Assembly (NCBI GenBank): GCA_963668025.2
Contig: CAXXTH010000017.1
Location: 1,546,230 to 1,610,229 of the forward strand
DNA: 64,000 bases
Direction of reading: 5' to 3'
From: Candidatus Hydrogenedentota bacterium
GTDB taxonomy: Bacteria; Hydrogenedentota; Hydrogenedentia; Hydrogenedentales; SLHB01
A program made the translations under genes and the position numbers. The notes under the pieces are model-generated. The model worked only from the letters and a program-made list of their open reading frames with translations. It did no database searches and was not told the origin of the DNA. This document shows positions 1 to 64,000 of this stretch, one piece after another; within the stretch, counting starts at the first letter, position 1, and every line of letters starts with the position of its first letter.

Positions 1-2478
1 CCTGACGGCGCTCCTCCTGAAGGTGGCGGCGCGCCGCCCATGCCGCCAGAAAACGCGGAAAGCCCGCCTGCGGAACAACCACAGCCAGGGGCAGTCCAGC
101 TCCCGCAACGCCCCAATTTACCGTCCCGAAACGCAGTCAATCGTTCTTCATCCGCGCTGCCTGGACTGGCTGCGCCTGGTGGGCGCACGACTTCCACGTT
201 GCCGGGTGGGCCGAAATCTGGGAATATCACGCCGAATCCGCCGGTCATCACGCCCGTGGGAGCCGAGCAAGGCATCACTCCGGCTGGTGTCGGGCGGCCT
301 ACGGATGGAAAATCCGCCACCGAACCGGTCAATGTATATTTCTGGCAGACGGAGCTAGGTGAGATTGTCAAAGCGATTGGCGCCCAGACGGGGAAGAATT
401 TTCTGTTTGATCCGCAGATGGGCCAAACATTGGTGACGCTGGTAGGCCATGCCCCAATCCAGTCGGATATGCTGCTTCCCTTGCTCCAATCAGTGCTGAC
501 CACATATGGCTTTACGATGCGGGAGAGCCTGGATGGCAATATCATAAAGATCCGTCCTTTGAATCAAGACGACGAAATGTCGGAAATGTCCGTTGGCCAA
601 GTAATACCGAACGGATTTGAGGAGTACAGCACCCATATTGTGCCGGTTCAATTCGCTAAAGCGGAGGAGCTTGCGAATCTCCTTCCTTCGCTGGGCTCGG
701 CGATTGCCAAAGTTAATGCGTATGGTCCTACTAATACGCTCATTATAACGGACAATTCATTCGGCGTGCGGCGGATGCTCGAGTTCATCTCGGAAGTGGA
801 TATTCCCGGCTCGGAGATCGTGATGGAGATGTTCCATCTCGATTACGCCCGTGCCGAAGATGTGGCGGAGCAGCTTGTGCAAGTATTGCTGGAATCGGAA
901 TCTGGCGGCTCGGCGCAAAGCAACCGGCAGGTGCAGCCCATGCGGCAGCCTATGCGCCCCGTGCCAGGCCAAACCCAGCAGACGATTGTGAGCACGGAAG
1001 AGCCGCAGTTGCGGGTAGTGCCTGATGAGCGGTTGAATATGGTCATGGTGATGGCCACTAAGTCCCTCATGGACCAAGTCCGCGTGTTGATTGACGCCCT
1101 CGATACGCCGACACGGCCCGATTCCAATAACATGCACGTCTATAACTTGAAAAATGCGGATGCGGAGACATTGGCGGAAACTTTAAATGCGTTAATTAAT
1201 GGCACTACCTCTTCGTCATCGTCTTCTTCAAGCAATAACCGTTCTTCTTCTTCCTCTTCCTCGAATAGAAATGCATCCGCCGATCAGCGCAATTCGCGCA
1301 GTGGGCAGCAATCCTCTAACCGCAATTCGAGCGGAGTGGATATACAGGCGTTCGAAAAAGATGTCGTGATCGAGAGTTATGATTCGACAAATTCACTTGT
1401 GGTTGTGGCGACTCCGCAAGATTACCTTGTGATCAGCGAATTGATAGAACAACTGGACCGGCCCCAGCGCCAAGTGCATGTCGAGTCCATTATCATGGAA
1501 GTCGTGATTGATGATTCCTTCGAGTTAAGCACGGAACTGCTCTCGCTCGGCGGATATGATGGTTTTGCGCTGAATAATATCGTCAATCTCGGCAATCTAA
1601 TGGCGAATGGGCCGATCAGCACAATATCGGGCGATAGCTTTTCGGGGCTGCAAGGCCTGACCACCGGTATTCTCGATGGCACCATGACGCTTCCGGTTTC
1701 CGATGGGGAAGGCGGATGGACCAGCCAGGAGTTTCCAAAAATCCCCGTGCTGCTCCGGGCGCTGGACACCGTTACGACTACCGATGTGTTGTCCCAGCCC
1801 ATGCTGACCACGGTGGATAATGAAGAGGCCAGCATCGTCATCGGCCAGGAGGTGCCTGTCACCACCGGCTCACAGACTTCCACCAATACCGACAGCACGC
1901 TCTATAGTAATATTGAGCGCAAGGATGTCGGTGTGAAGATGACGCTGACGCCCCAGATCAGCCAGGGCGATTATGTGAATTTGGAGCTCGAAGTGGAGGT
2001 TTCCGCGGTGGCCACGGCCACTTCCTCTACTGGGGATGTCGATGTGTTAGGGCCCACGTTCACCAAATCGAATGTGACGAACAATGTCGTGATCCGGGAT
2101 GGCTCCACGGGTATTGTGGGCGGCTTGATCCAGGATAGCCGGATACGGAATAACGACCAGACGCCGATCCTAGGGGATATCCCCGTACTTGGCCGGCTGT
2201 TCGGCAGCAAGACCGACAATCATGACAAGCGCAATTTGGTGGTGCTGGTCACGCCAACTATCGTCAAGGATGGCGTGGATTCCGACCGCTTAACGAAACA
2301 GAATATCGAAGATTTCCAGAGCTACAATATGGACTCGCTGTTTGAATCGGGGTTCATCAAGAAGATTAAAAAGAGGCACACCGAACGGATACATGACCGG
2401 CCGACGGAAAACCGGATAAAGAAGCTATCGGAGACGACGCCCGAATTGAACCTGAATGTTTCTGGGCAGCAGCAATGA
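1..2478 (+). CDS. gspD: Type II secretion secretin GspD (5'-truncated)
   Basis: The frame is open from base 1 (PDGAPPEGGGAPPM), so the true start lies upstream. N0 segment (IGAQTGKNFLFDP), repeated KH-like N domains (LDYARAEDVA, LKNADAETLA) and secretin core (QVHVESII, KDVGVKMTLTPQI, PILGDIPVLGRLF, RNLVVLVTPTIV). Overlaps the gspE start. Confidence 0.95.
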   Translation, partial: PDGAPPEGGGAPPMPPENAESPPAEQPQPGAVQLPQRPNLPSRNAVNRSSSALPGLAAPGGRTTSTLPGGPKSGNITPNPPVITPVGAEQGITPAGVGRPTDGKSATEPVNVYFWQTELGEIVKAIGAQTGKNFLFDPQMGQTLVTLVGHAPIQSDMLLPLLQSVLTTYGFTMRESLDGNIIKIRPLNQDDEMSEMSVGQVIPNGFEEYSTHIVPVQFAKAEELANLLPSLGSAIAKVNAYGPTNTLIITDNSFGVRRMLEFISEVDIPGSEIVMEMFHLDYARAEDVAEQLVQVLLESESGGSAQSNRQVQPMRQPMRPVPGQTQQTIVSTEEPQLRVVPDERLNMVMVMATKSLMDQVRVLIDALDTPTRPDSNNMHVYNLKNADAETLAETLNALINGTTSSSSSSSSNNRSSSSSSSNRNASADQRNSRSGQQSSNRNSSGVDIQAFEKDVVIESYDSTNSLVVVATPQDYLVISELIEQLDRPQRQVHVESIIMEVVIDDSFELSTELLSLGGYDGFALNNIVNLGNLMANGPISTISGDSFSGLQGLTTGILDGTMTLPVSDGEGGWTSQEFPKIPVLLRALDTVTTTDVLSQPMLTTVDNEEASIVIGQEVPVTTGSQTSTNTDSTLYSNIERKDVGVKMTLTPQISQGDYVNLELEVEVSAVATATSSTGDVDVLGPTFTKSNVTNNVVIRDGSTGIVGGLIQDSRIRNNDQTPILGDIPVLGRLFGSKTDNHDKRNLVVLVTPTIVKDGVDSDRLTKQNIEDFQSYNMDSLFESGFIKKIKKRHTERIHDRPTENRIKKLSETTPELNLNVSGQQQ

Positions 2479-4229
2479 ATATAGCGATAGGCGAATATCA
2501 AAATCATCAGGAACGGGAATTATGCGGCATTTTGCTCGCGCATGGACGCATCCATGCCGAGCAAGTGGCGGAGGCGTTCGAGCTGCAAAAGATCCGCCCC
2601 AAGCGTATTGGGCAAGTTTTGCTGGATTTGGGTTATATCGAGGAGGACCATCTGCTCGAGGCCTATAGCGAACAGTTCGGGATTCCATTTGATCCCGATG
2701 TGCGCAATCAATTGGATTCCTCGTTGACGACGAAAGCGCCTATTGGATTCATTCGCGAGTACGGAATGGTGCCGTATAAAAAGAATGGGTCTTCCTTTTA
2801 CGTGGCGGTGAGCGATCCGGCCAATTTGCTTCCACTGGATGACTTGCGCTTGCTGCTCGGGGGAAGCGTCGAGCCGGTCATCTGCCGCCATGCGGACATC
2901 CAGTCCGTCATCGATAATTACTTCGATCAGCAGGGTGAAAACGCGGCGGATATGATCGACAGCATCGTTCTCGAGGAAGACGCCGATGAGCCGCATGCCA
3001 TCGACCTAATGGAAACAGACCGGGATCTGCTGGACCTTGCGAATGAAGCGCCCATCATCAAGCTCATTAATCTGCTTATTTCTGGCGCCGTGAAAGAGCG
3101 CGCCTCCGATATCCATGTGGAGCCATTCGAGCGGGAAGTCGAAGTGCGGTACCGGATCGATGGCGTGCTGTACCATAAGTTCACCGTTCGCAAATCCCAA
3201 CAGGCGGCGGTGGTGTCGCGCATTAAAATCATGGCGCGATTGAATATCGCGGAACACCGGCTTCCGCAAGATGGGCGCATCAAGATCCGTTTGAGCGGTA
3301 AAGAGATTGATATCCGCGTCTCGGTCATCCCTGTACAGCACGGCGAACGCGTGGTGATGCGTATCCTCGAAAAAGGCTCCTTCCTGCTGGGCCTCGAGGA
3401 ACTGGGCATGGACCGGCATGACTATTCGCTGGTGGACAAGATCATCAAGAGCTCCCACGGGATTATTCTCGTGACGGGCCCTACGGGTTCCGGCAAGTCC
3501 ACGACACTATATGCGGCGCTGCAGCGGGTGTTGTCGCCCGATATCAATGTCATCACGGTGGAAGACCCGGTGGAATACCAGATGCCCGGCGTGGGGCAAA
3601 TCGAAGTAAAGCCGAAGATAGGCCTTACGTTCGCCCATGCGCTGAGGAGCATACTGCGGCAAGACCCGGACGTGATTCTCGTGGGCGAGATCCGGGACCA
3701 CGAAACTGCGGAAATGGCCGTGCATGCCTCGCTTACCGGCCACTTGGTTTTCGCGACCCTGCATACGAATGACTCCGCCGGAGCGATAACTCGCCTGGTG
3801 AACATGGGCATCGAGCCGTTCCTGGTCACGTCCTCGACGATTGCCATCATGGCCCAGCGCTTGGTGCGCTGCATATGCCCCGAGTGCAAGGAACCATATG
3901 AGCCGGAACTATCAAGCCTTATCGAGCTGGGCGTGCCGGAAGCCGAGGCGAAGGGGCGCGTAATTTACCGGGGACGGGGCTGTGAACGCTGCCAAGGCCG
4001 GGGATATTACAGCCGGACGGGCATCTTCGAGCTGCTGGTGATGACGCCTCATTTGCAAAATCTGGTGTTGCGAGGCACCGACTCGAATATGATCAAGCGC
4101 GAGGCCAAACGGCATGGCATGCGGACCCTGCGCGAGGATGGAGCCCTCAAGGTGCTCCATGGAGCGACAACCATCGAGGAAGTCATGCGGGTGACTCGCG
4201 ACGATTTCCTCGACGACGTGGCGGACTAG
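2475..4229 (+). CDS. gspE: T2SS assembly ATPase GspE
   Basis: ASDIHVEP, Walker A GPTGSGKST, EDPVEY, LRQDPDVILVGEIRD, His box LHTNDS and a tetra-Cys Zn motif; lies between gspD and gspF. Confidence 0.95.
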   Translation: MNIAIGEYQNHQERELCGILLAHGRIHAEQVAEAFELQKIRPKRIGQVLLDLGYIEEDHLLEAYSEQFGIPFDPDVRNQLDSSLTTKAPIGFIREYGMVPYKKNGSSFYVAVSDPANLLPLDDLRLLLGGSVEPVICRHADIQSVIDNYFDQQGENAADMIDSIVLEEDADEPHAIDLMETDRDLLDLANEAPIIKLINLLISGAVKERASDIHVEPFEREVEVRYRIDGVLYHKFTVRKSQQAAVVSRIKIMARLNIAEHRLPQDGRIKIRLSGKEIDIRVSVIPVQHGERVVMRILEKGSFLLGLEELGMDRHDYSLVDKIIKSSHGIILVTGPTGSGKSTTLYAALQRVLSPDINVITVEDPVEYQMPGVGQIEVKPKIGLTFAHALRSILRQDPDVILVGEIRDHETAEMAVHASLTGHLVFATLHTNDSAGAITRLVNMGIEPFLVTSSTIAIMAQRLVRCICPECKEPYEPELSSLIELGVPEAEAKGRVIYRGRGCERCQGRGYYSRTGIFELLVMTPHLQNLVLRGTDSNMIKREAKRHGMRTLREDGALKVLHGATTIEEVMRVTRDDFLDDVAD

Positions 4230-4232
4230 CGC

Positions 4233-5453
4233 ATGGCTGTATACGAATACGATGCCATCGCGAAGTCTTCCGGCAAACGCGTGCGCGGAATGATTGACGC
4301 CGACTCCGCGGCGGTCGCGCGGCGCAAGCTGCGTGAACAGCAGTTGTTTCCCACCGAGATCCGCGAGAGTTTCTCATCGGGAAAAGGCAAATCCCCTTCC
4401 CAGCGGGGAGGAGGATTTGGCCGCATATCGCCCCGGGATGTATCGCTGATGACACGCCAGCTTGCAGTGCTCCTGCAAGCGGGCATGCCGCTGGTCGAGG
4501 GGCTGTCGGCGTTGATCGAGCAAACGCCGAATCCTCGTTTGCAGAAAATCGTCTATGATGTGCGTGACAAAGTGAATAGCGGTTCACGCCTAGCGGACGC
4601 CCTTTCGGGGCATGGGCGCGTGTTTCCCGATCTGTATGTCAATATGGTCGGAGCAGGTGAGGCGAGCGGGGCGCTCGAACAAGTGCTGTTCCGGCTGGCG
4701 GACATCCAAGAGCGGCAGGTGAAACTAAACCGGCGTATTCAGAATGCGCTGATGTATCCGATATTCATGTCGGTCGTGGGCCTCTCCGTGATCTCATTCT
4801 TAATGCTCTTCATTGTGCCCCGCATTACGGACATGTTCGCGAAGCAAAAACGCGAGCTTCCCGGCATTACGGAGTTTCTCATTGGCCTCTCAAAATTCGT
4901 GGGCCATTGGTGGCCTTTGCTCCTTGCGATACTGGCCGTTTCGATAGTGGGCTGGCGCATGTGGGTGCGGCGGCCATCGGGGCGGCGGAAGTGGGATGAA
5001 TTCCGCCTGCGGATTCCGCTGTACAGCGGTTTGTATATCCGCTTGATGACGGGGCGGGTCGCGCGGACGCTGGGCACCATGCTGGGGAGCGGCCTCAGCA
5101 TGATGGTGTCGCTGGATGTCGTGAAGAGCGTCGTGCAGAACCTCAAGGTCGAGGAAGCGATGGAGGACGTGAAAGCGAGCGTCCGGCGAGGCAAGGATTT
5201 ATCCGTGCCATTGCGGGAAATGGGCATTTTCCCTCCAATGATGATCAGTATGGTGGAGCTTGGGCAGCGCAGCGGTGAGCTGGAAGCGATGCTGCTCAAA
5301 GTGGCGGATACGTATGACGATGAAGTCGAAACGAGCGTGGATGCGCTGGTGGGTCTGCTCGAACCGGCCATGATCGTGGTGATGGCCTTGTTTGTAGGTT
5401 TTTTGGTCATCGCGATGCTGCTGCCCATCCTGCAGATGAGCTCCGGCGTGTGA
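4233..5453 (+). CDS. gspF: T2SS inner-membrane platform protein GspF
   Basis: TRQLAVLLQAGMPL, GEASGALE, ALMYP, LLEPAMIV, AMLLPI; three TM segments. Confidence 0.95.
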   Translation: MAVYEYDAIAKSSGKRVRGMIDADSAAVARRKLREQQLFPTEIRESFSSGKGKSPSQRGGGFGRISPRDVSLMTRQLAVLLQAGMPLVEGLSALIEQTPNPRLQKIVYDVRDKVNSGSRLADALSGHGRVFPDLYVNMVGAGEASGALEQVLFRLADIQERQVKLNRRIQNALMYPIFMSVVGLSVISFLMLFIVPRITDMFAKQKRELPGITEFLIGLSKFVGHWWPLLLAILAVSIVGWRMWVRRPSGRRKWDEFRLRIPLYSGLYIRLMTGRVARTLGTMLGSGLSMMVSLDVVKSVVQNLKVEEAMEDVKASVRRGKDLSVPLREMGIFPPMMISMVELGQRSGELEAMLLKVADTYDDEVETSVDALVGLLEPAMIVVMALFVGFLVIAMLLPILQMSSGV

Positions 5454-5506
5454 CCATGATGCCATGTTATGGTGGAGAGCGGGCGAGCGCAATGGAGGTA
5501 TTTAGC

Positions 5507-5950
5507 ATGAATCAAATAGAACATAAAGCCATGAACCGGAGAGAGCGGGGCTTTACGCTCGTCGAACTGATGGTGGTGGTGGTGATTATTGGCATCCTGG
5601 CGGCGCTGGTGGTGCCTACATTCTTCAAACAAGCGGATAGGGCGAACGTGACTGCCGCCAAGGGGCAAATTAATCTGCTTAAAACGGCATTAGGCATGTA
5701 TAAAATGGAATTCAAGCATTTCCCTTCCACCAGCGAGGGGCTTGAAGCGCTGATCAATAACGAGCGCGAGAAATTCCTCGATCAGGATCTCATCCCTCTA
5801 GACCCTTGGGGCTATCCGTATATATATGTATGCCCAGGCACCAATGGACATGATTTCGAGATCGTGTCTTATGGAGCGGATGGCGCGCCTGGCGGCACGG
5901 GATATGACGCGGACATTTTCAGCTACGACTTATCCGACAAGGGCAACTAG
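5507..5950 (+). CDS. gspG: T2SS major pseudopilin GspG
   Basis: Class III signal RG/FTLVELMVVVVIIGILAALVVP, PSTSEGLEAL, PLDPWGYPY, SYGADGAPGG. GGAGG precedes ATG 5507 (the track start is 5450). Confidence 0.95.
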   Translation: MNQIEHKAMNRRERGFTLVELMVVVVIIGILAALVVPTFFKQADRANVTAAKGQINLLKTALGMYKMEFKHFPSTSEGLEALINNEREKFLDQDLIPLDPWGYPYIYVCPGTNGHDFEIVSYGADGAPGGTGYDADIFSYDLSDKGN

Positions 5951-6013
5951 TAGTTTTTTCAGTTGAGTTTGAAGGCGCGGATGTTTGGCCTAGGGCGGTT
6001 CAAGATTGTATGT

Positions 6014-6062
6014 CGTGGCATGGGGTCCCGCCCATGTGCATGGCCGAGACGGCCACGCCACG
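6014..6062. repeat. REP-like palindrome family A (CATGGGCGTCYCGCCCATG), paired inverted copy
   Basis: cgtggcatggggtcccgcccatg-tg-catggccgagacggccacgccacg; related copies at 56091, 57691 and 61619. Confidence 0.65.
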
Positions 6063-6117
6063 GGAGATGAGAATCAATAGAGATGAAACATTAGTGTTCC
6101 AGCCAAATGGAGGCCGC

Positions 6118-6933
6118 ATGAGCGGTTGCCAACATATGCCGCTAGGCGGAAAAAAGCAGAGCGGGTTCACACTTCTCGAACTGAGCTTGGTGGTGCTGGT
6201 CATGGGCGTGATCATGGCGATTGTGGGTCCACGCATGCTGCCGGCTATTCTGTTCAGCGGCCTGGACGGTTCCGCGCGGCATCTAACGGGTTATGGCCGG
6301 TCTTTGTTAGCCTATTGCGCAATCGAACAGCAGATGGTGACATTCCATGTGGACCTCGATAACGGGGAATACTGGACGGAACGCTGGGTGCTCGAGGACG
6401 AGACCGTGGATGATGAGGATTTCGGAGGCGGCCTGGATTCCGATGACGGCACCTATCATTCATCCAGTTCGGGCTACTCGAATTCATATACATCCGAAAA
6501 AGATTTGGAACAGCAGATGGATGCGCTGGGTGACCAGATGCAGACGCGTTTTGAACGATTCATGAAAATGTCCATCGAGTCGAAGGCCCGCAACCTCAGC
6601 AAGAATGAAGACAGCATCTTGTCTGATGTGGGCCCGCTATTCGAGAAACAATTCAGTTTGGACTGGGAAGACACCCAATATGTGGAAGTCAAGACGGATT
6701 TGTTATCGAGGGTGGTGCTCCCGGAAGACATCCACATTGTGCGGATGAGGGTAGGCAGCGAGGAATACACCAACGGCGAGGTTACGGTGGATGCCTCGGG
6801 CCTGGGGTTTGATGGCACCGTGGAATTTGTTTTGCAAGCGGGTGAGGATCGGTACTACACGGTGGTGTGGGATGCCGTGACGGGTACGCCGCGCATGTTC
6901 GAAGGCCTCTCGGGCAGCGAGGATGGGTGGTGA
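6118..6933 (+). CDS. gspH: GspH-like minor pseudopilin
   Basis: SG/FTLLELSLVVLVMG prepilin motif, position after gspG, GGAGG before ATG 6118; contains an acidic insertion. Confidence 0.8.
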   Translation: MSGCQHMPLGGKKQSGFTLLELSLVVLVMGVIMAIVGPRMLPAILFSGLDGSARHLTGYGRSLLAYCAIEQQMVTFHVDLDNGEYWTERWVLEDETVDDEDFGGGLDSDDGTYHSSSSGYSNSYTSEKDLEQQMDALGDQMQTRFERFMKMSIESKARNLSKNEDSILSDVGPLFEKQFSLDWEDTQYVEVKTDLLSRVVLPEDIHIVRMRVGSEEYTNGEVTVDASGLGFDGTVEFVLQAGEDRYYTVVWDAVTGTPRMFEGLSGSEDGW

Positions 6934-6935
6934 GC

Positions 6936-7394
6936 ATGCCGTGCAGCGCCCGAACTATCCGTTTCCCCCACGGATTCACATCCGCCGCTCGTATGCGCGG
7001 CGGCTCCGCGGGCTTCACGCTCATGGAGATCATGGTCGCGGTGGCCATCCTGGGTTCGGCGGTGTTTGTATTGCTCGAGGCGCATTACGGCGCGATACAG
7101 CTCTTCAATAAAAGTGAAGAGCTCGTGACGCTCCGGGAATTGGTGTCGCGCGCGGTGGGCATCACCCAGCTCGATGTGCTGATCGGCCAAACGAGCGGCA
7201 ATGGCGATTTTGGCGAACGCTATCCTGATTACACCTATGAATATACCGTGGAAGATTATTCAGAAGACTCAGACACCCTGAAGGTGGTTCAAGTGGTGGT
7301 GGCGGGGCCAGAATCGGAATACACCACCAGTTTCCTTATGTATGTTGCATCGACTTCGACGTCGGACGAAGACTCGTCAGGCACTACGTCATAA
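6936..7394 (+). CDS. gspI: GspI-like minor pseudopilin
   Basis: AG/FTLMEIMVAVAILG; small size; GDFGERYPDYTY. Start could be 6936 or 6993. Confidence 0.8.
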   Translation: MPCSARTIRFPHGFTSAARMRGGSAGFTLMEIMVAVAILGSAVFVLLEAHYGAIQLFNKSEELVTLRELVSRAVGITQLDVLIGQTSGNGDFGERYPDYTYEYTVEDYSEDSDTLKVVQVVVAGPESEYTTSFLMYVASTSTSDEDSSGTTS

Positions 7395-7465
7395 GGGGAT
7401 TTTTAAAAGTGGAGCAGGCAAGCCAAAACAAGGAAATGCCAGTGAAATACACCAAAGAAAACAAG

Positions 7466-7551
7466 AAAGCGGTAGCAAGCTACCGCACCCCACATGCGCT
7501 CTAACTCCTTTTTGTGGAACTATTTGGAGTGCGGCAGCTTGCTGCCGCTTT
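7466..7551. repeat. REP-like palindrome family B, inverted pair
   Basis: aaagcggtagcaagctaccgcacccca (7466-7492) and tggagtgcggcagcttgctgccgcttt (7525-7551) are inverted copies, each an 8-bp stem hairpin. Confidence 0.75.
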
Positions 7552-7654
7552 TGGGTGCGGATTTCGTTTGAATGCCCGTTTTCGGTTTTATGGCGACGTA
7601 GATTCACACGGGGCGCATTTTTGGAAGGCCCCATAAGCGGGAGGGTGATAGGCA

Positions 7655-8596
7655 ATGCGGCTGCGCAGGCGCTTGGCGAAACGAACGGGACAAGGCCCGC
7701 TCGTGCGTGCGCATGGTTTCACGCTGCTGGAATTGCTGCTGAGCGTCAGTATTTTACTGGTGGTGACGGCGATTGTTTATGCATCCTTCGCGAGCGTTAC
7801 ATCAAGTGCGTCGGCCACGCGTGAAAAATTGGAGGAGATGCGGCTGCGCGAGTTTCTGGTGCATGGCATTGAGGCGAACTTAGCGGCGGTATATGTGGAT
7901 GCCGATTTCAAAAAAGAAGAGCTGCAACTGGTGGGCGTGGATGATGACACGCTGGATGGGCCGCGCGATACGCTGCGCTTCTGCACGACAGCGCCCGTGA
8001 TGGGCGGCTTGGCGCTTCCAGGCGATGTGAAGGAAGTGCGGTATGAAGTGCTCGATCCAGATTCATCGAGCATGGAATTGTCATGGGACTCGCTTCCGTC
8101 GGAACTCGCGAATACCGAGGTCCCGCTGCTGGTTGCCGAAGAGCGGCCCTTGTCGGAGGAGGATCTGGATACGCTCGATACGAGCGCAAGCCTTCTCGAG
8201 TCCGTGGACACGTATGACACGCCGTATTGGACCGTACCCGTGTGGTCGCTGGATTTCGCCTATTTTGATGGCTCGAACTGGCTGGACGAATGGGATTCGA
8301 TTGACCAGAAACAGCTCCCTTGGGCCATACGAGTCCGGGTGAATTTCGCCCGGACGGATGAACAAGTGCGGCAAGAAAAGAGCAATGGATTGGATATCGT
8401 GGAAGACCCGGATTTGGAGCTTATCGTGCCGATTCAAATAGGGATGGGTTCGTCCGCCTCGGCCGAAAGCGATGATTCCAGCTCGGATGATAGCGATTCG
8501 GGCTCTTCTGATGATGATAACAAGGATGATAGTTCGTCGAAGAGTTCCCAGGGTGAATACAAGCAAGGCGAATCCAACTCGAGGGCGGGGGATTAG
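7655..8596 (+). CDS. gspJ: GspJ-like minor pseudopilin
   Basis: HG/FTLLELLLSV; C-terminal FAYFDGSNWLDEWDS...LPWAIRV typical of GspJ; Asp/Ser-rich tail. Confidence 0.85.
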   Translation: MRLRRRLAKRTGQGPLVRAHGFTLLELLLSVSILLVVTAIVYASFASVTSSASATREKLEEMRLREFLVHGIEANLAAVYVDADFKKEELQLVGVDDDTLDGPRDTLRFCTTAPVMGGLALPGDVKEVRYEVLDPDSSSMELSWDSLPSELANTEVPLLVAEERPLSEEDLDTLDTSASLLESVDTYDTPYWTVPVWSLDFAYFDGSNWLDEWDSIDQKQLPWAIRVRVNFARTDEQVRQEKSNGLDIVEDPDLELIVPIQIGMGSSASAESDDSSSDDSDSGSSDDDNKDDSSSKSSQGEYKQGESNSRAGD

Positions 8597-8598
8597 CC

Positions 8599-9717
8599 AT
8601 GGTGGCGCGGCGAAGAGAAGAAGGCATGGCGCTGCTGCTGGTGTTGCTGTTTTTGGCGCTGCTGTCGGCGCTGATCGTGGAATATATCTATGAAATTCGT
8701 GTCGATGCAGCGCTCGTGAGCAACCACATGGAGCAGATGGAAGCCGGATTGGCCGCGCAATCGGCGGTGGCGATGGGACTTTTTTTAATCGAGCAAGACG
8801 CCTCGAATACGGATGGGGAAAGTGGAACGGAGTTCGATGCGTTCACGGACGCATGGGCGGACGGAGTGAGCTTTCAGCAAACAGAACAAGGCGTATACCG
8901 TTGCACGATCGATGATGAATATGGAAAACTGAATCTTAACGCCTTGTTTAAAACGAGTTCTACCGGCGACAAATCGAAAGATGGTGAAAGCAGCGCATCG
9001 GGCGATGTAAAACGAAAAGCTTCGACCGAAGAGAGCAGCGAACAGACGGACAGCGGGGAAGAAAGCAAAGCTACTGCTACTCAGGAGCCCAATGAGCAGG
9101 TCGTGGAGACCTTGCGGGCGTTGTTGATCGCGCGGGGAGTGGAGCAGGATCCGCTGGATGCTATTCTGGATTGGATCGACACCGATGACGATGTGCGGGA
9201 GAATGGAGCGGAGCAAGCGGATTACGATGCCGCCAGTGTGCCGATTCTATGCAAAAACGGCGCCATGGAATCCGTCGAGGAACTACTCTTGATCCCGGGA
9301 ATCACGACGGCGATATTCTTCGGTGATCCCGACAATGATGAGGTTCCGCTGACGGAACTGCTGACCGTGAATGGAGATTCGAAAGGCCGGATAAACGTGA
9401 ATACGGCGGAGCCGGAGCTATTGGATGCGCTGGGAGAAGTGCTGGGGCGTTCAGGGCTTGCGAATATCGTGGTGCGGCAGCGGGAGGATTCCGTCTTTCA
9501 AACCACCGATGAACTCGAATCGAGGGGCGTGCTGGAAGCCTCTTCATCGGGCGAGGGAGAAGCTTCCACTCCCTTCATTGTCGCGGGAGGGGTATTTCGT
9601 ATATATGGCGACGGCATGTCGGGAGATAGCAAAGTACGCATCGAGACCTATGTGCAGCGCGGCAGCGGGCAAGAGGCGGCGACCCTCAAGCTGATTAACT
9701 GGAGAGTGTTTCAATGA
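8599..9717 (+). CDS. gspK: T2SS tip pseudopilin GspK
   Basis: EG/MALLLVL without Glu5, IDDEYGKLNLNAL, AILDWIDTDD, EELLLIPGIT, RINVNTA. Confidence 0.92.
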   Translation: MVARRREEGMALLLVLLFLALLSALIVEYIYEIRVDAALVSNHMEQMEAGLAAQSAVAMGLFLIEQDASNTDGESGTEFDAFTDAWADGVSFQQTEQGVYRCTIDDEYGKLNLNALFKTSSTGDKSKDGESSASGDVKRKASTEESSEQTDSGEESKATATQEPNEQVVETLRALLIARGVEQDPLDAILDWIDTDDDVRENGAEQADYDAASVPILCKNGAMESVEELLLIPGITTAIFFGDPDNDEVPLTELLTVNGDSKGRINVNTAEPELLDALGEVLGRSGLANIVVRQREDSVFQTTDELESRGVLEASSSGEGEASTPFIVAGGVFRIYGDGMSGDSKVRIETYVQRGSGQEAATLKLINWRVFQ

Positions 9718-11288
9718 AGCTTTCTGCAAAAATTGCAGCCATCGAGTATGCCGGAGATGACGTGCGCGTCGCGGTGGTAAAGACGGGGGGCCGAAGGCCG
9801 GAGCTTTTGCAAGGGATAGTCCGGCGGGCGGTCTATGACGATGAAGCGCATCGCCAGGATGCCTTGAGCCAGGCCACACGCGATGCGGTCTATGAGCTTC
9901 ATGCCCATCCGAATGCCTTTGTGCTATGCGCCGATAGCCGGAATTGCGTCGTGCGCTCGATCATGATTCCCCTGCGTGGGCGCGGAAAAGTCGCGTCGGC
10001 GGTCCAATTTGAACTAGAGCCGTTCCTGGCGTTCCCAATTGAAGAATTGGTGGTGGACCATAGCATCATCCGGGAAGTGGAGGGGCAGACGGAAGTGCTG
10101 GCCGTGGGGATGCGCAAAACGGCTGTGGAAGAACAGCTCACGCTCACTCGTTCGGCTGGCGTGGATCCAGAAGGTGTCGGCATTGATGCCGCAGGCTTGG
10201 TGGGCCTGTATTTATTGCATGTCGGCAATGTGAAAGGATTGCACGCCTATTTGCATGTGCGCGAAGGGGGCGGCGTTCTGGCTTTGCTGGATGGGCGGAC
10301 ATTGCTGTTTTTCCGGCATGTTTCGGTGGAACCGGCCACATTCCGAAATGATCCCGCGAGTGGGGCGCGCGAAGTGAGCAATTTCATACGCGCATTCCTG
10401 TCGACATGGCCGACGGATAAGCCGCTGCTCAGCTTGTCAGTATCGGGCATCGAGGCGGGTGTGGAACCGGAATCGCTGGCGCGGCTGGAAGAGCATCTCG
10501 GTGTCCCCGTGCAATCCATCGCACTGATGGACAAGGTAAAAGGAGTACAGCGGTCCCAGAGCGGGAAGAAAAAACTCCCGGCGCGAGGCGCTGAAACGTC
10601 CGGTGAGGTGCGTTCGGAGCCGGTCGAGATCGGTCCTGATGCGGCTTGCTTGGCGTCGGCGGCAGGTGTCGCGTTAGGCGCGGCTGGCGGCGGGCCCGCG
10701 TTTGATTTCCGGAAAGGCGAATTGGCCCAGCGAGCGCCATGGCGTGTCGTGCTGGCGCATGGCGTATTCACGCTCTTCTTGCTGCTTTGTTTGGCTGCGG
10801 TAGGGATAGGATATGGGTTTATCGATTATCGGAGCAATCAGCGGGCTCTCGATAATGCGGGGAAGCAAATTTGGGAATTATATAAAAACTCTTTTCCGGA
10901 TTCGGAATTGGCCAAAGGCGAACGGCCTGCCCAGGATGTAGGCGGCATCCTCACCATGCAGGCGTTTCAAGAACAATATGAAGCCTACCAGAAAATCGGA
11001 GCGGGATTTGATCCGCAGTTGCTGTTACGGCCTACGCTGTTGGATCTGCTGGAAGACATCAGCAAACGGATGTCAGCGGAGAAAGTGGCGCTGACCGACC
11101 TGATCATTCGCGCAAGCCGTGAGAAAAGCCAGCAGGTGACCATCATAGGTGAATTGAAAGATCCGGTGGCTGGCCGCCAGGAAATCGAGAAGCTTCGGGA
11201 ATCACCTTTGCTCACCATTACGGGAGAGCCGTTGGTGACGACAAATCAAGATGGCAAAACCACTTTTACCGTTACGGCGAAGACCTGA
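9714..11288 (+). CDS. gspL: GspL (actin-like cytoplasmic domain, TM, periplasmic domain)
   Basis: AVQFELEPFLAFPIEELVVD, VLAVG, FDFRKGELA followed by one TM; lies between gspK and gspM. Confidence 0.8.
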   Translation: MKLSAKIAAIEYAGDDVRVAVVKTGGRRPELLQGIVRRAVYDDEAHRQDALSQATRDAVYELHAHPNAFVLCADSRNCVVRSIMIPLRGRGKVASAVQFELEPFLAFPIEELVVDHSIIREVEGQTEVLAVGMRKTAVEEQLTLTRSAGVDPEGVGIDAAGLVGLYLLHVGNVKGLHAYLHVREGGGVLALLDGRTLLFFRHVSVEPATFRNDPASGAREVSNFIRAFLSTWPTDKPLLSLSVSGIEAGVEPESLARLEEHLGVPVQSIALMDKVKGVQRSQSGKKKLPARGAETSGEVRSEPVEIGPDAACLASAAGVALGAAGGGPAFDFRKGELAQRAPWRVVLAHGVFTLFLLLCLAAVGIGYGFIDYRSNQRALDNAGKQIWELYKNSFPDSELAKGERPAQDVGGILTMQAFQEQYEAYQKIGAGFDPQLLLRPTLLDLLEDISKRMSAEKVALTDLIIRASREKSQQVTIIGELKDPVAGRQEIEKLRESPLLTITGEPLVTTNQDGKTTFTVTAKT

Positions 11289-11327
11289 ACAAGCATGCCG
11301 CGTTGAGCGGCCCGAGGAGAACATGCG

Positions 11328-11840
11328 GTGGGATTGCAGCGACTAGAAAAACGCGAACGGACGGTTTTAGCCGTAGGTGCGTTGGCGGCCGTGCTATTGC
11401 TGGGCTTTTGGCTAATACAGGGCCCCATGGAAATGTATAAACGGAGCAAAGCCCAGCTAACGCTGGTTCAAACTAATCTACAGCAGGCCGAGAAAATAGC
11501 GGAAACCATCCAGGCGGCGCGAAAAGGCCGGGAGGCGGTGGACAAACTTATCGCCGTACGGGGCGCTTCTTATAATTTGTATACCGCCATTTATCGAGCC
11601 GTGCAATCCGTGGGAATGACCGACCGGGCAGTTATCACGAGCATACCAAAAGAAATGACGGGCGCTTCCGCAGTGCGCTTGACCCTGAATGGCGTCAGCA
11701 TGGAAGAACTCGTGGACTTGCTTTATGGTATTCAATCCGCGGATAAATTGGTTGTATTGCATGAAGTAACCCACCTCCAGCCTTCCAAGGATGGAAAAGG
11801 TTTGGAATGTAACTTGGTCTTGGTGACGCCTACCGCTTGA
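11328..11840 (+). CDS. gspM: GspM-like protein
   Basis: LEKRERTVL then TM, coiled coil and VRLTLNGVSMEELVDLL ferredoxin-like domain; GAGGAG SD before GTG. Confidence 0.8.
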   Translation: MGLQRLEKRERTVLAVGALAAVLLLGFWLIQGPMEMYKRSKAQLTLVQTNLQQAEKIAETIQAARKGREAVDKLIAVRGASYNLYTAIYRAVQSVGMTDRAVITSIPKEMTGASAVRLTLNGVSMEELVDLLYGIQSADKLVVLHEVTHLQPSKDGKGLECNLVLVTPTA

Positions 11841-12156
11841 CGCCGGGCTGGTTTTGGAGCGCCTATTTAAACGCTGCGTTGCAGTAGCGCGCTCATGATG
11901 GCCATTGAGCATGGCGCCTCTTTGGCTTTCAATAGTCAGTGAACCCGTGCGGCTTGACTTTCCCCGCGTTCTCAGTAAGAATGGGATGTTGCCCTTGCCC
12001 TGCCTGGCCTAAGGGGTGAAGCGCCATGGTTTTCGGGGCGTATCGAGCCGAAGAGTAGGCCGCCATGACGCCGAAGGCAGATGAAGGGGCGGGATATTTA
12101 GTTGACTTCGAAGTCGATAAGTCTAGTATTATCAAGACCATATAGCAGTATTTACA

Positions 12157-12186
12157 TTGACAAAGTGAATCCCTATTTGGTACATT
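12157..12186 (+). promoter_or_regulatory. Sigma70-type promoter for the pilus operon
   Basis: TTGACA (12157-12162), 18-bp spacer, extended TGn then TACATT (12181-12186) in an AT-rich spacer upstream of pilB. Confidence 0.6.
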
Positions 12187-12228
12187 GTGGTTGGGCCTAC
12201 TCGAAAGGGTTCTAACGTGGTGCAATCG

Positions 12229-14067
12229 ATGTATAAGCGATTTGGTGAGTTGCTTGTGGAGCGTGCGGTTATCTCGCAACTGCAACTAGATGAAGCGTTG
12301 CACAAGCAAAAGATCGCGAAAACCCATCGCCGAATAGGCGAAGTGTTGATGAAGCTGGGTTACATCAGTAAAAACCACATCATCGAGTGTTTGTCCATCC
12401 AGCTCGGTATTCCCATCGTAAAGCTCTCTGACCGTGAAATCTCCGAACGCACCCGCAATCTGGTTGATCCAAACATTGCCACATTATACCGGGTGATCCC
12501 TGTTGAAGAGCGGGGCCGCACGATCGTGCTGGCCATGGAAGACCCCACCAACATTAACAATCTGGACAATCTTTCCCGGTTGCTGGATCGGACGGTCGAG
12601 CCGGTGCTCACGACGCAGGAAGAGATCAAAACGGCGCTGACAAAATACTACGGCCTCGTCGAACAAAGCGTCGAGGGCATCTTATCCTCCATGAGCAGCG
12701 CCAACACGATGAGTACGTTAAGTAGCATGTCGAATATCGCTTCCATGAGCGCGGAGTTATCCGTCGGCGCGGATATCGACCTAGACGATCTGGAAGGGGA
12801 TGGGCTAGACAGCGGCGGCGACGGGAATTTATTGGACGATGATGAGGATATGAATAGCCCCGTGGTGCGTTATGTACACCGGCTCATATCCGAAGCCTTC
12901 CGCTTGCGGGCGAGTGATATTCATATCGAACCAGGAAAGCTGGATTTAAAGGTGCGGTACCGCATTGACGGCGTGCTGCATCAAATGAAGCGCCCTCCCA
13001 AGCGCGCGCAGGCGGCGATTATTTCCCGCCTGAAAATTATGTCGGGCATGGACATCGCGGAACGGCGCATTCCCCAAGACGGACGTATCAAAATACCGGT
13101 TTCGGGCAAAATGCTCGATTTACGTGTAAGCTGCCTGCCGTCCGTATATGGCGAGACGGTCGTGATGCGTATTCTGGATAAATCCGGGCTGACGCTAGGA
13201 TTGGGGCAGCTCGGTTTTTGTGCGGAACACCAAAAGACATGGGAAGAGCTGCTAGGCCAAGGCACGGGCATCATGCTGGTGACCGGTCCTACCGGTTCGG
13301 GTAAAACGACGACCCTGTATGCCTCGCTTCACAAACTAAACACGCCTGAAAACAAGCTGATTACCGTGGAAGATCCTGTCGAGTATATGATGGATGGGAT
13401 CAACCAGGTGCAGATCAACCATGAAATTCAATGGACATTCGCCCGGGCGCTACGCGCCATTTTCCGTATGGACCCGGATATCTGCATGGTGGGTGAAATC
13501 CGCGACTTGGAGACGGCGGAAATCGCCGTGCGCGCGGCTCTGACAGGGCATTTGGTGTTCTCTACCTTGCACACGAATGATGCGCCGAGCGCGTTCATCC
13601 GCTTGATCGACATGGGCGTGAAGCCCTTCCTGGTGGCCTCCAGCGTCCGGGTGGTGCTGGCGCAGCGCTTGGTGCGCACCATCTGTACGAATTGCAAAGA
13701 GCCGCGCAAGCCCACGCAATTACAGATGGACCGGCTCATGCTTCCCGTGGATTCAAATCATGTAGAGCTGTTCGCGGGAGCGGGATGCGAGAATTGCGGT
13801 GGAACAGGATATCAAGGGCGGCTGGGTGTGTATGAGCTGCTGATGACGACCGATAATCTGCGCCGGATGATCATGGAAGGTTCTTCCTCGGGCGTCCTTC
13901 GCCGGCAGGCGCGCGTAGAGGGAATGGTCACGCTGCGCGAGGATGCCTGGCAGAAGGCGCTCAATGGGATCACCTCCATCGAGGAAGTGCTGCGCGTGAC
14001 GCAAGCGGATGATCCGACCGTGAAGCGGGCCGTAGCGGCGGCCCCGTCGGAACTGGTGCCTGCATAA
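12229..14067 (+). CDS. pilB: PilB/GspE-family extension ATPase 1 with MshEN-like N-terminus
   Basis: KRFGELLV...[48 protein letters not shown], tetra-Cys motif. Start approximate. Confidence 0.9.
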   Translation: MYKRFGELLVERAVISQLQLDEALHKQKIAKTHRRIGEVLMKLGYISKNHIIECLSIQLGIPIVKLSDREISERTRNLVDPNIATLYRVIPVEERGRTIVLAMEDPTNINNLDNLSRLLDRTVEPVLTTQEEIKTALTKYYGLVEQSVEGILSSMSSANTMSTLSSMSNIASMSAELSVGADIDLDDLEGDGLDSGGDGNLLDDDEDMNSPVVRYVHRLISEAFRLRASDIHIEPGKLDLKVRYRIDGVLHQMKRPPKRAQAAIISRLKIMSGMDIAERRIPQDGRIKIPVSGKMLDLRVSCLPSVYGETVVMRILDKSGLTLGLGQLGFCAEHQKTWEELLGQGTGIMLVTGPTGSGKTTTLYASLHKLNTPENKLITVEDPVEYMMDGINQVQINHEIQWTFARALRAIFRMDPDICMVGEIRDLETAEIAVRAALTGHLVFSTLHTNDAPSAFIRLIDMGVKPFLVASSVRVVLAQRLVRTICTNCKEPRKPTQLQMDRLMLPVDSNHVELFAGAGCENCGGTGYQGRLGVYELLMTTDNLRRMIMEGSSSGVLRRQARVEGMVTLREDAWQKALNGITSIEEVLRVTQADDPTVKRAVAAAPSELVPA

Positions 14068-14077
14068 GCAAATAAAG

Positions 14078-14120
14078 GCCGCGCCAAGCCCGCTTTTGGG
14101 TGGGCGGGCAGGCGCGTGGC
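14078..14120 (+). other. GC-rich intergenic hairpin between pilB and pilT
   Basis: gccgcgcc-aa-gcccgc ... gcgggc-a-ggcgcgtggc; no clear U tract. Confidence 0.4.
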
Positions 14121-14160
14121 GGCGTTTGGTTGAGATGATTTGATCACAGGAGGTGTTTCC

Positions 14161-15288
14161 ATGGCCTACGAGATGGTTCCGCTGCTGCGGATGCTGATCG
14201 ATCGGGAAGGTTCGGACTTGCATCTGGCGGTTGGGAATCCGCCGGTCGGGCGTGTGCATGGCCACTTGCAGTTTTTCGGCGAGGATGTGTTGAAGCCGGA
14301 GGACACAGAGCGCTTGATGAAAAGCATTGCTTCCGTGGACAACCAGCAGGAGCTTCAGGAAGTAGGAGGTTCGGACTTCGGGTTCGCCTTCGAAGACGTA
14401 GCCCGCTTCCGTGTGTCTATCTTCAAGCAGAAAGGCAATGTAGGGCTGGTTCTTCGCTTGATCCCGAACAAAATCATGTCGTTCGAGGAGATCGGCCTGC
14501 CGCAGAGCTTGAAGAGCGTTATTACCCAGCCGCGCGGATTGATCCTCGTGACAGGCCCGACGGGTTCCGGTAAAACAACCAGTCTCGCCACCATGTTGGA
14601 CTATTTGAATATCTCTTTCGATAATCACATTATCACGATTGAAGACCCCATCGAGTATTACCATAAGCACAAAAAGAGCATTATCACTCAGCGCGAGGTA
14701 GGGGTGGATGTGCCGACTTTCCCGGAGGCGATCCGGCGCGCATTGCGCCAAGACCCGGATATCATCCTGGTGGGTGAAATGCGTGACTTGGAAACGATTG
14801 AATCCGCTGTTACGGCGGCTGAAACAGGCCACTTGGTGTTTGGCACGCTGCATACCACGGGCGCGGTGCGCACCATTGACCGCCTTATCGACGCATTCCC
14901 GACGACCCAGCAGGAGCAGATCCGCACCCAGCTCGCCGGTAACCTGAAGTCGGTGATTTCCCAGACGCTGATTCCGAAAAAGTCCGGTTTCGGTCGTGTG
15001 GCGGCGTTCGAGGTGATGATCACGACACCCGCCATCCAGAACCTAATCCGCGAGAACAAGTCGTATCGTATTACATCGTCCATCCAAACCGGGCACAAGT
15101 ATGGCATGTGCTTGCTGGATGAGCATTTGCTGGCATTATTCCGCCGCGGGGTGATCAAATACGAGGATGCCTTATCGCGCGCGCAGCAGCCGGATGAGTT
15201 TGAGACGAATGCGCGGCAATATGGCGCGGGCGGTGATGACAAAGGACAGGCGGGGCAGCCGCGCGTGAAAACCGCGTTGGAATCATGA
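14161..15288 (+). CDS. pilT: Pilus retraction ATPase PilT
   Basis: [53 protein letters not shown] (PilT AIRNLIRE motif); AGGAGGT SD before ATG 14161. Confidence 0.95.
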
Positions 15289-15297
15289 GGTGGTTTG

Positions 15298-17046
15298 ATG
15301 GCGGTGTTGACGAAGCATAAGAAGCGTTTGGGCGAAATATTGGTCGATCTAGGGGTTGTAAGCCCCCTTGAAATCGATGAAGCGCTCGAACGCCAGCGCC
15401 TTAATGGCGAGCTGTTGGGCCGCATCCTCGTGGACATGCAGCTCTGCGAAGAGCAAGACATCGTCGAAGCGCTGGGCGTGCAGTCGGGCATGGAGCGGGT
15501 GGACATCAATAAGATGCAAGTGTCCGACGAAGTGCTGAGCTTGGTTCCGGCGGATATGGCGCGGTTTTATAATGTGGCGCCTGTGCGCATGCGCGATGGC
15601 GTCCTCACTGTGGCCATGGCGGACCCATTGAACCTGAGCGTATTGGACGATCTGCGCCAAGTTTTGGGGCGCAAAATCGAGGGAGCGGTTAGCAATCCCC
15701 ACGATGTCCATGAGTTTATCGCCAATAATTACTCCAGCCAAACCAATAGCATCGAAGATACGTTGTCGGATCTGGCGGCCCGGGTTGGCGAGAACGATTT
15801 GACGGCCGAAGAACTGGGCACGCAACAGCTTATCGGCGAAGACGAAAGCTTGGTCGCGCTGGCGCAAGAGCCGGAAATTATCCGGCTCGTGAACACCGTG
15901 ATGATGTATGCCGTCCAGCACCGGGCGTCCGATATTCACTTCGAGACCTTCGAGGATGATTTTCGCATCCGGGTCCGCGTGGATGGTGTGCTGCATGAAA
16001 TCGGTTCGTATCCCAAGTCCATGGCCCTCGCCCTTATTTCCCGCGTGAAAGTCATGTGCAACATGGATATCAGCGAACGGCGTTTTCCGCAGGACGCGCG
16101 TATCTCGCTTGGGGTGGGCGAATCCGAGATCGATATCCGCGTGGCGTCGCTCCCGACGCTGTGGGGCGAATCCATCGTGATGCGTATCCTCGACCGGAGC
16201 GCGGTGCAGCTATCGCTCGAGAAATTGGGCTTCCCGCTGGATTTGCAGAAGCGCATCGATGAGGTGATCCACCGGCCAAATGGCATTTTCCTAGTGACCG
16301 GCCCCACGGGTTCGGGTAAAACCACGACGCTATATGGCTGCTTGGATATTTTAAACCAGCCTGATGTGAAGATTATCACCACGGAAGACCCCGTCGAGCT
16401 TCAGATCGACCGGGTCGTGCAGATCAGTGTGCGGGAAGATGTGGGCTTGACGTTCGCGGCCTGCTTGCGGTCTATCCTGCGCCAAGACCCCGATATCGTG
16501 ATGGTCGGTGAAGTGCGCGACTTGGAGACGGCGGAGATTGCCGTCCAGGCCTCGCTGACCGGCCACTTGGTGCTGAGCACGTTGCATACGAATAGCGCGC
16601 CGGAGACCATCACCCGCTTGCTGGATATGGACCTCGAACCTTTCTTGATCACGTCGTCGCTGACGGCCGTGCTGGCGCAGCGGCTTGTGCGGACACTCTG
16701 CCGCCATTGCCGACAGCCATATCAGCCCGATGAGGAAGAGATGGAGCTGCTGGGCTTGCCGCTTTCCTGGCGGCAAGATCCCAAGCTGCGCTTTTTCCGT
16801 CCGGTGGGCTGTCCCGCCTGTGATTTCGTAGGGTATATGGGGCGCGTAGGCCTGTATGAATTGCTCGAACTGGATGAAAAGCTATGCGATATGATTTTAG
16901 CGCGTTCGATGGCGCATGAACTCCGGCGCTATGCGCGGCGGAAGCTCGGCATGCGCACGTTGCGTGAAGAAGGTTTGATCAAATGCATGCAAGGCATCAC
17001 GAGCACGTCGGAAATTATAGTGCATACGGATCGGTATGATGACTGA
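15298..17046 (+). CDS. pilB: PilB/GspE-family extension ATPase 2 with MshEN domain
   Basis: [61 protein letters not shown]...CPAC. Confidence 0.9.
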   Translation: MAVLTKHKKRLGEILVDLGVVSPLEIDEALERQRLNGELLGRILVDMQLCEEQDIVEALGVQSGMERVDINKMQVSDEVLSLVPADMARFYNVAPVRMRDGVLTVAMADPLNLSVLDDLRQVLGRKIEGAVSNPHDVHEFIANNYSSQTNSIEDTLSDLAARVGENDLTAEELGTQQLIGEDESLVALAQEPEIIRLVNTVMMYAVQHRASDIHFETFEDDFRIRVRVDGVLHEIGSYPKSMALALISRVKVMCNMDISERRFPQDARISLGVGESEIDIRVASLPTLWGESIVMRILDRSAVQLSLEKLGFPLDLQKRIDEVIHRPNGIFLVTGPTGSGKTTTLYGCLDILNQPDVKIITTEDPVELQIDRVVQISVREDVGLTFAACLRSILRQDPDIVMVGEVRDLETAEIAVQASLTGHLVLSTLHTNSAPETITRLLDMDLEPFLITSSLTAVLAQRLVRTLCRHCRQPYQPDEEEMELLGLPLSWRQDPKLRFFRPVGCPACDFVGYMGRVGLYELLELDEKLCDMILARSMAHELRRYARRKLGMRTLREEGLIKCMQGITSTSEIIVHTDRYDD

Positions 17047-17075
17047 GCAGGCCATGGCGGCAATAGGAGGCGGCG

Positions 17076-18335
17076 ATGCCGAAGTTTTTCTATAAGGCGA
17101 TCAACAAGGACGGCAAAGAGTCTTTTGGCGTCCTGGATGCGGATACGCAGGGATTGGCCATTAATGATGTGCGCTCGATGGGCCTCTATCCGACGATGGT
17201 GCGCCAGGCGACCAAGGCCGATCAAAAACGCGCCCGGAATAAAGGCAAAGGCTTCTCGCTCAACGAGTTGTATTTGGGCGGCGCGAACACGAAACAGATC
17301 GTGGTGATGACCCGCCAGTTGGCGACCCTGATTGATGCGGGCCTTCCGCTCCTGCGTAGCTTGAATGTGCTGATCGCACAGCAAAAACCCTCGAAGCTGC
17401 GGGATATCCTGTATGAAGTGACGTCGGACATTCAGGGCGGCGCGACGCTGTCCGAGGCCTTCTCTAAGCATCCCCGGCAGTTTGATAAACTGTATGTGAA
17501 CATGGTGCGCGCCGGTGAAGTGGGCGGCATGCTCGAGGCGGTGTTGAACCGACTGGCCATGTTCATGGAGCGCCGCCAAGCCTTGAAACGGCGCGTGCGC
17601 GCGGCCATGGTGTATCCGTCATTCGTTATCGTCATCGCCACGGCCATCGTGCTGTTTTTGATTGTGTACATCGTGCCGAATTTCGCATCCATATTCGCGG
17701 ATTTGGGCGCGAAACTGCCGTGGATGACGCGGTTCTTAATGGACGCGGGCGACTTTGTTATTTATCAATGGTGGAAACTATCGCTGTATTTCAATGGCGG
17801 GATTATCGCGCTCAAAATCGCGTTGAAACCTCATTTTATGAAACGCATTGCGGACCGGGTGGTCCTTCGGGTGCCGCTCATTGGAGATCTGGTGATCAAA
17901 GTGGCGGTGGCCCGTTTCTCGCGCACCTTGGGCACGTTGATTACTTCCGGCGTGCCGATTTTACAATCGCTCCGTATTACAAAGGAGACAATCGGCAACG
18001 AAGTGATCGAAAACGCCATCCAGAAAGTGCATGACAGTATCAAAGAAGGCGATACGATTGCGGCTCCCCTGGATGAAGCGAAAGTGTTTCCCTCGATGGT
18101 GGTGAACATGATCGATGTAGGCGAGGAGACCGGCAGCTTGGACGCCATGTTGAGCAAGGTGGCGGACATCTATGACGCGGAAGTGGAAACGACCGTGGAC
18201 GCCTTGTTGCGATTGCTCGAGCCTGCGTTGATCGTGGTCCTGGGCGGCATCGTTGGGTTCATCGTGATTGCACTGTACCTGCCGATTTTCTCGCTGGCGG
18301 ATGTGATGAGCAACGCAAGCAGCGGCGGCAAATGA
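17076..18335 (+). CDS. pilC: Type IV pilus platform protein PilC
   Basis: TRQLATLIDAGLPL, AGEVGGMLE, FSRTLGTLITSGVPIL, VGEETGSLD, ALYLPIF; AGGAGG SD. Confidence 0.93.
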   Translation: MPKFFYKAINKDGKESFGVLDADTQGLAINDVRSMGLYPTMVRQATKADQKRARNKGKGFSLNELYLGGANTKQIVVMTRQLATLIDAGLPLLRSLNVLIAQQKPSKLRDILYEVTSDIQGGATLSEAFSKHPRQFDKLYVNMVRAGEVGGMLEAVLNRLAMFMERRQALKRRVRAAMVYPSFVIVIATAIVLFLIVYIVPNFASIFADLGAKLPWMTRFLMDAGDFVIYQWWKLSLYFNGGIIALKIALKPHFMKRIADRVVLRVPLIGDLVIKVAVARFSRTLGTLITSGVPILQSLRITKETIGNEVIENAIQKVHDSIKEGDTIAAPLDEAKVFPSMVVNMIDVGEETGSLDAMLSKVADIYDAEVETTVDALLRLLEPALIVVLGGIVGFIVIALYLPIFSLADVMSNASSGGK

Positions 18336-18363
18336 GGAAGTGAACGGGATAAGGAGCATGCAG

Positions 18364-19143
18364 ATGAAAGCAAGTCGCGGGTTTACGCTGGTGGAATTGC
18401 TGGTGGTGATTGCCATCATTTCCATCCTGGCGGCGATTGTGGTGCCGCGCCTGACAGGCTGGATAGATAAGGCCAATATGACTAAAGCGGTCGCGGAAGT
18501 AAACAATATTGAATTGTCCGTGCAAGCGATGCTGGCGGATTCAGGCCGCGCGAGTTTTAGCGACATGCTGACGCGGGATGGCCTCGAAGCGATCAAGAAT
18601 GATCCGACAGTAGGCAGCGATCTCATGTACGAATTGCTGCGCCTAGGGCGGAATTCCGAGCTGGCGAGAGGGGATACCACGGCGACCCCTGCTGTCGCGG
18701 GCTATATCCAAACGCCCGTCCTCAATAAGCTGAGAACCAATTATATGGATGTGCCGCTCGACCCATGGGATCAAAAGTACAAATTCTTCCCGGGCCCGTG
18801 GCAGACCGCATGGGGCACTATTGTGTTCCGGGGCTACCGCGAGAATCCGAACGCCACTCACACACGCTTCGACGTGGAGTATGATCCCGATACGGACGGC
18901 TATCTCTATACGGAAGCCATGAAGGATGAGGAAGACGAGAAGATTCCTGGCAATCCCAAGGCCGATGATGTATATGGCTTCCCGGCGTCCAAGGAATTGC
19001 CGTTCTATGTCTGGAGCACCGGCAAGAACATGATGGATGACCAGGCCTGGTCGGGGGCGTCGCCGGATCGGGGTTTTGAAGGCGGCGGCGATGACATCAA
19101 TAACTGGGATAACCAGTCGGGCTGGAGCACGTTCTACGGCTGA
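18364..19143 (+). CDS. Probable major pilin, GspG-like and enlarged
   Basis: RG/FTLVELLVVIAIISILAAIVVP, PLDPWDQKY, VWSTGKN...DDINNW; no Cys; AAGGAG SD suits ATG 18364. Confidence 0.8.
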   Translation: MKASRGFTLVELLVVIAIISILAAIVVPRLTGWIDKANMTKAVAEVNNIELSVQAMLADSGRASFSDMLTRDGLEAIKNDPTVGSDLMYELLRLGRNSELARGDTTATPAVAGYIQTPVLNKLRTNYMDVPLDPWDQKYKFFPGPWQTAWGTIVFRGYRENPNATHTRFDVEYDPDTDGYLYTEAMKDEEDEKIPGNPKADDVYGFPASKELPFYVWSTGKNMMDDQAWSGASPDRGFEGGGDDINNWDNQSGWSTFYG

Positions 19144-19175
19144 GCATGACGGGAACACTAAAACACAGCCATTCC

Positions 19176-19203
19176 GAAGCGGCGGCGGTTTGCTGCCGCT
19201 TTG
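19176..19203. repeat. REP-like family B, degenerate third copy
   Basis: gcggcggtttgctgccgcttt matches gcggcagcttgctgccgcttt at 7531; lies just 3' of the major pilin and could act as a terminator or stabiliser. Confidence 0.55.
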
Positions 19204-19480
19204 GGCGTATGGGCAAAGTTTTGGCCGGTGGTCTGCCGGCTAAGGCAATGGGTATAAACGGGTAGGCCATTTTTGGAAACTCCCTGGGGGGGAGCGATGC
19301 ATGCACAGCCACCTATGCGGAATGTGTGAGCACTGCGTTTTATGTGGGCGCTTTTGAAGTGATCTGCTGTTCATGTGGCTAGATGCCCCGAATGCAGCTT
19401 GTTTTATGGTACAAGTGGGGTAGGAAAAAGCGGAAGTCTGGACCGTGCGGACGCATGTAGGAGGTAGCGATAACGTGGAC

Positions 19481-20590
19481 ATGAAACGGCCTAGCTGGCC
19501 CGGTGGCGAGCGGCGCGGGCTGACGCTCATCGAAATGATCATCGTCATGGCTATCGTAGTCATTCTATCTTCTATTGCCCTCCCGGGATTTATCCGGGCA
19601 GGCGCGTTTAACCGGGATGATCTAGGCGACAACGCCCGGGCCGTCTTCTCGGTGTTGCGGGCCGCACGCGTGTACGCGGCCACCTTCAATACCGACACCG
19701 CCGTCATTTATGCCCTCCTAAGCACTCCTGACAGCCGCCTGGACGTGGCCGACAGGGATGATTCCAGCCAAGCCCGCATGCAAATGGTGGCGGACGCCGT
19801 TGGCATGGCGCGCAGAATGACGGACGACGAATTAGAGGATCTGGAGCTGCTCCGCGCGGAAGCGAATCTGGCTGCGCTTTCGGATACGGAACGGGCAAAG
19901 TGCTATGTCCTCGTGAAGTCCGAAGAAGGGGAGCTGCGCCAGCTTTCCCCAAAAGCGGCGATCTGGGGCAAAGTGGACCTGGCTGGGCCGAACGCGGATC
20001 CCGATTACACCACCCTGCTCGAGTCGGAACAGCTCCTAGCACTAGACACCCAGAATAAAAAGAGCATACATGGTTTACAGCTCGTGCGCCTCTACCGGGA
20101 TGCCGGCGAGACGCAGGTCCAGGTGAATGTCTATAACAATTTGGGCCAGGTGACAGGCACGGAAGAAAAGACCATCCAGGAGTATGATTTCATTTCGCCC
20201 CGCGCTACCGATTATACGTTATATCGCAAGGTGACGCCGGATGAAGGCGGGACGGCCATTGCGGATTTGGACATGTATTTCCCGGCCCATGTGTTTAAGC
20301 CAAGCGGCGATATGCGCGTGGACTCGGGCACCACGACCGTGCGGTTTTCCTTGCTGGTCGGCATGGCTCCGATGGCTTTGGTGAATGATCGTTTCTTGGA
20401 TGCCGAAGTAACCGATTATTCCCCCTATTTATTGGACTCGGATGATACGGAAAGCGGCCCCGATCCCGAAAGCCCTGGCTACCTGGATGATCCCGATATC
20501 GCCGATGTAGCGGTACCGGCGGTGCGCATCGAAATGAACCAATTTACGGGCCGGGTGCGGGTAGCCGAGCAGGAGTATCCGTTGCAATGA
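19481..20590 (+). CDS. Minor pilin, FimU/GspH-like
   Basis: RG/LTLIEMIIVMAIVVIL, LRAARVYA, HVFKPSG, IEMNQFTGRVRV C-terminus; GGAGGT upstream. Confidence 0.8.
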   Translation: MKRPSWPGGERRGLTLIEMIIVMAIVVILSSIALPGFIRAGAFNRDDLGDNARAVFSVLRAARVYAATFNTDTAVIYALLSTPDSRLDVADRDDSSQARMQMVADAVGMARRMTDDELEDLELLRAEANLAALSDTERAKCYVLVKSEEGELRQLSPKAAIWGKVDLAGPNADPDYTTLLESEQLLALDTQNKKSIHGLQLVRLYRDAGETQVQVNVYNNLGQVTGTEEKTIQEYDFISPRATDYTLYRKVTPDEGGTAIADLDMYFPAHVFKPSGDMRVDSGTTTVRFSLLVGMAPMALVNDRFLDAEVTDYSPYLLDSDDTESGPDPESPGYLDDPDIADVAVPAVRIEMNQFTGRVRVAEQEYPLQ

Positions 20591-21090
20591 GAAACAATCG
20601 AGGATTTACGCCGCTTGAAGTGTTGATTGCCATGGCGATACTGATCATCGGTATCGTGGGCGCATTCCAACTGTTCCCGCGCGCGCTGGTCCAAGTGCGC
20701 ATGGCGCGCGAGCAAGAGACGGCCTGCAATCTGGCCGATTCGCGCCTTGGCTATCTGCGCGCGGCGGGCGGCCGCATGCTGACCTATCGCTGGCGCGCCC
20801 CTCAAACCTATATGACCGGTGCAGTGCCAACGGATGGCACCGAAGAAATTGATGATGTGCGCCGCCAGACCGATTTCTCGGATCTGAGGAAGGATTCGCC
20901 CGCGTATTTCGAGATGGACCAAGCGACCGCTGATGCGCGGCTCGAATTGTATAAAGGCTATTCGACCACGGTGACTCGAGTAGGCGCGCTGCCCGTGGCG
21001 CATCTGCACCGGGCGGTGTTCACGGTGAATATGCCCTCGGGCAATGAAGTGCGCCCGCTGCGTTTTGTCACCTATATCGCGGAACCTTGA
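20587..21090 (+). CDS. Minor pilin, PilV/GspI-like
   Basis: RG/FTPLEVLIAMAILIIG; small; translationally coupled to the upstream gene (ATGA overlap). Confidence 0.8.
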   Translation: MRNNRGFTPLEVLIAMAILIIGIVGAFQLFPRALVQVRMAREQETACNLADSRLGYLRAAGGRMLTYRWRAPQTYMTGAVPTDGTEEIDDVRRQTDFSDLRKDSPAYFEMDQATADARLELYKGYSTTVTRVGALPVAHLHRAVFTVNMPSGNEVRPLRFVTYIAEP

Positions 21091-21091
21091 G

Positions 21092-21123
21092 TAGGGTTTA
21101 GGGTCTTGGGTTTAGGGTTTAGG
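21092..21123 (+). repeat. Heptamer tandem repeat (TTTAGGG-like) forming a G-quadruplex motif
   Basis: GGG-TTTA-GGG-TCTT-GGG-TTTA-GGG at 21094-21117. Confidence 0.75.
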
Positions 21124-21127
21124 TTTT

Positions 21128-21210
21128 TTCCCCCCCGCTTACGGGGGAGTAAGTGGGGCATGATTTAGCCCCCCTGTTTCCCTCCATGAATGGGGGGATA
21201 ACGAGGTGTG
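21128..21210. repeat. Two REP-like C-run/G-run hairpins
   Basis: tcccccccgcttacggggga-gtaagtgggg and ttccctccatgaatggggggataacgaggtgtg. Confidence 0.55.
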
Positions 21211-21221
21211 GAGGTGATTTG

Positions 21222-22811
21222 GTGACCATGGACGGCAAATGCAGGCGAGGCGGCTTTACGCTGCCGGAATTGCTGGTGGCCATGGTGGTCATGAGCGTGA
21301 TTATGCTGTCGGTTGGGGCCTTGTTCGTGGCAAGCATCGGGGCCGCCAAATCGGGCTACCAGGGCATCGACGCCAACAATGAATCCCGGACGCTTTTCTC
21401 GACGCTCGAACGGGACATCAACACGGCGTTTACGTCGCGGGATTACGGCGCGTATTACCAGTTCTACGGCACGCCCATCGGCATGAGCTTCGTGGGCACA
21501 GTCCGCGCGTATGAAAAAACCGATTCCGCTGCGAATCTGGGCCGGGTGACGTATGTGCTGCATCTGACGCCAGAGGATGAAGGCCCCTCGTATTTCACCA
21601 CAAAGGTGCTCGATGAGATGGGCACTCCAGATGACGCCACGGACGACGAGTGGAAAGAAGCCTATGTCATGACCTGCTCCCTTCTTCGCTATTATGAATC
21701 TGGTGTGAGCGACTTAGATTCCTATCCTGTGAATTGGAAGGAGCTGCGCTCCGATCCGGAGTTCAATTACGCCAAGATTGACAGCGAATTCAGCGCCATC
21801 GAAAATCTAGCCAATATGGGCTGGGATCAAAAGACCATCGAGGAATTGCTGCGCGCGAAAAAGCGCCAGTTATGGATTCGCATGTTGTCCGAAACGAATA
21901 TGAATCTCGGCTCGGATTCTTTACCTCGTTTTTTCTCCACCGACGACGATACTGGCCTTATCACAAATAAGGCGGAGGATTATATCTTAACGGACAATAT
22001 TTTACTGGGTGTGATTTTAGTGTCCGATGCGGAAAAACGATATGAGACCTTTTTGGAAACCCATCCTGATGGGACGATGGATGATTTGATGGCGCGGCTC
22101 CAATTGGATCTTCTTCGACTTGACAGCGATGACCATTTGTATGCGCCGGATGATTATGACGCCAATATCAGCGCGAATGAGGAAGATTCTATAGGTGATA
22201 AAACAATATTGCGCAAGCGGGCGGAATTCCAATATGGCTTCGCCGACGCGGGACGGACAATCACCATGCCGTATTGGAATGCCGATGGGTCGCTGCCCTC
22301 GACAAAGGCGTTCACCTATGAAAACTCTTATGCGGATACCGCGTCTTACCGAAGTTCCGGTTATCGCAAGGCGTTATCGCTAGGCGCGCCGGTCTTGGCT
22401 TATCCCGAGGATCCGGAGAGCCCGCTGTGGGGCGGCATTTATTACAAAACAACAGATACCGGCACCACGACCGTGGATAATTCCGAGTACGACTATTTGT
22501 TCCCCTTCGATCAGACCGATCCGTCCAATACGGACCCCACGGAGAATCATCCCATTTGGCGGGCGTTTTTATCAAACCCCAATAATGTAGCGTCGACTGA
22601 AACTTATTACCGTCCAGGCCCGGAACAGCGCAGCCCGATGGCTGCGAAGTTTGGCACGCCGTTGAATCCGCGCCTGCCGGAGATGGTGTATGTACGAGGC
22701 CGCTTAGCTTATAAGAGCACGCACATAGGCGGTTCGGATTTATTTTTACCTATTGATTACCTGATGGATGTCCCCGTGGGCCAAATGCGGACGAAATGGT
22801 GGGCGTCATAA
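21222..22811 (+). CDS. Minor pilin, PilW/GspJ-like, enlarged (~530 aa)
   Basis: GG/FTLPELLVAMVVMSVI, LERDI, C-terminal RLPEMVYV; GGAGGT SD before GTG 21222 / ATG 21228. Confidence 0.8.
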   Translation: MTMDGKCRRGGFTLPELLVAMVVMSVIMLSVGALFVASIGAAKSGYQGIDANNESRTLFSTLERDINTAFTSRDYGAYYQFYGTPIGMSFVGTVRAYEKTDSAANLGRVTYVLHLTPEDEGPSYFTTKVLDEMGTPDDATDDEWKEAYVMTCSLLRYYESGVSDLDSYPVNWKELRSDPEFNYAKIDSEFSAIENLANMGWDQKTIEELLRAKKRQLWIRMLSETNMNLGSDSLPRFFSTDDDTGLITNKAEDYILTDNILLGVILVSDAEKRYETFLETHPDGTMDDLMARLQLDLLRLDSDDHLYAPDDYDANISANEEDSIGDKTILRKRAEFQYGFADAGRTITMPYWNADGSLPSTKAFTYENSYADTASYRSSGYRKALSLGAPVLAYPEDPESPLWGGIYYKTTDTGTTTVDNSEYDYLFPFDQTDPSNTDPTENHPIWRAFLSNPNNVASTETYYRPGPEQRSPMAAKFGTPLNPRLPEMVYVRGRLAYKSTHIGGSDLFLPIDYLMDVPVGQMRTKWWAS

Positions 22812-22829
22812 CGAGGCAGGCGGATTTGC

Positions 22830-25800
22830 ATGCTGGTTGAACAGCGCGTTTGCCGCGTGATGGCAGTAGCACACAGACGTAAGATTGGGAATTTGCGCAT
22901 GAGACGCCAACGCAATCATCAGGGCGCGGCCCTGCTCATCGCCGTGTCGATGTTGTTTATTCTGTTAGCCCTTGTCATTTATTTCTACACGGCCACCCGT
23001 TTCGAGTGGCGCATGGCCAGCAATAAACGCGACACGGTGCAGACCCAGTTCATCGCGGACGCGGGCCTTGCGATTGCGCAGGCGTATCTGCGCAACGACC
23101 TCGAAGCGCATCCCGCATATACCTCGAATGACCACGCCTGGAAATCTTTCTTCAACGGCGCGAGCCTGGCGCGTAAATCGTGGGCCTGGCCGCTCGATAA
23201 CAATGACGACCTTATTCTGCCGGATAATCCCGAGTTTCTGCCTTCGGGCCGCCAAGGGCGCGCCGTGCCCCAGGTGCGCTTCGAAGCGCTGATGCGGAAC
23301 GCCCAGAATGTCCGAGTAAGCCACCCCGAGCTTTCCCTGGAAACATTGCTGTTCGATTACACCATCCCGCGCCAAGACCCAAATTATTTGGACAAACAAG
23401 GCTTTCTCGATGAAAATGACTTGAACGATTTGGGCGACATCATTGGCACCCGCTACACGTTCGCCGCTGACAATCTTCTCCTGGACAAAGACAAGAAGTA
23501 CAGCTTCGCCACCCCCGAATTGTTTGACCCCTATGAAGACTGGAACGCATACACGAATCCCTATCTGACCGAGGCGGAAACCATCCACCGCTGGGCGGAT
23601 GTGGACACGAATGGGGACGGCCTGCGCGACGCCGTGTGGATTCCCATACCGATAGACCTTCCATTCGACAGCGATGGCATCGACAACGACCTCGATGGCT
23701 GGGTCGATGAAGGCCCGAACATGGGCTCGGATGGCATCGACAATGATGGCGATGGCGAGATCGATGAATTTCTCGAAGGCAATCCGCCGGATGGCCTCGA
23801 TAATGACGGGGACGGCATTATTGATGAGATGCCGGAAGAGGACCAGACGAATGGCATTGATGATGACGGCGATGGCGATATTGATGAATCGGATGAGCTG
23901 AATATCCAGCCCGCGCCGGAAACCGCCGTTTTTGTGTATTTCGGCGGCGCGGATGGGCTCGATAATAACGGCGACGGGAATATTGACGATGCCTCCGAAC
24001 AGCGCCTCTTCCTCACTTGCCCGCTCTACATCGACATCAATCGCGATGGCGATATTGATGATACGGACTTCGGTTACATCGGCAAAATCCGGATGGTGCA
24101 GCGCGATGCCGATACGGGCGAGGAGAAGATTGTCGAGCTTATTCCTAGCCCAGGCTCGACGGACGTGGATGTGCTGGATAATGATTACAGCCTGATCGTC
24201 AACGATTCTCGCGGCTATGTATACCCCAAGGATCCGGCTTATCAAACGGATGACGATCTCGCGAACGCGTATCACATCATCAATTCCGACTATATCACGT
24301 CGCCCACGTTTGATATCGAGTTTGATGGCGAAACCATCAATGACGTGCCGTTTGTCATTACCTCGACCGGTGAACCGGTGTGCGAAGTGGCGGGCCGCGT
24401 GGCGGTGTGCATCACGGATGAATCGAGCAAGCCGAATATAAACTACGCGCATGCCCTCGCGTACCGGGATTTCCGCGTGACATCCAGCGATGATGGCGTC
24501 TTGACGCGGGCGCTGGATGAGGGCGCCAGCCCCTTCGAATATGACCTGCGCGTGCTGCCGGATATTGGCCATATCCTGGGTGCTAACATTGCTTCCTTGC
24601 GCACCGGCGCGGCCGATGGCAAGGGATATAACGTGGACGCGGACGCCACGCAAAATCTGCCAAATGACGCGGCGTATGCGTTTGACGTGAGCCTGCCGGG
24701 ATATGGGTTTACGGATGATGATGGCAACGCCTTCTGGATGTCCTATGACGGCCTGGATAACGATGGCGACGGTTTAGTGGATGAAGGCGTGGCGCTGCCT
24801 GCCGCACTCGATTATACCGGCGACGGCATTATTGATTATGACGATGGCGATGTAGGCGGCACGGCGAATAATGGCCTGGATGACCGGTACGAATCCCTGC
24901 TGGGCCATTTCGAGGGCGTCGACGAGCCGCAGGAACTGCGCTTGTTCCGCCCCTACCGGAACCGGCTGGCGGAAAGCTCCGACGTAGACCTGGATGATAA
25001 CGATGTCATCGGCGAGATCGGCCAGTTCGGCGACCGTTTCTACCAGACCCGCACCGAACTCAAGTTGGTGGATGGCATCGGCGGAGAAATCTATAGCGAC
25101 TTGGCGAACCTGTTCACCGTGCATTCCGCGGATAAAAATGACCGGTATAAATTCCTTGACTCCTCGTCCGCGGAGTTGGAAACGCCGGAATTGAGCGGCC
25201 TGAAGCTGAATTACAATTATGCCGTGGCGGACCAGATCGCCACCGCGCTGATCAGCGATTTTGGCTATGCTTCGTCGGTGACACGTCCGGAAGGAGATCT
25301 AGACACGCCGGCCAAGCTGCGGACCGCGTTCTCGGAGGGTTTGCGCCTCGAAGGGCTTACATTTAAATCGCTAGACGCCAGCGGGACGGCGGCGACGAGT
25401 TTGCTGGCAAGCACGCTAAAAGAATTCGCCTACGACGGCGAATTGCGGGCGTCGCAGTTGGCGGTCAATGCCGAGGACAACCGCGACCTTAATCATGCGC
25501 GCACCGAACGCATCACCACCACGCCGGATGATTGGTGGAACAAAGAGATCGACACCAACGCCAACCGGCAAATCACCTATGCCAATACCGGCGTTGAAAG
25601 CATCCGCATCAATGAAGTCATGGTGCGCGCCACGCGCCGCGTCGAGGCGGAAATGCTGGCGGCCTTGCCATCCACCACCGAAGAACAAGAATATAAACGC
25701 TGGTATCCGAAAGGGGCTACGCAAGAATACCGTCCCGCGAATTTCCTGGTGAATCTATTTTCGGGCCTGGCGAATTATCCCGATTTCAATATGGTGCGGG

Positions 25801-28800
25801 AAGCCATTCCGCTATCGCGCATTAGCAGCGCGCAGGAAGGCACCGGCGGGGATACGTATGATATTGGCGATGCCGTAACCGCCCATGGCTGGCCAGGAGC
25901 GGCGCAGACTATTGGCGCGCTTCCGACGCCGTATGGCTATTCCGTCGGAATTCTGGGCCGCCATTACGACACGTATGTGACGCAATACAACGCCAATCCG
26001 TTGAGCAATGCGTATGACGCCTACATGCTGGCCCCATATGTAGGCCCGGCGTCCTACGTGGGCTTCCAAGCGCCCGTGCTTACCATGGACGCCAGCAATA
26101 CGAATCCCTCTTACGAGGGGCGCATCAGCGCCACTTCGCTTTATATTCGAGATAATTCCTACGATGCTGATCTTGACAGGTATGGCTACCATGATGTTCC
26201 CAACATAGTTCAGTTCCGCTTCGGCCCGAGTCCCGCGTTGCCGCCAGGCCGGTATTACCTGATGGTGAACACCTCGAAAAACGGCAATGGCAATACGCTG
26301 GCCACCAAAACCAATGCGACGGTGCTTAAAGGCAAGGAAGACAAGCTTCAATATGTAATTAAGTACGGCTCTGCGGCCAACGATATCATGAGCGATGCGA
26401 TTGGAGACACCATCAAATTCGCTGATTTCCTGGGCAAAGGCAATGGCGAGAGTTATGCGGAAGCCGCCGAATTTCAGCCTTTGCTGGGCACTCCCATTGT
26501 AGGTGCCAGGAAAGCGATGGATTTAGCTACCCCTGCGGGGGTGGATGTGGAAACGGGTTATATGTTTTTGCCTGCGTTGAGCCAGCCGTATACGACTGCT
26601 ACGCTGCCGACAGGCCTCGATTCGACGTATACGGATCTCTACGATAATTACTGCATGCGCCCTGAATTCAACGCCTACACCGTCGTAATCCCGCCATATG
26701 CGGCGGAGGGCGCGGAACAAGACTACCTCTATGTGGGCATCTGGAAAGATCCGGCCTATGCGGATGAAGACCTGGCCATCAACTGGTTCGAGTTCAGCCA
26801 AGAGCCGGACCACGAGTGGGTCGAGCTGGCGAACGTGGGCGCTGAGGCGGTGGACGTGCGCGGGTGGACCCTCGAGGTCGGGCAGTTCGGCGATCCCTAC
26901 CATGAAGACGACCACTTCGTGATGCGCATCGGCCAGCCGCGTGATTCGGAAGGCGCGCTGTATCCGGATGACAAGATCGAGATCGCGCCCGGCGGCACGC
27001 TGCTGCTGGCGATGGATAAATACGATGTGGGCGCGGACCAATACGCCCAATCCGATAGCTGGCCCAATGATTACGGCGTGCTGTTCCGCAATGGCATCGG
27101 ATTGTGCGCCACGAATACTTCGACGACCAGCACGCAATGGAAAGTGAAACCGCGCACGGACTCCACCAGCACAATCGAGCGGTATGGATTTCCCATGTTC
27201 GGATTGGTAAATGCCCCTCTAGGCGAAAGCGTCACCGTGCCGCAATCGCCGATGTTTGACCCGCGTCCCTCGTTGACGACTGGCTTGGCGAATCCGAATT
27301 TGAACAGGCCGTTCAATAATCTCGGAAGTGTCTTTTTCCGGCCCATGGCGTCCACTGTGGTGGGCAGCATTGACGCCGCCGCCGTTTATAAGGATTTCAT
27401 TGATCGCGACGGGGACGGCGTAGCCGATTTGAGCACGTTGGATTCGGCCACGCAGGAAACGGCGGCGTATGGCAGTTTCCCGAATGATTATCCGCCGGGC
27501 TATGACTACATAGACACCACCTCGGCATCCACCAATATGTTCAGCACACTCACCGAGACGTTCACGGATGGCCGGGTGCGCCAGATATGGCCCACAAAGG
27601 GCGAAAAGCCGTGGGACCGCATTGTGCAGGTGGAATCGTCGCGGCTGCGCTATCTGTCGAGCCTGGAAGATTTGGCCGATATGGTGCTGGATGGCGGCGT
27701 GCTGCCGAATTACCCCGAGGAAGATTATTCGGACAACGACAGCGACTACTCCGTGCTGGCGGACCTGCATGCGGGCTGGGGCAGCGACCAGATCGACAAC
27801 GATTCCGATGATGAGACAGACGAAGATGATGAGCAAGAACTGGATGCCGAGGGATTAGGCGACGGCGTGGACAATGACGGCGACGGCGTCGTCGATGAAG
27901 CGGGCGAGGGCACGGATGAAGGCCGTGCGCGCCTGTATGCCAAGCGTATGGAAGATCCGCTCTCGGATGTCGTCACCACGAAATACGCCAAGCCTATTCC
28001 AGGCGCATTGGATTCCCGGCAAGCCGCGTTCCGGGTCGGATACTACGAGTCCGCCACATCGACGGATATCGAATACCACTCGCTTACCGAAGGCCAAGAT
28101 ATTGTTTCTTCAGGAAATGATAACTATGAATCTGATTATGACTATCTGGGCAACGCCGCGGACTCCCCCGAGTGGAAGGCGTTCACGGAACGACGGTATT
28201 TCCCCGGCGATTGCGTGGTGCTGACGCTCTACGAAGGCGCGGTGGGCAATGGCCGCATCGTGGACCGCCTGACCTATACCCAGCGCGATGTCGAGAACCG
28301 TTCGGATGAGGATCTCGAGCTGGACGCCAATTACGCGGGATGCACGTATACGGACGAGGCGGGCAATCGCGTGGCGCATTATGGTTCCACGGTAACGCCG
28401 GCTATTTGGCCGGACAACACCATGGGCGTGGACTTCTATCGCAGCCTTGAACGGAAACACCCGTTGTATACGGGCGACCTGCACGGCACGCAGAACCGCT
28501 GGGAGGCCACGGATGGCAATTATGACGATTGGGATTCCGGGCAGGGCCCGTCGTTCTTGAGCGCTTCCGCAGTCATCCCATGGACCAGCGGACTGGGAGT
28601 GGACACGCCCTATACCGGGTATGCGCCGAATGTGTCCGGCTCGCCGCTACGAATGAATTTCTACCAGAAGGGCATGGAAGCGGAACCGAATTCCACGGAC
28701 GCGGCGCTGAATCACTTCTACAATACAGCGGCGGCTGAGAATCAGCGGCCATTGCGTACGCTACGGGATGCGGACCAGCTTCCTGATTGGAATTTCAGCC

Positions 28801-30722
28801 GGGCGTCTTTGCGGAACCGCTCCTACGTCTCGCCGGGTGACTTGGTCCGCATGCCGCACTTGGCCATGACGGACAATCTATTCCCCGCAGGCGCGTCGGT
28901 GCTGCGTGCGGAACGGACGGACCAGGTGTTGGTGGGCCGGGGTTCGAAAGATAATGTGAAGGATATAGACGCCCTGGTGACATCGGGCACGAGCGCGGCC
29001 ATCGAGCTGAGCTGCGCGACAGCGGACTTCTACCAGGTATGGCCATATCCGACGGATCTGACCGATCCGACCGATAGAATATGGAACGCGAAATTCAACG
29101 CCTATCCTCGAGCCTGGTCGCCTATTTTCCTGTACAACCTGTATACCGGCACGGATGCCACGGATGCCCCTGGAAAATTCCTGAGTGAGGTGGAAGGATC
29201 ACCGCAGCGTGATGGTTTTGGCGTTGCTGGCGTGGACGTGCAGCTCAATTTTCTGTTCAAGACGCCCGACCAGTATCCGGTGCAGTTCAACACGCTGAAC
29301 CAGTTCAAATTGGCGTTGGATGATACCTCATTGAAGCCCTACTTGCGCCGCTGGCCCATCGAGAAGCGGGCCGTGATGTATGTGTCCGCGAACCTGAAAG
29401 AATTCGTGCCCAGCAATGAGGATCCGAATTACATGAGTCCTACGGACTCTGATGCGCCAGCCATTCCACCCGCCGAGGCCCTGTTCGTATGGGACGCCGA
29501 TGACGGCGTGGAAGACGGGGCGTATGACGTATATATCGCCACGGCGGATAATCTCGAACGGCTGAAGAACCTCTCGGACACCGCGAAGGCGAATCTCTTG
29601 TTCAGCCGGAGCGATGCGGGCTTGGAAGACACTGTGTTTGACGCGTATTCGTTGCTGGCCGCCGATGCGGCGACGGACCCGAGCGGGCTGGCGGTGACGG
29701 TCGAAATGTTCACGGATCAAAACGGCGACCGCCGCTGTTGGGAGAATGCCGCATCGAGCAACGTGCTCACGCCAACACCGGAAGGCTTGGACGCCATGCG
29801 TGCGACGGAATCCGCGGGGATGCTCGCGGCGGCGGAACCGAGTCCGGACGGATTGATTTATTATGGCCGCGTCGAGGTGGTGAATAATTACCTGGCGCTG
29901 TTTATCCGCAACTGGGGCCGCCCGAAAGAATTGAACCGCTTCTCGCGCGTCATTTTGGCATCGCCTCAACGGTCGGGCGGGCGCATCAACATCAACACGG
30001 CTGAAACCGCGATCGCGGCCACCACCGGGAGTGACACGACGATTACTACGTACGGCCGCGTCACGGGCGGCAAGGTGTTCAATCCATTAACCGGCATGCC
30101 GGGGATGTTGGCCTATAATTTTGATCCCGATTCGGCATCGGCGATGGTGCCTGCCGACGATGTGGATTTGGGCTCGAACAATGGCCCAGGCACATCCTCC
30201 CCGGATCTGTATGCCAATGTCGAGCCTGTACAGCAGTCCACCAGTGATCGGGCGTTTATTTATGACCAGGCTTTAGTCCGTTCTGAACAGCTCATTGCTG
30301 GTATGGCTTTCTCCAGGAGATTTGGAGGCGAGACAACGGAGCCGGTGCGTGATATGGCCGGGAAACCTTGGTGGTTCGACGGGCGGTATTACAAGACTCC
30401 GTCGCAATTGCTGACGCTGGATGGCTCGGAGGCCGATCCGGAACTTATCTCGCCAGGGCGCTTGGTGTACAACACGTTTTCGGGTGAAGACGAAGAACAA
30501 TACGAAGAAAAGGTGTTCCGGTTCTCGCGGATGGCGAACTTGCTGACCACGCGCTCAGATGTGTTCGAGATCAATATCCTGGCGCAGAGCGGGTATCTGT
30601 CCGCGACATCGCTGCAAGATGACAACGGCGATGGGCAGATCGACGAAGATGACCGCGTGGATTACCGGAACGACTTCGTGGTCACGGGCGAAAAGAAGAT
30701 GCGCTCCGTGTATGAACGATAG
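22830..30722 (+). CDS. Giant PilX/GspK-scaffold tip pilin (~2600 aa) with acidic Ca-type repeats and a lamin-tail-like domain
   Basis: QG/AALLIAVSML without Glu5, ADAGLAIA, ITDESSKPNINYA, ELKLVDGIG, RININTA, LTTRSDVFEI; about nine DGxDNDGDGxxDE repeats; INEVM...EWVELANVG..VDVRGWTL. Start 22830 or 22899. Confidence 0.8.
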   Translation: MLVEQRVCRVMAVAHRRKIGNLRMRRQRNHQGAALLIAVSMLFILLALVIYFYTATRFEWRMASNKRDTVQTQFIADAGLAIAQAYLRNDLEAHPAYTSNDHAWKSFFNGASLARKSWAWPLDNNDDLILPDNPEFLPSGRQGRAVPQVRFEALMRNAQNVRVSHPELSLETLLFDYTIPRQDPNYLDKQGFLDENDLNDLGDIIGTRYTFAADNLLLDKDKKYSFATPELFDPYEDWNAYTNPYLTEAETIHRWADVDTNGDGLRDAVWIPIPIDLPFDSDGIDNDLDGWVDEGPNMGSDGIDNDGDGEIDEFLEGNPPDGLDNDGDGIIDEMPEEDQTNGIDDDGDGDIDESDELNIQPAPETAVFVYFGGADGLDNNGDGNIDDASEQRLFLTCPLYIDINRDGDIDDTDFGYIGKIRMVQRDADTGEEKIVELIPSPGSTDVDVLDNDYSLIVNDSRGYVYPKDPAYQTDDDLANAYHIINSDYITSPTFDIEFDGETINDVPFVITSTGEPVCEVAGRVAVCITDESSKPNINYAHALAYRDFRVTSSDDGVLTRALDEGASPFEYDLRVLPDIGHILGANIASLRTGAADGKGYNVDADATQNLPNDAAYAFDVSLPGYGFTDDDGNAFWMSYDGLDNDGDGLVDEGVALPAALDYTGDGIIDYDDGDVGGTANNGLDDRYESLLGHFEGVDEPQELRLFRPYRNRLAESSDVDLDDNDVIGEIGQFGDRFYQTRTELKLVDGIGGEIYSDLANLFTVHSADKNDRYKFLDSSSAELETPELSGLKLNYNYAVADQIATALISDFGYASSVTRPEGDLDTPAKLRTAFSEGLRLEGLTFKSLDASGTAATSLLASTLKEFAYDGELRASQLAVNAEDNRDLNHARTERITTTPDDWWNKEIDTNANRQITYANTGVESIRINEVMVRATRRVEAEMLAALPSTTEEQEYKRWYPKGATQEYRPANFLVNLFSGLANYPDFNMVREAIPLSRISSAQEGTGGDTYDIGDAVTAHGWPGAAQTIGALPTPYGYSVGILGRHYDTYVTQYNANPLSNAYDAYMLAPYVGPASYVGFQAPVLTMDASNTNPSYEGRISATSLYIRDNSYDADLDRYGYHDVPNIVQFRFGPSPALPPGRYYLMVNTSKNGNGNTLATKTNATVLKGKEDKLQYVIKYGSAANDIMSDAIGDTIKFADFLGKGNGESYAEAAEFQPLLGTPIVGARKAMDLATPAGVDVETGYMFLPALSQPYTTATLPTGLDSTYTDLYDNYCMRPEFNAYTVVIPPYAAEGAEQDYLYVGIWKDPAYADEDLAINWFEFSQEPDHEWVELANVGAEAVDVRGWTLEVGQFGDPYHEDDHFVMRIGQPRDSEGALYPDDKIEIAPGGTLLLAMDKYDVGADQYAQSDSWPNDYGVLFRNGIGLCATNTSTTSTQWKVKPRTDSTSTIERYGFPMFGLVNAPLGESVTVPQSPMFDPRPSLTTGLANPNLNRPFNNLGSVFFRPMASTVVGSIDAAAVYKDFIDRDGDGVADLSTLDSATQETAAYGSFPNDYPPGYDYIDTTSASTNMFSTLTETFTDGRVRQIWPTKGEKPWDRIVQVESSRLRYLSSLEDLADMVLDGGVLPNYPEEDYSDNDSDYSVLADLHAGWGSDQIDNDSDDETDEDDEQELDAEGLGDGVDNDGDGVVDEAGEGTDEGRARLYAKRMEDPLSDVVTTKYAKPIPGALDSRQAAFRVGYYESATSTDIEYHSLTEGQDIVSSGNDNYESDYDYLGNAADSPEWKAFTERRYFPGDCVVLTLYEGAVGNGRIVDRLTYTQRDVENRSDEDLELDANYAGCTYTDEAGNRVAHYGSTVTPAIWPDNTMGVDFYRSLERKHPLYTGDLHGTQNRWEATDGNYDDWDSGQGPSFLSASAVIPWTSGLGVDTPYTGYAPNVSGSPLRMNFYQKGMEAEPNSTDAALNHFYNTAAAENQRPLRTLRDADQLPDWNFSRASLRNRSYVSPGDLVRMPHLAMTDNLFPAGASVLRAERTDQVLVGRGSKDNVKDIDALVTSGTSAAIELSCATADFYQVWPYPTDLTDPTDRIWNAKFNAYPRAWSPIFLYNLYTGTDATDAPGKFLSEVEGSPQRDGFGVAGVDVQLNFLFKTPDQYPVQFNTLNQFKLALDDTSLKPYLRRWPIEKRAVMYVSANLKEFVPSNEDPNYMSPTDSDAPAIPPAEALFVWDADDGVEDGAYDVYIATADNLERLKNLSDTAKANLLFSRSDAGLEDTVFDAYSLLAADAATDPSGLAVTVEMFTDQNGDRRCWENAASSNVLTPTPEGLDAMRATESAGMLAAAEPSPDGLIYYGRVEVVNNYLALFIRNWGRPKELNRFSRVILASPQRSGGRININTAETAIAATTGSDTTITTYGRVTGGKVFNPLTGMPGMLAYNFDPDSASAMVPADDVDLGSNNGPGTSSPDLYANVEPVQQSTSDRAFIYDQALVRSEQLIAGMAFSRRFGGETTEPVRDMAGKPWWFDGRYYKTPSQLLTLDGSEADPELISPGRLVYNTFSGEDEEQYEEKVFRFSRMANLLTTRSDVFEINILAQSGYLSATSLQDDNGDGQIDEDDRVDYRNDFVVTGEKKMRSVYER

Positions 30723-30778
30723 CGCTTTAGTGTTAAGTAAATTAACGTAACGTGAGTGATTGATTTAGTTGCCGGGAG

Positions 30779-30850
30779 TTCTTGGTGTCTTAGTGTCTTA
30801 GTGGTTAAAGATCCGGATCTTTCACCACAAAGACACGAAGACACCAAGAA
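30779..30850. repeat. 72-bp near-perfect palindrome built from short repeat units
   Basis: ttcttggtgtcttagtgtcttagtggttaaagatcc followed directly by ggatctttcaccacaaagacacgaagacaccaagaa; 33 of 36 positions pair. Confidence 0.85.
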
Positions 30851-30909
30851 TCTTTCCGCGATTTCGCAAAGCAAATGGCGAATAACAAACCCCTCTTTGG
30901 AGGTTTTAA

Positions 30910-33900
30910 ATGATGAATCGTAGCATGCATGCATGTATGGCCTTGTTGCTGGTATGCGCGGGCGGGACGGCTTGGGGGCAGACGACCGTATATGTCTCGC
31001 CGGACATTGCCAATTCCGCCGTGTTTCCAGCCACGTCGACCCCGGTGTATACGAGCATCCAGGAAGGAGTGGACGCGGCGGTCACTGCGTCGCGCAACGC
31101 GAGCCAAACCGTGCGCGTGGCCATCGAAGCGGGAGAATGGACGCTCACGGACCCGATTGAAGTTCCCGCGGATGCAAATATCCAGATTGTTGGAGCTGTA
31201 GCGGAGGACAGCGCCCGCGATGCCGCCGGAAGGCCGTGGGAAGTCATCATCGATGGCGGCGGGTACTTCGTTGCTTCGGCGGAAGATATCAACGGCGTTT
31301 TTTATATCCACACGGATACAAGCGGATTTCCCTCGAAATATCAGGGCGATGGCGCCAGTAATTTATTACTCGAAGGCTTGACCATCCGCAACGCGAAGTA
31401 TGGCGTGCAGATTCGCGGCACATCGGGCGCGGATGGTGCGGCCATTCAGCCTACGCTGAGCCGTTGCATCATCTTGGGCGGCTCCACGCAAACAGCGGGC
31501 GTCCAAGTCGAGCGCAACGCCGCGCCGCTGCTGGTGAACTGTTCCATCACCGGCTATTCGGTCGCCGCCACTACGGACGCCACCGCGAAAGATTACGAAA
31601 GCGGCATTGGCGTCCATGTCACCGCACCGCCGAACACCACCGCGAAGATATACACGGATATCCTGTTCTGTTCGATCATGATGAACTCGGACTACGGCGT
31701 GCTGGTCGATACCGGTGCGAATGCGCGGGTGCGCAATACGCTGGTCTACCGTAATGGCGATGGGCAAAACGGAACGTATGGCGCGGAAGGCGGCTTGGTT
31801 TGGCGCAATAGCGCGGCATTTATCGACCCCAGTTATGGCCCCTATGACGCCACGACCCCTGCGAAGATCAATGGATACGATTTGCTGGGCGGCGGCTCCG
31901 CCTCGGATGTAAAAGTCTACTTCGGCCCCCTGGATAAGGCGGAGGCGGTTACGCCTGCCGCTGGCAGCACCGAGACGCAGCTCAATGTGACCGTGCCGGC
32001 CTCGTATCTGGGCGCGCCGGGCCCGGTGGATGTGTATATCCAGCGGGGTGACGGCTTGCGGATCGCCGTCAAGGAAGCCTTCAACTATACGGCATCCACA
32101 ACAGAGCTGCCGCAAGTAACATCGGTTGCACCGGCCAAAGGCCCTGTGATCACGGCAAACACCGTCGATCCGCTCGAAAAGCGCGGCAACTGGGTGTATG
32201 TGTATGGCACGGGCTTCGAGAAGAACTGCCAGGTCTGGTTCGATGTGGATAATCCCTCGGGCCGCACGCTGGATATTACGAAGGATCTCCGCTCGGAGAA
32301 AGTCACGTGGATGTCTTCCTCCGAATTATATGTCAAAGTGCCCGCACAGCCCACGGCGGTAGGCCCGGTGGATGTGTTTGTACGCAATACATCGACCGCG
32401 ACGCCGCAAGTGAGTCCCGCGGGGACATTGCGCGAATATGAGTTCGTAGCTACGCTCACCCTGCCACGCCCGTCGATTGTGCAGGTGACCCCAAATATCG
32501 TACGCGAGTTGGATGCTTCCACCGGAACGGGCAACGAATCCCAGACCGTGGATATCGTGGGTTGGAACTTTGGCCCCGGCAAGCGGGAACTCCCTGCTGG
32601 TTCCGGCGTGTGGTATCCGCAGCCGGTGATTGTCAGGATTGGCGGCGTGGTCTGCGAATACGATGGGTTAATCGCCGACACCAGCCAAACCGTATCGGAT
32701 CCAGATAATGGCATTTTCCAAGGTGTGGATGACGCCAACGGCGATTCCTTCGACACGATTCAAAATGTGGTGGTGCCGGAGGCGTTCTACGGCTCGGGCG
32801 GCTCATACGATGTCGAAGTGGTCAACTTCGACGGCCAGTCCGATACGCTTCCCAATGGGCTTACATACTATGGCGACGGCGTGCCGGCCATTGATGACTC
32901 CTCCAAGTTCCCCTGGCGGCCCGCGAATTTCGCGGCCTTCGCCACGACGGGAACGGGCAGCGCCGCCACGCGGGTGCTGTATGGCTCCGGCTTTGATACA
33001 GGCCTGGGGATCACGTTCACGCAAGGCGCTGCTACGCGAACGCTCAATGGCGCGACAGCGGGCGTGGTGCTGCCCGGTGAGGCCGTAGCGCCGCATGTGA
33101 AACATACCCAGCGGGCCATCACGTTCTCCATGCCCTCATCGCCCAGCGAGATCGCCACGGCATTTGGCGACGCCGCTGGCGCGTTGAATGTGGCCATCGC
33201 AAACGTGCGCAATGTCGCCGGAGACGACACTTCCGTTGCAGAAAAAACGGCGTCCACCACCTTCAATTGGGTGGCGGCGGCGAATGATTTCAGCATTACC
33301 CAAGTGGCCGCAAATGCCTCGGGAACGCCCGCATGGCGGATGATAGGGAAAAATCTGGCTGCGGACATGCTGGTGTATGTCCAGGAAGAAGCGGCAATTA
33401 ATGTGGAGTTGGACGGCGCGGACTTGGTGTTTGATTTGCCCGAATCCGGCCTCGATGGCGTCTACGGCGCGGTGGATGTGGCGGCCAAGAGCGGCGACAA
33501 CTATTACGTGCTCGAGGGCGGGCTATTCCTGCCGCGCACCGACGCTACCGGTGCGGCGATTGCGCCTACCATTTCCTCCATCGAACCGCGCGTGCTGCCG
33601 CAAAGCGGCGGCGTGGAAGTGACGGTTCATGGCTCGGATTTCATCGGGCCAGCGGATGGGGCGCACTCGGCCACGCAGGTGTCTTTTGTGAGCGGTACAA
33701 CGACTCGAGCGGACAGCATCTCCGTGGCGGGCACATACCAGGTGGTTTCCGATTCCGAGATCACCTTTACGCTCGCGGCATCCCCGTTAAGCGGCGTGTA
33801 CGATGTGCAAGTCCAGCATGTCGCCGTAGCCGGTTCTACGGCGGTCTCTACGACGGCGGACACGCTATCCGATGCGGTTACGTTTGCAAGTTCCGTGTCT

Positions 33901-36900
33901 TCCATCACCGCCGTATTCCGCTGGGATCTGGCGCCGGCTCAGACCGGCCCGCCCAATTATGGGTACGCCGATTCCGCGACTGCCGCCGCACAAGGCCAGC
34001 GCTGGGGCGCGGTCCAGGGCGGCGATGTGCTGGTGATTCACGGCGCGGGATTCACCGCCGCGACGAAAGTATGCATCGGCGATGCGGAAGCGCGCGTGCT
34101 GGCTTCGGAGACGGTCACGGACCGGCTGGGCCATTCGTTCACCGCGCCAGCGGCATCCGCCACGGCGCTCTATGTCTTGACGCCATCCGCGCCGCAGGGA
34201 TTGCCGGGAACCTTCCCCGTGTCCGTGGTGAATGCCGACGCCGCATCCATCGCGCCCGAGTCCCAATGGTTCACCTATATCATGGACGGCCAGCCGGAGA
34301 TTACCTCCATCGAGCCGAATTACCTCGAGCGTGACGCCTCGAACAACGCCTCGGATACGAACGAGGGCGTGTATTTCACGATTCGCGGATACAATTTCAA
34401 TAACATGGTGGATGTGTTGTTTGACGTGGAAGGCGGGACAGATGACGCGACTGCTGAGCTGGCATGTTTCGCCGTTTCGCCCTACGAGATCGTCGTGAAA
34501 GCCCCTGCTTCGGACGCCACACTCGGCCTCAGCGATACGGATTACACCGATGGGGACGGCTTGGTCCAGGTCAATATTTCCGTGCGGAATGATGTAGGCG
34601 GCAGTGCCGCCGCGAAACAAACGAGCGCGGAAGCCCCTATCTATTATTACGATAGCGACACGATAACGCCCCCCAGCACGAAACTGCCGGTGCTCGAATT
34701 CAATGATGTCTACCGCAATTTCCGGGACTACATCAACGCAAGCCCCGGCGTGGGCTGCATTTCGGTGGACCCCATGCTCGACCCAGGGCCGGAAACCGTG
34801 AACGCGGCGGGGCCGAAAGCGGCGGTGCAGGCGGAGGAGAAAGATTGGTGGCCGGGCAAGCTTTCCGTGCGCGACACGGATAATGGCGTGGCCGACAACC
34901 CCCTGCGCGACAAGGCGGGCGATTATAATGCGGGGCAGTATGGATATGAAGACCTTGAACTGGATGGCCGCCCGAATTATGTAAGCCTGACGGGCGAATC
35001 CATCCAAGGCACGGGCGATGTCGGCTCCGCTAAATCGGATATCGGCGCGGACGAGATCACGCTGGGCGGTTTGACCGAGTTGAATTGGTATTACTGCAAC
35101 GTGACGCCGAATCCGGTGGGCGGCGAGGCGCTGCAAGCGGGCGGTCTGGATGTCGAGATCCGCATCCAAGGCCTGACGGGGCCGCTGGACGATACGAGAG
35201 GCATCTTCATTGTTCCGCAAGGCGGGAAGCCGGGCTTGCATAAAATTCCAATTACAATCACCTCTCACAACGGAAATAGCGTGTACTATGGCACGAATAC
35301 CAAGGCGATCCCGACGGTGCTCGACCGCATGAGCACTAGTGGTGCATGGGGGAGTGACACAGGTGCGCCCCGGCAGGGCGACATCATCGCCGACGGGCAT
35401 GCGGCGGTGTATATCAATGTCTTGGGTTTACATAACAGCGGAACATTTACAGGAAGCACTCTGGGACTCACGCTTCGAGACAACGGCCATATCACAAGCG
35501 AAGCCGTGACGGGGCGGCATTTCCTGATCGACACGATTCCGCCGCGCATCTACATCGAGTCATACAGCAAGGGTACGGATTATTATCTCACCCCGTGGGA
35601 TTTGATCCCATCGGGTACGTTGAATGACACCTATACGACCCAGATGATGGACACCGCGATCGGCGTGGCCAATCATGGTTTCACCCTGCCCGCCGTGACC
35701 TGGCCCGCTGGAAATTGGTGGAATGCCGCTGCATATCTGGGAGTGACGAATGTGAACTACGCCGCCCCCGTGGAATGGCAGGGGATTATCGTGAATCCCT
35801 TCCGCGTGGCGGGCACGCTCACGGCGCGGACCCAAAAGCCGCAGATCTTCCTCAATACCGGCTCGCTCGCGAATGGGCTGTATTCGGGGGATGATGGCCC
35901 CGATCTCGAATTCACGCTGCGGGCGTGGTTTATCGATCCCGTGGTGACGGTCGCGCCCACGGATACGCCCGCACCCTATTTCGACTCCACGAATTACGTT
36001 ATAGCAGGTTCGGCTAGAACTGGTTCGGACGATGATCCTTCCTATCCACGTAACGAGAGCAATTTCGCCGAGAACTTGAACACCCGCGAAGTGTCGGGTT
36101 TTACCTCGGGCGTTGTGACGCGCACGGGCGATAATGATTTGCTGGTGAATGAATACACATCCGCGAGATGGTTTTTCACACAGGGCGCGGACACCCTTGC
36201 CAGCGGGGCAACGAAGCCTAATGTGACGGCGACGTTCACAGGTCAGGCCGGTTCCACGGAGATAGTCCCACCGGTCAGTTCCACTATTACTCTCGATCTG
36301 GATACGGGCGATATCGCCGCGAATGCGGGGTTCAACCGCTCGAATCCTTCGAGTGTGACGCGATACAACAACAATGTGATGCTGGCGGAATGGAAGCTCT
36401 CCAACCTTGACTGGAAAATCGCGCACTCGGGGCCATTCACCCTCGAGTTCAAGCTGGGCGGGCGCGATAGGGCGGGCAATATCGCATCAACCGAGTCGCT
36501 CCTCGAACCGTTGCGGATCTATTGGGGCATTGATGTGCAGACCCGGTTCCTCACGACGCCCACTTCGTCGGATAACATCTCGTACACCTGGGAGCTGGTG
36601 CGGGGTTCCACGGCGGACCCGGTGACGATGGCGGAACCGAGCACCGTCGCGGGGCCAAAGCCGTTGTTCCTGCCGCGCCTGTACGTGAATACGGACATGC
36701 AGAACCAGAGCATCGACGGGCGTTACCAGTATTTATCCGGCACCGGGTTTAACTGGACCACGGCCACCTCGATTGACCGCAGTGGTTTCTACCAAGCGCT
36801 CAAAAACGCCGGGATGGATCCCGATAACAACGAGTTCTACGTGTTGTTTGTCGTGTTGGGCGCGGACGAGGCGGGCAACGTCGAGCCGTGGCGGCGGAAG

Positions 36901-37554
36901 GTGCCGGAGTGGATTGATCCCTTCGACGGCCTAGGCACGGCGGGTGATGCGCTTTTTGATGCGCCCGGACAGGCGGTCGATTTTAGCGCTTCCCCTGCGG
37001 GTGACACGGATTTGGGCAAGCGCCGCCGGGCCTGGATCGATCCGATCACCGGCAAGCTGCCCGCCTGGCATCGGTTCCGGTGGTCGAGCAGCGCCATGCC
37101 GGACACGCAGGTAAGCGCAGTCTATTGGTATGGCGACACGGATAAAACGGAAGGCCTGGGCCAAAGCGCGGGCGACCAGCGCCTGGGCGACAACGCGGTC
37201 ATCGTGATGCCCCCCGAGGGAACCGGGCTGACAGCGGCGGCGCAGTTCACGGTGAATGCCATTTATGCCAATCGTTCAAATCTCAAGATATTGTATAAGC
37301 TGGTGAGCCAGGATGATTCCACGTCAGACATTCAAACCATTGATGCTTCTCGAGGAGCGGTGGTGCTTGACTTTGAAAACCTGGGCGACCCCAACCGGCG
37401 CAAGCCTATCCGCTATACTTTTTCCGCGGCGGCGGAAACGGGCGCTGGCGTAATCGATCCGACTTGGACGAACGTGTCATTCATGGTGACACCACATAAA
37501 AATGACCCGAAACTGGAAGGTGGAAAGCAGGCTACTAAGGAAGTAGACGAGTAA
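30910..37554 (+). CDS. Large secreted protein: right-handed beta-helix, IPT/TIG array, Ig-like C-terminus (putative pilus adhesin)
   Basis: Sec signal (ALLLVCAGGTAWG/Q), LEGLTIRN / LVNCSITG / VRNTLVYRN beta-helix rungs, repeated PxITSIxP...V.V.GxxF IPT motifs, SVDPML...DIGADE, DRAGN and DEAGNVE; GGAGG SD. Confidence 0.75.
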   Translation: MMNRSMHACMALLLVCAGGTAWGQTTVYVSPDIANSAVFPATSTPVYTSIQEGVDAAVTASRNASQTVRVAIEAGEWTLTDPIEVPADANIQIVGAVAEDSARDAAGRPWEVIIDGGGYFVASAEDINGVFYIHTDTSGFPSKYQGDGASNLLLEGLTIRNAKYGVQIRGTSGADGAAIQPTLSRCIILGGSTQTAGVQVERNAAPLLVNCSITGYSVAATTDATAKDYESGIGVHVTAPPNTTAKIYTDILFCSIMMNSDYGVLVDTGANARVRNTLVYRNGDGQNGTYGAEGGLVWRNSAAFIDPSYGPYDATTPAKINGYDLLGGGSASDVKVYFGPLDKAEAVTPAAGSTETQLNVTVPASYLGAPGPVDVYIQRGDGLRIAVKEAFNYTASTTELPQVTSVAPAKGPVITANTVDPLEKRGNWVYVYGTGFEKNCQVWFDVDNPSGRTLDITKDLRSEKVTWMSSSELYVKVPAQPTAVGPVDVFVRNTSTATPQVSPAGTLREYEFVATLTLPRPSIVQVTPNIVRELDASTGTGNESQTVDIVGWNFGPGKRELPAGSGVWYPQPVIVRIGGVVCEYDGLIADTSQTVSDPDNGIFQGVDDANGDSFDTIQNVVVPEAFYGSGGSYDVEVVNFDGQSDTLPNGLTYYGDGVPAIDDSSKFPWRPANFAAFATTGTGSAATRVLYGSGFDTGLGITFTQGAATRTLNGATAGVVLPGEAVAPHVKHTQRAITFSMPSSPSEIATAFGDAAGALNVAIANVRNVAGDDTSVAEKTASTTFNWVAAANDFSITQVAANASGTPAWRMIGKNLAADMLVYVQEEAAINVELDGADLVFDLPESGLDGVYGAVDVAAKSGDNYYVLEGGLFLPRTDATGAAIAPTISSIEPRVLPQSGGVEVTVHGSDFIGPADGAHSATQVSFVSGTTTRADSISVAGTYQVVSDSEITFTLAASPLSGVYDVQVQHVAVAGSTAVSTTADTLSDAVTFASSVSSITAVFRWDLAPAQTGPPNYGYADSATAAAQGQRWGAVQGGDVLVIHGAGFTAATKVCIGDAEARVLASETVTDRLGHSFTAPAASATALYVLTPSAPQGLPGTFPVSVVNADAASIAPESQWFTYIMDGQPEITSIEPNYLERDASNNASDTNEGVYFTIRGYNFNNMVDVLFDVEGGTDDATAELACFAVSPYEIVVKAPASDATLGLSDTDYTDGDGLVQVNISVRNDVGGSAAAKQTSAEAPIYYYDSDTITPPSTKLPVLEFNDVYRNFRDYINASPGVGCISVDPMLDPGPETVNAAGPKAAVQAEEKDWWPGKLSVRDTDNGVADNPLRDKAGDYNAGQYGYEDLELDGRPNYVSLTGESIQGTGDVGSAKSDIGADEITLGGLTELNWYYCNVTPNPVGGEALQAGGLDVEIRIQGLTGPLDDTRGIFIVPQGGKPGLHKIPITITSHNGNSVYYGTNTKAIPTVLDRMSTSGAWGSDTGAPRQGDIIADGHAAVYINVLGLHNSGTFTGSTLGLTLRDNGHITSEAVTGRHFLIDTIPPRIYIESYSKGTDYYLTPWDLIPSGTLNDTYTTQMMDTAIGVANHGFTLPAVTWPAGNWWNAAAYLGVTNVNYAAPVEWQGIIVNPFRVAGTLTARTQKPQIFLNTGSLANGLYSGDDGPDLEFTLRAWFIDPVVTVAPTDTPAPYFDSTNYVIAGSARTGSDDDPSYPRNESNFAENLNTREVSGFTSGVVTRTGDNDLLVNEYTSARWFFTQGADTLASGATKPNVTATFTGQAGSTEIVPPVSSTITLDLDTGDIAANAGFNRSNPSSVTRYNNNVMLAEWKLSNLDWKIAHSGPFTLEFKLGGRDRAGNIASTESLLEPLRIYWGIDVQTRFLTTPTSSDNISYTWELVRGSTADPVTMAEPSTVAGPKPLFLPRLYVNTDMQNQSIDGRYQYLSGTGFNWTTATSIDRSGFYQALKNAGMDPDNNEFYVLFVVLGADEAGNVEPWRRKVPEWIDPFDGLGTAGDALFDAPGQAVDFSASPAGDTDLGKRRRAWIDPITGKLPAWHRFRWSSSAMPDTQVSAVYWYGDTDKTEGLGQSAGDQRLGDNAVIVMPPEGTGLTAAAQFTVNAIYANRSNLKILYKLVSQDDSTSDIQTIDASRGAVVLDFENLGDPNRRKPIRYTFSAAAETGAGVIDPTWTNVSFMVTPHKNDPKLEGGKQATKEVDE

Positions 37555-37683
37555 TAAGCATAAAGGTAGCGCAATAAGCAGTCTAGAAAATTACTAAAGC
37601 GATAATTGCGCGCCGGGCAGTTTTCGCAGATTAGTGAGAATTCGCGTATGAAGCGGGATACAGTTGTCAAAAACGTTTTTCCC

Positions 37684-37712
37684 TTGACAAGAGTTTATCC
37701 CTATACTAGAAT
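37684..37712 (+). promoter_or_regulatory. Sigma70-type promoter for the pilMN-O-P-Q operon
   Basis: TTGACA (37684-37689), 17 bp, TAGAAT (37707-37712). Confidence 0.7.
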
Positions 37713-37839
37713 CTGAATCAAAGGCTTACCAGGATTGGGCCGTTTCGTGCATTCCCAGAATGCACGATAATTTAAAGCAGCATGAGCGGGGGTGGCCGCG
37801 TGCTGCGGATCGGCCAACAACGTTGTGAGAAGGTGAGGG

Positions 37840-40275
37840 ATGGCAGGAAAGCGTAAACGCCGCCTTGTTCTTGATATCGGCACGAGTGCAATCCGCTTGT
37901 GCGAACTGGCCCCAGTTAAAGGCGGATTCCAGTTGACGCGGTATATGCAGCGCGATATCGTCATCGATCCTTCCACGGATGAAGACACTAAAAATGAAGT
38001 GCGCGCGGAAGCCGTCAAGAGCCTCCTCAAGGAAGCCAAGGTTCGGGCGCGCAAAGCGGTCGTGTCGGTATCGGGCCAATCCGTGTTTACCCGCCCGCGC
38101 ATTTTGCCCCCTGTTCCCGAGCACAAAGTTTCTCAAATCGTCCGCTATGAAATACAACAACAGATCCCCTTCTCCCTCGATCAAATCGCGCTGGATTACC
38201 AAGTGCTCGAGCGCGTCGAGGGGGGCGGTTATTTCGTACTCATGGCGGCCATTAAGGTCGATATTGTCGAATCGTTCCTGAAGGTGCTGGATAAGCGCTC
38301 TTCCGTGAGCGCCGTGGATGTGAATCCGCTGGCGGCGTATAACTGGCTTAAACGCACGGGCGAATTTGGCAACCAAGGCGAATGCATCGCCATGGTGGAC
38401 TTAGGGGCCTCCACGACGGAAATCGTGATCGAGCGGGGCGGTTGTTTCCGTTGGAACCGCACGCTGAGTGTGGGCGGCAACGATGTCACGCAGGCGATTT
38501 CCTCCGAGTTTAATCTAAGTTTCGAGGAAGCGGAACGCTTGAAACGGGAGCGCGCCTTTGCCCCGACGGGCGATCCGCAACGGGATGGCAAAGCAGGTGA
38601 AGTGCTCGGCCGCGCATTGTCCCGGCTGGTCTCGGAAATTCAACGTTCATTTGCCTATTACCGCTCCCAGCCCGGCGGCGGCGCGGTGTCGCGCGTCGTA
38701 CTGGCGGGTGGCGGGGCCTGCCTGCGCAATATCGTGCCCTACTTGCAACAGCAGCTTGGCATCGATGTGCGCATTGCCCAGCCGCTGGCGGGCGTGGCCG
38801 TATCTCCCGCCGCGCAAGAAGCGACCGAACATCCCGAACAAGCCGTGGTGGCGCTCGGATTGGCCCTGCGCTGCATCGAGCGGCCCGCCATCGAAGTGAA
38901 TCTGATTCCTCCCCGGATCCGGGATGCGGCGAGGCACAAAGAGCAAGCGTTGTACTGGGCGATTTCCGTGATGGTGATTATCGCCACTATGGTGGTGAAT
39001 CTGCCGGCCCGGGCGCGCCAGAATGAATTGGTGCAGGCAAATGTGAATAAGCTCAAAGAGAGCTTGATGCAATATGATCCCGCCATGGCGCGGCAGATCG
39101 AAAACGCGCAGAATGCAAGCTCCATCCGCTCCCAGTTTGAAGACCAGCTTCAAACAGCCAAGGATAAAGTGTCGCAATACGAGTCCATGGTTGGCGCATT
39201 GGATGCCGCATGTAAGAGCCGCGTGGACTGGCTGATGTACATATTAGCGGTCAACGAAGCCCGGTTGCAGGCGCAGGAAGCCTCCAAGGACAAGCGCATC
39301 TGGATTGCGGATATCGAGTCCACCTATATTGGCCAGCAATCCAGCGGCGGCATGGGTGGCATGCCCGGAATGGGCGGTGGCATGCCCGGCATGGGTGGCG
39401 GCATGCCCGGCATGGGTGGCGGCATGCCCGGTATGGGCGGCGGCTCAGGCAACAGCACCAGTTTACTGCCGAGTTCCGGATTTCCGGGTATACAAGCAAT
39501 GTCCGCCGGTGGAATGGGCGGCATGGGCGGTGGCATGCCTGGCATGGGCGGCGGTATGGGTGGTGGTATGATGGGCGGTATGGGAGGCATGGGCGGCATG
39601 ATGGGCGGCGGCGCTTCCGGCGGCTCGCTCACGGCGGAAATGCGCGAATTGCAGTCCGAGCCTGTTCAGGAGATGAATGGGCTGATGATTTATGGCTTTG
39701 CCAGCCACCAGGATGTAGTGACGTTGTTCCAGAACCAACTGGCCAATTCAGGTAAATTCATCAAAGACGGCGTCTATCTTGACCCCGGTAGTATTGCCCG
39801 CGTGGACAGCTCATCCCTCTACAGCGTTAACATGGGGGGCGGAATGGGCGGCGGCATGGGCGGTGGTATGATGGGTGGCATGGGCGGTGGTATGATGGGC
39901 GGCATGGGTGGTGGTATGATGGGCGGCATGGGCGGCGGCATGCGGGGCGGCGGAATGGGCGGTGGCATGGGCGGCCGCATGATCGGCGGCATGGGCATGG
40001 GCGGCGGCATGGGTGGAATGGGCGGCGGCATGGGCAGCTTGCCATTGCCGACGGATACCTCCCGCACCGTGATTTCATTCCGTATAGATGTTCAATTTTC
40101 CGGCGAAGCCGTGGATTTGAAAGCACTGGAATCGGCCGCACAAGGCGGCATGGGTGGCGGCATGCCTGGCATGCCGGGTATGCCAGGAGCAGGCGGTGGA
40201 ATGCCCGGAATGCCTGGGATGATGGGAGCGCCTGGCGCTACGGCCCCTGCCGTAGGTGATGCAGCCGAAGAGTAG
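37840..40275 (+). CDS. pilM: PilM-PilN fusion with Gly-Met-rich insertions
   Basis: LDIGTSAI, VDLGASTT, VVLAGGGA, ALGLALR (PilM) runs directly into EVNLIPP (PilN INLLP-like motif), TM, coiled coil and IYGFA...FRIDV. Confidence 0.88.
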   Translation: MAGKRKRRLVLDIGTSAIRLCELAPVKGGFQLTRYMQRDIVIDPSTDEDTKNEVRAEAVKSLLKEAKVRARKAVVSVSGQSVFTRPRILPPVPEHKVSQIVRYEIQQQIPFSLDQIALDYQVLERVEGGGYFVLMAAIKVDIVESFLKVLDKRSSVSAVDVNPLAAYNWLKRTGEFGNQGECIAMVDLGASTTEIVIERGGCFRWNRTLSVGGNDVTQAISSEFNLSFEEAERLKRERAFAPTGDPQRDGKAGEVLGRALSRLVSEIQRSFAYYRSQPGGGAVSRVVLAGGGACLRNIVPYLQQQLGIDVRIAQPLAGVAVSPAAQEATEHPEQAVVALGLALRCIERPAIEVNLIPPRIRDAARHKEQALYWAISVMVIIATMVVNLPARARQNELVQANVNKLKESLMQYDPAMARQIENAQNASSIRSQFEDQLQTAKDKVSQYESMVGALDAACKSRVDWLMYILAVNEARLQAQEASKDKRIWIADIESTYIGQQSSGGMGGMPGMGGGMPGMGGGMPGMGGGMPGMGGGSGNSTSLLPSSGFPGIQAMSAGGMGGMGGGMPGMGGGMGGGMMGGMGGMGGMMGGGASGGSLTAEMRELQSEPVQEMNGLMIYGFASHQDVVTLFQNQLANSGKFIKDGVYLDPGSIARVDSSSLYSVNMGGGMGGGMGGGMMGGMGGGMMGGMGGGMMGGMGGGMRGGGMGGGMGGRMIGGMGMGGGMGGMGGGMGSLPLPTDTSRTVISFRIDVQFSGEAVDLKALESAAQGGMGGGMPGMPGMPGAGGGMPGMPGMMGAPGATAPAVGDAAEE
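39346..40230 (+). repeat. Coding tandem repeats encoding GGMPGM/GGGM tracts
   Basis: 21-bp units (ggcatgcccggcatgggtggc) near 39358-39440; 24-bp units (ggcggtggtatgatgggyggcatg) near 39859-39930; further tracts at 39505-39612 and 40144-40225. Confidence 0.9.
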
Positions 40276-40361
40276 CTTTTAGTCGGTTTAATAGTGCGTG
40301 TGTGCGCTGGGCCAGCAATGAGGCATAACAAGGCGGGGCAGGCCCTCCCGGATGTGAGGCG

Positions 40362-41366
40362 ATGAAAAAACAGTCTATCATATATGTGGCCATACTGGCT
40401 GTTGTATTCGCGGCATTGTACGCCGGGCACCGGGTGTTTGTGGCGGCGCAGCTTAAACAATTTGATGAAGCGCAGAAGTTCGCCCAAGACTTGGAGGCGA
40501 AGGCAAAGGTTTTTCAAACGACCTTTGGCGGCGTGCGGCCCGAGTTAGTGGTCGAGCGCTGGCAGAAAGCCATGGATCCATGGATGCAGGCTGCATTACA
40601 GCGGCAAGATTATTTTTCCATGGGAGATGTGCTCACAGTCGAGGCCGTGCCAGAAGGAGAGCTGCCGCTCTTTTTTTATGAAGATCAATACAATAAAATA
40701 CTCACCGAGCTTACCAAGGAATTATCATCCAAACAAGTGGCGTTGAATTGGACTGGTTTTGGCGCGCCGTCTCCGGATCAACTAGGAGGCCAGGCGCTCA
40801 CGAATGACGACGTGGAATATTGGCTTCGTTTGCTCAAGGAGGGCGTCGATACCGTCCAACTGCTGGTGAATGCAGGGGCGGTCCAGATTTACTCCGTGGA
40901 AATATGGCCCAAGCGTACGGAATATGGCGTGCTGGAAGCACATACGGCGGGCCTGGCTTTTATGATGCAACTTGAACCGCTGGCGAAATTTATCAATCAA
41001 TTGGCCACGGACCCGAAGCGATATTGCAATGTCAACGCATTGCGCATTACAAATCAGAATCTAGTGAGCCCAGCCAATCCGTGGCTGCAAGTCGAAATGT
41101 TGATTACTCGGACTTCTTTCTTGCCGGATGGCACGCCCACCACTACGGCTGGCAGTGCAAGCAGCGCATCGGGGATGTCTGGGATGCCCGGGATGCCCGG
41201 AATGGGCGGCGGCTCTGGCATGATGGGCATGATGGGCGGCGGAATGCCGGGGATGCCGGGGATGCCGGGGATGCAAGGGCCTGCCGGCGACACAGGCGTG
41301 GGGGCTCCGCGCAAAGACGCGCAGAAGAAGCAAGAGTCTTGGTGGAAAAAATGGTGGCCGTTTTAA
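40362..41366 (+). CDS. PilO-like protein with Gly-Met-Pro tail
   Basis: N-terminal TM, coiled coil, LAKFINQL...NVNALRI...LQVEMLI ferredoxin-like end; position after pilMN; ends WWKKWWPF. Confidence 0.6.
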   Translation: MKKQSIIYVAILAVVFAALYAGHRVFVAAQLKQFDEAQKFAQDLEAKAKVFQTTFGGVRPELVVERWQKAMDPWMQAALQRQDYFSMGDVLTVEAVPEGELPLFFYEDQYNKILTELTKELSSKQVALNWTGFGAPSPDQLGGQALTNDDVEYWLRLLKEGVDTVQLLVNAGAVQIYSVEIWPKRTEYGVLEAHTAGLAFMMQLEPLAKFINQLATDPKRYCNVNALRITNQNLVSPANPWLQVEMLITRTSFLPDGTPTTTAGSASSASGMSGMPGMPGMGGGSGMMGMMGGGMPGMPGMPGMQGPAGDTGVGAPRKDAQKKQESWWKKWWPF

Positions 41367-41436
41367 GGCCGAATAGGTAAGATGTAGTGGCGCCGTGCAA
41401 GCGGCGCGGACTGTGGGTCAAAAAGAAGGGGTATTC

Positions 41437-41952
41437 GTGGAACAACTCCGCAAAATTGGCTTGTGGCTATTACTGGTCAAAGAGCGTATTGTCCTTGGGA
41501 TAGTGGTGCTGTTTTTGCTGGCGCGGTTATACCAGGTATTTAATCCCACACCGCCCCCGGATGTGGAAATACCGCCGCCACCCAGCACCGATTTGTCGGC
41601 TTCGGAAGCAATGCCTGAGGATCCGCCAGCCCAGCCGGAATCCATCCGGCCTACTCCGGCGGAAGCGCTGGCCAATAATAATCCGTTTACCGTGCAAAGC
41701 AGTCCTCCCGTGGCCCCGGCCGGGGAAGATGGGGAAAAAGCTCCGAATCTTGTGTTGCGCCGCATCCGGGAAGGCCGCGATGGTGTGGAAGCCGATATCC
41801 AGGTGGAAGGCGGAGATCGGGGGCGCTACAAAGCGAATGACACGTTTGGGGACGGCAAGTTCCGAGTTCAGCGAATTGACCCGGCTGGCCAAACGGTCGA
41901 GGTCTGGTCAACAGCGGAACGAAAAGTACTGACGTTGCGAGCTGGAGGATAA
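41437..41952 (+). CDS. PilP/GspC-HR-like protein
   Basis: TM anchor, Pro-rich linker, NNPF motif (cf. PilP RDPF), small beta domain; directly upstream of the secretin. Start uncertain (41395 or 41437). Confidence 0.6.
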   Translation: MEQLRKIGLWLLLVKERIVLGIVVLFLLARLYQVFNPTPPPDVEIPPPPSTDLSASEAMPEDPPAQPESIRPTPAEALANNNPFTVQSSPPVAPAGEDGEKAPNLVLRRIREGRDGVEADIQVEGGDRGRYKANDTFGDGKFRVQRIDPAGQTVEVWSTAERKVLTLRAGG

Positions 41953-42023
41953 GTTGACTCCGGTGGCGTACATTTTGTATACCAAACTAAACCGAACAGA
42001 ATTAGCGGGAGGACGATTTCGTC

Positions 42024-45000
42024 ATGAGTAGAAGGATTCCGTGGTTGTGGGCAGCAAGCGGCGAGACTATTTTGGTTCTCGTGGCGCTTGTCGCGATCTT
42101 GGGAATGCCGGCGCTGGCGCAGGATAAGGCCGCAACCTCCACGGATAGCCCGGTCGCCGTGTCTGCTTCGGAGGCCAGCCTGGACGCAAACCCCTCCCCT
42201 CCGCCAGTGGTGGATGGACAGAAGATCTCGCTTAGTACGGATCAACTGAAGCCGGGTGGCTCTCCGGCGGGCGATGCGTATTTAGGTGGAGTGGATTTAT
42301 ATAACCAGGGGCTATATTCGGAAGCGCTCAACGAGTTTAATCGTGCGCTCGCGCTGGACTCTGGCAATCAAGATGCGGCTATTTATAAAGCGAAGTGTGA
42401 AAGCAAGCTGCAAATGCAGGCTGCTGGCGCGGACACTTCAGGCAAAGAGCCCTTCCGCACGCTGGATCCTACCTCCATCCAAACCGGAAATGAGGCGGGC
42501 GCTGTCTTGTCAACGGAAGAGCTGCGCGTGCAACAGCTTAAAAAGCTGATTGATGAAGGCCAGTTCTATCTGGAAAACCAGAAATTCGAGATCGCCCAGC
42601 GCCGTTTCCAAGAAGCCTTATTGATTGATCCTAAAAACCTTACCGCTCAAAACGGTCTTCAGAAAGCCACATTAGGCGTCGAAGAAAACAAGCTAAAGCG
42701 CACGGAAAAAGATCTGGAAATCCAAACCGCGCAAACAAGCACCATGATTAACGATAAGAAATTGTTGCCGGAAGGCTCCGATCCGACGGGCATTCGACCC
42801 CCGCGTTTGCCGGTGGCGGTAAACGAAGAAGTCAATATTAAAGAAGAAGAAACCAAGCGCGTCAAGGTGGAGAAAGCCCTGGATAGCCCAGTCAGCCTGT
42901 TGGAATATGGCGAGAGCGACCAATTCTCCGGCGCGCCTGTTAAATCGGTGACCCCCCCGGACCTCATGATTTTCATGAATCGCCCGGGATTCCATGTAAG
43001 TGAGCTGCTTAGTAATATCGCGGAAATTGCCCAGATCAACATCGTGCTGGACTGGCGTGTGGTCTATCATCCCAGTGAGCTCGCTTTGCGGGTTCAAGCT
43101 CCGATATCTAATATCACCGGCTCGGCGGGCGGTATTCCAGGCGCTGGCGGCGCAACAGGATTCGGCGCTACAGGCGGCATGATGGGCGGCGGCATGATGG
43201 GCGGCGGCATGGGTGGAATGGGCGGCGGCATGGGCGGCATGGGCGGTGAAATGGGCGGCCTAGGTGGATACACCGTCACTACGGGCCCATATAACACCGA
43301 CTTTGGCGGCGGCATGGGCGGTATGGGCGGCGGCATGGGCGGCAGCTCTGGCGGCGGCATGGGTGGCAGCTCTGGCGGAAGGGGCGGAAGCTCCACGGGC
43401 CAAGGCGGCAATGATGACCGTTTATATGAGCAAAAAGTGGATGGCTGGGTCTATTATTTCAGCATTCAAGATGTGACCGTGCGCGAAACACTGCAAGCGC
43501 TACTCCGTCCCTTGGGATTGGATTTCGCCGTCGAGCCCGGATTCATCTGGGTGAGCAAGCCGGAGCGCATCCGTTATGAATCCTTCGAGGAATTGGAGAC
43601 GCGTTTCTATCAGTTGCGCAGTTTAGGCACTGAGACCCTTTTCAAAATAGTGCTTGCTGATGATACTGGTGACTCCTCCAACACGGGTAGCTCCAACGGC
43701 AGCTCAAATAGTTCATCCGGCACCTCGACAACGTCTTCAAGCAATACCGGGTCAGGGTCTTCCTCTTCATCTAGCAGCGCTGTTTCCTTCAGTAACATAT
43801 CTGACCTTTTCTCCGAAGGCGATTCCTATTCATATGGTGAAACGCCTCCGATCACTTCAGTGCTGACATCGGTTCTGCCTGGCGGCGGCACGGGATATTA
43901 TTACCGTGAATGGCGATATGGTGCAGGTGAATATGGGGATGAAGGCGGCGGCAGTGATTCCGGAAGCGGCAACAGCAATAGCGGATCCTCATCTGGCAGT
44001 AGTAGTTCCCGCAGTGGGAATTCCAACAGTGGCGGTTCCAGCCGCAGTGGGAGTTCCAATAGTGGCGGTTCCAGCCGTTCTTCGTCCGGCGGCGGCGGCA
44101 CGCGCAGCGGCAGCAGTGGCTCAAGCGGTTCCGGTAATAACAGTGGAAGCGGCGATAATGGTGGTGAAAGTGATCAATCGTCGGATTTGGAGATTTATTT
44201 AGAAGCTTTCTTGCCGCCCGTGGCGGATCCGAATACCCGTGAATTGATCTCGTGGGAACTGTATAACCCGCTGACGAACCAGTTGATCCTGCACAATACG
44301 GCGTCGAATCTAGATGAGTTTGAGAAGTCCCTATCAGAATTCGATAAGACGCCCAAGCAGGTCAGTATTGAATCCAAGTTCATTACGATTAGTGTAAATG
44401 ACCTCAAGAAACTTGGATTCACCTGGGGCGGCACCGGCGAGAATCAATCGGCGTCGTTTAGTGATCTCGGAAACCGAGACCGTGTTGTCCCACAATTTTT
44501 ACCGACAGATGAAGATCATAGGTACGATTATGATATTAATGGGGACGGTGAACCAGAATCAGTGCCGTTCTATTCAAAGCCGGATGGCTCTAATGTGGTG
44601 AACAATACGATTACGGAAGGTTTGCTCAAAGCGGCGGCCAATCCCGGATCGACTCTGGGCAGCACGCTGACGCTTTCGGGTATTATCACGGATAATGCCG
44701 ATGGCGACCAGCTTCGCGTCACCATGGATTACTTGAACAGCTTGACGGAGACGGAGCTGTTGAGTGCGCCACGCGTGACCACAATGAACCGGAAGCCGGC
44801 GGTGATCGCGGACTATTCGACGCGCTACTATCCCACGAATGTCAATACCCAAGTGACCGTAAGCGAAGGCAATGCCGTTGGAGGAAGCAATTTGGCTTCC
44901 GTTCAGGAATATATAGTGACGGCCTTCAATTTTGGTATCACGTTGTCGGTAACTCCCGCGATTATCGCAAATGATCAAGTGCGGCTCTGGTTGAATCCGC

Positions 45001-45350
45001 AAGTGACCAGTCTGGATGGAACGGATGGGCCTTTCACGCAGACTACCACGGTGAATGGAGAAACAACCACATCGACCATTACGTATCCTCGTCAGCGGAC
45101 GCAAACGGTATGGACGAACGTCATTGTGCATGACGGAGATACGCTGGTGTTGGGCGGCCTTATCACGGACAGCTCAACGAAAGGCCAAGACAAAGTGCCT
45201 TACCTTGCGGATATTCCGCTGCTCGGTACTTTCTTCAAAGGCAATTCCAAACAAGTCGAGCAGTCGAGCTTGCTGATATTTGTGACCGTGGATATCATCG
45301 ATCCCACTGGCGCAAGGTATTTCGAGTCAGAATCTGACTCCGCTTCCTAG
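42024..45350 (+). CDS. pilQ: PilQ-like secretin with N-terminal TPRs and Gly-Met / Ser-Gly insertions
   Basis: Signal peptide (PALA/Q), two TPR-like segments, PKQVSIESKFI, LLSAPRVTT, GITLSVTP, GDTLVLGGLI, VPYLADIPLLGTFFK, LLIFVTVDIIDPTG. Confidence 0.85.
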   Translation: MSRRIPWLWAASGETILVLVALVAILGMPALAQDKAATSTDSPVAVSASEASLDANPSPPPVVDGQKISLSTDQLKPGGSPAGDAYLGGVDLYNQGLYSEALNEFNRALALDSGNQDAAIYKAKCESKLQMQAAGADTSGKEPFRTLDPTSIQTGNEAGAVLSTEELRVQQLKKLIDEGQFYLENQKFEIAQRRFQEALLIDPKNLTAQNGLQKATLGVEENKLKRTEKDLEIQTAQTSTMINDKKLLPEGSDPTGIRPPRLPVAVNEEVNIKEEETKRVKVEKALDSPVSLLEYGESDQFSGAPVKSVTPPDLMIFMNRPGFHVSELLSNIAEIAQINIVLDWRVVYHPSELALRVQAPISNITGSAGGIPGAGGATGFGATGGMMGGGMMGGGMGGMGGGMGGMGGEMGGLGGYTVTTGPYNTDFGGGMGGMGGGMGGSSGGGMGGSSGGRGGSSTGQGGNDDRLYEQKVDGWVYYFSIQDVTVRETLQALLRPLGLDFAVEPGFIWVSKPERIRYESFEELETRFYQLRSLGTETLFKIVLADDTGDSSNTGSSNGSSNSSSGTSTTSSSNTGSGSSSSSSSAVSFSNISDLFSEGDSYSYGETPPITSVLTSVLPGGGTGYYYREWRYGAGEYGDEGGGSDSGSGNSNSGSSSGSSSSRSGNSNSGGSSRSGSSNSGGSSRSSSGGGGTRSGSSGSSGSGNNSGSGDNGGESDQSSDLEIYLEAFLPPVADPNTRELISWELYNPLTNQLILHNTASNLDEFEKSLSEFDKTPKQVSIESKFITISVNDLKKLGFTWGGTGENQSASFSDLGNRDRVVPQFLPTDEDHRYDYDINGDGEPESVPFYSKPDGSNVVNNTITEGLLKAAANPGSTLGSTLTLSGIITDNADGDQLRVTMDYLNSLTETELLSAPRVTTMNRKPAVIADYSTRYYPTNVNTQVTVSEGNAVGGSNLASVQEYIVTAFNFGITLSVTPAIIANDQVRLWLNPQVTSLDGTDGPFTQTTTVNGETTTSTITYPRQRTQTVWTNVIVHDGDTLVLGGLITDSSTKGQDKVPYLADIPLLGTFFKGNSKQVEQSSLLIFVTVDIIDPTGARYFESESDSAS
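44010..44075 (+). repeat. 33-bp in-frame tandem duplication in the secretin Ser/Gly tract
   Basis: cgcagtgggaattccaacagtggcggttccagc / cgcagtgggagttccaatagtggcggttccagc; 31 of 33 identical. Confidence 0.85.
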
Positions 45351-45369
45351 AAAGCAGGAAGGTTATGAT

Positions 45370-45407
45370 ACGGGCGGTCCCCGGCAGCGCCGAGGGCCGC
45401 CCGTTTT
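45370..45407 (+). terminator. Rho-independent terminator after the secretin
   Basis: acgggcggtccccggc-agc-gccgagggccgcccgt followed by a T run. Confidence 0.75.
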
Positions 45408-45455
45408 ACATGTAGAAACGGGTAACAGGCCCGCAGGGAGAAGCGAATCTATAGC

Positions 45456-46748
45456 ATGCGCTATCTCTTATATGATCTGGCTACTTCGGTGGCGGCGGTG
45501 GGCGGCGCAGCGTATTTGGCTGCGCATCCTCGCTATCGCCGCTTGTTGAGCCGATTTGCGCCTGCCATTCCACCACAAGCCGTTGGCGGCGTATGCGTGC
45601 AAGCGTGCAGTGTGGGCGAGGTGGGTGTCGCTCGCCAATTGCTGGCGGCCATGCATTCGCGCTGGCCGGATGTTCCCGCATTATTGACCGTCTCGACCGT
45701 GACAGGCCGCTCCGTCGCGGAGCAGCAGGGCGGTTCGTGTCCAATTGCTTGGTTTCCCTTCGACCACCGCATCTCGGTCGAACGCTTTTTTTCTGCAATG
45801 CGCCCCCGCGTGTTGGTATTGGTGGAAACCGAAATATGGCCTAATATTCTGCGAATAGCAGCAGATAAAAATATCCCAGTGGTGATGATAAGTGGGCGGC
45901 TTAGTGACCGGCATTTTGAACGGTATAAGCGCCATGCGTTCTGGTTCAAGCCACTATTTGGCGCGTTGAGCGCGGCGGGCATGCAGACGGAAGAGTATGC
46001 AGGGCGTATCAAGCAATTAGGCATTCCACCTTGCCGGGTGCATGTGACGGGAAACATTAAGTTTGATGGGGCGGTAGCGGCTGTTCCCGAAGCGCAATCC
46101 GCCCAGCTCCGCCTCGACTCGGGCATACCGGATCAGGCTCCTGTAGTGGTTTTCGGCAGCACACGGCCAGGCGATGAGGCGCGGGCGGCGTCGGCATGGA
46201 AATGCCTTCGCGAGATGTTTCCAGAACTCCGAATGATCGTAGCGCCACGGCATGCCACCCGCCTCCGGGAAGCCCTTGAACCATTCGCGGGGGAGTCTTT
46301 CCTGTTGCGTTCGGAGATGCTCTCAGGAAAAAGAATAAATCACGAGCGAATCATCGTTCTGGATACGGTAGGAGAATTGGCCTCCTTCTATGCACTGGCG
46401 TCGGCCGTGGTGATAGGCGGCAGTTTTGATCCCGCTATTAATGGGCATAATCCTATCGAGCCTGCGGCTTTAGGTGTACCTACGCTATTTGGGCCGTACA
46501 TGAGGAATTTCAAAGACGCCGCCGCATTGCTCGAGTCTTCCGGTGGTGCGCGCCAAGTGCAAGAAGAAGAGTTGCCTGAAGCCCTTAAAGAGGTGCTTTC
46601 GGATCGGCAATTGCGCGAGTGCATGGGAGCGCACGCGCGTGCTACCGTGCTGCAAAATCAGGGGGCTTTAAAACGCACTCTGGATCTGCTTGAACCGTTC
46701 ATGCATGATGGCGGATATGTTCATTCAGCAATAGAAACGGATAGTTGA
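45456..46748 (+). CDS. waaA: 3-deoxy-D-manno-octulosonic acid transferase
   Basis: ACSVGEV, FPFD, VETEIWPN, VTGNIKFD, GSTRPGDE, VAPRH, DTVGEL, GHNPIEPA, GPYMRNF. Confidence 0.95.
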   Translation: MRYLLYDLATSVAAVGGAAYLAAHPRYRRLLSRFAPAIPPQAVGGVCVQACSVGEVGVARQLLAAMHSRWPDVPALLTVSTVTGRSVAEQQGGSCPIAWFPFDHRISVERFFSAMRPRVLVLVETEIWPNILRIAADKNIPVVMISGRLSDRHFERYKRHAFWFKPLFGALSAAGMQTEEYAGRIKQLGIPPCRVHVTGNIKFDGAVAAVPEAQSAQLRLDSGIPDQAPVVVFGSTRPGDEARAASAWKCLREMFPELRMIVAPRHATRLREALEPFAGESFLLRSEMLSGKRINHERIIVLDTVGELASFYALASAVVIGGSFDPAINGHNPIEPAALGVPTLFGPYMRNFKDAAALLESSGGARQVQEEELPEALKEVLSDRQLRECMGAHARATVLQNQGALKRTLDLLEPFMHDGGYVHSAIETDS

Positions 46749-46756
46749 GGCGGTTT

Positions 46757-47719
46757 ATGCGCGGTTTCGTGAAATATATAACGCGGACCCATAAAGACAT
46801 TCCCATAGCAGCGGTGCTCTTAGCGCCGTCCATCGTGTTATTGGGAGTATTTGGCATTGCGCCCCTCTTCATGTCGATTTATTTGAGCTTGCTCGACGGA
46901 CGCGGGGCTGCGGTGCATTTTGCCGGGCTGGCGAATTATTACCATGTTCTTCAAAATGAAGGATTTTGGGAAAGTGTTTTAGTGACGATATATTACGTTG
47001 CAGGCACTGTGCCCATCACATTGGCGATTAGCTACATGATCGCATCGGGGCTATTTCATATGCTGAGATTTCGCGGGCTGTTTCGCACGCTCTATTTTCT
47101 GCCTTATGTCACCTCGGTGGTGGCGGCGGCCACGATCTGGCGTGTGCTGCTCCATCCGCAGTTTGGCCCCCTGAATACGTTGATTGGCCATCTCGGTGTT
47201 GATATGGCGTCCTATCCCCAATGGCTGAATGAACCGAAAGGAGCGCTGCATTTAGTTACCGGCGGATTTATCCCCTCCCGCGTGGGGCCAAGCCTCGCAT
47301 TATGCTGCATAATTCTCTTTGATATATGGCATAACAGCGGTTTCATGGTCGTGATCCTGTTGGCGGGGCTTACCGCCATCCCAAAGGAACTGGAAGAGGC
47401 CGCGACCATTGACGGCGCGGGATGGCTGCATCGAACGCGGCACGTGGTATTGCCGCTGCTATCGCCGACCTTATTTTTTCTACTCATTGTCAGTGTCATC
47501 CGGGCATTCCAAGGATTCAACAGCTTTTATGCCCTCACGGGCGATGGGCGGGGCCCGTATGACAGCACGCAAAATGTGACCGTCTTCATTTTCTCTAATC
47601 TATATGTTTACCAGCGTGTTTATTATGGCGCTGCCGCGGCGACTTTGCTGGCCGTGGCGATTGTGCTGCTGACGCTCGTGCAATGGCGCTATGCCGGGCG
47701 GCGGGTGCATTACGAATGA
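46757..47719 (+). CDS. Carbohydrate ABC transporter permease (UgpA/MalF family)
   Basis: FAGLANY, RTLYFLPYV, EAA loop LTAIPKELEEAATIDGA, LPLLSPT; six TM segments. Confidence 0.92.
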   Translation: MRGFVKYITRTHKDIPIAAVLLAPSIVLLGVFGIAPLFMSIYLSLLDGRGAAVHFAGLANYYHVLQNEGFWESVLVTIYYVAGTVPITLAISYMIASGLFHMLRFRGLFRTLYFLPYVTSVVAAATIWRVLLHPQFGPLNTLIGHLGVDMASYPQWLNEPKGALHLVTGGFIPSRVGPSLALCCIILFDIWHNSGFMVVILLAGLTAIPKELEEAATIDGAGWLHRTRHVVLPLLSPTLFFLLIVSVIRAFQGFNSFYALTGDGRGPYDSTQNVTVFIFSNLYVYQRVYYGAAAATLLAVAIVLLTLVQWRYAGRRVHYE

Positions 47720-48528
47720 TGCGCAGACTCCTGATATTTCTCCTATTGGCAGGAGGAGCCGTGCTGACGACCTTCCCGTTTATATGGATGGTGGGCACGG
47801 CGTTCAAGACGTATCCCGAGTCGATGGAGCCGTCATTGCGCGTATTTCCCGCCGAATGGCAATGGCGGAACGTGGCGGACACCTTCCAAGCCGCCCCTTT
47901 CGCGGTCTATTTTTTCAATACATTTACCGTAACGGCCATCATTGTGATTATCGTGCTGTTCACTTCGATCACGGCGGGCTATGCGTTCGCCCGGCTGCGG
48001 TTCCCAGGACGCGACCTGCTATTTGGTCTCGTTTTGGCGACGATGATGGTTCCCTTTGAAGTCACGTTGATCCCCAATTTTGTGTTGATCAACTGGCTGG
48101 GTTGGTACGACACCTATGCCGCACTCATCGCGCCATGGTGTGCGAATGCATTTTCCATCTTCCTTATGCGCCAAGCCTTTCGCGGCTTGCCCAACGACTA
48201 TTTCGATGCGGCGGCAATAGATGGATGCGGGCATTTCCGTTTTTTGTTTTGGATTGCAGGGCCTTTGGTGAAACCCATGGTGGTGACGGTAGGCCTTTTC
48301 GCCTTCCTGGGCAGTTACAATGCGCTGGTGTGGCCGCTGGTGGCCACGGGAACCGAGCAGATGCGCGTGGTGCAAGTGGGGCTTACCGTGTTCTCGAGCG
48401 CGGATGGCGTGCGATTCAATCTGCTCATGTGCGCGTCTACGATTGTTATCTTGCCGACAGTGGCGTTATACTTCGCCGCACAACGGTATTTCTTGGAAAG
48501 CTCTTTAGGGGCAGGGATCAAAGCATGA
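47716..48528 (+). CDS. Carbohydrate ABC transporter permease (UgpE/MalG family)
   Basis: AGYAFARLRFPGR, TMMVPFEVTLIP, FLMRQAF..LPNDYFDAAAIDG. Confidence 0.92.
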   Translation: MMRRLLIFLLLAGGAVLTTFPFIWMVGTAFKTYPESMEPSLRVFPAEWQWRNVADTFQAAPFAVYFFNTFTVTAIIVIIVLFTSITAGYAFARLRFPGRDLLFGLVLATMMVPFEVTLIPNFVLINWLGWYDTYAALIAPWCANAFSIFLMRQAFRGLPNDYFDAAAIDGCGHFRFLFWIAGPLVKPMVVTVGLFAFLGSYNALVWPLVATGTEQMRVVQVGLTVFSSADGVRFNLLMCASTIVILPTVALYFAAQRYFLESSLGAGIKA

Positions 48529-49823
48529 GAATCATATGCACTGTTGCCGCCGTCGCTTTAGCCGCAGGGGTGACTGTTTTGGCGAGTGGCTGCGGCGCGC
48601 CAGAAGGATATAAACCCATCGAGTCCGGCAAAGTGCTGTTGTGGGACCGCCAAACGGAGCAAAGCGCCGATTTGCTCCAAGGGCTGGTGGCTGATTTCAA
48701 CCAGCAGGCGCCGGGGATTCCCGTGGAAGCGCAATACAGCGGCGGCTATACGGAAATATTCCAAAAAGTATCCGCGAGCATACAGGCGCGTACGGTGCCC
48801 GCGATGGCGGTCGCATATGAAAGCATGACGGCCGAATATATCCAGGCGGATGCCGTTGCCGAATTGGATAGCTTCATCCAGGCTCCACAAACAGGATTCT
48901 CGAAAGAAGATTGGGAAGATTTTTTCCCCGTTGTTATCTCAACCAACGTGTATAGCGCCTTTGGCGGGAAGATGTATTCATTTCCCTTTTCCAAAAGCGT
49001 CTTAATGCTCTATTTCAACAAAAAGGTGCTGGCCCAGGCCGGAATAGCCGAGCCTCCCAAGACATGGGATGAATTCGTGCAGCAGTGCAAGCAAGTGCAT
49101 GAACGCACGGGCGGATATGCTTATGCCATATCCGTTGATGCGTCAACTATTGACGGCATGATTTATAGCTTGGGCGGCGAGCTTGTGAAAGGCAATACGA
49201 CCTGTTTTGATTCCATCGAGGCTTTTCGTACCTTCGAGATTCTCGAAACACTCATACGGGATCAATCCGGCTATATGATTCCTAAGGGTTCTTATGATGA
49301 CCGGGAAGCTTTCGCGCAAGACAAGGTGGCATTCTCCATCCGCTCGAGTTCTGGAATACCATTTGCGAAACAGGCCATGGCGGGCCGGATGGATCAGTGG
49401 GGCGTGGCTCCCATTCCGCAGGGAGATCCCACGAAGCCCGTGACGGTGTTATTTGGGCCTAATTTGTGCATATTCAACACGACCCCAGAACAGCAGCAGC
49501 GCGCCTGGGCGTTCCTCAAGTATTTTACCTCGCCGGAAACCAATGTGCGCTGGGCGCTGGGAACAGGGTATGTGCCCATCCGGAAGTCTGCTGCACAAGA
49601 TCCGCGCATCCAAGAATTTTGGAGAGAATGGGCGTACAATCGCACCCCATTCGATTGCCTTGATTTTGCACGCGCTGAACCTAATCTGCCGGGATGGCAG
49701 GAAGTGCGCAACTTGATCGAGAAAGTGGAAACAGGCGTCTTAACTGGCCAGCTTACTGCCGCTCAAGCCGTGCAGGAATTGAAGCAGGGCGCGGACGCCA
49801 TATTGCTGCGCGCCGCGCAGTAA
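48525..49823 (+). CDS. ABC substrate-binding lipoprotein (UgpB-like, CUT1)
   Basis: Lipobox LASG/C, YSFPFSKS.LMLYFNK, PPKTWDEF, AWAFLKYF, TGYVPIRKSA. ATG 48525 overlaps the permease stop. Confidence 0.9.
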   Translation: MRIICTVAAVALAAGVTVLASGCGAPEGYKPIESGKVLLWDRQTEQSADLLQGLVADFNQQAPGIPVEAQYSGGYTEIFQKVSASIQARTVPAMAVAYESMTAEYIQADAVAELDSFIQAPQTGFSKEDWEDFFPVVISTNVYSAFGGKMYSFPFSKSVLMLYFNKKVLAQAGIAEPPKTWDEFVQQCKQVHERTGGYAYAISVDASTIDGMIYSLGGELVKGNTTCFDSIEAFRTFEILETLIRDQSGYMIPKGSYDDREAFAQDKVAFSIRSSSGIPFAKQAMAGRMDQWGVAPIPQGDPTKPVTVLFGPNLCIFNTTPEQQQRAWAFLKYFTSPETNVRWALGTGYVPIRKSAAQDPRIQEFWREWAYNRTPFDCLDFARAEPNLPGWQEVRNLIEKVETGVLTGQLTAAQAVQELKQGADAILLRAAQ

Positions 49824-49831
49824 CTCGTGAA

Positions 49832-49866
49832 AGCCGCAATATGCTTGTTTACAGTGTATTGCGGCT
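49832..49866. terminator. Hairpin between convergent genes, possible bidirectional terminator
   Basis: agccgcaata ... tattgcggct, 10-bp perfect stem extendable by G-U pairs. Confidence 0.5.
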
Positions 49867-50086
49867 ATTCTGGCTGATGATTAGCGATCTCGCTTAACGC
49901 GTCCGTAATATCCGCTTGGGCTTCGCGCTCCAGTATCTCGAGATCTGTCTTCCGGCGGTAAAACGTTCGCCGATCCGGAAATCCAAAAAAACCTTTGCAT
50001 TCCCGCCGCGAAGTTTTTTTACGGCGGTCTTTATGCCAAATCCCATTTTCGTCGCGATAATATCCGGGCCGAATTTCTTCGCCCAT
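49865..50086 (-). CDS. Small hypothetical protein with DRR/RRxxD motifs (73 aa)
   Basis: MGEEIRPGYYRDENGIWHKDRRKKTSRR...DRRTFYRRKTD; purine-rich SD before ATG 50086. The longer track ORF overlaps the neighbouring gene. Confidence 0.6.
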   Translation of the reverse strand: MGEEIRPGYYRDENGIWHKDRRKKTSRRECKGFFGFPDRRTFYRRKTDLEILEREAQADITDALSEIANHQPE

Positions 50087-50175
50087 GTGCGATCCCCCCC
50101 TGGTTGGCTCAAGCCTCTTTCTTCTTGCCATCAGGATACGCTTGCGACAAGTGGCCGTCAAGGTGTGGCATCCAG

Positions 50176-50934
50176 TTACGCGTGAGGCCCAATGATAGGG
50201 GTGAGCCAGACGAAAATTTGCCCCATGGCTTGGCTGCTTGTATCGAGCAGATCGGTTCCATGGGCGGAGCCGGCATACTCCCGCATTTCGCATTGTCCTG
50301 GGGCGGCTTGTTTTAACTGGCGGGCCGTGGAAGCCGCGAGGGAATCGCCAGTAGCAGCCATAAGCAGGACGGGCCGTTTGCCTAACTCGATGATGGCGTT
50401 TCTCGCGGAAATGCTTGCGCATTCGGGGGCAGGAGAGACGAGGATCACGGCCACGGCTGAAGGCCGATTCCGGGCATATTCGAGCACAATGGGCGCGGCA
50501 TTACTTTCCGCTGCAATAGCCAGGTTTTTAGGATCAGCGCCATGGGCTATGAGGGCGTCCATCGCACCATCCAATGCCTCAAAAGCGTCCTTCAAATCGC
50601 CGCTATCAGGCTCCGTGCGCATGGCGTCAATCGAGAGGCAATGCATTCCTTGGAGCTGTGCTTGCCGGCCGCATGCTTCCCACCGCTTTTGCCCCCCAGC
50701 GTAACCTGGCACCAGTATCAGCCCCGGAGGATTGGAAACGCGAGTCGCATAAAAGACAGCGTCTACAGCAGCTCCCTTCGGGGTGGTTAACCTCAAGGGC
50801 TGGGGAGGAATGTCGTGGCGCACCGCCTTCCCGCATGCGCCTAAGGAGCATGCAAGCAGCATAACACCTATCAATACGGCGTGCCCACTCCGCTTCACGA
50901 AAAAGAAACGCGGCATGCACACTTGAACGGTCAC
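50176..50934 (-). CDS. Alpha/beta hydrolase-fold lipoprotein
   Basis: LGA/C lipobox-like, LILVPG, AAESNAA at the nucleophile elbow, VILVSP, TGD, AHGTDL. Confidence 0.75.
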   Translation of the reverse strand: MTVQVCMPRFFFVKRSGHAVLIGVMLLACSLGACGKAVRHDIPPQPLRLTTPKGAAVDAVFYATRVSNPPGLILVPGYAGGQKRWEACGRQAQLQGMHCLSIDAMRTEPDSGDLKDAFEALDGAMDALIAHGADPKNLAIAAESNAAPIVLEYARNRPSAVAVILVSPAPECASISARNAIIELGKRPVLLMAATGDSLAASTARQLKQAAPGQCEMREYAGSAHGTDLLDTSSQAMGQIFVWLTPIIGPHA

Positions 50935-51251
50935 GTCAGGATGCTGGTCAGCTTCATGGCCAATCCCATGTCACCGCGAATCTGAAGGCGGCCGGTGAGA
51001 AAAGCAGATTGCCCGCTCATTTTCCCATTGACGATGCTGAGCCAATCGGCGGAGCCGGTCGTGATGGTAATGTTAGGAGACTCCGATACGCCCTGGCCAA
51101 CGGCTGGCGAACCATCTACGATAGAAACATACCATTGCCCGCCGCCATCGCCGGTCACATTGAACTGGAATGTCGCCTTCATTCCCGCGATTTTTGTTTT
51201 GTCAATGCGCTCTTCCAGCGTACTGAAGAATCCTGCGACTGTGTCCGACAT
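50931..51251 (-). CDS. SCP2 sterol/lipid-binding domain protein
   Basis: TFQFNVTGDGGGQW, GKMSGQSAFLTGRLQIRGDMGLAMKL; GGGAGG SD. Confidence 0.93.
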   Translation of the reverse strand: MSDTVAGFFSTLEERIDKTKIAGMKATFQFNVTGDGGGQWYVSIVDGSPAVGQGVSESPNITITTGSADWLSIVNGKMSGQSAFLTGRLQIRGDMGLAMKLTSILT

Positions 51252-51432
51252 AATGCTGTTCAGCCTCCCAAATTCTGCACGGTAAGCGCTGTTCAGTCCG
51301 GTGAAACCGGATTTGAACGGTTGAGCTATTCGTTAAGATTATATACAGCCACGTACTTAGCCATACTTTAGCATAGTGTGTGGATAGTTTCCAGGAATAT
51401 AACCAAAGCCGCAGCCGGAAAAGCGGAAGCGG

Positions 51433-53004
51433 TTATAGGCATTCCGCCGCATTGTTTTCGGCTTCTTTAGCGCTTTCCTCAATGGGAGGAGGAAGGGTCC
51501 GGCCGAACAATTCCGTGAGCATATGCAGGCGCGCCGCGATCTCTGGTTTGATGTCGCCATCGAGGAAGCGCCAGGTCCAATTGCCATTGGCGTGTCCAGG
51601 ATAGTTCATTCGCCCTTCGCTGCCGATGCCGAGAATATCTTGCAGGGGAAAGACGACTATTTTGGCGACGGACGCCATAAGGGCGCGAATGCAGATCCAG
51701 TTGAATTCCTGGCCATTGGTGTCTAGATACGCTTGGATATATGCGCGCATGCCTGCCGACTCCGGATCATCCTGGAGGCTTTTCCACCATCCGAGCGTGG
51801 TGTCATTATCGTGCGTGCCGGTATAGGCTGCGAGGTTTTGCTGGTATGTATGCGGAGGAAATGCGCTGTCATGGGCGTTTTCGCCAAATCCAAATTGGAG
51901 TACGGCCATGCCGGAAAGGCCAAAGCGCTCCCGCAATGCATGGACTTCCGGCGTGATGAATCCTAAGTCCTCGGCAAGCAGTGGCAGCTCTTCGCCGAAA
52001 TAATATTTGAATGTATCAAAAATCCATTCGCGCGGCCCTGGAACCCATCGCCCATTGACGGCTGTTTCATCACTCGCAGGCACTTCCCAGTAGGCTTCGA
52101 ATCCACGGAAATGATCAAGCCGTACGAGGTCCACCATGCGCAAGACGGCCCGCAGGCGCTCCACCCACCATGCATAACCCGTGTCCGCGAGATAGTCCCA
52201 ACGATAAATGGGATTTCCCCAGAGCTGGCCGGTGTCGCAGAAATAATCCGGGGGCACGCCCGCGACGACGGTGGGATTGCCATGCTGGTCAAGCTGGAAC
52301 ATGTGGCGGTTAGCCCAGACATCAGAACTGTCGTGGGCGACATAAATGGGGATATCGCCAAGCAACGTGACGCCTTGTTCCGCGCAATGCGCCCGGAGGG
52401 CGCTCCATTGCTTAAAAAAGATGTACTGGGCGAACTTTATCGCGCCAATGGCGTTTGCATGCTCGCGCCGCGCGCCTTCCATGGCGTCTTGAGAACGGAA
52501 GGCGAGATCAGGTTCCCACTCAGTCCAGACCGCATAGTTATGCGTTTCCTTGATGGCCATGAAGAGCGCGCAATCATCGAGCCAGTGGGCGTTGTCGTGG
52601 CAAAAAGTGGCTAAAGCGCCGTGCTCTTCATCGGACCCGCCATGGATGGCGTTTTCGTAGGCTTTGCGGAGTAGCTGGTGTTTCCAAGCGATCACGGCTC
52701 CGAAGTCGGCCTTGTTTGCAGGAAAATCCGGCTTGTCATCTAGGTCCGCCTTGCCAAGGAAGCCATCGCGCATGAGCTGTTCTGGGCTGATGAGGAGCGG
52801 ATTTCCGGCTAAAGAAGAAAAGCTCTGGTAGGGTGAATCGCCATACCCCGTGGGGCCGAGCGGAAGCACCTGCCAAATTTGCTGGCCCGCTTCCGCGAGA
52901 AAATCCACGAAGCGCCATGCCTCGGGGCCGATATCGCCTATCCCATAAGGCCCTGGCAGAGACGTGGGGTGTAGCAAGATTCCACTTGATCTCGTATGCT
53001 TCAT
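51433..53004 (-). CDS. malQ: 4-alpha-glucanotransferase (GH77)
   Basis: RSSGILLHPTSLP, WQVLPLGPT, GVPPDYF..TGQLWGNP, RLDHFRGF, AEDLG, YTGTHDNDT. Confidence 0.97.
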   Translation of the reverse strand: MKHTRSSGILLHPTSLPGPYGIGDIGPEAWRFVDFLAEAGQQIWQVLPLGPTGYGDSPYQSFSSLAGNPLLISPEQLMRDGFLGKADLDDKPDFPANKADFGAVIAWKHQLLRKAYENAIHGGSDEEHGALATFCHDNAHWLDDCALFMAIKETHNYAVWTEWEPDLAFRSQDAMEGARREHANAIGAIKFAQYIFFKQWSALRAHCAEQGVTLLGDIPIYVAHDSSDVWANRHMFQLDQHGNPTVVAGVPPDYFCDTGQLWGNPIYRWDYLADTGYAWWVERLRAVLRMVDLVRLDHFRGFEAYWEVPASDETAVNGRWVPGPREWIFDTFKYYFGEELPLLAEDLGFITPEVHALRERFGLSGMAVLQFGFGENAHDSAFPPHTYQQNLAAYTGTHDNDTTLGWWKSLQDDPESAGMRAYIQAYLDTNGQEFNWICIRALMASVAKIVVFPLQDILGIGSEGRMNYPGHANGNWTWRFLDGDIKPEIAARLHMLTELFGRTLPPPIEESAKEAENNAAECL

Positions 53005-53078
53005 GACGTGATAGTAAAGATCAGGAAGACGGTTTGCAACTTGTAAGGGAGCGTTTTTTTCAATAGAAAGGCATAGGT

Positions 53079-54095
53079 ATGGTTAATGCACATATGGGCG
53101 TGATGCTGCCTGCGCATGATGGTGAAATCGAAGTTATCACTCAAGAATGGCCTTGGAAGCCTTGCCCGAGGACCGTGCGTGCGTATATTTTTTATCCGGG
53201 CGGCGGCTTGGCCCAGGTTGGCCCGCGGACGGGAATCATGCTGAGTTTGCACAACTGGGGTGGCGTACGCTGTATTGGCGCGCCCGATCCCGTCCAGCTT
53301 GCCAGCCGGTATGATGTGGTGGCGGTGAGCGTGGATTATCTGCAAAGCGGCCCCTATGATGGAACCGTGGATCCTCCATATGATTTTGGCGGCCTGCAAG
53401 CCATAGACGCCCTGCGGGCGTTGCGCTGTGTCTTTCATGGGCTCGAACAGGCAGGCAAGCCTTTCGCGCGCGAACGCATATATGCGACTGGCGGTTCTGG
53501 CGGAGCAAATGTTTCGCTCATGGCGAATAAGCTGGCGCCGCGTACCTTCGCCTGCGTCGTGGATATATGCGGCATGGCCAAACTGAACGATGACATTGCT
53601 TATAACTTGCCGGGCGGCAGCAAGTTGAATGCGGGGTATAGCGCCGATCTCTCCAGTCTCCGGTATCTATCGCCGGGAGCCCAATTGTTGCGATATGTGG
53701 GGAATCCCGAGCATTTAGCGGTGATGCGCGCCCTTGGCGCGGAAGCGCGCGTGGTGTCCGTGCATGGCTGTTCCGATATGACATGCCCGGTGGAAGACAA
53801 GCGGGAAATGACCGCAAACATGCGCGCTGCGGGATTTCTGGTGGATGCGCATATTGCCACGGAGCAGGATGTGGACGGGGTGGCCTTCACGGAGACTGGA
53901 CATACCTTAGGAGATCGCACGCAGATTGTATTTCGATATGCGGACCGCTATTTATTGCCCGATAGCCCCGAGGCCGCCGTGCGGCGCGGCCAAACCGATT
54001 TTGAACGGGGAGAAGACGTGCGGTATGGCGAGTGGGTGGTTTGGTATGGGGGTGGCCTGCTGGACGGCCCCGAGCTGAGAAGGCAGTTTTACTGA
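53079..54095 (+). CDS. Alpha/beta hydrolase / peptidase S9-like protein
   Basis: LHNWGG, GGSGG nucleophile motif, VHGCSD, GH; substrate unknown. Confidence 0.75.
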   Translation: MVNAHMGVMLPAHDGEIEVITQEWPWKPCPRTVRAYIFYPGGGLAQVGPRTGIMLSLHNWGGVRCIGAPDPVQLASRYDVVAVSVDYLQSGPYDGTVDPPYDFGGLQAIDALRALRCVFHGLEQAGKPFARERIYATGGSGGANVSLMANKLAPRTFACVVDICGMAKLNDDIAYNLPGGSKLNAGYSADLSSLRYLSPGAQLLRYVGNPEHLAVMRALGAEARVVSVHGCSDMTCPVEDKREMTANMRAAGFLVDAHIATEQDVDGVAFTETGHTLGDRTQIVFRYADRYLLPDSPEAAVRRGQTDFERGEDVRYGEWVVWYGGGLLDGPELRRQFY

Positions 54096-55207
54096 GCCAA
54101 ATCCTGCAAGACGCGGGATTCAATCGCCTGCGTGACATCGGGAAGATGGACGATTTGGTTCATCAAGAAGCGGAGGGGATGTTGCTTGCGGAAATCCCTA
54201 TCGACCTCGGGGCAATGCAGAATAGCGCTTGAATGAAGCGCAATCTGGTTGTCGCGTAGGTCCAGCATGCCGTGAGTGGCAAAGTATTCTAAAGTAAGAC
54301 GAAGCTCTTCATCTAGGTGCGGCAGCGCCAAGGGATCCACGTGGCGCTCTGGGAGCGATTCGAGGATAGCGCGCAGGTGTGCGCGCAAGCCATCCATGGT
54401 GATGGACGCAGCCAGTCCATGGAGGCAATGTAAATACAGATACGTGCTAAGAATGTATGGGACATTGATTTCAATGAGCGCGGCGATGGCTTCAATAACA
54501 CGCTGGTCGAAAGCACGCTGGGCGGCCCGGTCCGCACCGGGCTCCATGAAAAGGGGAGCGCCAAAAACGGCGGCGGTTTTTTCGTGAATGGGATTATAGC
54601 AGCGCGCTATAGGCACCACCGGTACGCGGAGCGGCGTTTTGCCCCGCTGGACCTGTGCAATGAAGAAAGAAGGCCCGCCTGGTTCGGAAGCGCCTTCGCG
54701 GCATTCCATTATAAAACCGGAGCGGGAACGCGTGCCTGTCGGAAACATGAGGAAGTTGTATGGGCGGCGAAGTATGTCAATGTAAATCTTGATTTGGCTG
54801 GGCGTGACGCGATCCCGGCTGATATGATTCGCGCCAAGCATGGCAAGCAGTTCATCGGGATCACAAAACTTGAATTTGAACTTCGTGCCGAAGAAGTCGT
54901 CGCGCATCATGTGGTCCACAAAAAGGCCGCCGCTGGCGCGATGGATGGCACATTCGAGAATGAACGGGTCGTCCAGCTTGATATGATTGGCGCAAAATAT
55001 AACGGGAGGCGCGGAAGGGCAGTTTTCCCTGCCCACGATGCGTAAATTATAATTCCACCCCATGAACCGGCCAATGACGATGAGGGGAGGGAGTTTGTTT
55101 CCCTGAAAAGTGGGGCACGAACGGAGCTTCATGCGGTATAAGAGATACTGGAACAGCACCTTTCCCACATGGGCGAAACTGGTTATTTCTTGTTTTAAAG
55201 TGTACAT
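54089..55207 (-). CDS. PlsC/PlsB-type phospholipid acyltransferase
   Basis: NHIKLDD (HxxxxD), FPTGTRSRSG, VPVVP; C-terminal extension. Confidence 0.85.
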   Translation of the reverse strand: MYTLKQEITSFAHVGKVLFQYLLYRMKLRSCPTFQGNKLPPLIVIGRFMGWNYNLRIVGRENCPSAPPVIFCANHIKLDDPFILECAIHRASGGLFVDHMMRDDFFGTKFKFKFCDPDELLAMLGANHISRDRVTPSQIKIYIDILRRPYNFLMFPTGTRSRSGFIMECREGASEPGGPSFFIAQVQRGKTPLRVPVVPIARCYNPIHEKTAAVFGAPLFMEPGADRAAQRAFDQRVIEAIAALIEINVPYILSTYLYLHCLHGLAASITMDGLRAHLRAILESLPERHVDPLALPHLDEELRLTLEYFATHGMLDLRDNQIALHSSAILHCPEVDRDFRKQHPLRFLMNQIVHLPDVTQAIESRVLQDLAQ

Positions 55208-55291
55208 AGAGGCGTATTGTAACGCAGGGGCATGCAGGCCGCAAGCATGAGGCGGCTTTGCCAGTTTTTTATGTAAAAATACGAAGAGGAC

Positions 55292-56086
55292 ATGTTCGTG
55301 ATTTTCGTTTTATGGACACTTTCCCTGGGAATTGGAGTAGGCCTGGTGAGTGCGGCGCTGGGCGTAGGCGGCGGCATCTTTATGGTGCCGGCGTTTATCG
55401 AGTTCGTCCCAGGAATGGACCCGCATACCGCCAAGGGAACGAGCCTGTTCATTATTATCTTCGTGGCGGCGGCGAATGTATGGCGGCTGAATCAAGAAGG
55501 TGAAAACCGGCAATGGGATTTAGCGGCGTTTCTGGCGGCAGGCTCGATTGTGGGGTCCATGTTTTCGGTATGGCTGACGGGCCTCCTGCCAGGCCGGGCG
55601 GTGCTGCTTTTCTTTATCACGTTGCTGATAGTGGTAGGCATTCGGATGTTGTTGCTTGCTGAACCTAAGGCAGCGGCAGCGCAACGGGTGCGCTGGAGGG
55701 TGTTGGCGGCGCTGTTGATTGGCCTTGCCACAGGGCTTGTGTCAGGTGCGACGGGAGTGGGCGGCGGCCTTATCCTGGTGCCGCTGGTCTTGATAGCCGG
55801 GCTGGCGCGCAACGAACGGGTAGCAGCGCTTTCCAATACGGTGATGGTTCCGACATGCATTGCCGCGACGCTTATAGGGCTATTGGAGCCTAAATCGACG
55901 GATTTGGCGTGGACCGTCGGGCAGGTGGATTTTGCGTTAGCGCCATTGGTGTTTCTTGGAGCGCAAGCAGGCTCTTTGGCGGGCAAACACCTGAATCGCT
56001 GGTTGACGCTGCCGCGCCGCCGAGTGGTCATGGGCATGCTGCTGTTGTTGATTGTGGCGCGGCTGGCCTGGCGGGCCTTTGGCTAG
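55292..56086 (+). CDS. Sulfite exporter TauE/SafE family membrane protein
   Basis: Duplicated GVGGG..VP motifs, AKGTSL, eight TM segments. Confidence 0.9.
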   Translation: MFVIFVLWTLSLGIGVGLVSAALGVGGGIFMVPAFIEFVPGMDPHTAKGTSLFIIIFVAAANVWRLNQEGENRQWDLAAFLAAGSIVGSMFSVWLTGLLPGRAVLLFFITLLIVVGIRMLLLAEPKAAAAQRVRWRVLAALLIGLATGLVSGATGVGGGLILVPLVLIAGLARNERVAALSNTVMVPTCIAATLIGLLEPKSTDLAWTVGQVDFALAPLVFLGAQAGSLAGKHLNRWLTLPRRRVVMGMLLLLIVARLAWRAFG

Positions 56087-56090
56087 GCAT

Positions 56091-56108
56091 ATGGGCGTCT
56101 CCGCCCGT
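56091..56108. repeat. REP-like family A copy
   Basis: atgggcgtctccgcccgt directly after the tauE-like stop. Confidence 0.5.
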
Positions 56109-56286
56109 GTTATGGGATGCGTATACACCGTATTCCGCGAAGAATCGGCGCTCTCGCGGGCCATCTGGCGCCAATCGAAGGATTCATCCCGTCCGCGTGT
56201 GAAACCCGGCGCTGGTTTGTATTGTCTAACAAGCAAGTGCGGACGGATTTGCTTCCGCACCATGAAATCACCAAGAGGAATAACCG

Positions 56287-57651
56287 ATGATTGCTACGAT
56301 GCTGATGGTGTTAAGCGCGGTGGCGGGCGAGGCGCATGCCTATGCGCTTCAAGCAGGCGCTCCGGTATGGGACGTGGCCATTGACGATGTAAATGGCGAT
56401 GGCCTTAAAGATATCTATGCCCTGTGCTGTGTGGAAGATAGCGATCCGCTGCAAAAAACCGTGGCGTTGTTTTTGGCGGAAGCCGATGGGGGATATACGC
56501 CGGAGCCCTCGATTTGCATCGGGCTGGAGCCTGCCGCAGGGGGATTGTTTTTAGCGGAAACGGATGGGAAAGCCCCGAAAGAGCTTGTGGCCATCGATTC
56601 GCGCGGCGCTACGATCCATGGATACGCCGATGGGGCGTTCCATGTGGTTGCGCAGCCGCGCTTTATGAGCTTGATCCCATCCGGTGCGCGTGAGCCCATG
56701 TTCTTAAAGAGCGCCGCCCAGGATTTGGATGGCGACGGCATAGACGAATGGCTGATCCCAGTGCCTGCGGGGTATCAGATCCGCACGCCTCAGGACTTGC
56801 TGGCGGATGTCCCCTGCGACGTGGTGAGCGAGATCCAACGCACCCCCGTCCTCCGGATCTACCACCGTCTTCCCGCGATTCAAGAGTTCACGCTGGCGGG
56901 TGAAAAAGACAAGGGAGTGGCGTTCCTAAGTGACTCTTATGCGGATTTCGCATATGGCGCGGGATGGAAAGAACGCAAACGCTTCAAAGTGCCCGGCAAA
57001 GTGGACGAGAAATGGGAAGCCACCGCGTCGATGTCGGATATTAATGGCGACAACTTTCCAGATCTGGTCGTGTCGCAGCTCAAAGGCGCTATCAACATCG
57101 AGATGCTGACCCAGATCTATATTGCATCCGGGCCGTTTGAGTATCCTCCGTCGCCTACGGTGTCTTTCGGGTCCAAAGGCGCGATTGCAAGCCCGTTTAT
57201 TCAAGACGTGAATCAGGATGGGCATTCCGACTTGGTGTTTGTGAAAGTGCCGATTGGCGTCTCGACATTCGTTAATTATTTTTTATTCAAAAAACTGAAT
57301 ATGCAGGTCGAGGCGCATTTATTTGACGGCCAAGGCTACAAGGCCAAGCCGGATTTCACGCAAACGCTAAGCCTCAATGCGCCAGATGGGCGGGAGAAGA
57401 TCGCTTATGCCATGGGCGATTTCAACGGGGACGGCTTGAAGGATGTGCTGTTGAGCTCCGGCCCGGATCAGTTGGTGGTTTATTCGGGGAGCAAAGACGC
57501 TTTTGTGTCGGAAAAACCATGGCTTTCGGTCGCGGCCCCTTCGTTTGGAACCGCTCAAGCGTCTGATCTCAATGGCGATGGCCGCGATGATATCGTGCTC
57601 TACCACCCAGGCATCAGCAACAAAACGCGCATCGAGGTGGTCGCGTTTTAA
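56287..57651 (+). CDS. Secreted FG-GAP/VCBS repeat beta-propeller protein
   Basis: Signal peptide; DVNGDGLKDI, DLDGDGIDE, DINGDNFPDL, DVNQDGHSDL, GDFNGDGLKDV, DLNGDGRDDI. Confidence 0.9.
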   Translation: MIATMLMVLSAVAGEAHAYALQAGAPVWDVAIDDVNGDGLKDIYALCCVEDSDPLQKTVALFLAEADGGYTPEPSICIGLEPAAGGLFLAETDGKAPKELVAIDSRGATIHGYADGAFHVVAQPRFMSLIPSGAREPMFLKSAAQDLDGDGIDEWLIPVPAGYQIRTPQDLLADVPCDVVSEIQRTPVLRIYHRLPAIQEFTLAGEKDKGVAFLSDSYADFAYGAGWKERKRFKVPGKVDEKWEATASMSDINGDNFPDLVVSQLKGAINIEMLTQIYIASGPFEYPPSPTVSFGSKGAIASPFIQDVNQDGHSDLVFVKVPIGVSTFVNYFLFKKLNMQVEAHLFDGQGYKAKPDFTQTLSLNAPDGREKIAYAMGDFNGDGLKDVLLSSGPDQLVVYSGSKDAFVSEKPWLSVAAPSFGTAQASDLNGDGRDDIVLYHPGISNKTRIEVVAF

Positions 57652-57685
57652 AGCCATTCGAATAGACGATTACCGGCTTCTTCTT

Positions 57686-57709
57686 CGTAGCATGGGCGTC
57701 CCGCCCATG
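57686..57709. repeat. REP-like family A copy
   Basis: cgtagcatgggcgtcccgcccatg between convergent genes. Confidence 0.65.
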
Positions 57710-57745
57710 ATTCGTTCGAGTTTATTGCATATAAAGCGGATACAG

Positions 57746-58159
57746 TTAGAGCTTCGGAGGCTCTTTGCGCGCCTCAATGCCCAATTGTTCCGGACGTTCG
57801 AGCGAGCCGGGCTGTGGCGGCTTGATCTGGCCCGGCGATTTCATCGTGCATTTTCCCTCGAAGAGCACACCTTCGGCAATGCTCACCTTCGGCGCGGTGA
57901 TATCGCCGACGAGGCGGCCGTTGGAGGTGACTTCGAGGCGGTCATGGGCGAAGACATTGCCTTCGACTTCGCCGCTGATGACGATTTGGGCGGCCACAAG
58001 TTCCGCTTTGACCTTGCCGGTTTCCTGGACGATGATGGTTTCATCGCTATGGATGCGCCCATTTACCGCGCCTTCGATGCGAACGGTGACTTTCGAATGA
58101 ATCTCACCGGTGATGGTGGTGCCTTGGCCAATAATGGTTAGCGTCTTGCCTTCCGGCAT
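57746..58159 (-). CDS. Bactofilin (polymer-forming cytoskeletal protein)
   Basis: TIIGQGTTITGEI, VRIEGAVNGRI, GEVEGNV, GDITAPKVSIAEGVLFEGKC; probable start ATG 58159. Confidence 0.95.
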   Translation of the reverse strand: MPEGKTLTIIGQGTTITGEIHSKVTVRIEGAVNGRIHSDETIIVQETGKVKAELVAAQIVISGEVEGNVFAHDRLEVTSNGRLVGDITAPKVSIAEGVLFEGKCTMKSPGQIKPPQPGSLERPEQLGIEARKEPPKL

Positions 58160-58229
58160 ATTGCGTCTCTTTCCTGAATCCAGCATGAATTGCCTCGAAT
58201 GGTAATGTAGTCTTCCTGCGGGAGAGATA

Positions 58230-59285
58230 TTACGGCAAGAAGCCTTCCGGATCAACCGGATTGCCTTTTACGCGCACTTCATAGTGAAGGTGCGGCCCCG
58301 TACTGCGGCCCGTCGAACCCAGTTTACCGACTTGATCGCCTCGGTTGACCTGCTGGTTGACTTGCACATTCCGCGCGCTTAGGTGGGCGTATACGGTCTC
58401 ATATCCGTCGCCATGGTTGATGCGGATCACGTTTCCGTAATAGGCCTCGTAACCGGAGAAGGTGACGATGCCCCGGCCCGTGGCATAAACCGGCGAACCA
58501 TACGCGGCCCCAATATCGAGGCCGTCGTGATGGCGTATCGAATAGTTAATGGGATCTTTACGCCAGCCGAACCGCGAAGTGAGACGCCGCGTGCGTGCTG
58601 TGATAGGCCATTCGTACGGCATGCGCTCGACGCGTTCTTGTTTCGCCAAAACGGCTGTATGCAGCTCGGCCAAGCTGGCGCGCCGGACGCGGATTTCTTG
58701 CAGAATGAGGTCGGCGGAAGGACGCGCAAGGCCGTAGATCACATGAGGCGGATGCCATGCCACGGTCGTGCTGGCCGGTGCATTATCGGAGCCGCGCCCT
58801 GGCGGGCCGCCCTTGCCTTCGCTGGCGGTGGCGGTAGTGGCGTCCGCCACGAAATCGGCCGCCGAACTGGTGCGGGGTGGCAATCCTTGAATGCGGCGGA
58901 ATTTGTCTTCTTCGGAATAGAGTTCCGTTAACTCAGAGACAATTGCCCGGGTGCTGGCTTCATATTCTTTTCGGATCTTCCGCTCCAGCTCCTCCCGCTC
59001 CTGGCTGGTCATATTTTCTGGCGTGGGCGAGGACTTTGTGCTGGCTTGCTGGGCGAGCTCATGATTCGTGCGTTCGAGTTCTTTGATTTGAGACTGGGCG
59101 TTTTCGATGCGCTGATGGAGGTAAATGCCCGAGAACGTCAGCAAGGCGCTCAGGCACACAAGACCCAGCACCACCGCTCCGGTTACCCAGAGATGGGATG
59201 CGGCTACATCCAACGAGCGAGTGTTCCCCAAACCCTGCGGGACCACCATGACGGTCCAGCGCTTCATCGGGCAGGAACTCCGCAT
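58230..59285 (-). CDS. Membrane-anchored M23 family peptidoglycan endopeptidase
   Basis: N-terminal TM, coiled coil, TSRFGWRKDP, HDGLD (HxxxD), YAHL, STGPHLHYEV (HxH). Confidence 0.95.
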   Translation of the reverse strand: MRSSCPMKRWTVMVVPQGLGNTRSLDVAASHLWVTGAVVLGLVCLSALLTFSGIYLHQRIENAQSQIKELERTNHELAQQASTKSSPTPENMTSQEREELERKIRKEYEASTRAIVSELTELYSEEDKFRRIQGLPPRTSSAADFVADATTATASEGKGGPPGRGSDNAPASTTVAWHPPHVIYGLARPSADLILQEIRVRRASLAELHTAVLAKQERVERMPYEWPITARTRRLTSRFGWRKDPINYSIRHHDGLDIGAAYGSPVYATGRGIVTFSGYEAYYGNVIRINHGDGYETVYAHLSARNVQVNQQVNRGDQVGKLGSTGRSTGPHLHYEVRVKGNPVDPEGFLP

Positions 59286-59378
59286 ATGGCCGTTACACCA
59301 CTCATATGCATTCGTTCACGGTCCTTTGGCAGGAGTGCGACGTTGCTGCACCCCGTAACGTTCGCACAAGTCAAAGGT

Positions 59379-59407
59379 AGTATACGGGAGGGATAAGAGC
59401 AAGTCAA
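59379..59407 (-). promoter_or_regulatory. Sigma70-type promoter for the M23-bactofilin operon
   Basis: Minus strand TTGACT (59407-59402), 17 bp, TATACT (59384-59379). Confidence 0.7.
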
Positions 59408-59530
59408 GACTAGAAAAGGCGTGGATAACGTCTTTTCGGGTTTTTCGTATCTCAAAAACAATAAAACATCCTTATCGCAACGTATTTGAACGGATTGGCC
59501 ATCGTGCGTCTGCAATCCGAGAGGTTGTTT

Positions 59531-60097
59531 TTATCTTTCCATCTCTGCTTCGTCCATATAAAACATGCGGATAAAATCCTCGGGACGCGTATTTGGTTCC
59601 GCGCGCCGGTTAAAAACTTTTACCATCGTGGCATAGTCGTCGTGATGCTTGGTGTCTTCGAGATACAGCGCATGCAAGGGCGCGGTGTCGAAGACGCCGT
59701 TTTGATTTACGGGACAGCATACATCCTTATGCACCGTGAAGCCTCTGAACTGGCCATCCCGCGTTTCCTGGAGCTTGAAGGGAAATAACCGGCAGAGGAT
59801 GGGCCGGTCTTCATAGATGGCGCATCCGCGGGCGTCGCGGTCGAGGAAGCAGCAACCGTATTCCGGTTTACGCTGGAGGGCCATGACGTACCGCTGGCCA
59901 TTGCATCGAAGCCATGTAGGGTCGTCTTCCTCGACTTCAGAAATCTGATCGGGTGTGATGAATTCCAGGAATTCGAGCGGTTTCAGGCCAGTGGCCTTGA
60001 TGATGCAAATGGCGTCCCAGGGTGTGGGCAAGGCGATCACGTCAATGCAGCAATGCAGCGAGCGATGGCATTTGAAGCGTACGGTTTTCGTTCCCAT
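59531..60097 (-). CDS. YkgJ family cysteine-cluster protein
   Basis: FKCHRSLHCC, CCFLD...CAIYEDRPILCRLFPF; probable start ATG 60097. Confidence 0.88.
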   Translation of the reverse strand: MGTKTVRFKCHRSLHCCIDVIALPTPWDAICIIKATGLKPLEFLEFITPDQISEVEEDDPTWLRCNGQRYVMALQRKPEYGCCFLDRDARGCAIYEDRPILCRLFPFKLQETRDGQFRGFTVHKDVCCPVNQNGVFDTAPLHALYLEDTKHHDDYATMVKVFNRRAEPNTRPEDFIRMFYMDEAEMER

Positions 60098-60242
60098 GAC
60101 ATAAAGATACTGCAACGCGGGCGGGCGTGCAAATGGAGTTGGCCCGGGTGTGGTGTTGGGGTATAATCCCAAGTAGGCGAGGGCCGATGCGGAAGAGCCG
60201 CATCAAGTGAAATGGGGCAAAGGGCAAGAAGAGGGACAAGCA

Positions 60243-60410
60243 ATGCACATTCGCACCGTCAGCAGGATTCCCCGGCAAGCGTATCAGTTCGAGCAGATCT
60301 TGTTCGTGTTGAATGGGATCTTCGGTGTCATCGGCACAGTGTTCAGCACGGGCCGCACGGCGATATCCTTTTTCGAGGATGTGGCGAGTTTGATGAAGGG
60401 CGCGGAGTAA
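60243..60410 (+). CDS. Small hypothetical protein (55 aa)
   Basis: GAGGGA SD then MHIRTVSRIPRQAYQFEQILFVLNGIFGVIGTVF...; fills the gap between divergent and convergent genes. Confidence 0.55.
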   Translation: MHIRTVSRIPRQAYQFEQILFVLNGIFGVIGTVFSTGRTAISFFEDVASLMKGAE

Positions 60411-60416
60411 GGCCGT

Positions 60417-61538
60417 TCAAGCGGAAGAATGTTTGTCTTCGGGGGATGGCGTGGGCAGGCCCATCGCCGCAAGCGCAAACATGCCCCGCAAGAGCACGTT
60501 GCTTCGGCCCACGAGGCTGGTGAGCATGATCACCGCGCGGACGCTTCGGCGGGAGATTTTTACTTCTTGCCCGGAGGCGAAGCCGCGCTTGTGGTTAATA
60601 TTGCGCAAGGTCAGCACGGCCATGGCGATGGCCCACAGGCAGAATTTACGGATGCCTTGTTCGGAGCGCGGGATCAGCAAGGTATAGCGCAGGGCGTTGC
60701 GCAAGTGGCCGTGTGCGACGCCGATGAGCTGTGCAAGGCCCTTTTCAAATGCAGCGTTCTGTTGGCCTTGGGCCAAAGCACGCAAATCGAAGCCTTCCCG
60801 CTCAAACGCGCTTTGGGGGAGCCAGCAGACATCCCGCTGCTTGTCGTCCCAGATGTCTTTCAGAATATTGGTCATTTGCAAGCCTTGGCCAAACGAAGCC
60901 GCCAGGTGTTCGAGGGTATGCCGGTTGCGGGCAATGGCGGTTGAATGGGCGCAGAAGAGTTCAGTGAGCATTTCGCCCACAACACCCGCGACATAATAAC
61001 AGTAGGAATCCATCTGGCGCTGGTCGGCCAGGCCATGATGAAACCGCCCTTCCTGGAATGTTTCCATCCCTTCCGACATGATGCGCACGCACCGGGATAA
61101 CGCTTGCTGGTCTTCCATCGAGAAGGCATGGGTCAGGCGGATGACACGGGGCGTGTTGCGAATCAGCTCTTTTTCCGCATCAATGGTGCTGTCATCGAGC
61201 AAAGGGGCCAAACCGTATGCGAAAGCCTCGGGCGAATCCTGGCCTGTGACCACCCGCACGAATTGCTCCGAATACTGCTTCTTGGCGTTCACATCCAAAG
61301 CGGCGGAGTCTTCGATGGTGTCCGCGATGCGGCACAAGAGATAGGCGTTGCCTACCACCACCTGCAAATCCGATGGCAATTGGGGGATCGTGAGGGCGAA
61401 CGTGCGGGAAACGCCCTGCAAGATATGATCTTGATAGGCTAGATCCTCTCCCAACTCCGGGGATAAGACAGTTTGAACCGAGTTTTTTTTTGGTGAACGC
61501 CATGTTTTTTCAGCCTGTTTTTCACGCGGACCACCCAT
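60417..61538 (-). CDS. Squalene/phytoene synthase family protein (squalene synthase-like)
   Basis: VSRTFALTI, AYLLCRIADTIED, YCYYVAGVVG, FGQGLQMTNILKD, VKISR. Start uncertain. Confidence 0.93.
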   Translation of the reverse strand: MGGPREKQAEKTWRSPKKNSVQTVLSPELGEDLAYQDHILQGVSRTFALTIPQLPSDLQVVVGNAYLLCRIADTIEDSAALDVNAKKQYSEQFVRVVTGQDSPEAFAYGLAPLLDDSTIDAEKELIRNTPRVIRLTHAFSMEDQQALSRCVRIMSEGMETFQEGRFHHGLADQRQMDSYCYYVAGVVGEMLTELFCAHSTAIARNRHTLEHLAASFGQGLQMTNILKDIWDDKQRDVCWLPQSAFEREGFDLRALAQGQQNAAFEKGLAQLIGVAHGHLRNALRYTLLIPRSEQGIRKFCLWAIAMAVLTLRNINHKRGFASGQEVKISRRSVRAVIMLTSLVGRSNVLLRGMFALAAMGLPTPSPEDKHSSA

Positions 61539-61618
61539 CGCGGGATGCTCACAGGGTATTCGGCGGCGAGGTCGGTGTCAAGGCTTCTGTTATTAGGGGA
61601 GGGGAGTACGACACATTG

Positions 61619-61637
61619 CATGGGCGTCTCGCCCATG
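61619..61637. repeat. REP-like family A copy
   Basis: catgggcgtctcgcccatg. Confidence 0.65.
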
Positions 61638-61685
61638 TAACATGGGCTCTAGCATATCCTTCATGGGTGGGATGTTACGCTAGGT

Positions 61686-62888
61686 CTATTTGCCCTCCGT
61701 CCCGGGTGGAGCGCCGAAGTCTGGCACTTCCATTAGTATGCCGCCTTGCATAGCAGATTCATGGGCGATGAGGCCCGGGACGAGGTAGCGGGCCGCAGCC
61801 CAGATGTTGTTGGGCGGTGTTTTTCCCGTCACGCAGGCGGACACGAAATCATGCACCAGAAACTGGTGGGAGCCATTGTGGCCATTCGGCATTCCTAGGT
61901 ATTCTTTAGGTAGAAGGTGAACGGGATGAACCTCTGACACGTCGCAATGTGTGCCATCCGCCGAGGTGACTTTTGACATGCCTTCGCCGCCTCCCGCCGG
62001 GATTTCCTTGCACCGGAGCTTTTCGGAGACATTCTCGCAGGCCGCCCGCTCTTTGACCACCCACATATTGCCGCCGACCTGCTCCTCGTAGCTGGCTTCG
62101 GTGCCGTACAAGCTCATGCCAACCGTGCCCGGATGGCCTATCCGGCGAAACTCGCTGATGCGGGCGATACTCCCATCCGACATGCGGCACAGCATGGTTT
62201 CGTTGCTGAAAGGGTTTTTCCAGACATTATCCTCGCGTGCGTACAGGTTGTCCGGATGGCGATCCACGAATCCCATGCCGGAAACATGCGTCGCATGCGC
62301 GCCCCGTCACGGAGACGATCATGCTCGTCGAGTGGGTGGGATAAAACATCGGAGGCACGCCGTAATACTTCTCCCATTCTTTCCCATGCCGCCACTTCAT
62401 GACATCATAAAAGCCGTGGATATAGTCGTGGTAATATTCACCTTCACCATATACAATGTGGCCGAAATCGCCTTGGTTGTAGCGCATTCGGCAATAGATG
62501 GCGCAGGGGTAGTAATAGCTTGTCCTCACCCGATCATGTAGACCTTGCCTGTTTCTTCGACGGTTTTCACAAGCCGGGTGATTTCATTCAAGGAGATCGC
62601 CGAGGGTACAGCGGAATAGACATGTTTACCCGCTTGAAGCGCCTGTACCGCCTGGGGGCCATGGAGATGATGCTGCGTGATGATGGCCACCGCGTCCACA
62701 TCCAGTGCGCAAAGCGCGTCCAGCGAGGAACACCGGTCTTTAATGCCAAACTGGGCGCATTTGGCGTCGAGTTTCTCCGCATCCAGGTCGCACAGAATGA
62801 CATTCTCTACATTGGGGTGGTGTTTGAACAATGGGATAAAACACTCGGCAAACGCCCCTGTTCCGCAAATACCGACTCGTATACCCAT
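61686..62888 (-). pseudogene. Gfo/Idh/MocA oxidoreductase split by frameshifts (real or sequencing error)
   Basis: Three consecutive fragments (RVGICGTGAFA...GKHVYSAVP; TSYYYP...YGEGEYYH...YPTHS; MGFVD...GHNGSH...AHESA) join into one ORF if three single G insertions are removed. Confidence 0.85.
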
Positions 62889-63331
62889 TTAAACAGGCCT
62901 CCTATTGATATTTTCTTTTGGCCACAAAAATAACCGTCATCATCATCCAGTGTTTACTTAGTATAAGCATCCGCAAGGCGTATGTCACATTTATTCGGGT
63001 GTGTGCCACCAAAAGAGTATTGACGCGTTTTGCAGGGAAAACCGCCTTTCTTTTGTATATGAACATATACACCGAGCGCCTTGCCCGATAAAAAAGTTCG
63101 TATCGCCTGTTGAACGCTTCAAGATTGCCTGCTGTTTCTTTCGCTATCCGCACGTCCCCTTAGCACCTGGCTTCAGCCCTACCAAGTATAGGCATATTTT
63201 TTCGTCTCGGGGCCATAGCTGGAGGTTATTTTTAGTACCACTCCCATTATATCCGGGATTTATCAGTAATAATACTTTAATATTTATATAACGCTTCTAT
63301 ATAGTACCGCCAGCCAAAAGGAGGTGCTAGA

Positions 63332-64000
63332 ATGGAGCAGAAAAAACATACGGTGATCCGGCAGGTGGAAAGATTGGTTGACATGGGCCATGTAAAACGC
63401 AATGCCTGTGTGGTCCGGCACGTGACGCGGCTCGTTTTCTCGCCGGGCGCGGGGCCAAGCCAGACGGCGGGCAGCAAGCAAGCGGCGTGGGCGGAATCGA
63501 AATCATGGTATGACCTCATCAACAACCCGGACGTCAGCGTGAGCCAATTGCGCGAATTGCGGGCGCGAGTGGTGCTGGAGCAAGCAAGCGGGTCTTCCCT
63601 ATTGGTGCTGCACGACATTACCGAGTGCGATTTCTCCAAACATGCCGCCATGAGCGAGAAGATGGAGATTGGGGACCATCATGGAACCGGATACGAATAT
63701 CATCCCTGTGTCGCATGGGACTTCGATGAGCGACGCTTTGTGGGGGTTCTGCACGACACGGTCATTTCCGCCCTGGGGCCGGATGATGTGGGGGTGGCCG
63801 ATTATGACAGCGACCCCGCGCTCAAGCACGTCACGGCCGAGGAGCGCCAGCGCCTGCTGTTGAATCATCGGCATCAACTGGCCACGCACATTCGTTATCT
63901 GGCCACGCACATTCGTTATCTGGCCACCCAGGCGGCGAACCGCCATCTAACACACGTGGCGGATCGGGAATTCGACGATGTCTTGGCGATGGCGGCCGCC
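63332..64000 (+). CDS. IS4-family (IS50/Tn5-like) transposase, 3'-truncated by the window end
   Basis: Not in the ORF track; read by hand. AAGGAGGT SD, MEQKKHT...DMGHVKRN...WYDLINNPDV...LLVLHDITE (first Asp)...HVADREFD (second Asp, cf. Tn5 VCDREAD). Open to the end of the window. Confidence 0.85.
   Translation, partial: MEQKKHTVIRQVERLVDMGHVKRNACVVRHVTRLVFSPGAGPSQTAGSKQAAWAESKSWYDLINNPDVSVSQLRELRARVVLEQASGSSLLVLHDITECDFSKHAAMSEKMEIGDHHGTGYEYHPCVAWDFDERRFVGVLHDTVISALGPDDVGVADYDSDPALKHVTAEERQRLLLNHRHQLATHIRYLATHIRYLATQAANRHLTHVADREFDDVLAMAAA
63878..63927 (+). repeat. 21-bp perfect tandem duplication inside the transposase
   Basis: ctggccacgcacattcgttat x2 plus ctggccac, encoding LATHIRY-LATHIRY-LAT. 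Confidence 0.9.

Follow-up and report, generated by a model that had tools for sequence, protein, structure and literature searches.

The 64,000-nucleotide stretch of Candidatus Hydrogenedentota DNA analysed here (the window) carries a pilus-type operon that includes one exceptionally long open reading frame. This ORF, P0001 (22830..30722, plus strand, 2630 aa), begins with ATG and has no internal stops. It is the last gene of an H-I-J-K minor pilin cluster and lies beside the major pilin and assembly genes listed below, where a slash marks the predicted cleavage site of each prepilin.

12187..18335, plus strand: PilB-like ATPase, PilT-like ATPase, second PilB-like ATPase and PilC platform protein (Pfam; order conserved)
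18340..19143, plus strand: major pilin, 267 aa, RG/FTLVE (domain profiles and N-terminus)
19445..20590, plus strand: H-like minor pilin, 381 aa, RG/LTLIE (domain profiles and N-terminus)
20587..21090, plus strand: I-like (PilV/GspI-like) minor pilin, 167 aa, RG/FTPLE (profiles and N-terminus)
21153..22811, plus strand: J-like (PilW/GspJ-like) minor pilin, 552 aa, GG/FTLPE (profiles), stopping 19 nt before the giant ORF
22830..30722, plus strand: the giant, P0001
30910..37554, plus strand: protein of 2214 aa that combines a Sec signal peptide with a right-handed beta-helix and TIG domains, at the usual PilY1 position
37840..45350, plus strand: PilM fusion protein of 811 aa (Amuc_1101 relative), two small ORFs and an 1108-aa TPR-secretin (Amuc_1098 relative)

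Although it follows a J-like pilin gene, P0001 is in a pilus-type operon (PilT-like, PilM and PilQ-like genes) and not in a T2SS operon; a complete T2SS is encoded separately at positions 40-11840, and the 372-aa GspK (8599-9717) belongs to it. The I-like and J-like genes are directly upstream of the giant in 38/38 informative loci, which are those that include the giant's N-terminus plus 2.5 kb or more of sequence upstream of it, and the H-like pilin is matched by tblastn in 27 of 70 loci. A relative of the 2214-aa protein is found downstream in 31 of the 45 loci with at least 3 kb of downstream sequence. This protein has no PilY1/PilC domain, and no PilY1 domain protein is encoded anywhere in the operon. 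No prepilin peptidase gene was found within the 64-kb window, and a promoter and terminator scan gave no signal above chance.

Because the hydrophobic segment of homologues starts near residue 9, the true start of P0001 is likely Met24 (nt 22899). Cleavage after Gly31 would give a mature protein of 2599 aa (286 kDa, pI 4.18) with the N-terminus QG/AALLI, in which position +5 is Ile, not Glu. All four upstream pilins carry Glu+5, which occurs in 0/110 N-termini of the giant family. The absence of Glu+5 from one pilin while the remaining pilins of the set carry it is the K-type criterion, as described in PMC13533445.

Relationship of the giant to GspK

The preliminary description of P0001 reported six motifs of the window's 372-aa GspK recurring in order but far apart, and all six are indeed present at the positions it gave: GAALL (aa 32, nt 22923; aa 9 in GspK), ADAGL (aa 76; aa 47), ITDESSKPNINYA (aa 528, nt 24411; aa 104), ELKLVDGIG (aa 743, nt 25056; aa 228), RININTA (aa 2385, nt 29982; aa 264), and TTRSDVFEI (aa 2573, nt 30546; aa 330).

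Direct comparison with GspK detects the N-terminus only. BLASTP against the window GspK aligned aa 24-90 (E 4e-5), with all remaining segments at E 3.4 or above, and the hhalign match of the family profile to the GspK sequence was confined to the N-terminal 94 columns (87.5% probability). Under relaxed settings, the giants' C-terminal half reached just 21-37% probability against the same GspK. The NF037980 T2SS_GspK model matches P0001 at aa 31-105 (E 2e-8) with 34.1 bits (cut-off 130), as compared to 144.2 bits for the window's true GspK. The N-terminal match recurs in 16/16 relatives, with a top score of 46.4 bits, and in the 1303-aa giant P0208 it extends through the NxN motif (residues 7-139, profile 2-104). 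PilX_N (PF14341, gathering score 25.5) matches P0001 at aa 31-81 (17.0 bits in the full-length search, 19.5 bits in a tile) and exceeds its gathering score in 2 of 18 giants (27.9 and 28.7 bits) as well as in P0221 and P0302. Pfam T2SSK (PF03934) and T2SSK_1st (PF21687) are absent from the whole of P0001, from seven overlapping tiles and from the 18 giants, and Pfam N_methyl has no matches in P0001. Of the profiles that the preliminary description had named (T2SSK, PilX_N and TIGR02600), all are under cut-off or absent in P0001, leaving weak N-terminal matches to the latter two.

Searches with the C-terminal part gave no bridge to GspK. A phmmer search of 1.84 billion representatives with the C-terminal 304 aa returned 192 matches, and no GspK was found among the 150 listed, all of which are members of the giants' own family or fragments of such members. 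Against PDB sequences, the giants' C-terminal profile found EF-hand loops alone, at E ~1, and no GspK; a further profile, built from 20 giants, found nothing there beyond lanmodulin (E 0.2).

The bridge is instead provided by a family of ~1000-aa Omnitrophota proteins annotated as GspK. The giant profile aligns with this family end to end (hhalign, 100%, E 4.6e-86, 921 columns), and a global hhalign map places P0001 30-2630 on residues 1-1038 of the 1039-aa P0225. In P0225, Pfam T2SSK (cut-off 24.2) matches residues 940-970 with 31.7 bits, exactly where RININTA aligns, and HHH_3 also begins at the aligned RININ. The Omnitrophota family in turn aligns with the window GspK (hhalign, 96.3%, E 2e-9) through the NLN motif (DDEYGKLNLN). 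A second relative, P0296, connects the middle of the protein: its residues 106-306 align with P0001 511-892 (hhalign with the giant profile, 99.0%), placing ELKLVDGIG onto a helix-hairpin-helix that scores 28 bits for HHH (cut-off 24) and 25.7 bits for T2SSK_1st, just under 26.2. PF03934 appears in the precomputed annotation of 30/77 relatives, and source annotations of relatives are GspK or PulK. As judged from these alignments, the motifs past the N-terminus are significant through intermediate homologues only, and the sixth, in the C-terminal hairpin, would be linked to GspK at the fold level only, via the model of a relative described below.

P0001 is itself a member of a large family. Database searches returned 113 proteins of 1446-4603 aa, 112 of them, with lengths of 1.5-3.4 kaa, at E <= 1.7e-93, the best sharing 41% identity across 99% of the query. 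The named giants are from Candidatus Hydrogenedentota, as are most of the 70 genomic loci by title, and the 106 apparently complete giants range from 1282 to 3369 aa (median 2628).

Scaffold, insertions and structure models

The alignments divide P0001 into the following parts.

22899..23159, plus strand: short basic leader, Gly31 and hydrophobic alpha1 (aa 32-110), from NF037980, PilX_N and BLASTP
23160..23594, plus strand: insertion between alpha1 and beta1 (aa 111-255, 145 aa), from the global hhalign block map; missing from the 1039-aa P0225
23595..23651, plus strand: acidic loop and strand beta1 (aa 256-274, DVDTNGDGLRDAVWIPIPI), aligned to P0225 81-99
23652..24383, plus strand: beta1-beta2 loop insertion (aa 275-518, 244 aa), from the block map
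24384..25529, plus strand: aa 519-900, beta2 with ITDESSKPNINYA and after it the first helical subdomain, which contains the ELKLVDGIG helix-hairpin-helix, from hhalign against P0296
25530..29828, plus strand: main head insertion (aa 901-2333), flanked by the two helix-hairpin-helix subdomains, from the block map
26673..27149, plus strand: first half of a lamin tail domain (aa 1282-1440) with invariant SQEPDHEW, from Pfam LTD and invariant columns
27150..28211, plus strand: ~354-aa insertion nested in the lamin tail domain (aa 1441-1794) with an acidic DNDGDG stretch, from the block map
28212..28547, plus strand: second half of the lamin tail domain (aa 1795-1906) with near-invariant DFYRSLERKHP...TDGNYDDW, aligned to P0225 674-727
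29829..30719, plus strand: C-terminal scaffold (aa 2334-2630), aligned to P0225 881-1038

The full set of GspK-type scaffold elements is retained in P0001: a leader of prepilin type that ends in Gly, a hydrophobic alpha1 lacking Glu+5, a beta1-beta2 hairpin with D-E-x-S-K-x-N-x-N at its end, two helix-hairpin-helix subdomains and a closing C-terminal hairpin. In the C-terminal scaffold, three strands are accompanied by the RININTA helix-hairpin-helix at nt 29982-30002 and a loop resembling an EF-hand (DDNGDGQID), and the beta-hairpin TTRSDVFEI...KKMRSVYER (nt 30546-30719) closes it, so that the chain ends in VYER. Insertions occur between alpha1 and beta1 (145 aa), between beta1 and beta2 (244 aa), in loops of the first helical subdomain, which is broken up by acidic loops, and as a block of ~1430 aa. 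A GspK scaffold stretched around more than 2000 aa, as originally proposed, is therefore borne out in amount, with ~2100 aa inserted, and not in arrangement, as the insertions are nested at four or more sites rather than forming a single insert.

Across 74 aligned giants, conservation is highest in the scaffold blocks (0.62-0.76) and lowest in the insertions (0.25-0.34). The beta1 block, DVDTNGDGLRDAVWIPIPI, is the best conserved (0.76), and its counterpart in P0225 holds model strand 95-99. The alpha1-beta1 insertion has a conservation of 0.25 and an occupancy of 0.58, and the insertion inside the lamin tail domain 0.29 and 0.53, as compared to a conservation of 0.61 for the second lamin tail half.

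An AlphaFold2 model of P0225 is confident (pLDDT 93.2, pTM 0.90). It consists of a helix (2-64), strands 95-99 and 105-115, helices within 146-302, a region of nearly all strands (310-937), helices within 947-998 and two final strands (1011-1022 and 1025-1037). Foldseek matched this model to chain T of the XcpGHIJK pseudopilus structure 9a1f with probability 1.00 (E 1.8e-4, 284/295 columns), at a target-normalised TM of 0.45, an rmsd of 11.3 and rank 26, the top-ranked matches being beta-sandwich proteins. From its chain length, we take chain T to be XcpX (GspK). The head of P0225 resembles jelly-roll, CBM6, CUB and reelin-like sandwiches in Foldseek.

For P0001, pieces 30-115, 250-300 and 510-900 were predicted together with 2330-2630 as partner, no interface being given. 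The resulting ipSAE of 0.58 (runs 0.61, 0.34 and 0.58; best of three controls 0.02) passes a mark attained in the tool's calibration by 116 of the 157 solved complexes and by 2 of the 215 mismatches, although scores of 0.60 or less were obtained for only 18 of the 157 solved complexes and for both passing mismatches. The partner has a pLDDT of at least 50, and the runs share at least 81% of contacts. The earlier expectation that the N- and C-terminal pieces together form a GspK fold finds weak support in P0001 itself, and the order of elements that it implies is seen in the confident model of P0225.

The head of P0001 is more difficult to characterize. An AlphaFold2 prediction of aa 1282-2340 from 41 sequences was unusable (mean pLDDT 52.0, pTM 0.48, 588 of 1059 residues below 50), and searches of a protein atlas with aa 1405-1800 and 1900-2340 gave no usable match. 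Pfam LTD (PF00932) matches aa 1311-1407 with 27.4 bits (cut-off 34.3), covering the first three quarters of the profile; the match is partial because the domain is split by ~354 aa. LTD is under the cut-off in 10 of 18 giants and above it in the relatives P0208 (36.7 bits) and P0225 (36.9 bits). Apart from this domain, only acidic DxDxDG motifs are recognisable in the head. P0001 contains nine motifs of this type, six of them within the beta1-beta2 loop insertion, and from their sequence these may bind calcium; giant-family profiles gave no significant EF-hand protein matches among PDB sequences. Of the suggestion that adhesive or sensory domains are built into the pilin, the placement of insertions within the scaffold holds, whereas an adhesive or sensory role is unsupported by what can be recognised.

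Proposed role and alternatives

These observations lead us to propose that P0001 is the apical minor pilin, of K type (GspK/PilX/PilK class), in a type IVa-like pilus of a Hydrogenedentota-like bacterium, a reading to which we assign a probability of about 0.72. The GspK/PilX-type assignment is supported by transitive profile homology, gene order, the absence of Glu+5 and the confident model of the 1039-aa relative. To our knowledge, every type IV filament is capped and nucleated by a K-type pilin. P0001 would be cleaved by a prepilin peptidase, nucleate a tip complex with the H-, I- and J-like pilins and occupy the distal end of the filament. Entering first and once, it would therefore not need to fit the filament body. 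The tip would display a 286-kDa acidic head (pI 4.2), probably stiffened by calcium, that binds an external ligand such as a polysaccharide, a cell surface or DNA; upon retraction by the PilT-like ATPase, the head would remain outside the secretin. As the strand completing the pilin sheet is the last of the chain, tip assembly could start only after export of the full head, by analogy to the C-terminal strand-addition model described for GspK and CpaL in PMC13533445.

How such a head would leave the cell is more speculative. It may be too large to cross the secretin folded and could instead be threaded unfolded or domain by domain, folding outside on calcium at its DxDxDG motifs, much as RTX adhesins ratchet from type I systems; we consider this route unlikely. 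It would leave a permanent external "harpoon head", so that full retraction would never be possible, and the late C-terminal strand would serve as a checkpoint licensing filament assembly after head export. If this hypothesis is correct, the giants would stand for a previously undescribed way of building a pilus and would form the largest pilin-fold family known (up to ~3.4 kaa).

The tip could alternatively be a DNA receptor, in which the head and two ComEA-like helix-hairpin-helix subdomains catch extracellular DNA in the manner of ComZ. Lamin tail domains are found in bacterial extracellular nucleases, and ComZ captures DNA for uptake at the tip of the Thermus competence pilus. Moreover, the Omnitrophota profile matches solved ComEA (E 2e-5) and the EEPD1 helix-hairpin-helix (E 9.8e-11) above GspK (E 0.016), HHH_3 scores up to 76 bits in P0226, and an L-x-G-x-P-G hairpin is retained in the giants (consensus FNPLxGxPGVL); ComZ is itself cited as an insert-bearing K-type pilin (PMC13533445). 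However, no HHH Pfam matches were found in P0001 or 18 giants, the pI of P0001 argues against bulk DNA binding, and no comEC/comEA-type uptake genes were seen in the 64-kb window. Canonical GspK has the same helix-hairpin-helix fold, and we know of no DNA role for it. On balance, a DNA receptor appears unlikely.

Slightly less likely still, P0001 may cap a secretion pseudopilus, a short periplasmic filament like that of a T2SS, on which the giant, kept beneath the secretin, would act as a piston head or as a docking platform that might serve the secreted 2214-aa protein. The scaffold is GspK-like, with its closing strand in cis as in T2SS GspK and unlike the PilY1-dependent PilK (PMC13533445), and the GspK or PulK labels of relatives, the frequent Sec-dependent protein directly downstream and the lack of a PilY1 domain protein in the operon all fit this possibility. 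Nevertheless, the operon encodes a retraction ATPase resembling PilT together with a PilM/PilN-type fusion, a major pilin of 267 aa and a PilQ-like TPR-secretin, the adjoining T2SS already has a GspK of its own, and a 286-kDa periplasmic head beneath a secretin gate would be without precedent.

It is improbable that P0001 never enters a filament and that an exapted GspK-like N-terminus tethers a large protein, periplasmic or on the surface, to the inner membrane. Known pilin models match only the N-terminal ~75 aa, and it is difficult to see how the head would pass a secretin, but beta1, beta2 and the C-terminal scaffold are the most conserved parts of the aligned giants, the informative loci all place the gene behind the H-, I- and J-like pilins, and purifying retention of a sheet-closing terminal hairpin would make little sense in an anchor. 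Finally, an artefact, either an assembly fusion (raised by the preliminary description against its own reading) that joins a small GspK gene to unrelated ORFs, or a pseudogene run read through, was prompted solely by the unusual length, has nothing in its favour and can be dismissed, as the frame is open for 7.9 kb at a GC of 0.54-0.59, the giants are conserved end to end in 112 collinear relatives from independent assemblies and at 70 loci, closed chromosomes among them, and a scan of the region found no large DNA repeats or tandem repeats beyond chance.

Comparison with known systems

On the tip pilin reading, the head is probably a ligand-binding organ of the Hydrogenedentota, the lifestyle of which is poorly known, and a concrete annotation becomes available for ~100 giants now labelled "hypothetical" or "lamin tail domain". 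The giants also bear on the cargo capacity of K-type caps and on the passage of bulky tips through secretins. A full-text literature search for Hydrogenedentota pili or lamin-tail-domain pilins returned unrelated matches only.

P0001 shares with GspK/XcpX (PDB 3CI0, 5VTM; NF037980) the absence of Glu+5, an NxN after the first hairpin, two helix-hairpin-helix subdomains in the sheet, a closing strand in cis and a gene position after a J-type pilin. GspK is described in PMC13533445 as a protein of 300-370 aa in which the sole insertion is an alpha-domain of ~180 aa. In contrast, P0001 has 2630 aa, reaches 34 bits with NF037980 where 130 are required and is encoded in a pilus-type operon with a PilT-like ATPase.

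The preliminary description considered Verru_Chthon cassette protein A the closest precedent. This protein is large, has a GspK-like N-terminus and follows pilin-like cassette genes, but its likeness to P0001 is weak and N-terminal: TIGR02600 scores 18.7 bits (cut-off 332.3) over profile positions 1-69 of 1296, and at most 33.1 bits in 16 relatives. P0001 does not belong to that family. The Omnitrophota lamin-tail GspK proteins, CpaL and ComZ (the latter two as described in PMC13533445) are closer.

The Omnitrophota proteins (for example P0225), which are uncharacterised and known as GspK from database annotations, are homologous to P0001 end to end. Their parts follow the same order: alpha1, acidic loop and beta1, beta2 with NxN, first helix-hairpin-helix subdomain, beta-sandwich modules with a lamin tail domain, RININTA subdomain and terminal hairpin. 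They are 2.5 times smaller, lack the alpha1-beta1, beta1-beta2 and intra-lamin-tail insertions, and pass Pfam T2SSK, which the giants do not; P0225 keeps one sandwich (316-438) that is missing from P0001. Because a smaller head block (~630 aa) is already present in these ~1000-aa proteins, the giants are an expansion of an older insert-bearing K pilin. Together, these proteins provide a natural length series (370, ~1000, ~1300 and 2600-3400 aa) for the strand-addition checkpoint model.

The modular pilins PilB and PilC of Streptococcus sanguinis are likewise pilins that carry modules on a filament (PMC8179133). However, as described there, their module is C-terminal, attached via a linker, and they have the N-terminal IPR012902 N-methylation motif, whereas the modules of P0001 are inserted, its chain returning to complete the sheet, and N_methyl is absent. 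The largest modular pilin in the survey published in PMC8179133 has 860 aa; P0001 is three times larger.

Similar in design are Caulobacter CpaL (~600 aa; PMC13533445) and Thermus ComZ, each of which has a functional domain inserted between the sheet and its own C-terminal closing strand; in P0001, too, the inserted domains precede such a strand. Both are located at the tip in systems without PilY1, as we propose for P0001. Compared by description, their inserts reach at most ~470 aa at one site, as opposed to ~2100 aa at four or more nested sites in P0001. The giants are thus a new and extreme variant of the known insert-bearing K-type pilins, in which the GspK scaffold, encoded at a constant position of the pilus operon in an uncultured phylum, tolerates ~2100 aa of nested insertions and keeps its C-terminal closing strand.

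The pilus operon and the family of giants

The window carries two complete type IV filament systems, arranged in tandem on one strand.

Features of the two systems
40-11840, plus strand: T2SS operon encoding a secretin, GspE, F, G, pseudopilins, its own 372-aa GspK (8599-9717), an L-like protein and M
12187-45350, plus strand: pilus-type operon encoding two PilB-like ATPases and one PilT-like ATPase, PilC, pilins, P0001 and downstream genes
22830-30722, plus strand: P0001, the 2630-aa ORF under study
30910-37554, plus strand: 2214-aa protein combining a Sec signal peptide with a right-handed beta-helix and TIG domains
37840-40275, plus strand: PilM fusion, 811 aa overall, with a long C-terminal extension
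40362-41366, plus strand: 334-aa ORF with one hydrophobic segment, near the N-terminus, and a tail rich in Gly/Met/Pro (MPGMPGMGGG...)

The pilus operon begins with PilB-like, PilT-like and second PilB-like ATPases, followed by PilC and the major pilin (267 aa). Next come three minor pilins (381, 167 and 552 aa), P0001 and the 2214-aa beta-helix/TIG protein; the PilM fusion, a pair of small ORFs and a TPR-secretin complete the operon. PilM is related to the Amuc_1101 family and the TPR-secretin to Amuc_1098, in both cases with scores below the family cut-off (276 bits against 650 for the PilM fusion). The 334-aa ORF weakly matches the Amuc_1100 family (E 3.7e-4) and is conserved 3' of PilM in 20 loci. 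The 2214-aa protein occupies the usual PilY1 place; a domain-profile scan found no PilY1/PilC domain in it, and its possible roles are those of partner, substrate or second adhesin. Downstream of the giant ORF, 31 of the 45 loci with 3 kb or more of sequence on that side encode a relative of this protein, and PilM follows in 28 of 33.

Elsewhere in the window, a 573-aa solute-binding protein ORF with a TTG start (48102-49823) overlaps the preceding ABC permease (47683-48528) by ~430 nt; its Pfam match runs from residue 188 onward, and its true start is probably much later than listed. Neither a 454-aa FG-GAP/VCBS repeat protein (56287-57651) nor an M23 peptidase encoded nearby (58230-59285, minus strand) appears to be linked to the pilus operon.

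The P0001 frame is open over 2630 codons, with a GC content of 0.54–0.59 throughout, and the mature protein is predicted to have 2599 aa, 286 kDa and a pI of 4.18. A word-indexed protein search with P0001 recovered 113 proteins of 1446–4603 aa. All but one match at E ≤ 1.7e-93 (best, 41% identity across 99% of the query), and all source names given among these 112 are Candidatus Hydrogenedentes or Hydrogenedentota; the 113th, a PilY1-domain protein (E 3.9e-7), is unrelated to the family. Exhaustive phmmer with the last 304 aa gave 192 relatives, and the 150 listed all belong to the same family or are its fragments. Apparently complete members (n = 106) range from 1282 to 3369 aa, with a median of 2628, and the source annotations of the Hydrogenedentota giants, as we call P0001 and its long relatives, are hypothetical or lamin tail domain proteins. 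One 412-aa database protein, P0116, is 98% identical to the giant C-terminus (aa 2330-2630) after ~110 unrelated residues resembling a JAB/MPN metalloprotease motif (HSHPD...), and is probably the product of a chimeric gene call or of an assembly join elsewhere.

A genome scan for the giant identified 70 loci, the majority titled Hydrogenedentota. Other titles include some uncultured Nitrospirales/Nitrospiraceae and one each of Bathyarchaeia, Rhodothermaeota, and FCB group. Records titled Nitrospirales/Nitrospiraceae, Bathyarchaeia or Rhodothermaeota (L004, L017, L021, L033, L053, and others) contain the same operon as Hydrogenedentota records, and these divergent titles probably reflect placeholder labels or binning errors, not the true distribution. 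An assembly fusion as the origin of P0001 is excluded by the 112 relatives, the 70 loci, and conservation from end to end in a 74-sequence alignment of giants.

Homology to GspK through intermediate relatives

The preliminary description listed six GspK motifs spread along P0001. They are present in the same order and far apart, at aa 32, 76, 528, 743, 2385, and 2573, matching the nucleotide positions given for them; the corresponding positions in the window's 372-aa GspK are aa 9, 47, 104, 228, 264, and 330. Judged by direct sequence comparison, likeness between the two proteins is beyond chance at the N-terminus only. BLASTP aligns aa 24-90 of P0001 with this GspK at E 4e-5, and every segment outside that range has E ≥ 3.4. 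The NCBIfam T2SS_GspK model matches aa 31-105 (E 2e-8) at 34 bits against a cut-off of 130, Pfam PilX_N reaches a sub-threshold 17 bits, and Pfam T2SSK is found neither in the full-length protein nor in any of seven tiles of it. Likewise, the profile of the 74 giants matches the GspK sequence at 87.5% over its first 94 columns only. Verru_Chthon cassette protein A, previously proposed as the closest precedent, is the wrong one, as TIGR02600 gives 18.7 bits (aa 32-104) against a cut-off of 332.3.

Intermediate relatives extend this likeness. P0208, a complete short member (1303 aa), is collinear with P0001 without aa ~126-515, and in it the GspK model reaches through the D-E-A-T-K-L-N-V-N motif (residues 7-139, profile 2-104). 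Its relatives include the database proteins P0226, P0227, and P0225 (1039 aa, source name PulK). P0225 contains Pfam LTD (36.9 bits, over the cut-off of 34.3), HHH_3 (46.5 bits), and T2SSK (residues 940-970; 31.7 bits, over 24.2). It has 77 relatives, mostly of ~1000 aa and from Candidatus Omnitrophota, where they are auto-annotated as GspK or lamin tail domain proteins; precomputed annotation assigns PF03934 to 30 of the 77. The profiles of the giants and of this Omnitrophota family align with a probability of 100% (E 4.6e-86) over 921 columns, nearly covering both, and the global profile alignment pairs P0001 30-2630 with P0225 1-1038. The Omnitrophota profile matches the window's GspK at 96.3% (E 2e-9) from the N-terminus through DDEYGKLNLN. 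The giant profile also matches P0296, a 743-aa database protein, at 99.0%, and ELKLVDGIG falls on its helix-hairpin-helix, which scores 28 bits with HHH (over 24) and 25.7 bits with T2SSK_1st (just under 26.2). Because these profile matches bridge P0001 to GspK through intermediates, five of the six motifs are in homologous register with GspK at the profile level; support for the sixth, at the terminal hairpin, is confined to the predicted fold.

Predicted fold and nested insertions

The AlphaFold2 model of P0225 (67 sequences) has a mean pLDDT of 93.2 and a pTM of 0.90. It comprises a helix (2-64), two strands (95-99, 105-115), helices (146-302), a stretch that is almost entirely beta (310-937), further helices (947-998), and a terminal hairpin (1011-1022, 1025-1037), placing a beta-rich block of ~630 aa between two helical subdomains. 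As modelled, this order of elements is the GspK plan of alpha1, hairpin, inserted helical domain, and closing strands. The leading Foldseek matches in the PDB are multi-sandwich proteins (reelin, CBM6, CUB, Cry, CDTb; E from 3.6e-8). The model also matches chain T of 9a1f, an XcpGHIJK pseudopilus model (probability 1.00, E 1.8e-4; 284 of 295 columns; TM 0.45 normalised to the target), which we take to be XcpX (GspK) from its chain length.

Blocks of P0001 and their P0225 counterparts, with boundaries from the global alignment
P0001 30-110; P0225 1-80; alpha1
P0001 111-255; no P0225 counterpart; insertion
P0001 256-274; P0225 81-99; acidic loop and beta1
P0001 275-518; no P0225 counterpart; insertion with six DxDxDG-type motifs
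P0001 519-898; P0225 104-315; beta2 and first helical subdomain, enlarged by loops of 10-44 aa
P0001 901-2333; head
P0001 1282-1440; P0225 539-647; lamin tail domain, first half
P0001 1441-1794; no P0225 counterpart; insertion within lamin tail domain
P0001 1795-1906; P0225 674-727; lamin tail domain, second half
P0001 2334-2630; P0225 881-1038; C-terminal scaffold

P0225 has a sandwich (316-438) to which nothing in P0001 corresponds. The lamin tail domain of P0001 (window 26673-28547) is split by the ~354-aa segment at aa 1441-1794, an insertion nested in an insertion, so Pfam LTD covers only part of its profile (aa 1311-1407; 27.4 bits, under the cut-off of 34.3). Conservation across the giants is highest in beta1 (0.76), followed by alpha1 (0.62) and the lamin tail domain's second half (0.61), and lowest in the insertions (0.25–0.34), which are occupied in just 53–60% of sequences. 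AlphaFold2 gave an unusable model of aa 1282-2340 (pLDDT 52.0; 588 of 1059 residues below 50), protein atlas searches with head segments aa 1405-1800 and 1900-2340 gave no usable match, and PDB searches with profiles of the giants and of their C-terminus gave EF-hand protein matches that were not significant.

Scaffold pieces of P0001 were also co-folded as separate chains (30-115, 250-300, and 510-900) with 2330-2630 as partner. The score is 0.58 (runs 0.61, 0.34, and 0.58; best of three controls 0.02), to which likeness may add, because GspK complexes have already been solved. Partner pLDDT is at least 50, and contact agreement between runs is at least 81%. In calibration, 116 of 157 solved complexes passed the mark, as did two of 215 mismatches; scores of 0.60 or less comprise just 18 of the 157 and both passing mismatches. 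Co-folding lends weak support to the assembly of P0001's own pieces as a GspK-like scaffold.

The K position and comparison with known systems

P0001 is best read as a K-type pilin scaffold that carries nested insertions and has a constant place, the K position, in the pilus operon. Each of the four pilins encoded upstream shows a canonical G|FTLxE-type N-terminus that includes Glu+5; the giant N-terminus reads QG|AALLI. Across 110 N-termini of the family, position +5 is never Glu (Ile 58, Val 42, Thr 4, Leu 3, Met 3), and absence of this Glu is a mark of K-type apical pilins (PMC13533445). In each of the 38 loci whose sequence includes the giant's N-terminus and 2.5 kb or more upstream of it, the genes immediately preceding it encode I-like and J-like pilins. 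Transitive homology, gene order, the missing Glu+5, and the confident model of P0225 uphold the core of the preliminary description, a GspK scaffold stretched by inserted domains; its proposals on insert function and passage through the secretin are speculation.

P0001 would cap the filament and display its acidic head, which may bind an external ligand, and the DxDxDG motifs, judged by motif, may bind calcium. The operon also encodes a retraction-type ATPase. Because the sheet-closing strand is made last, tip assembly would wait until the whole head is exported, in line with the cis-strand logic already published for GspK and CpaL (PMC13533445).

Full-text literature on pili of Hydrogenedentes/Hydrogenedentota or Omnitrophota, and on pilins with a lamin tail domain, yielded no description of these proteins; the accessible text of one Omnitrophota paper (PMC10066038) mentions type-4a pili and not GspK. 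The alpha-domain insertion of GspK is ~180 aa, and K homologues of systems without PilY1 carry large insertions, as in CpaL (~600 aa), Thermus ComZ, and Vibrio cholerae (PMC13533445). Among surveyed modular pilins, the most extreme has 860 aa (PMC8179133). The principle of an insert-bearing K-type pilin is already in print, and P0001 is an extreme case of it.
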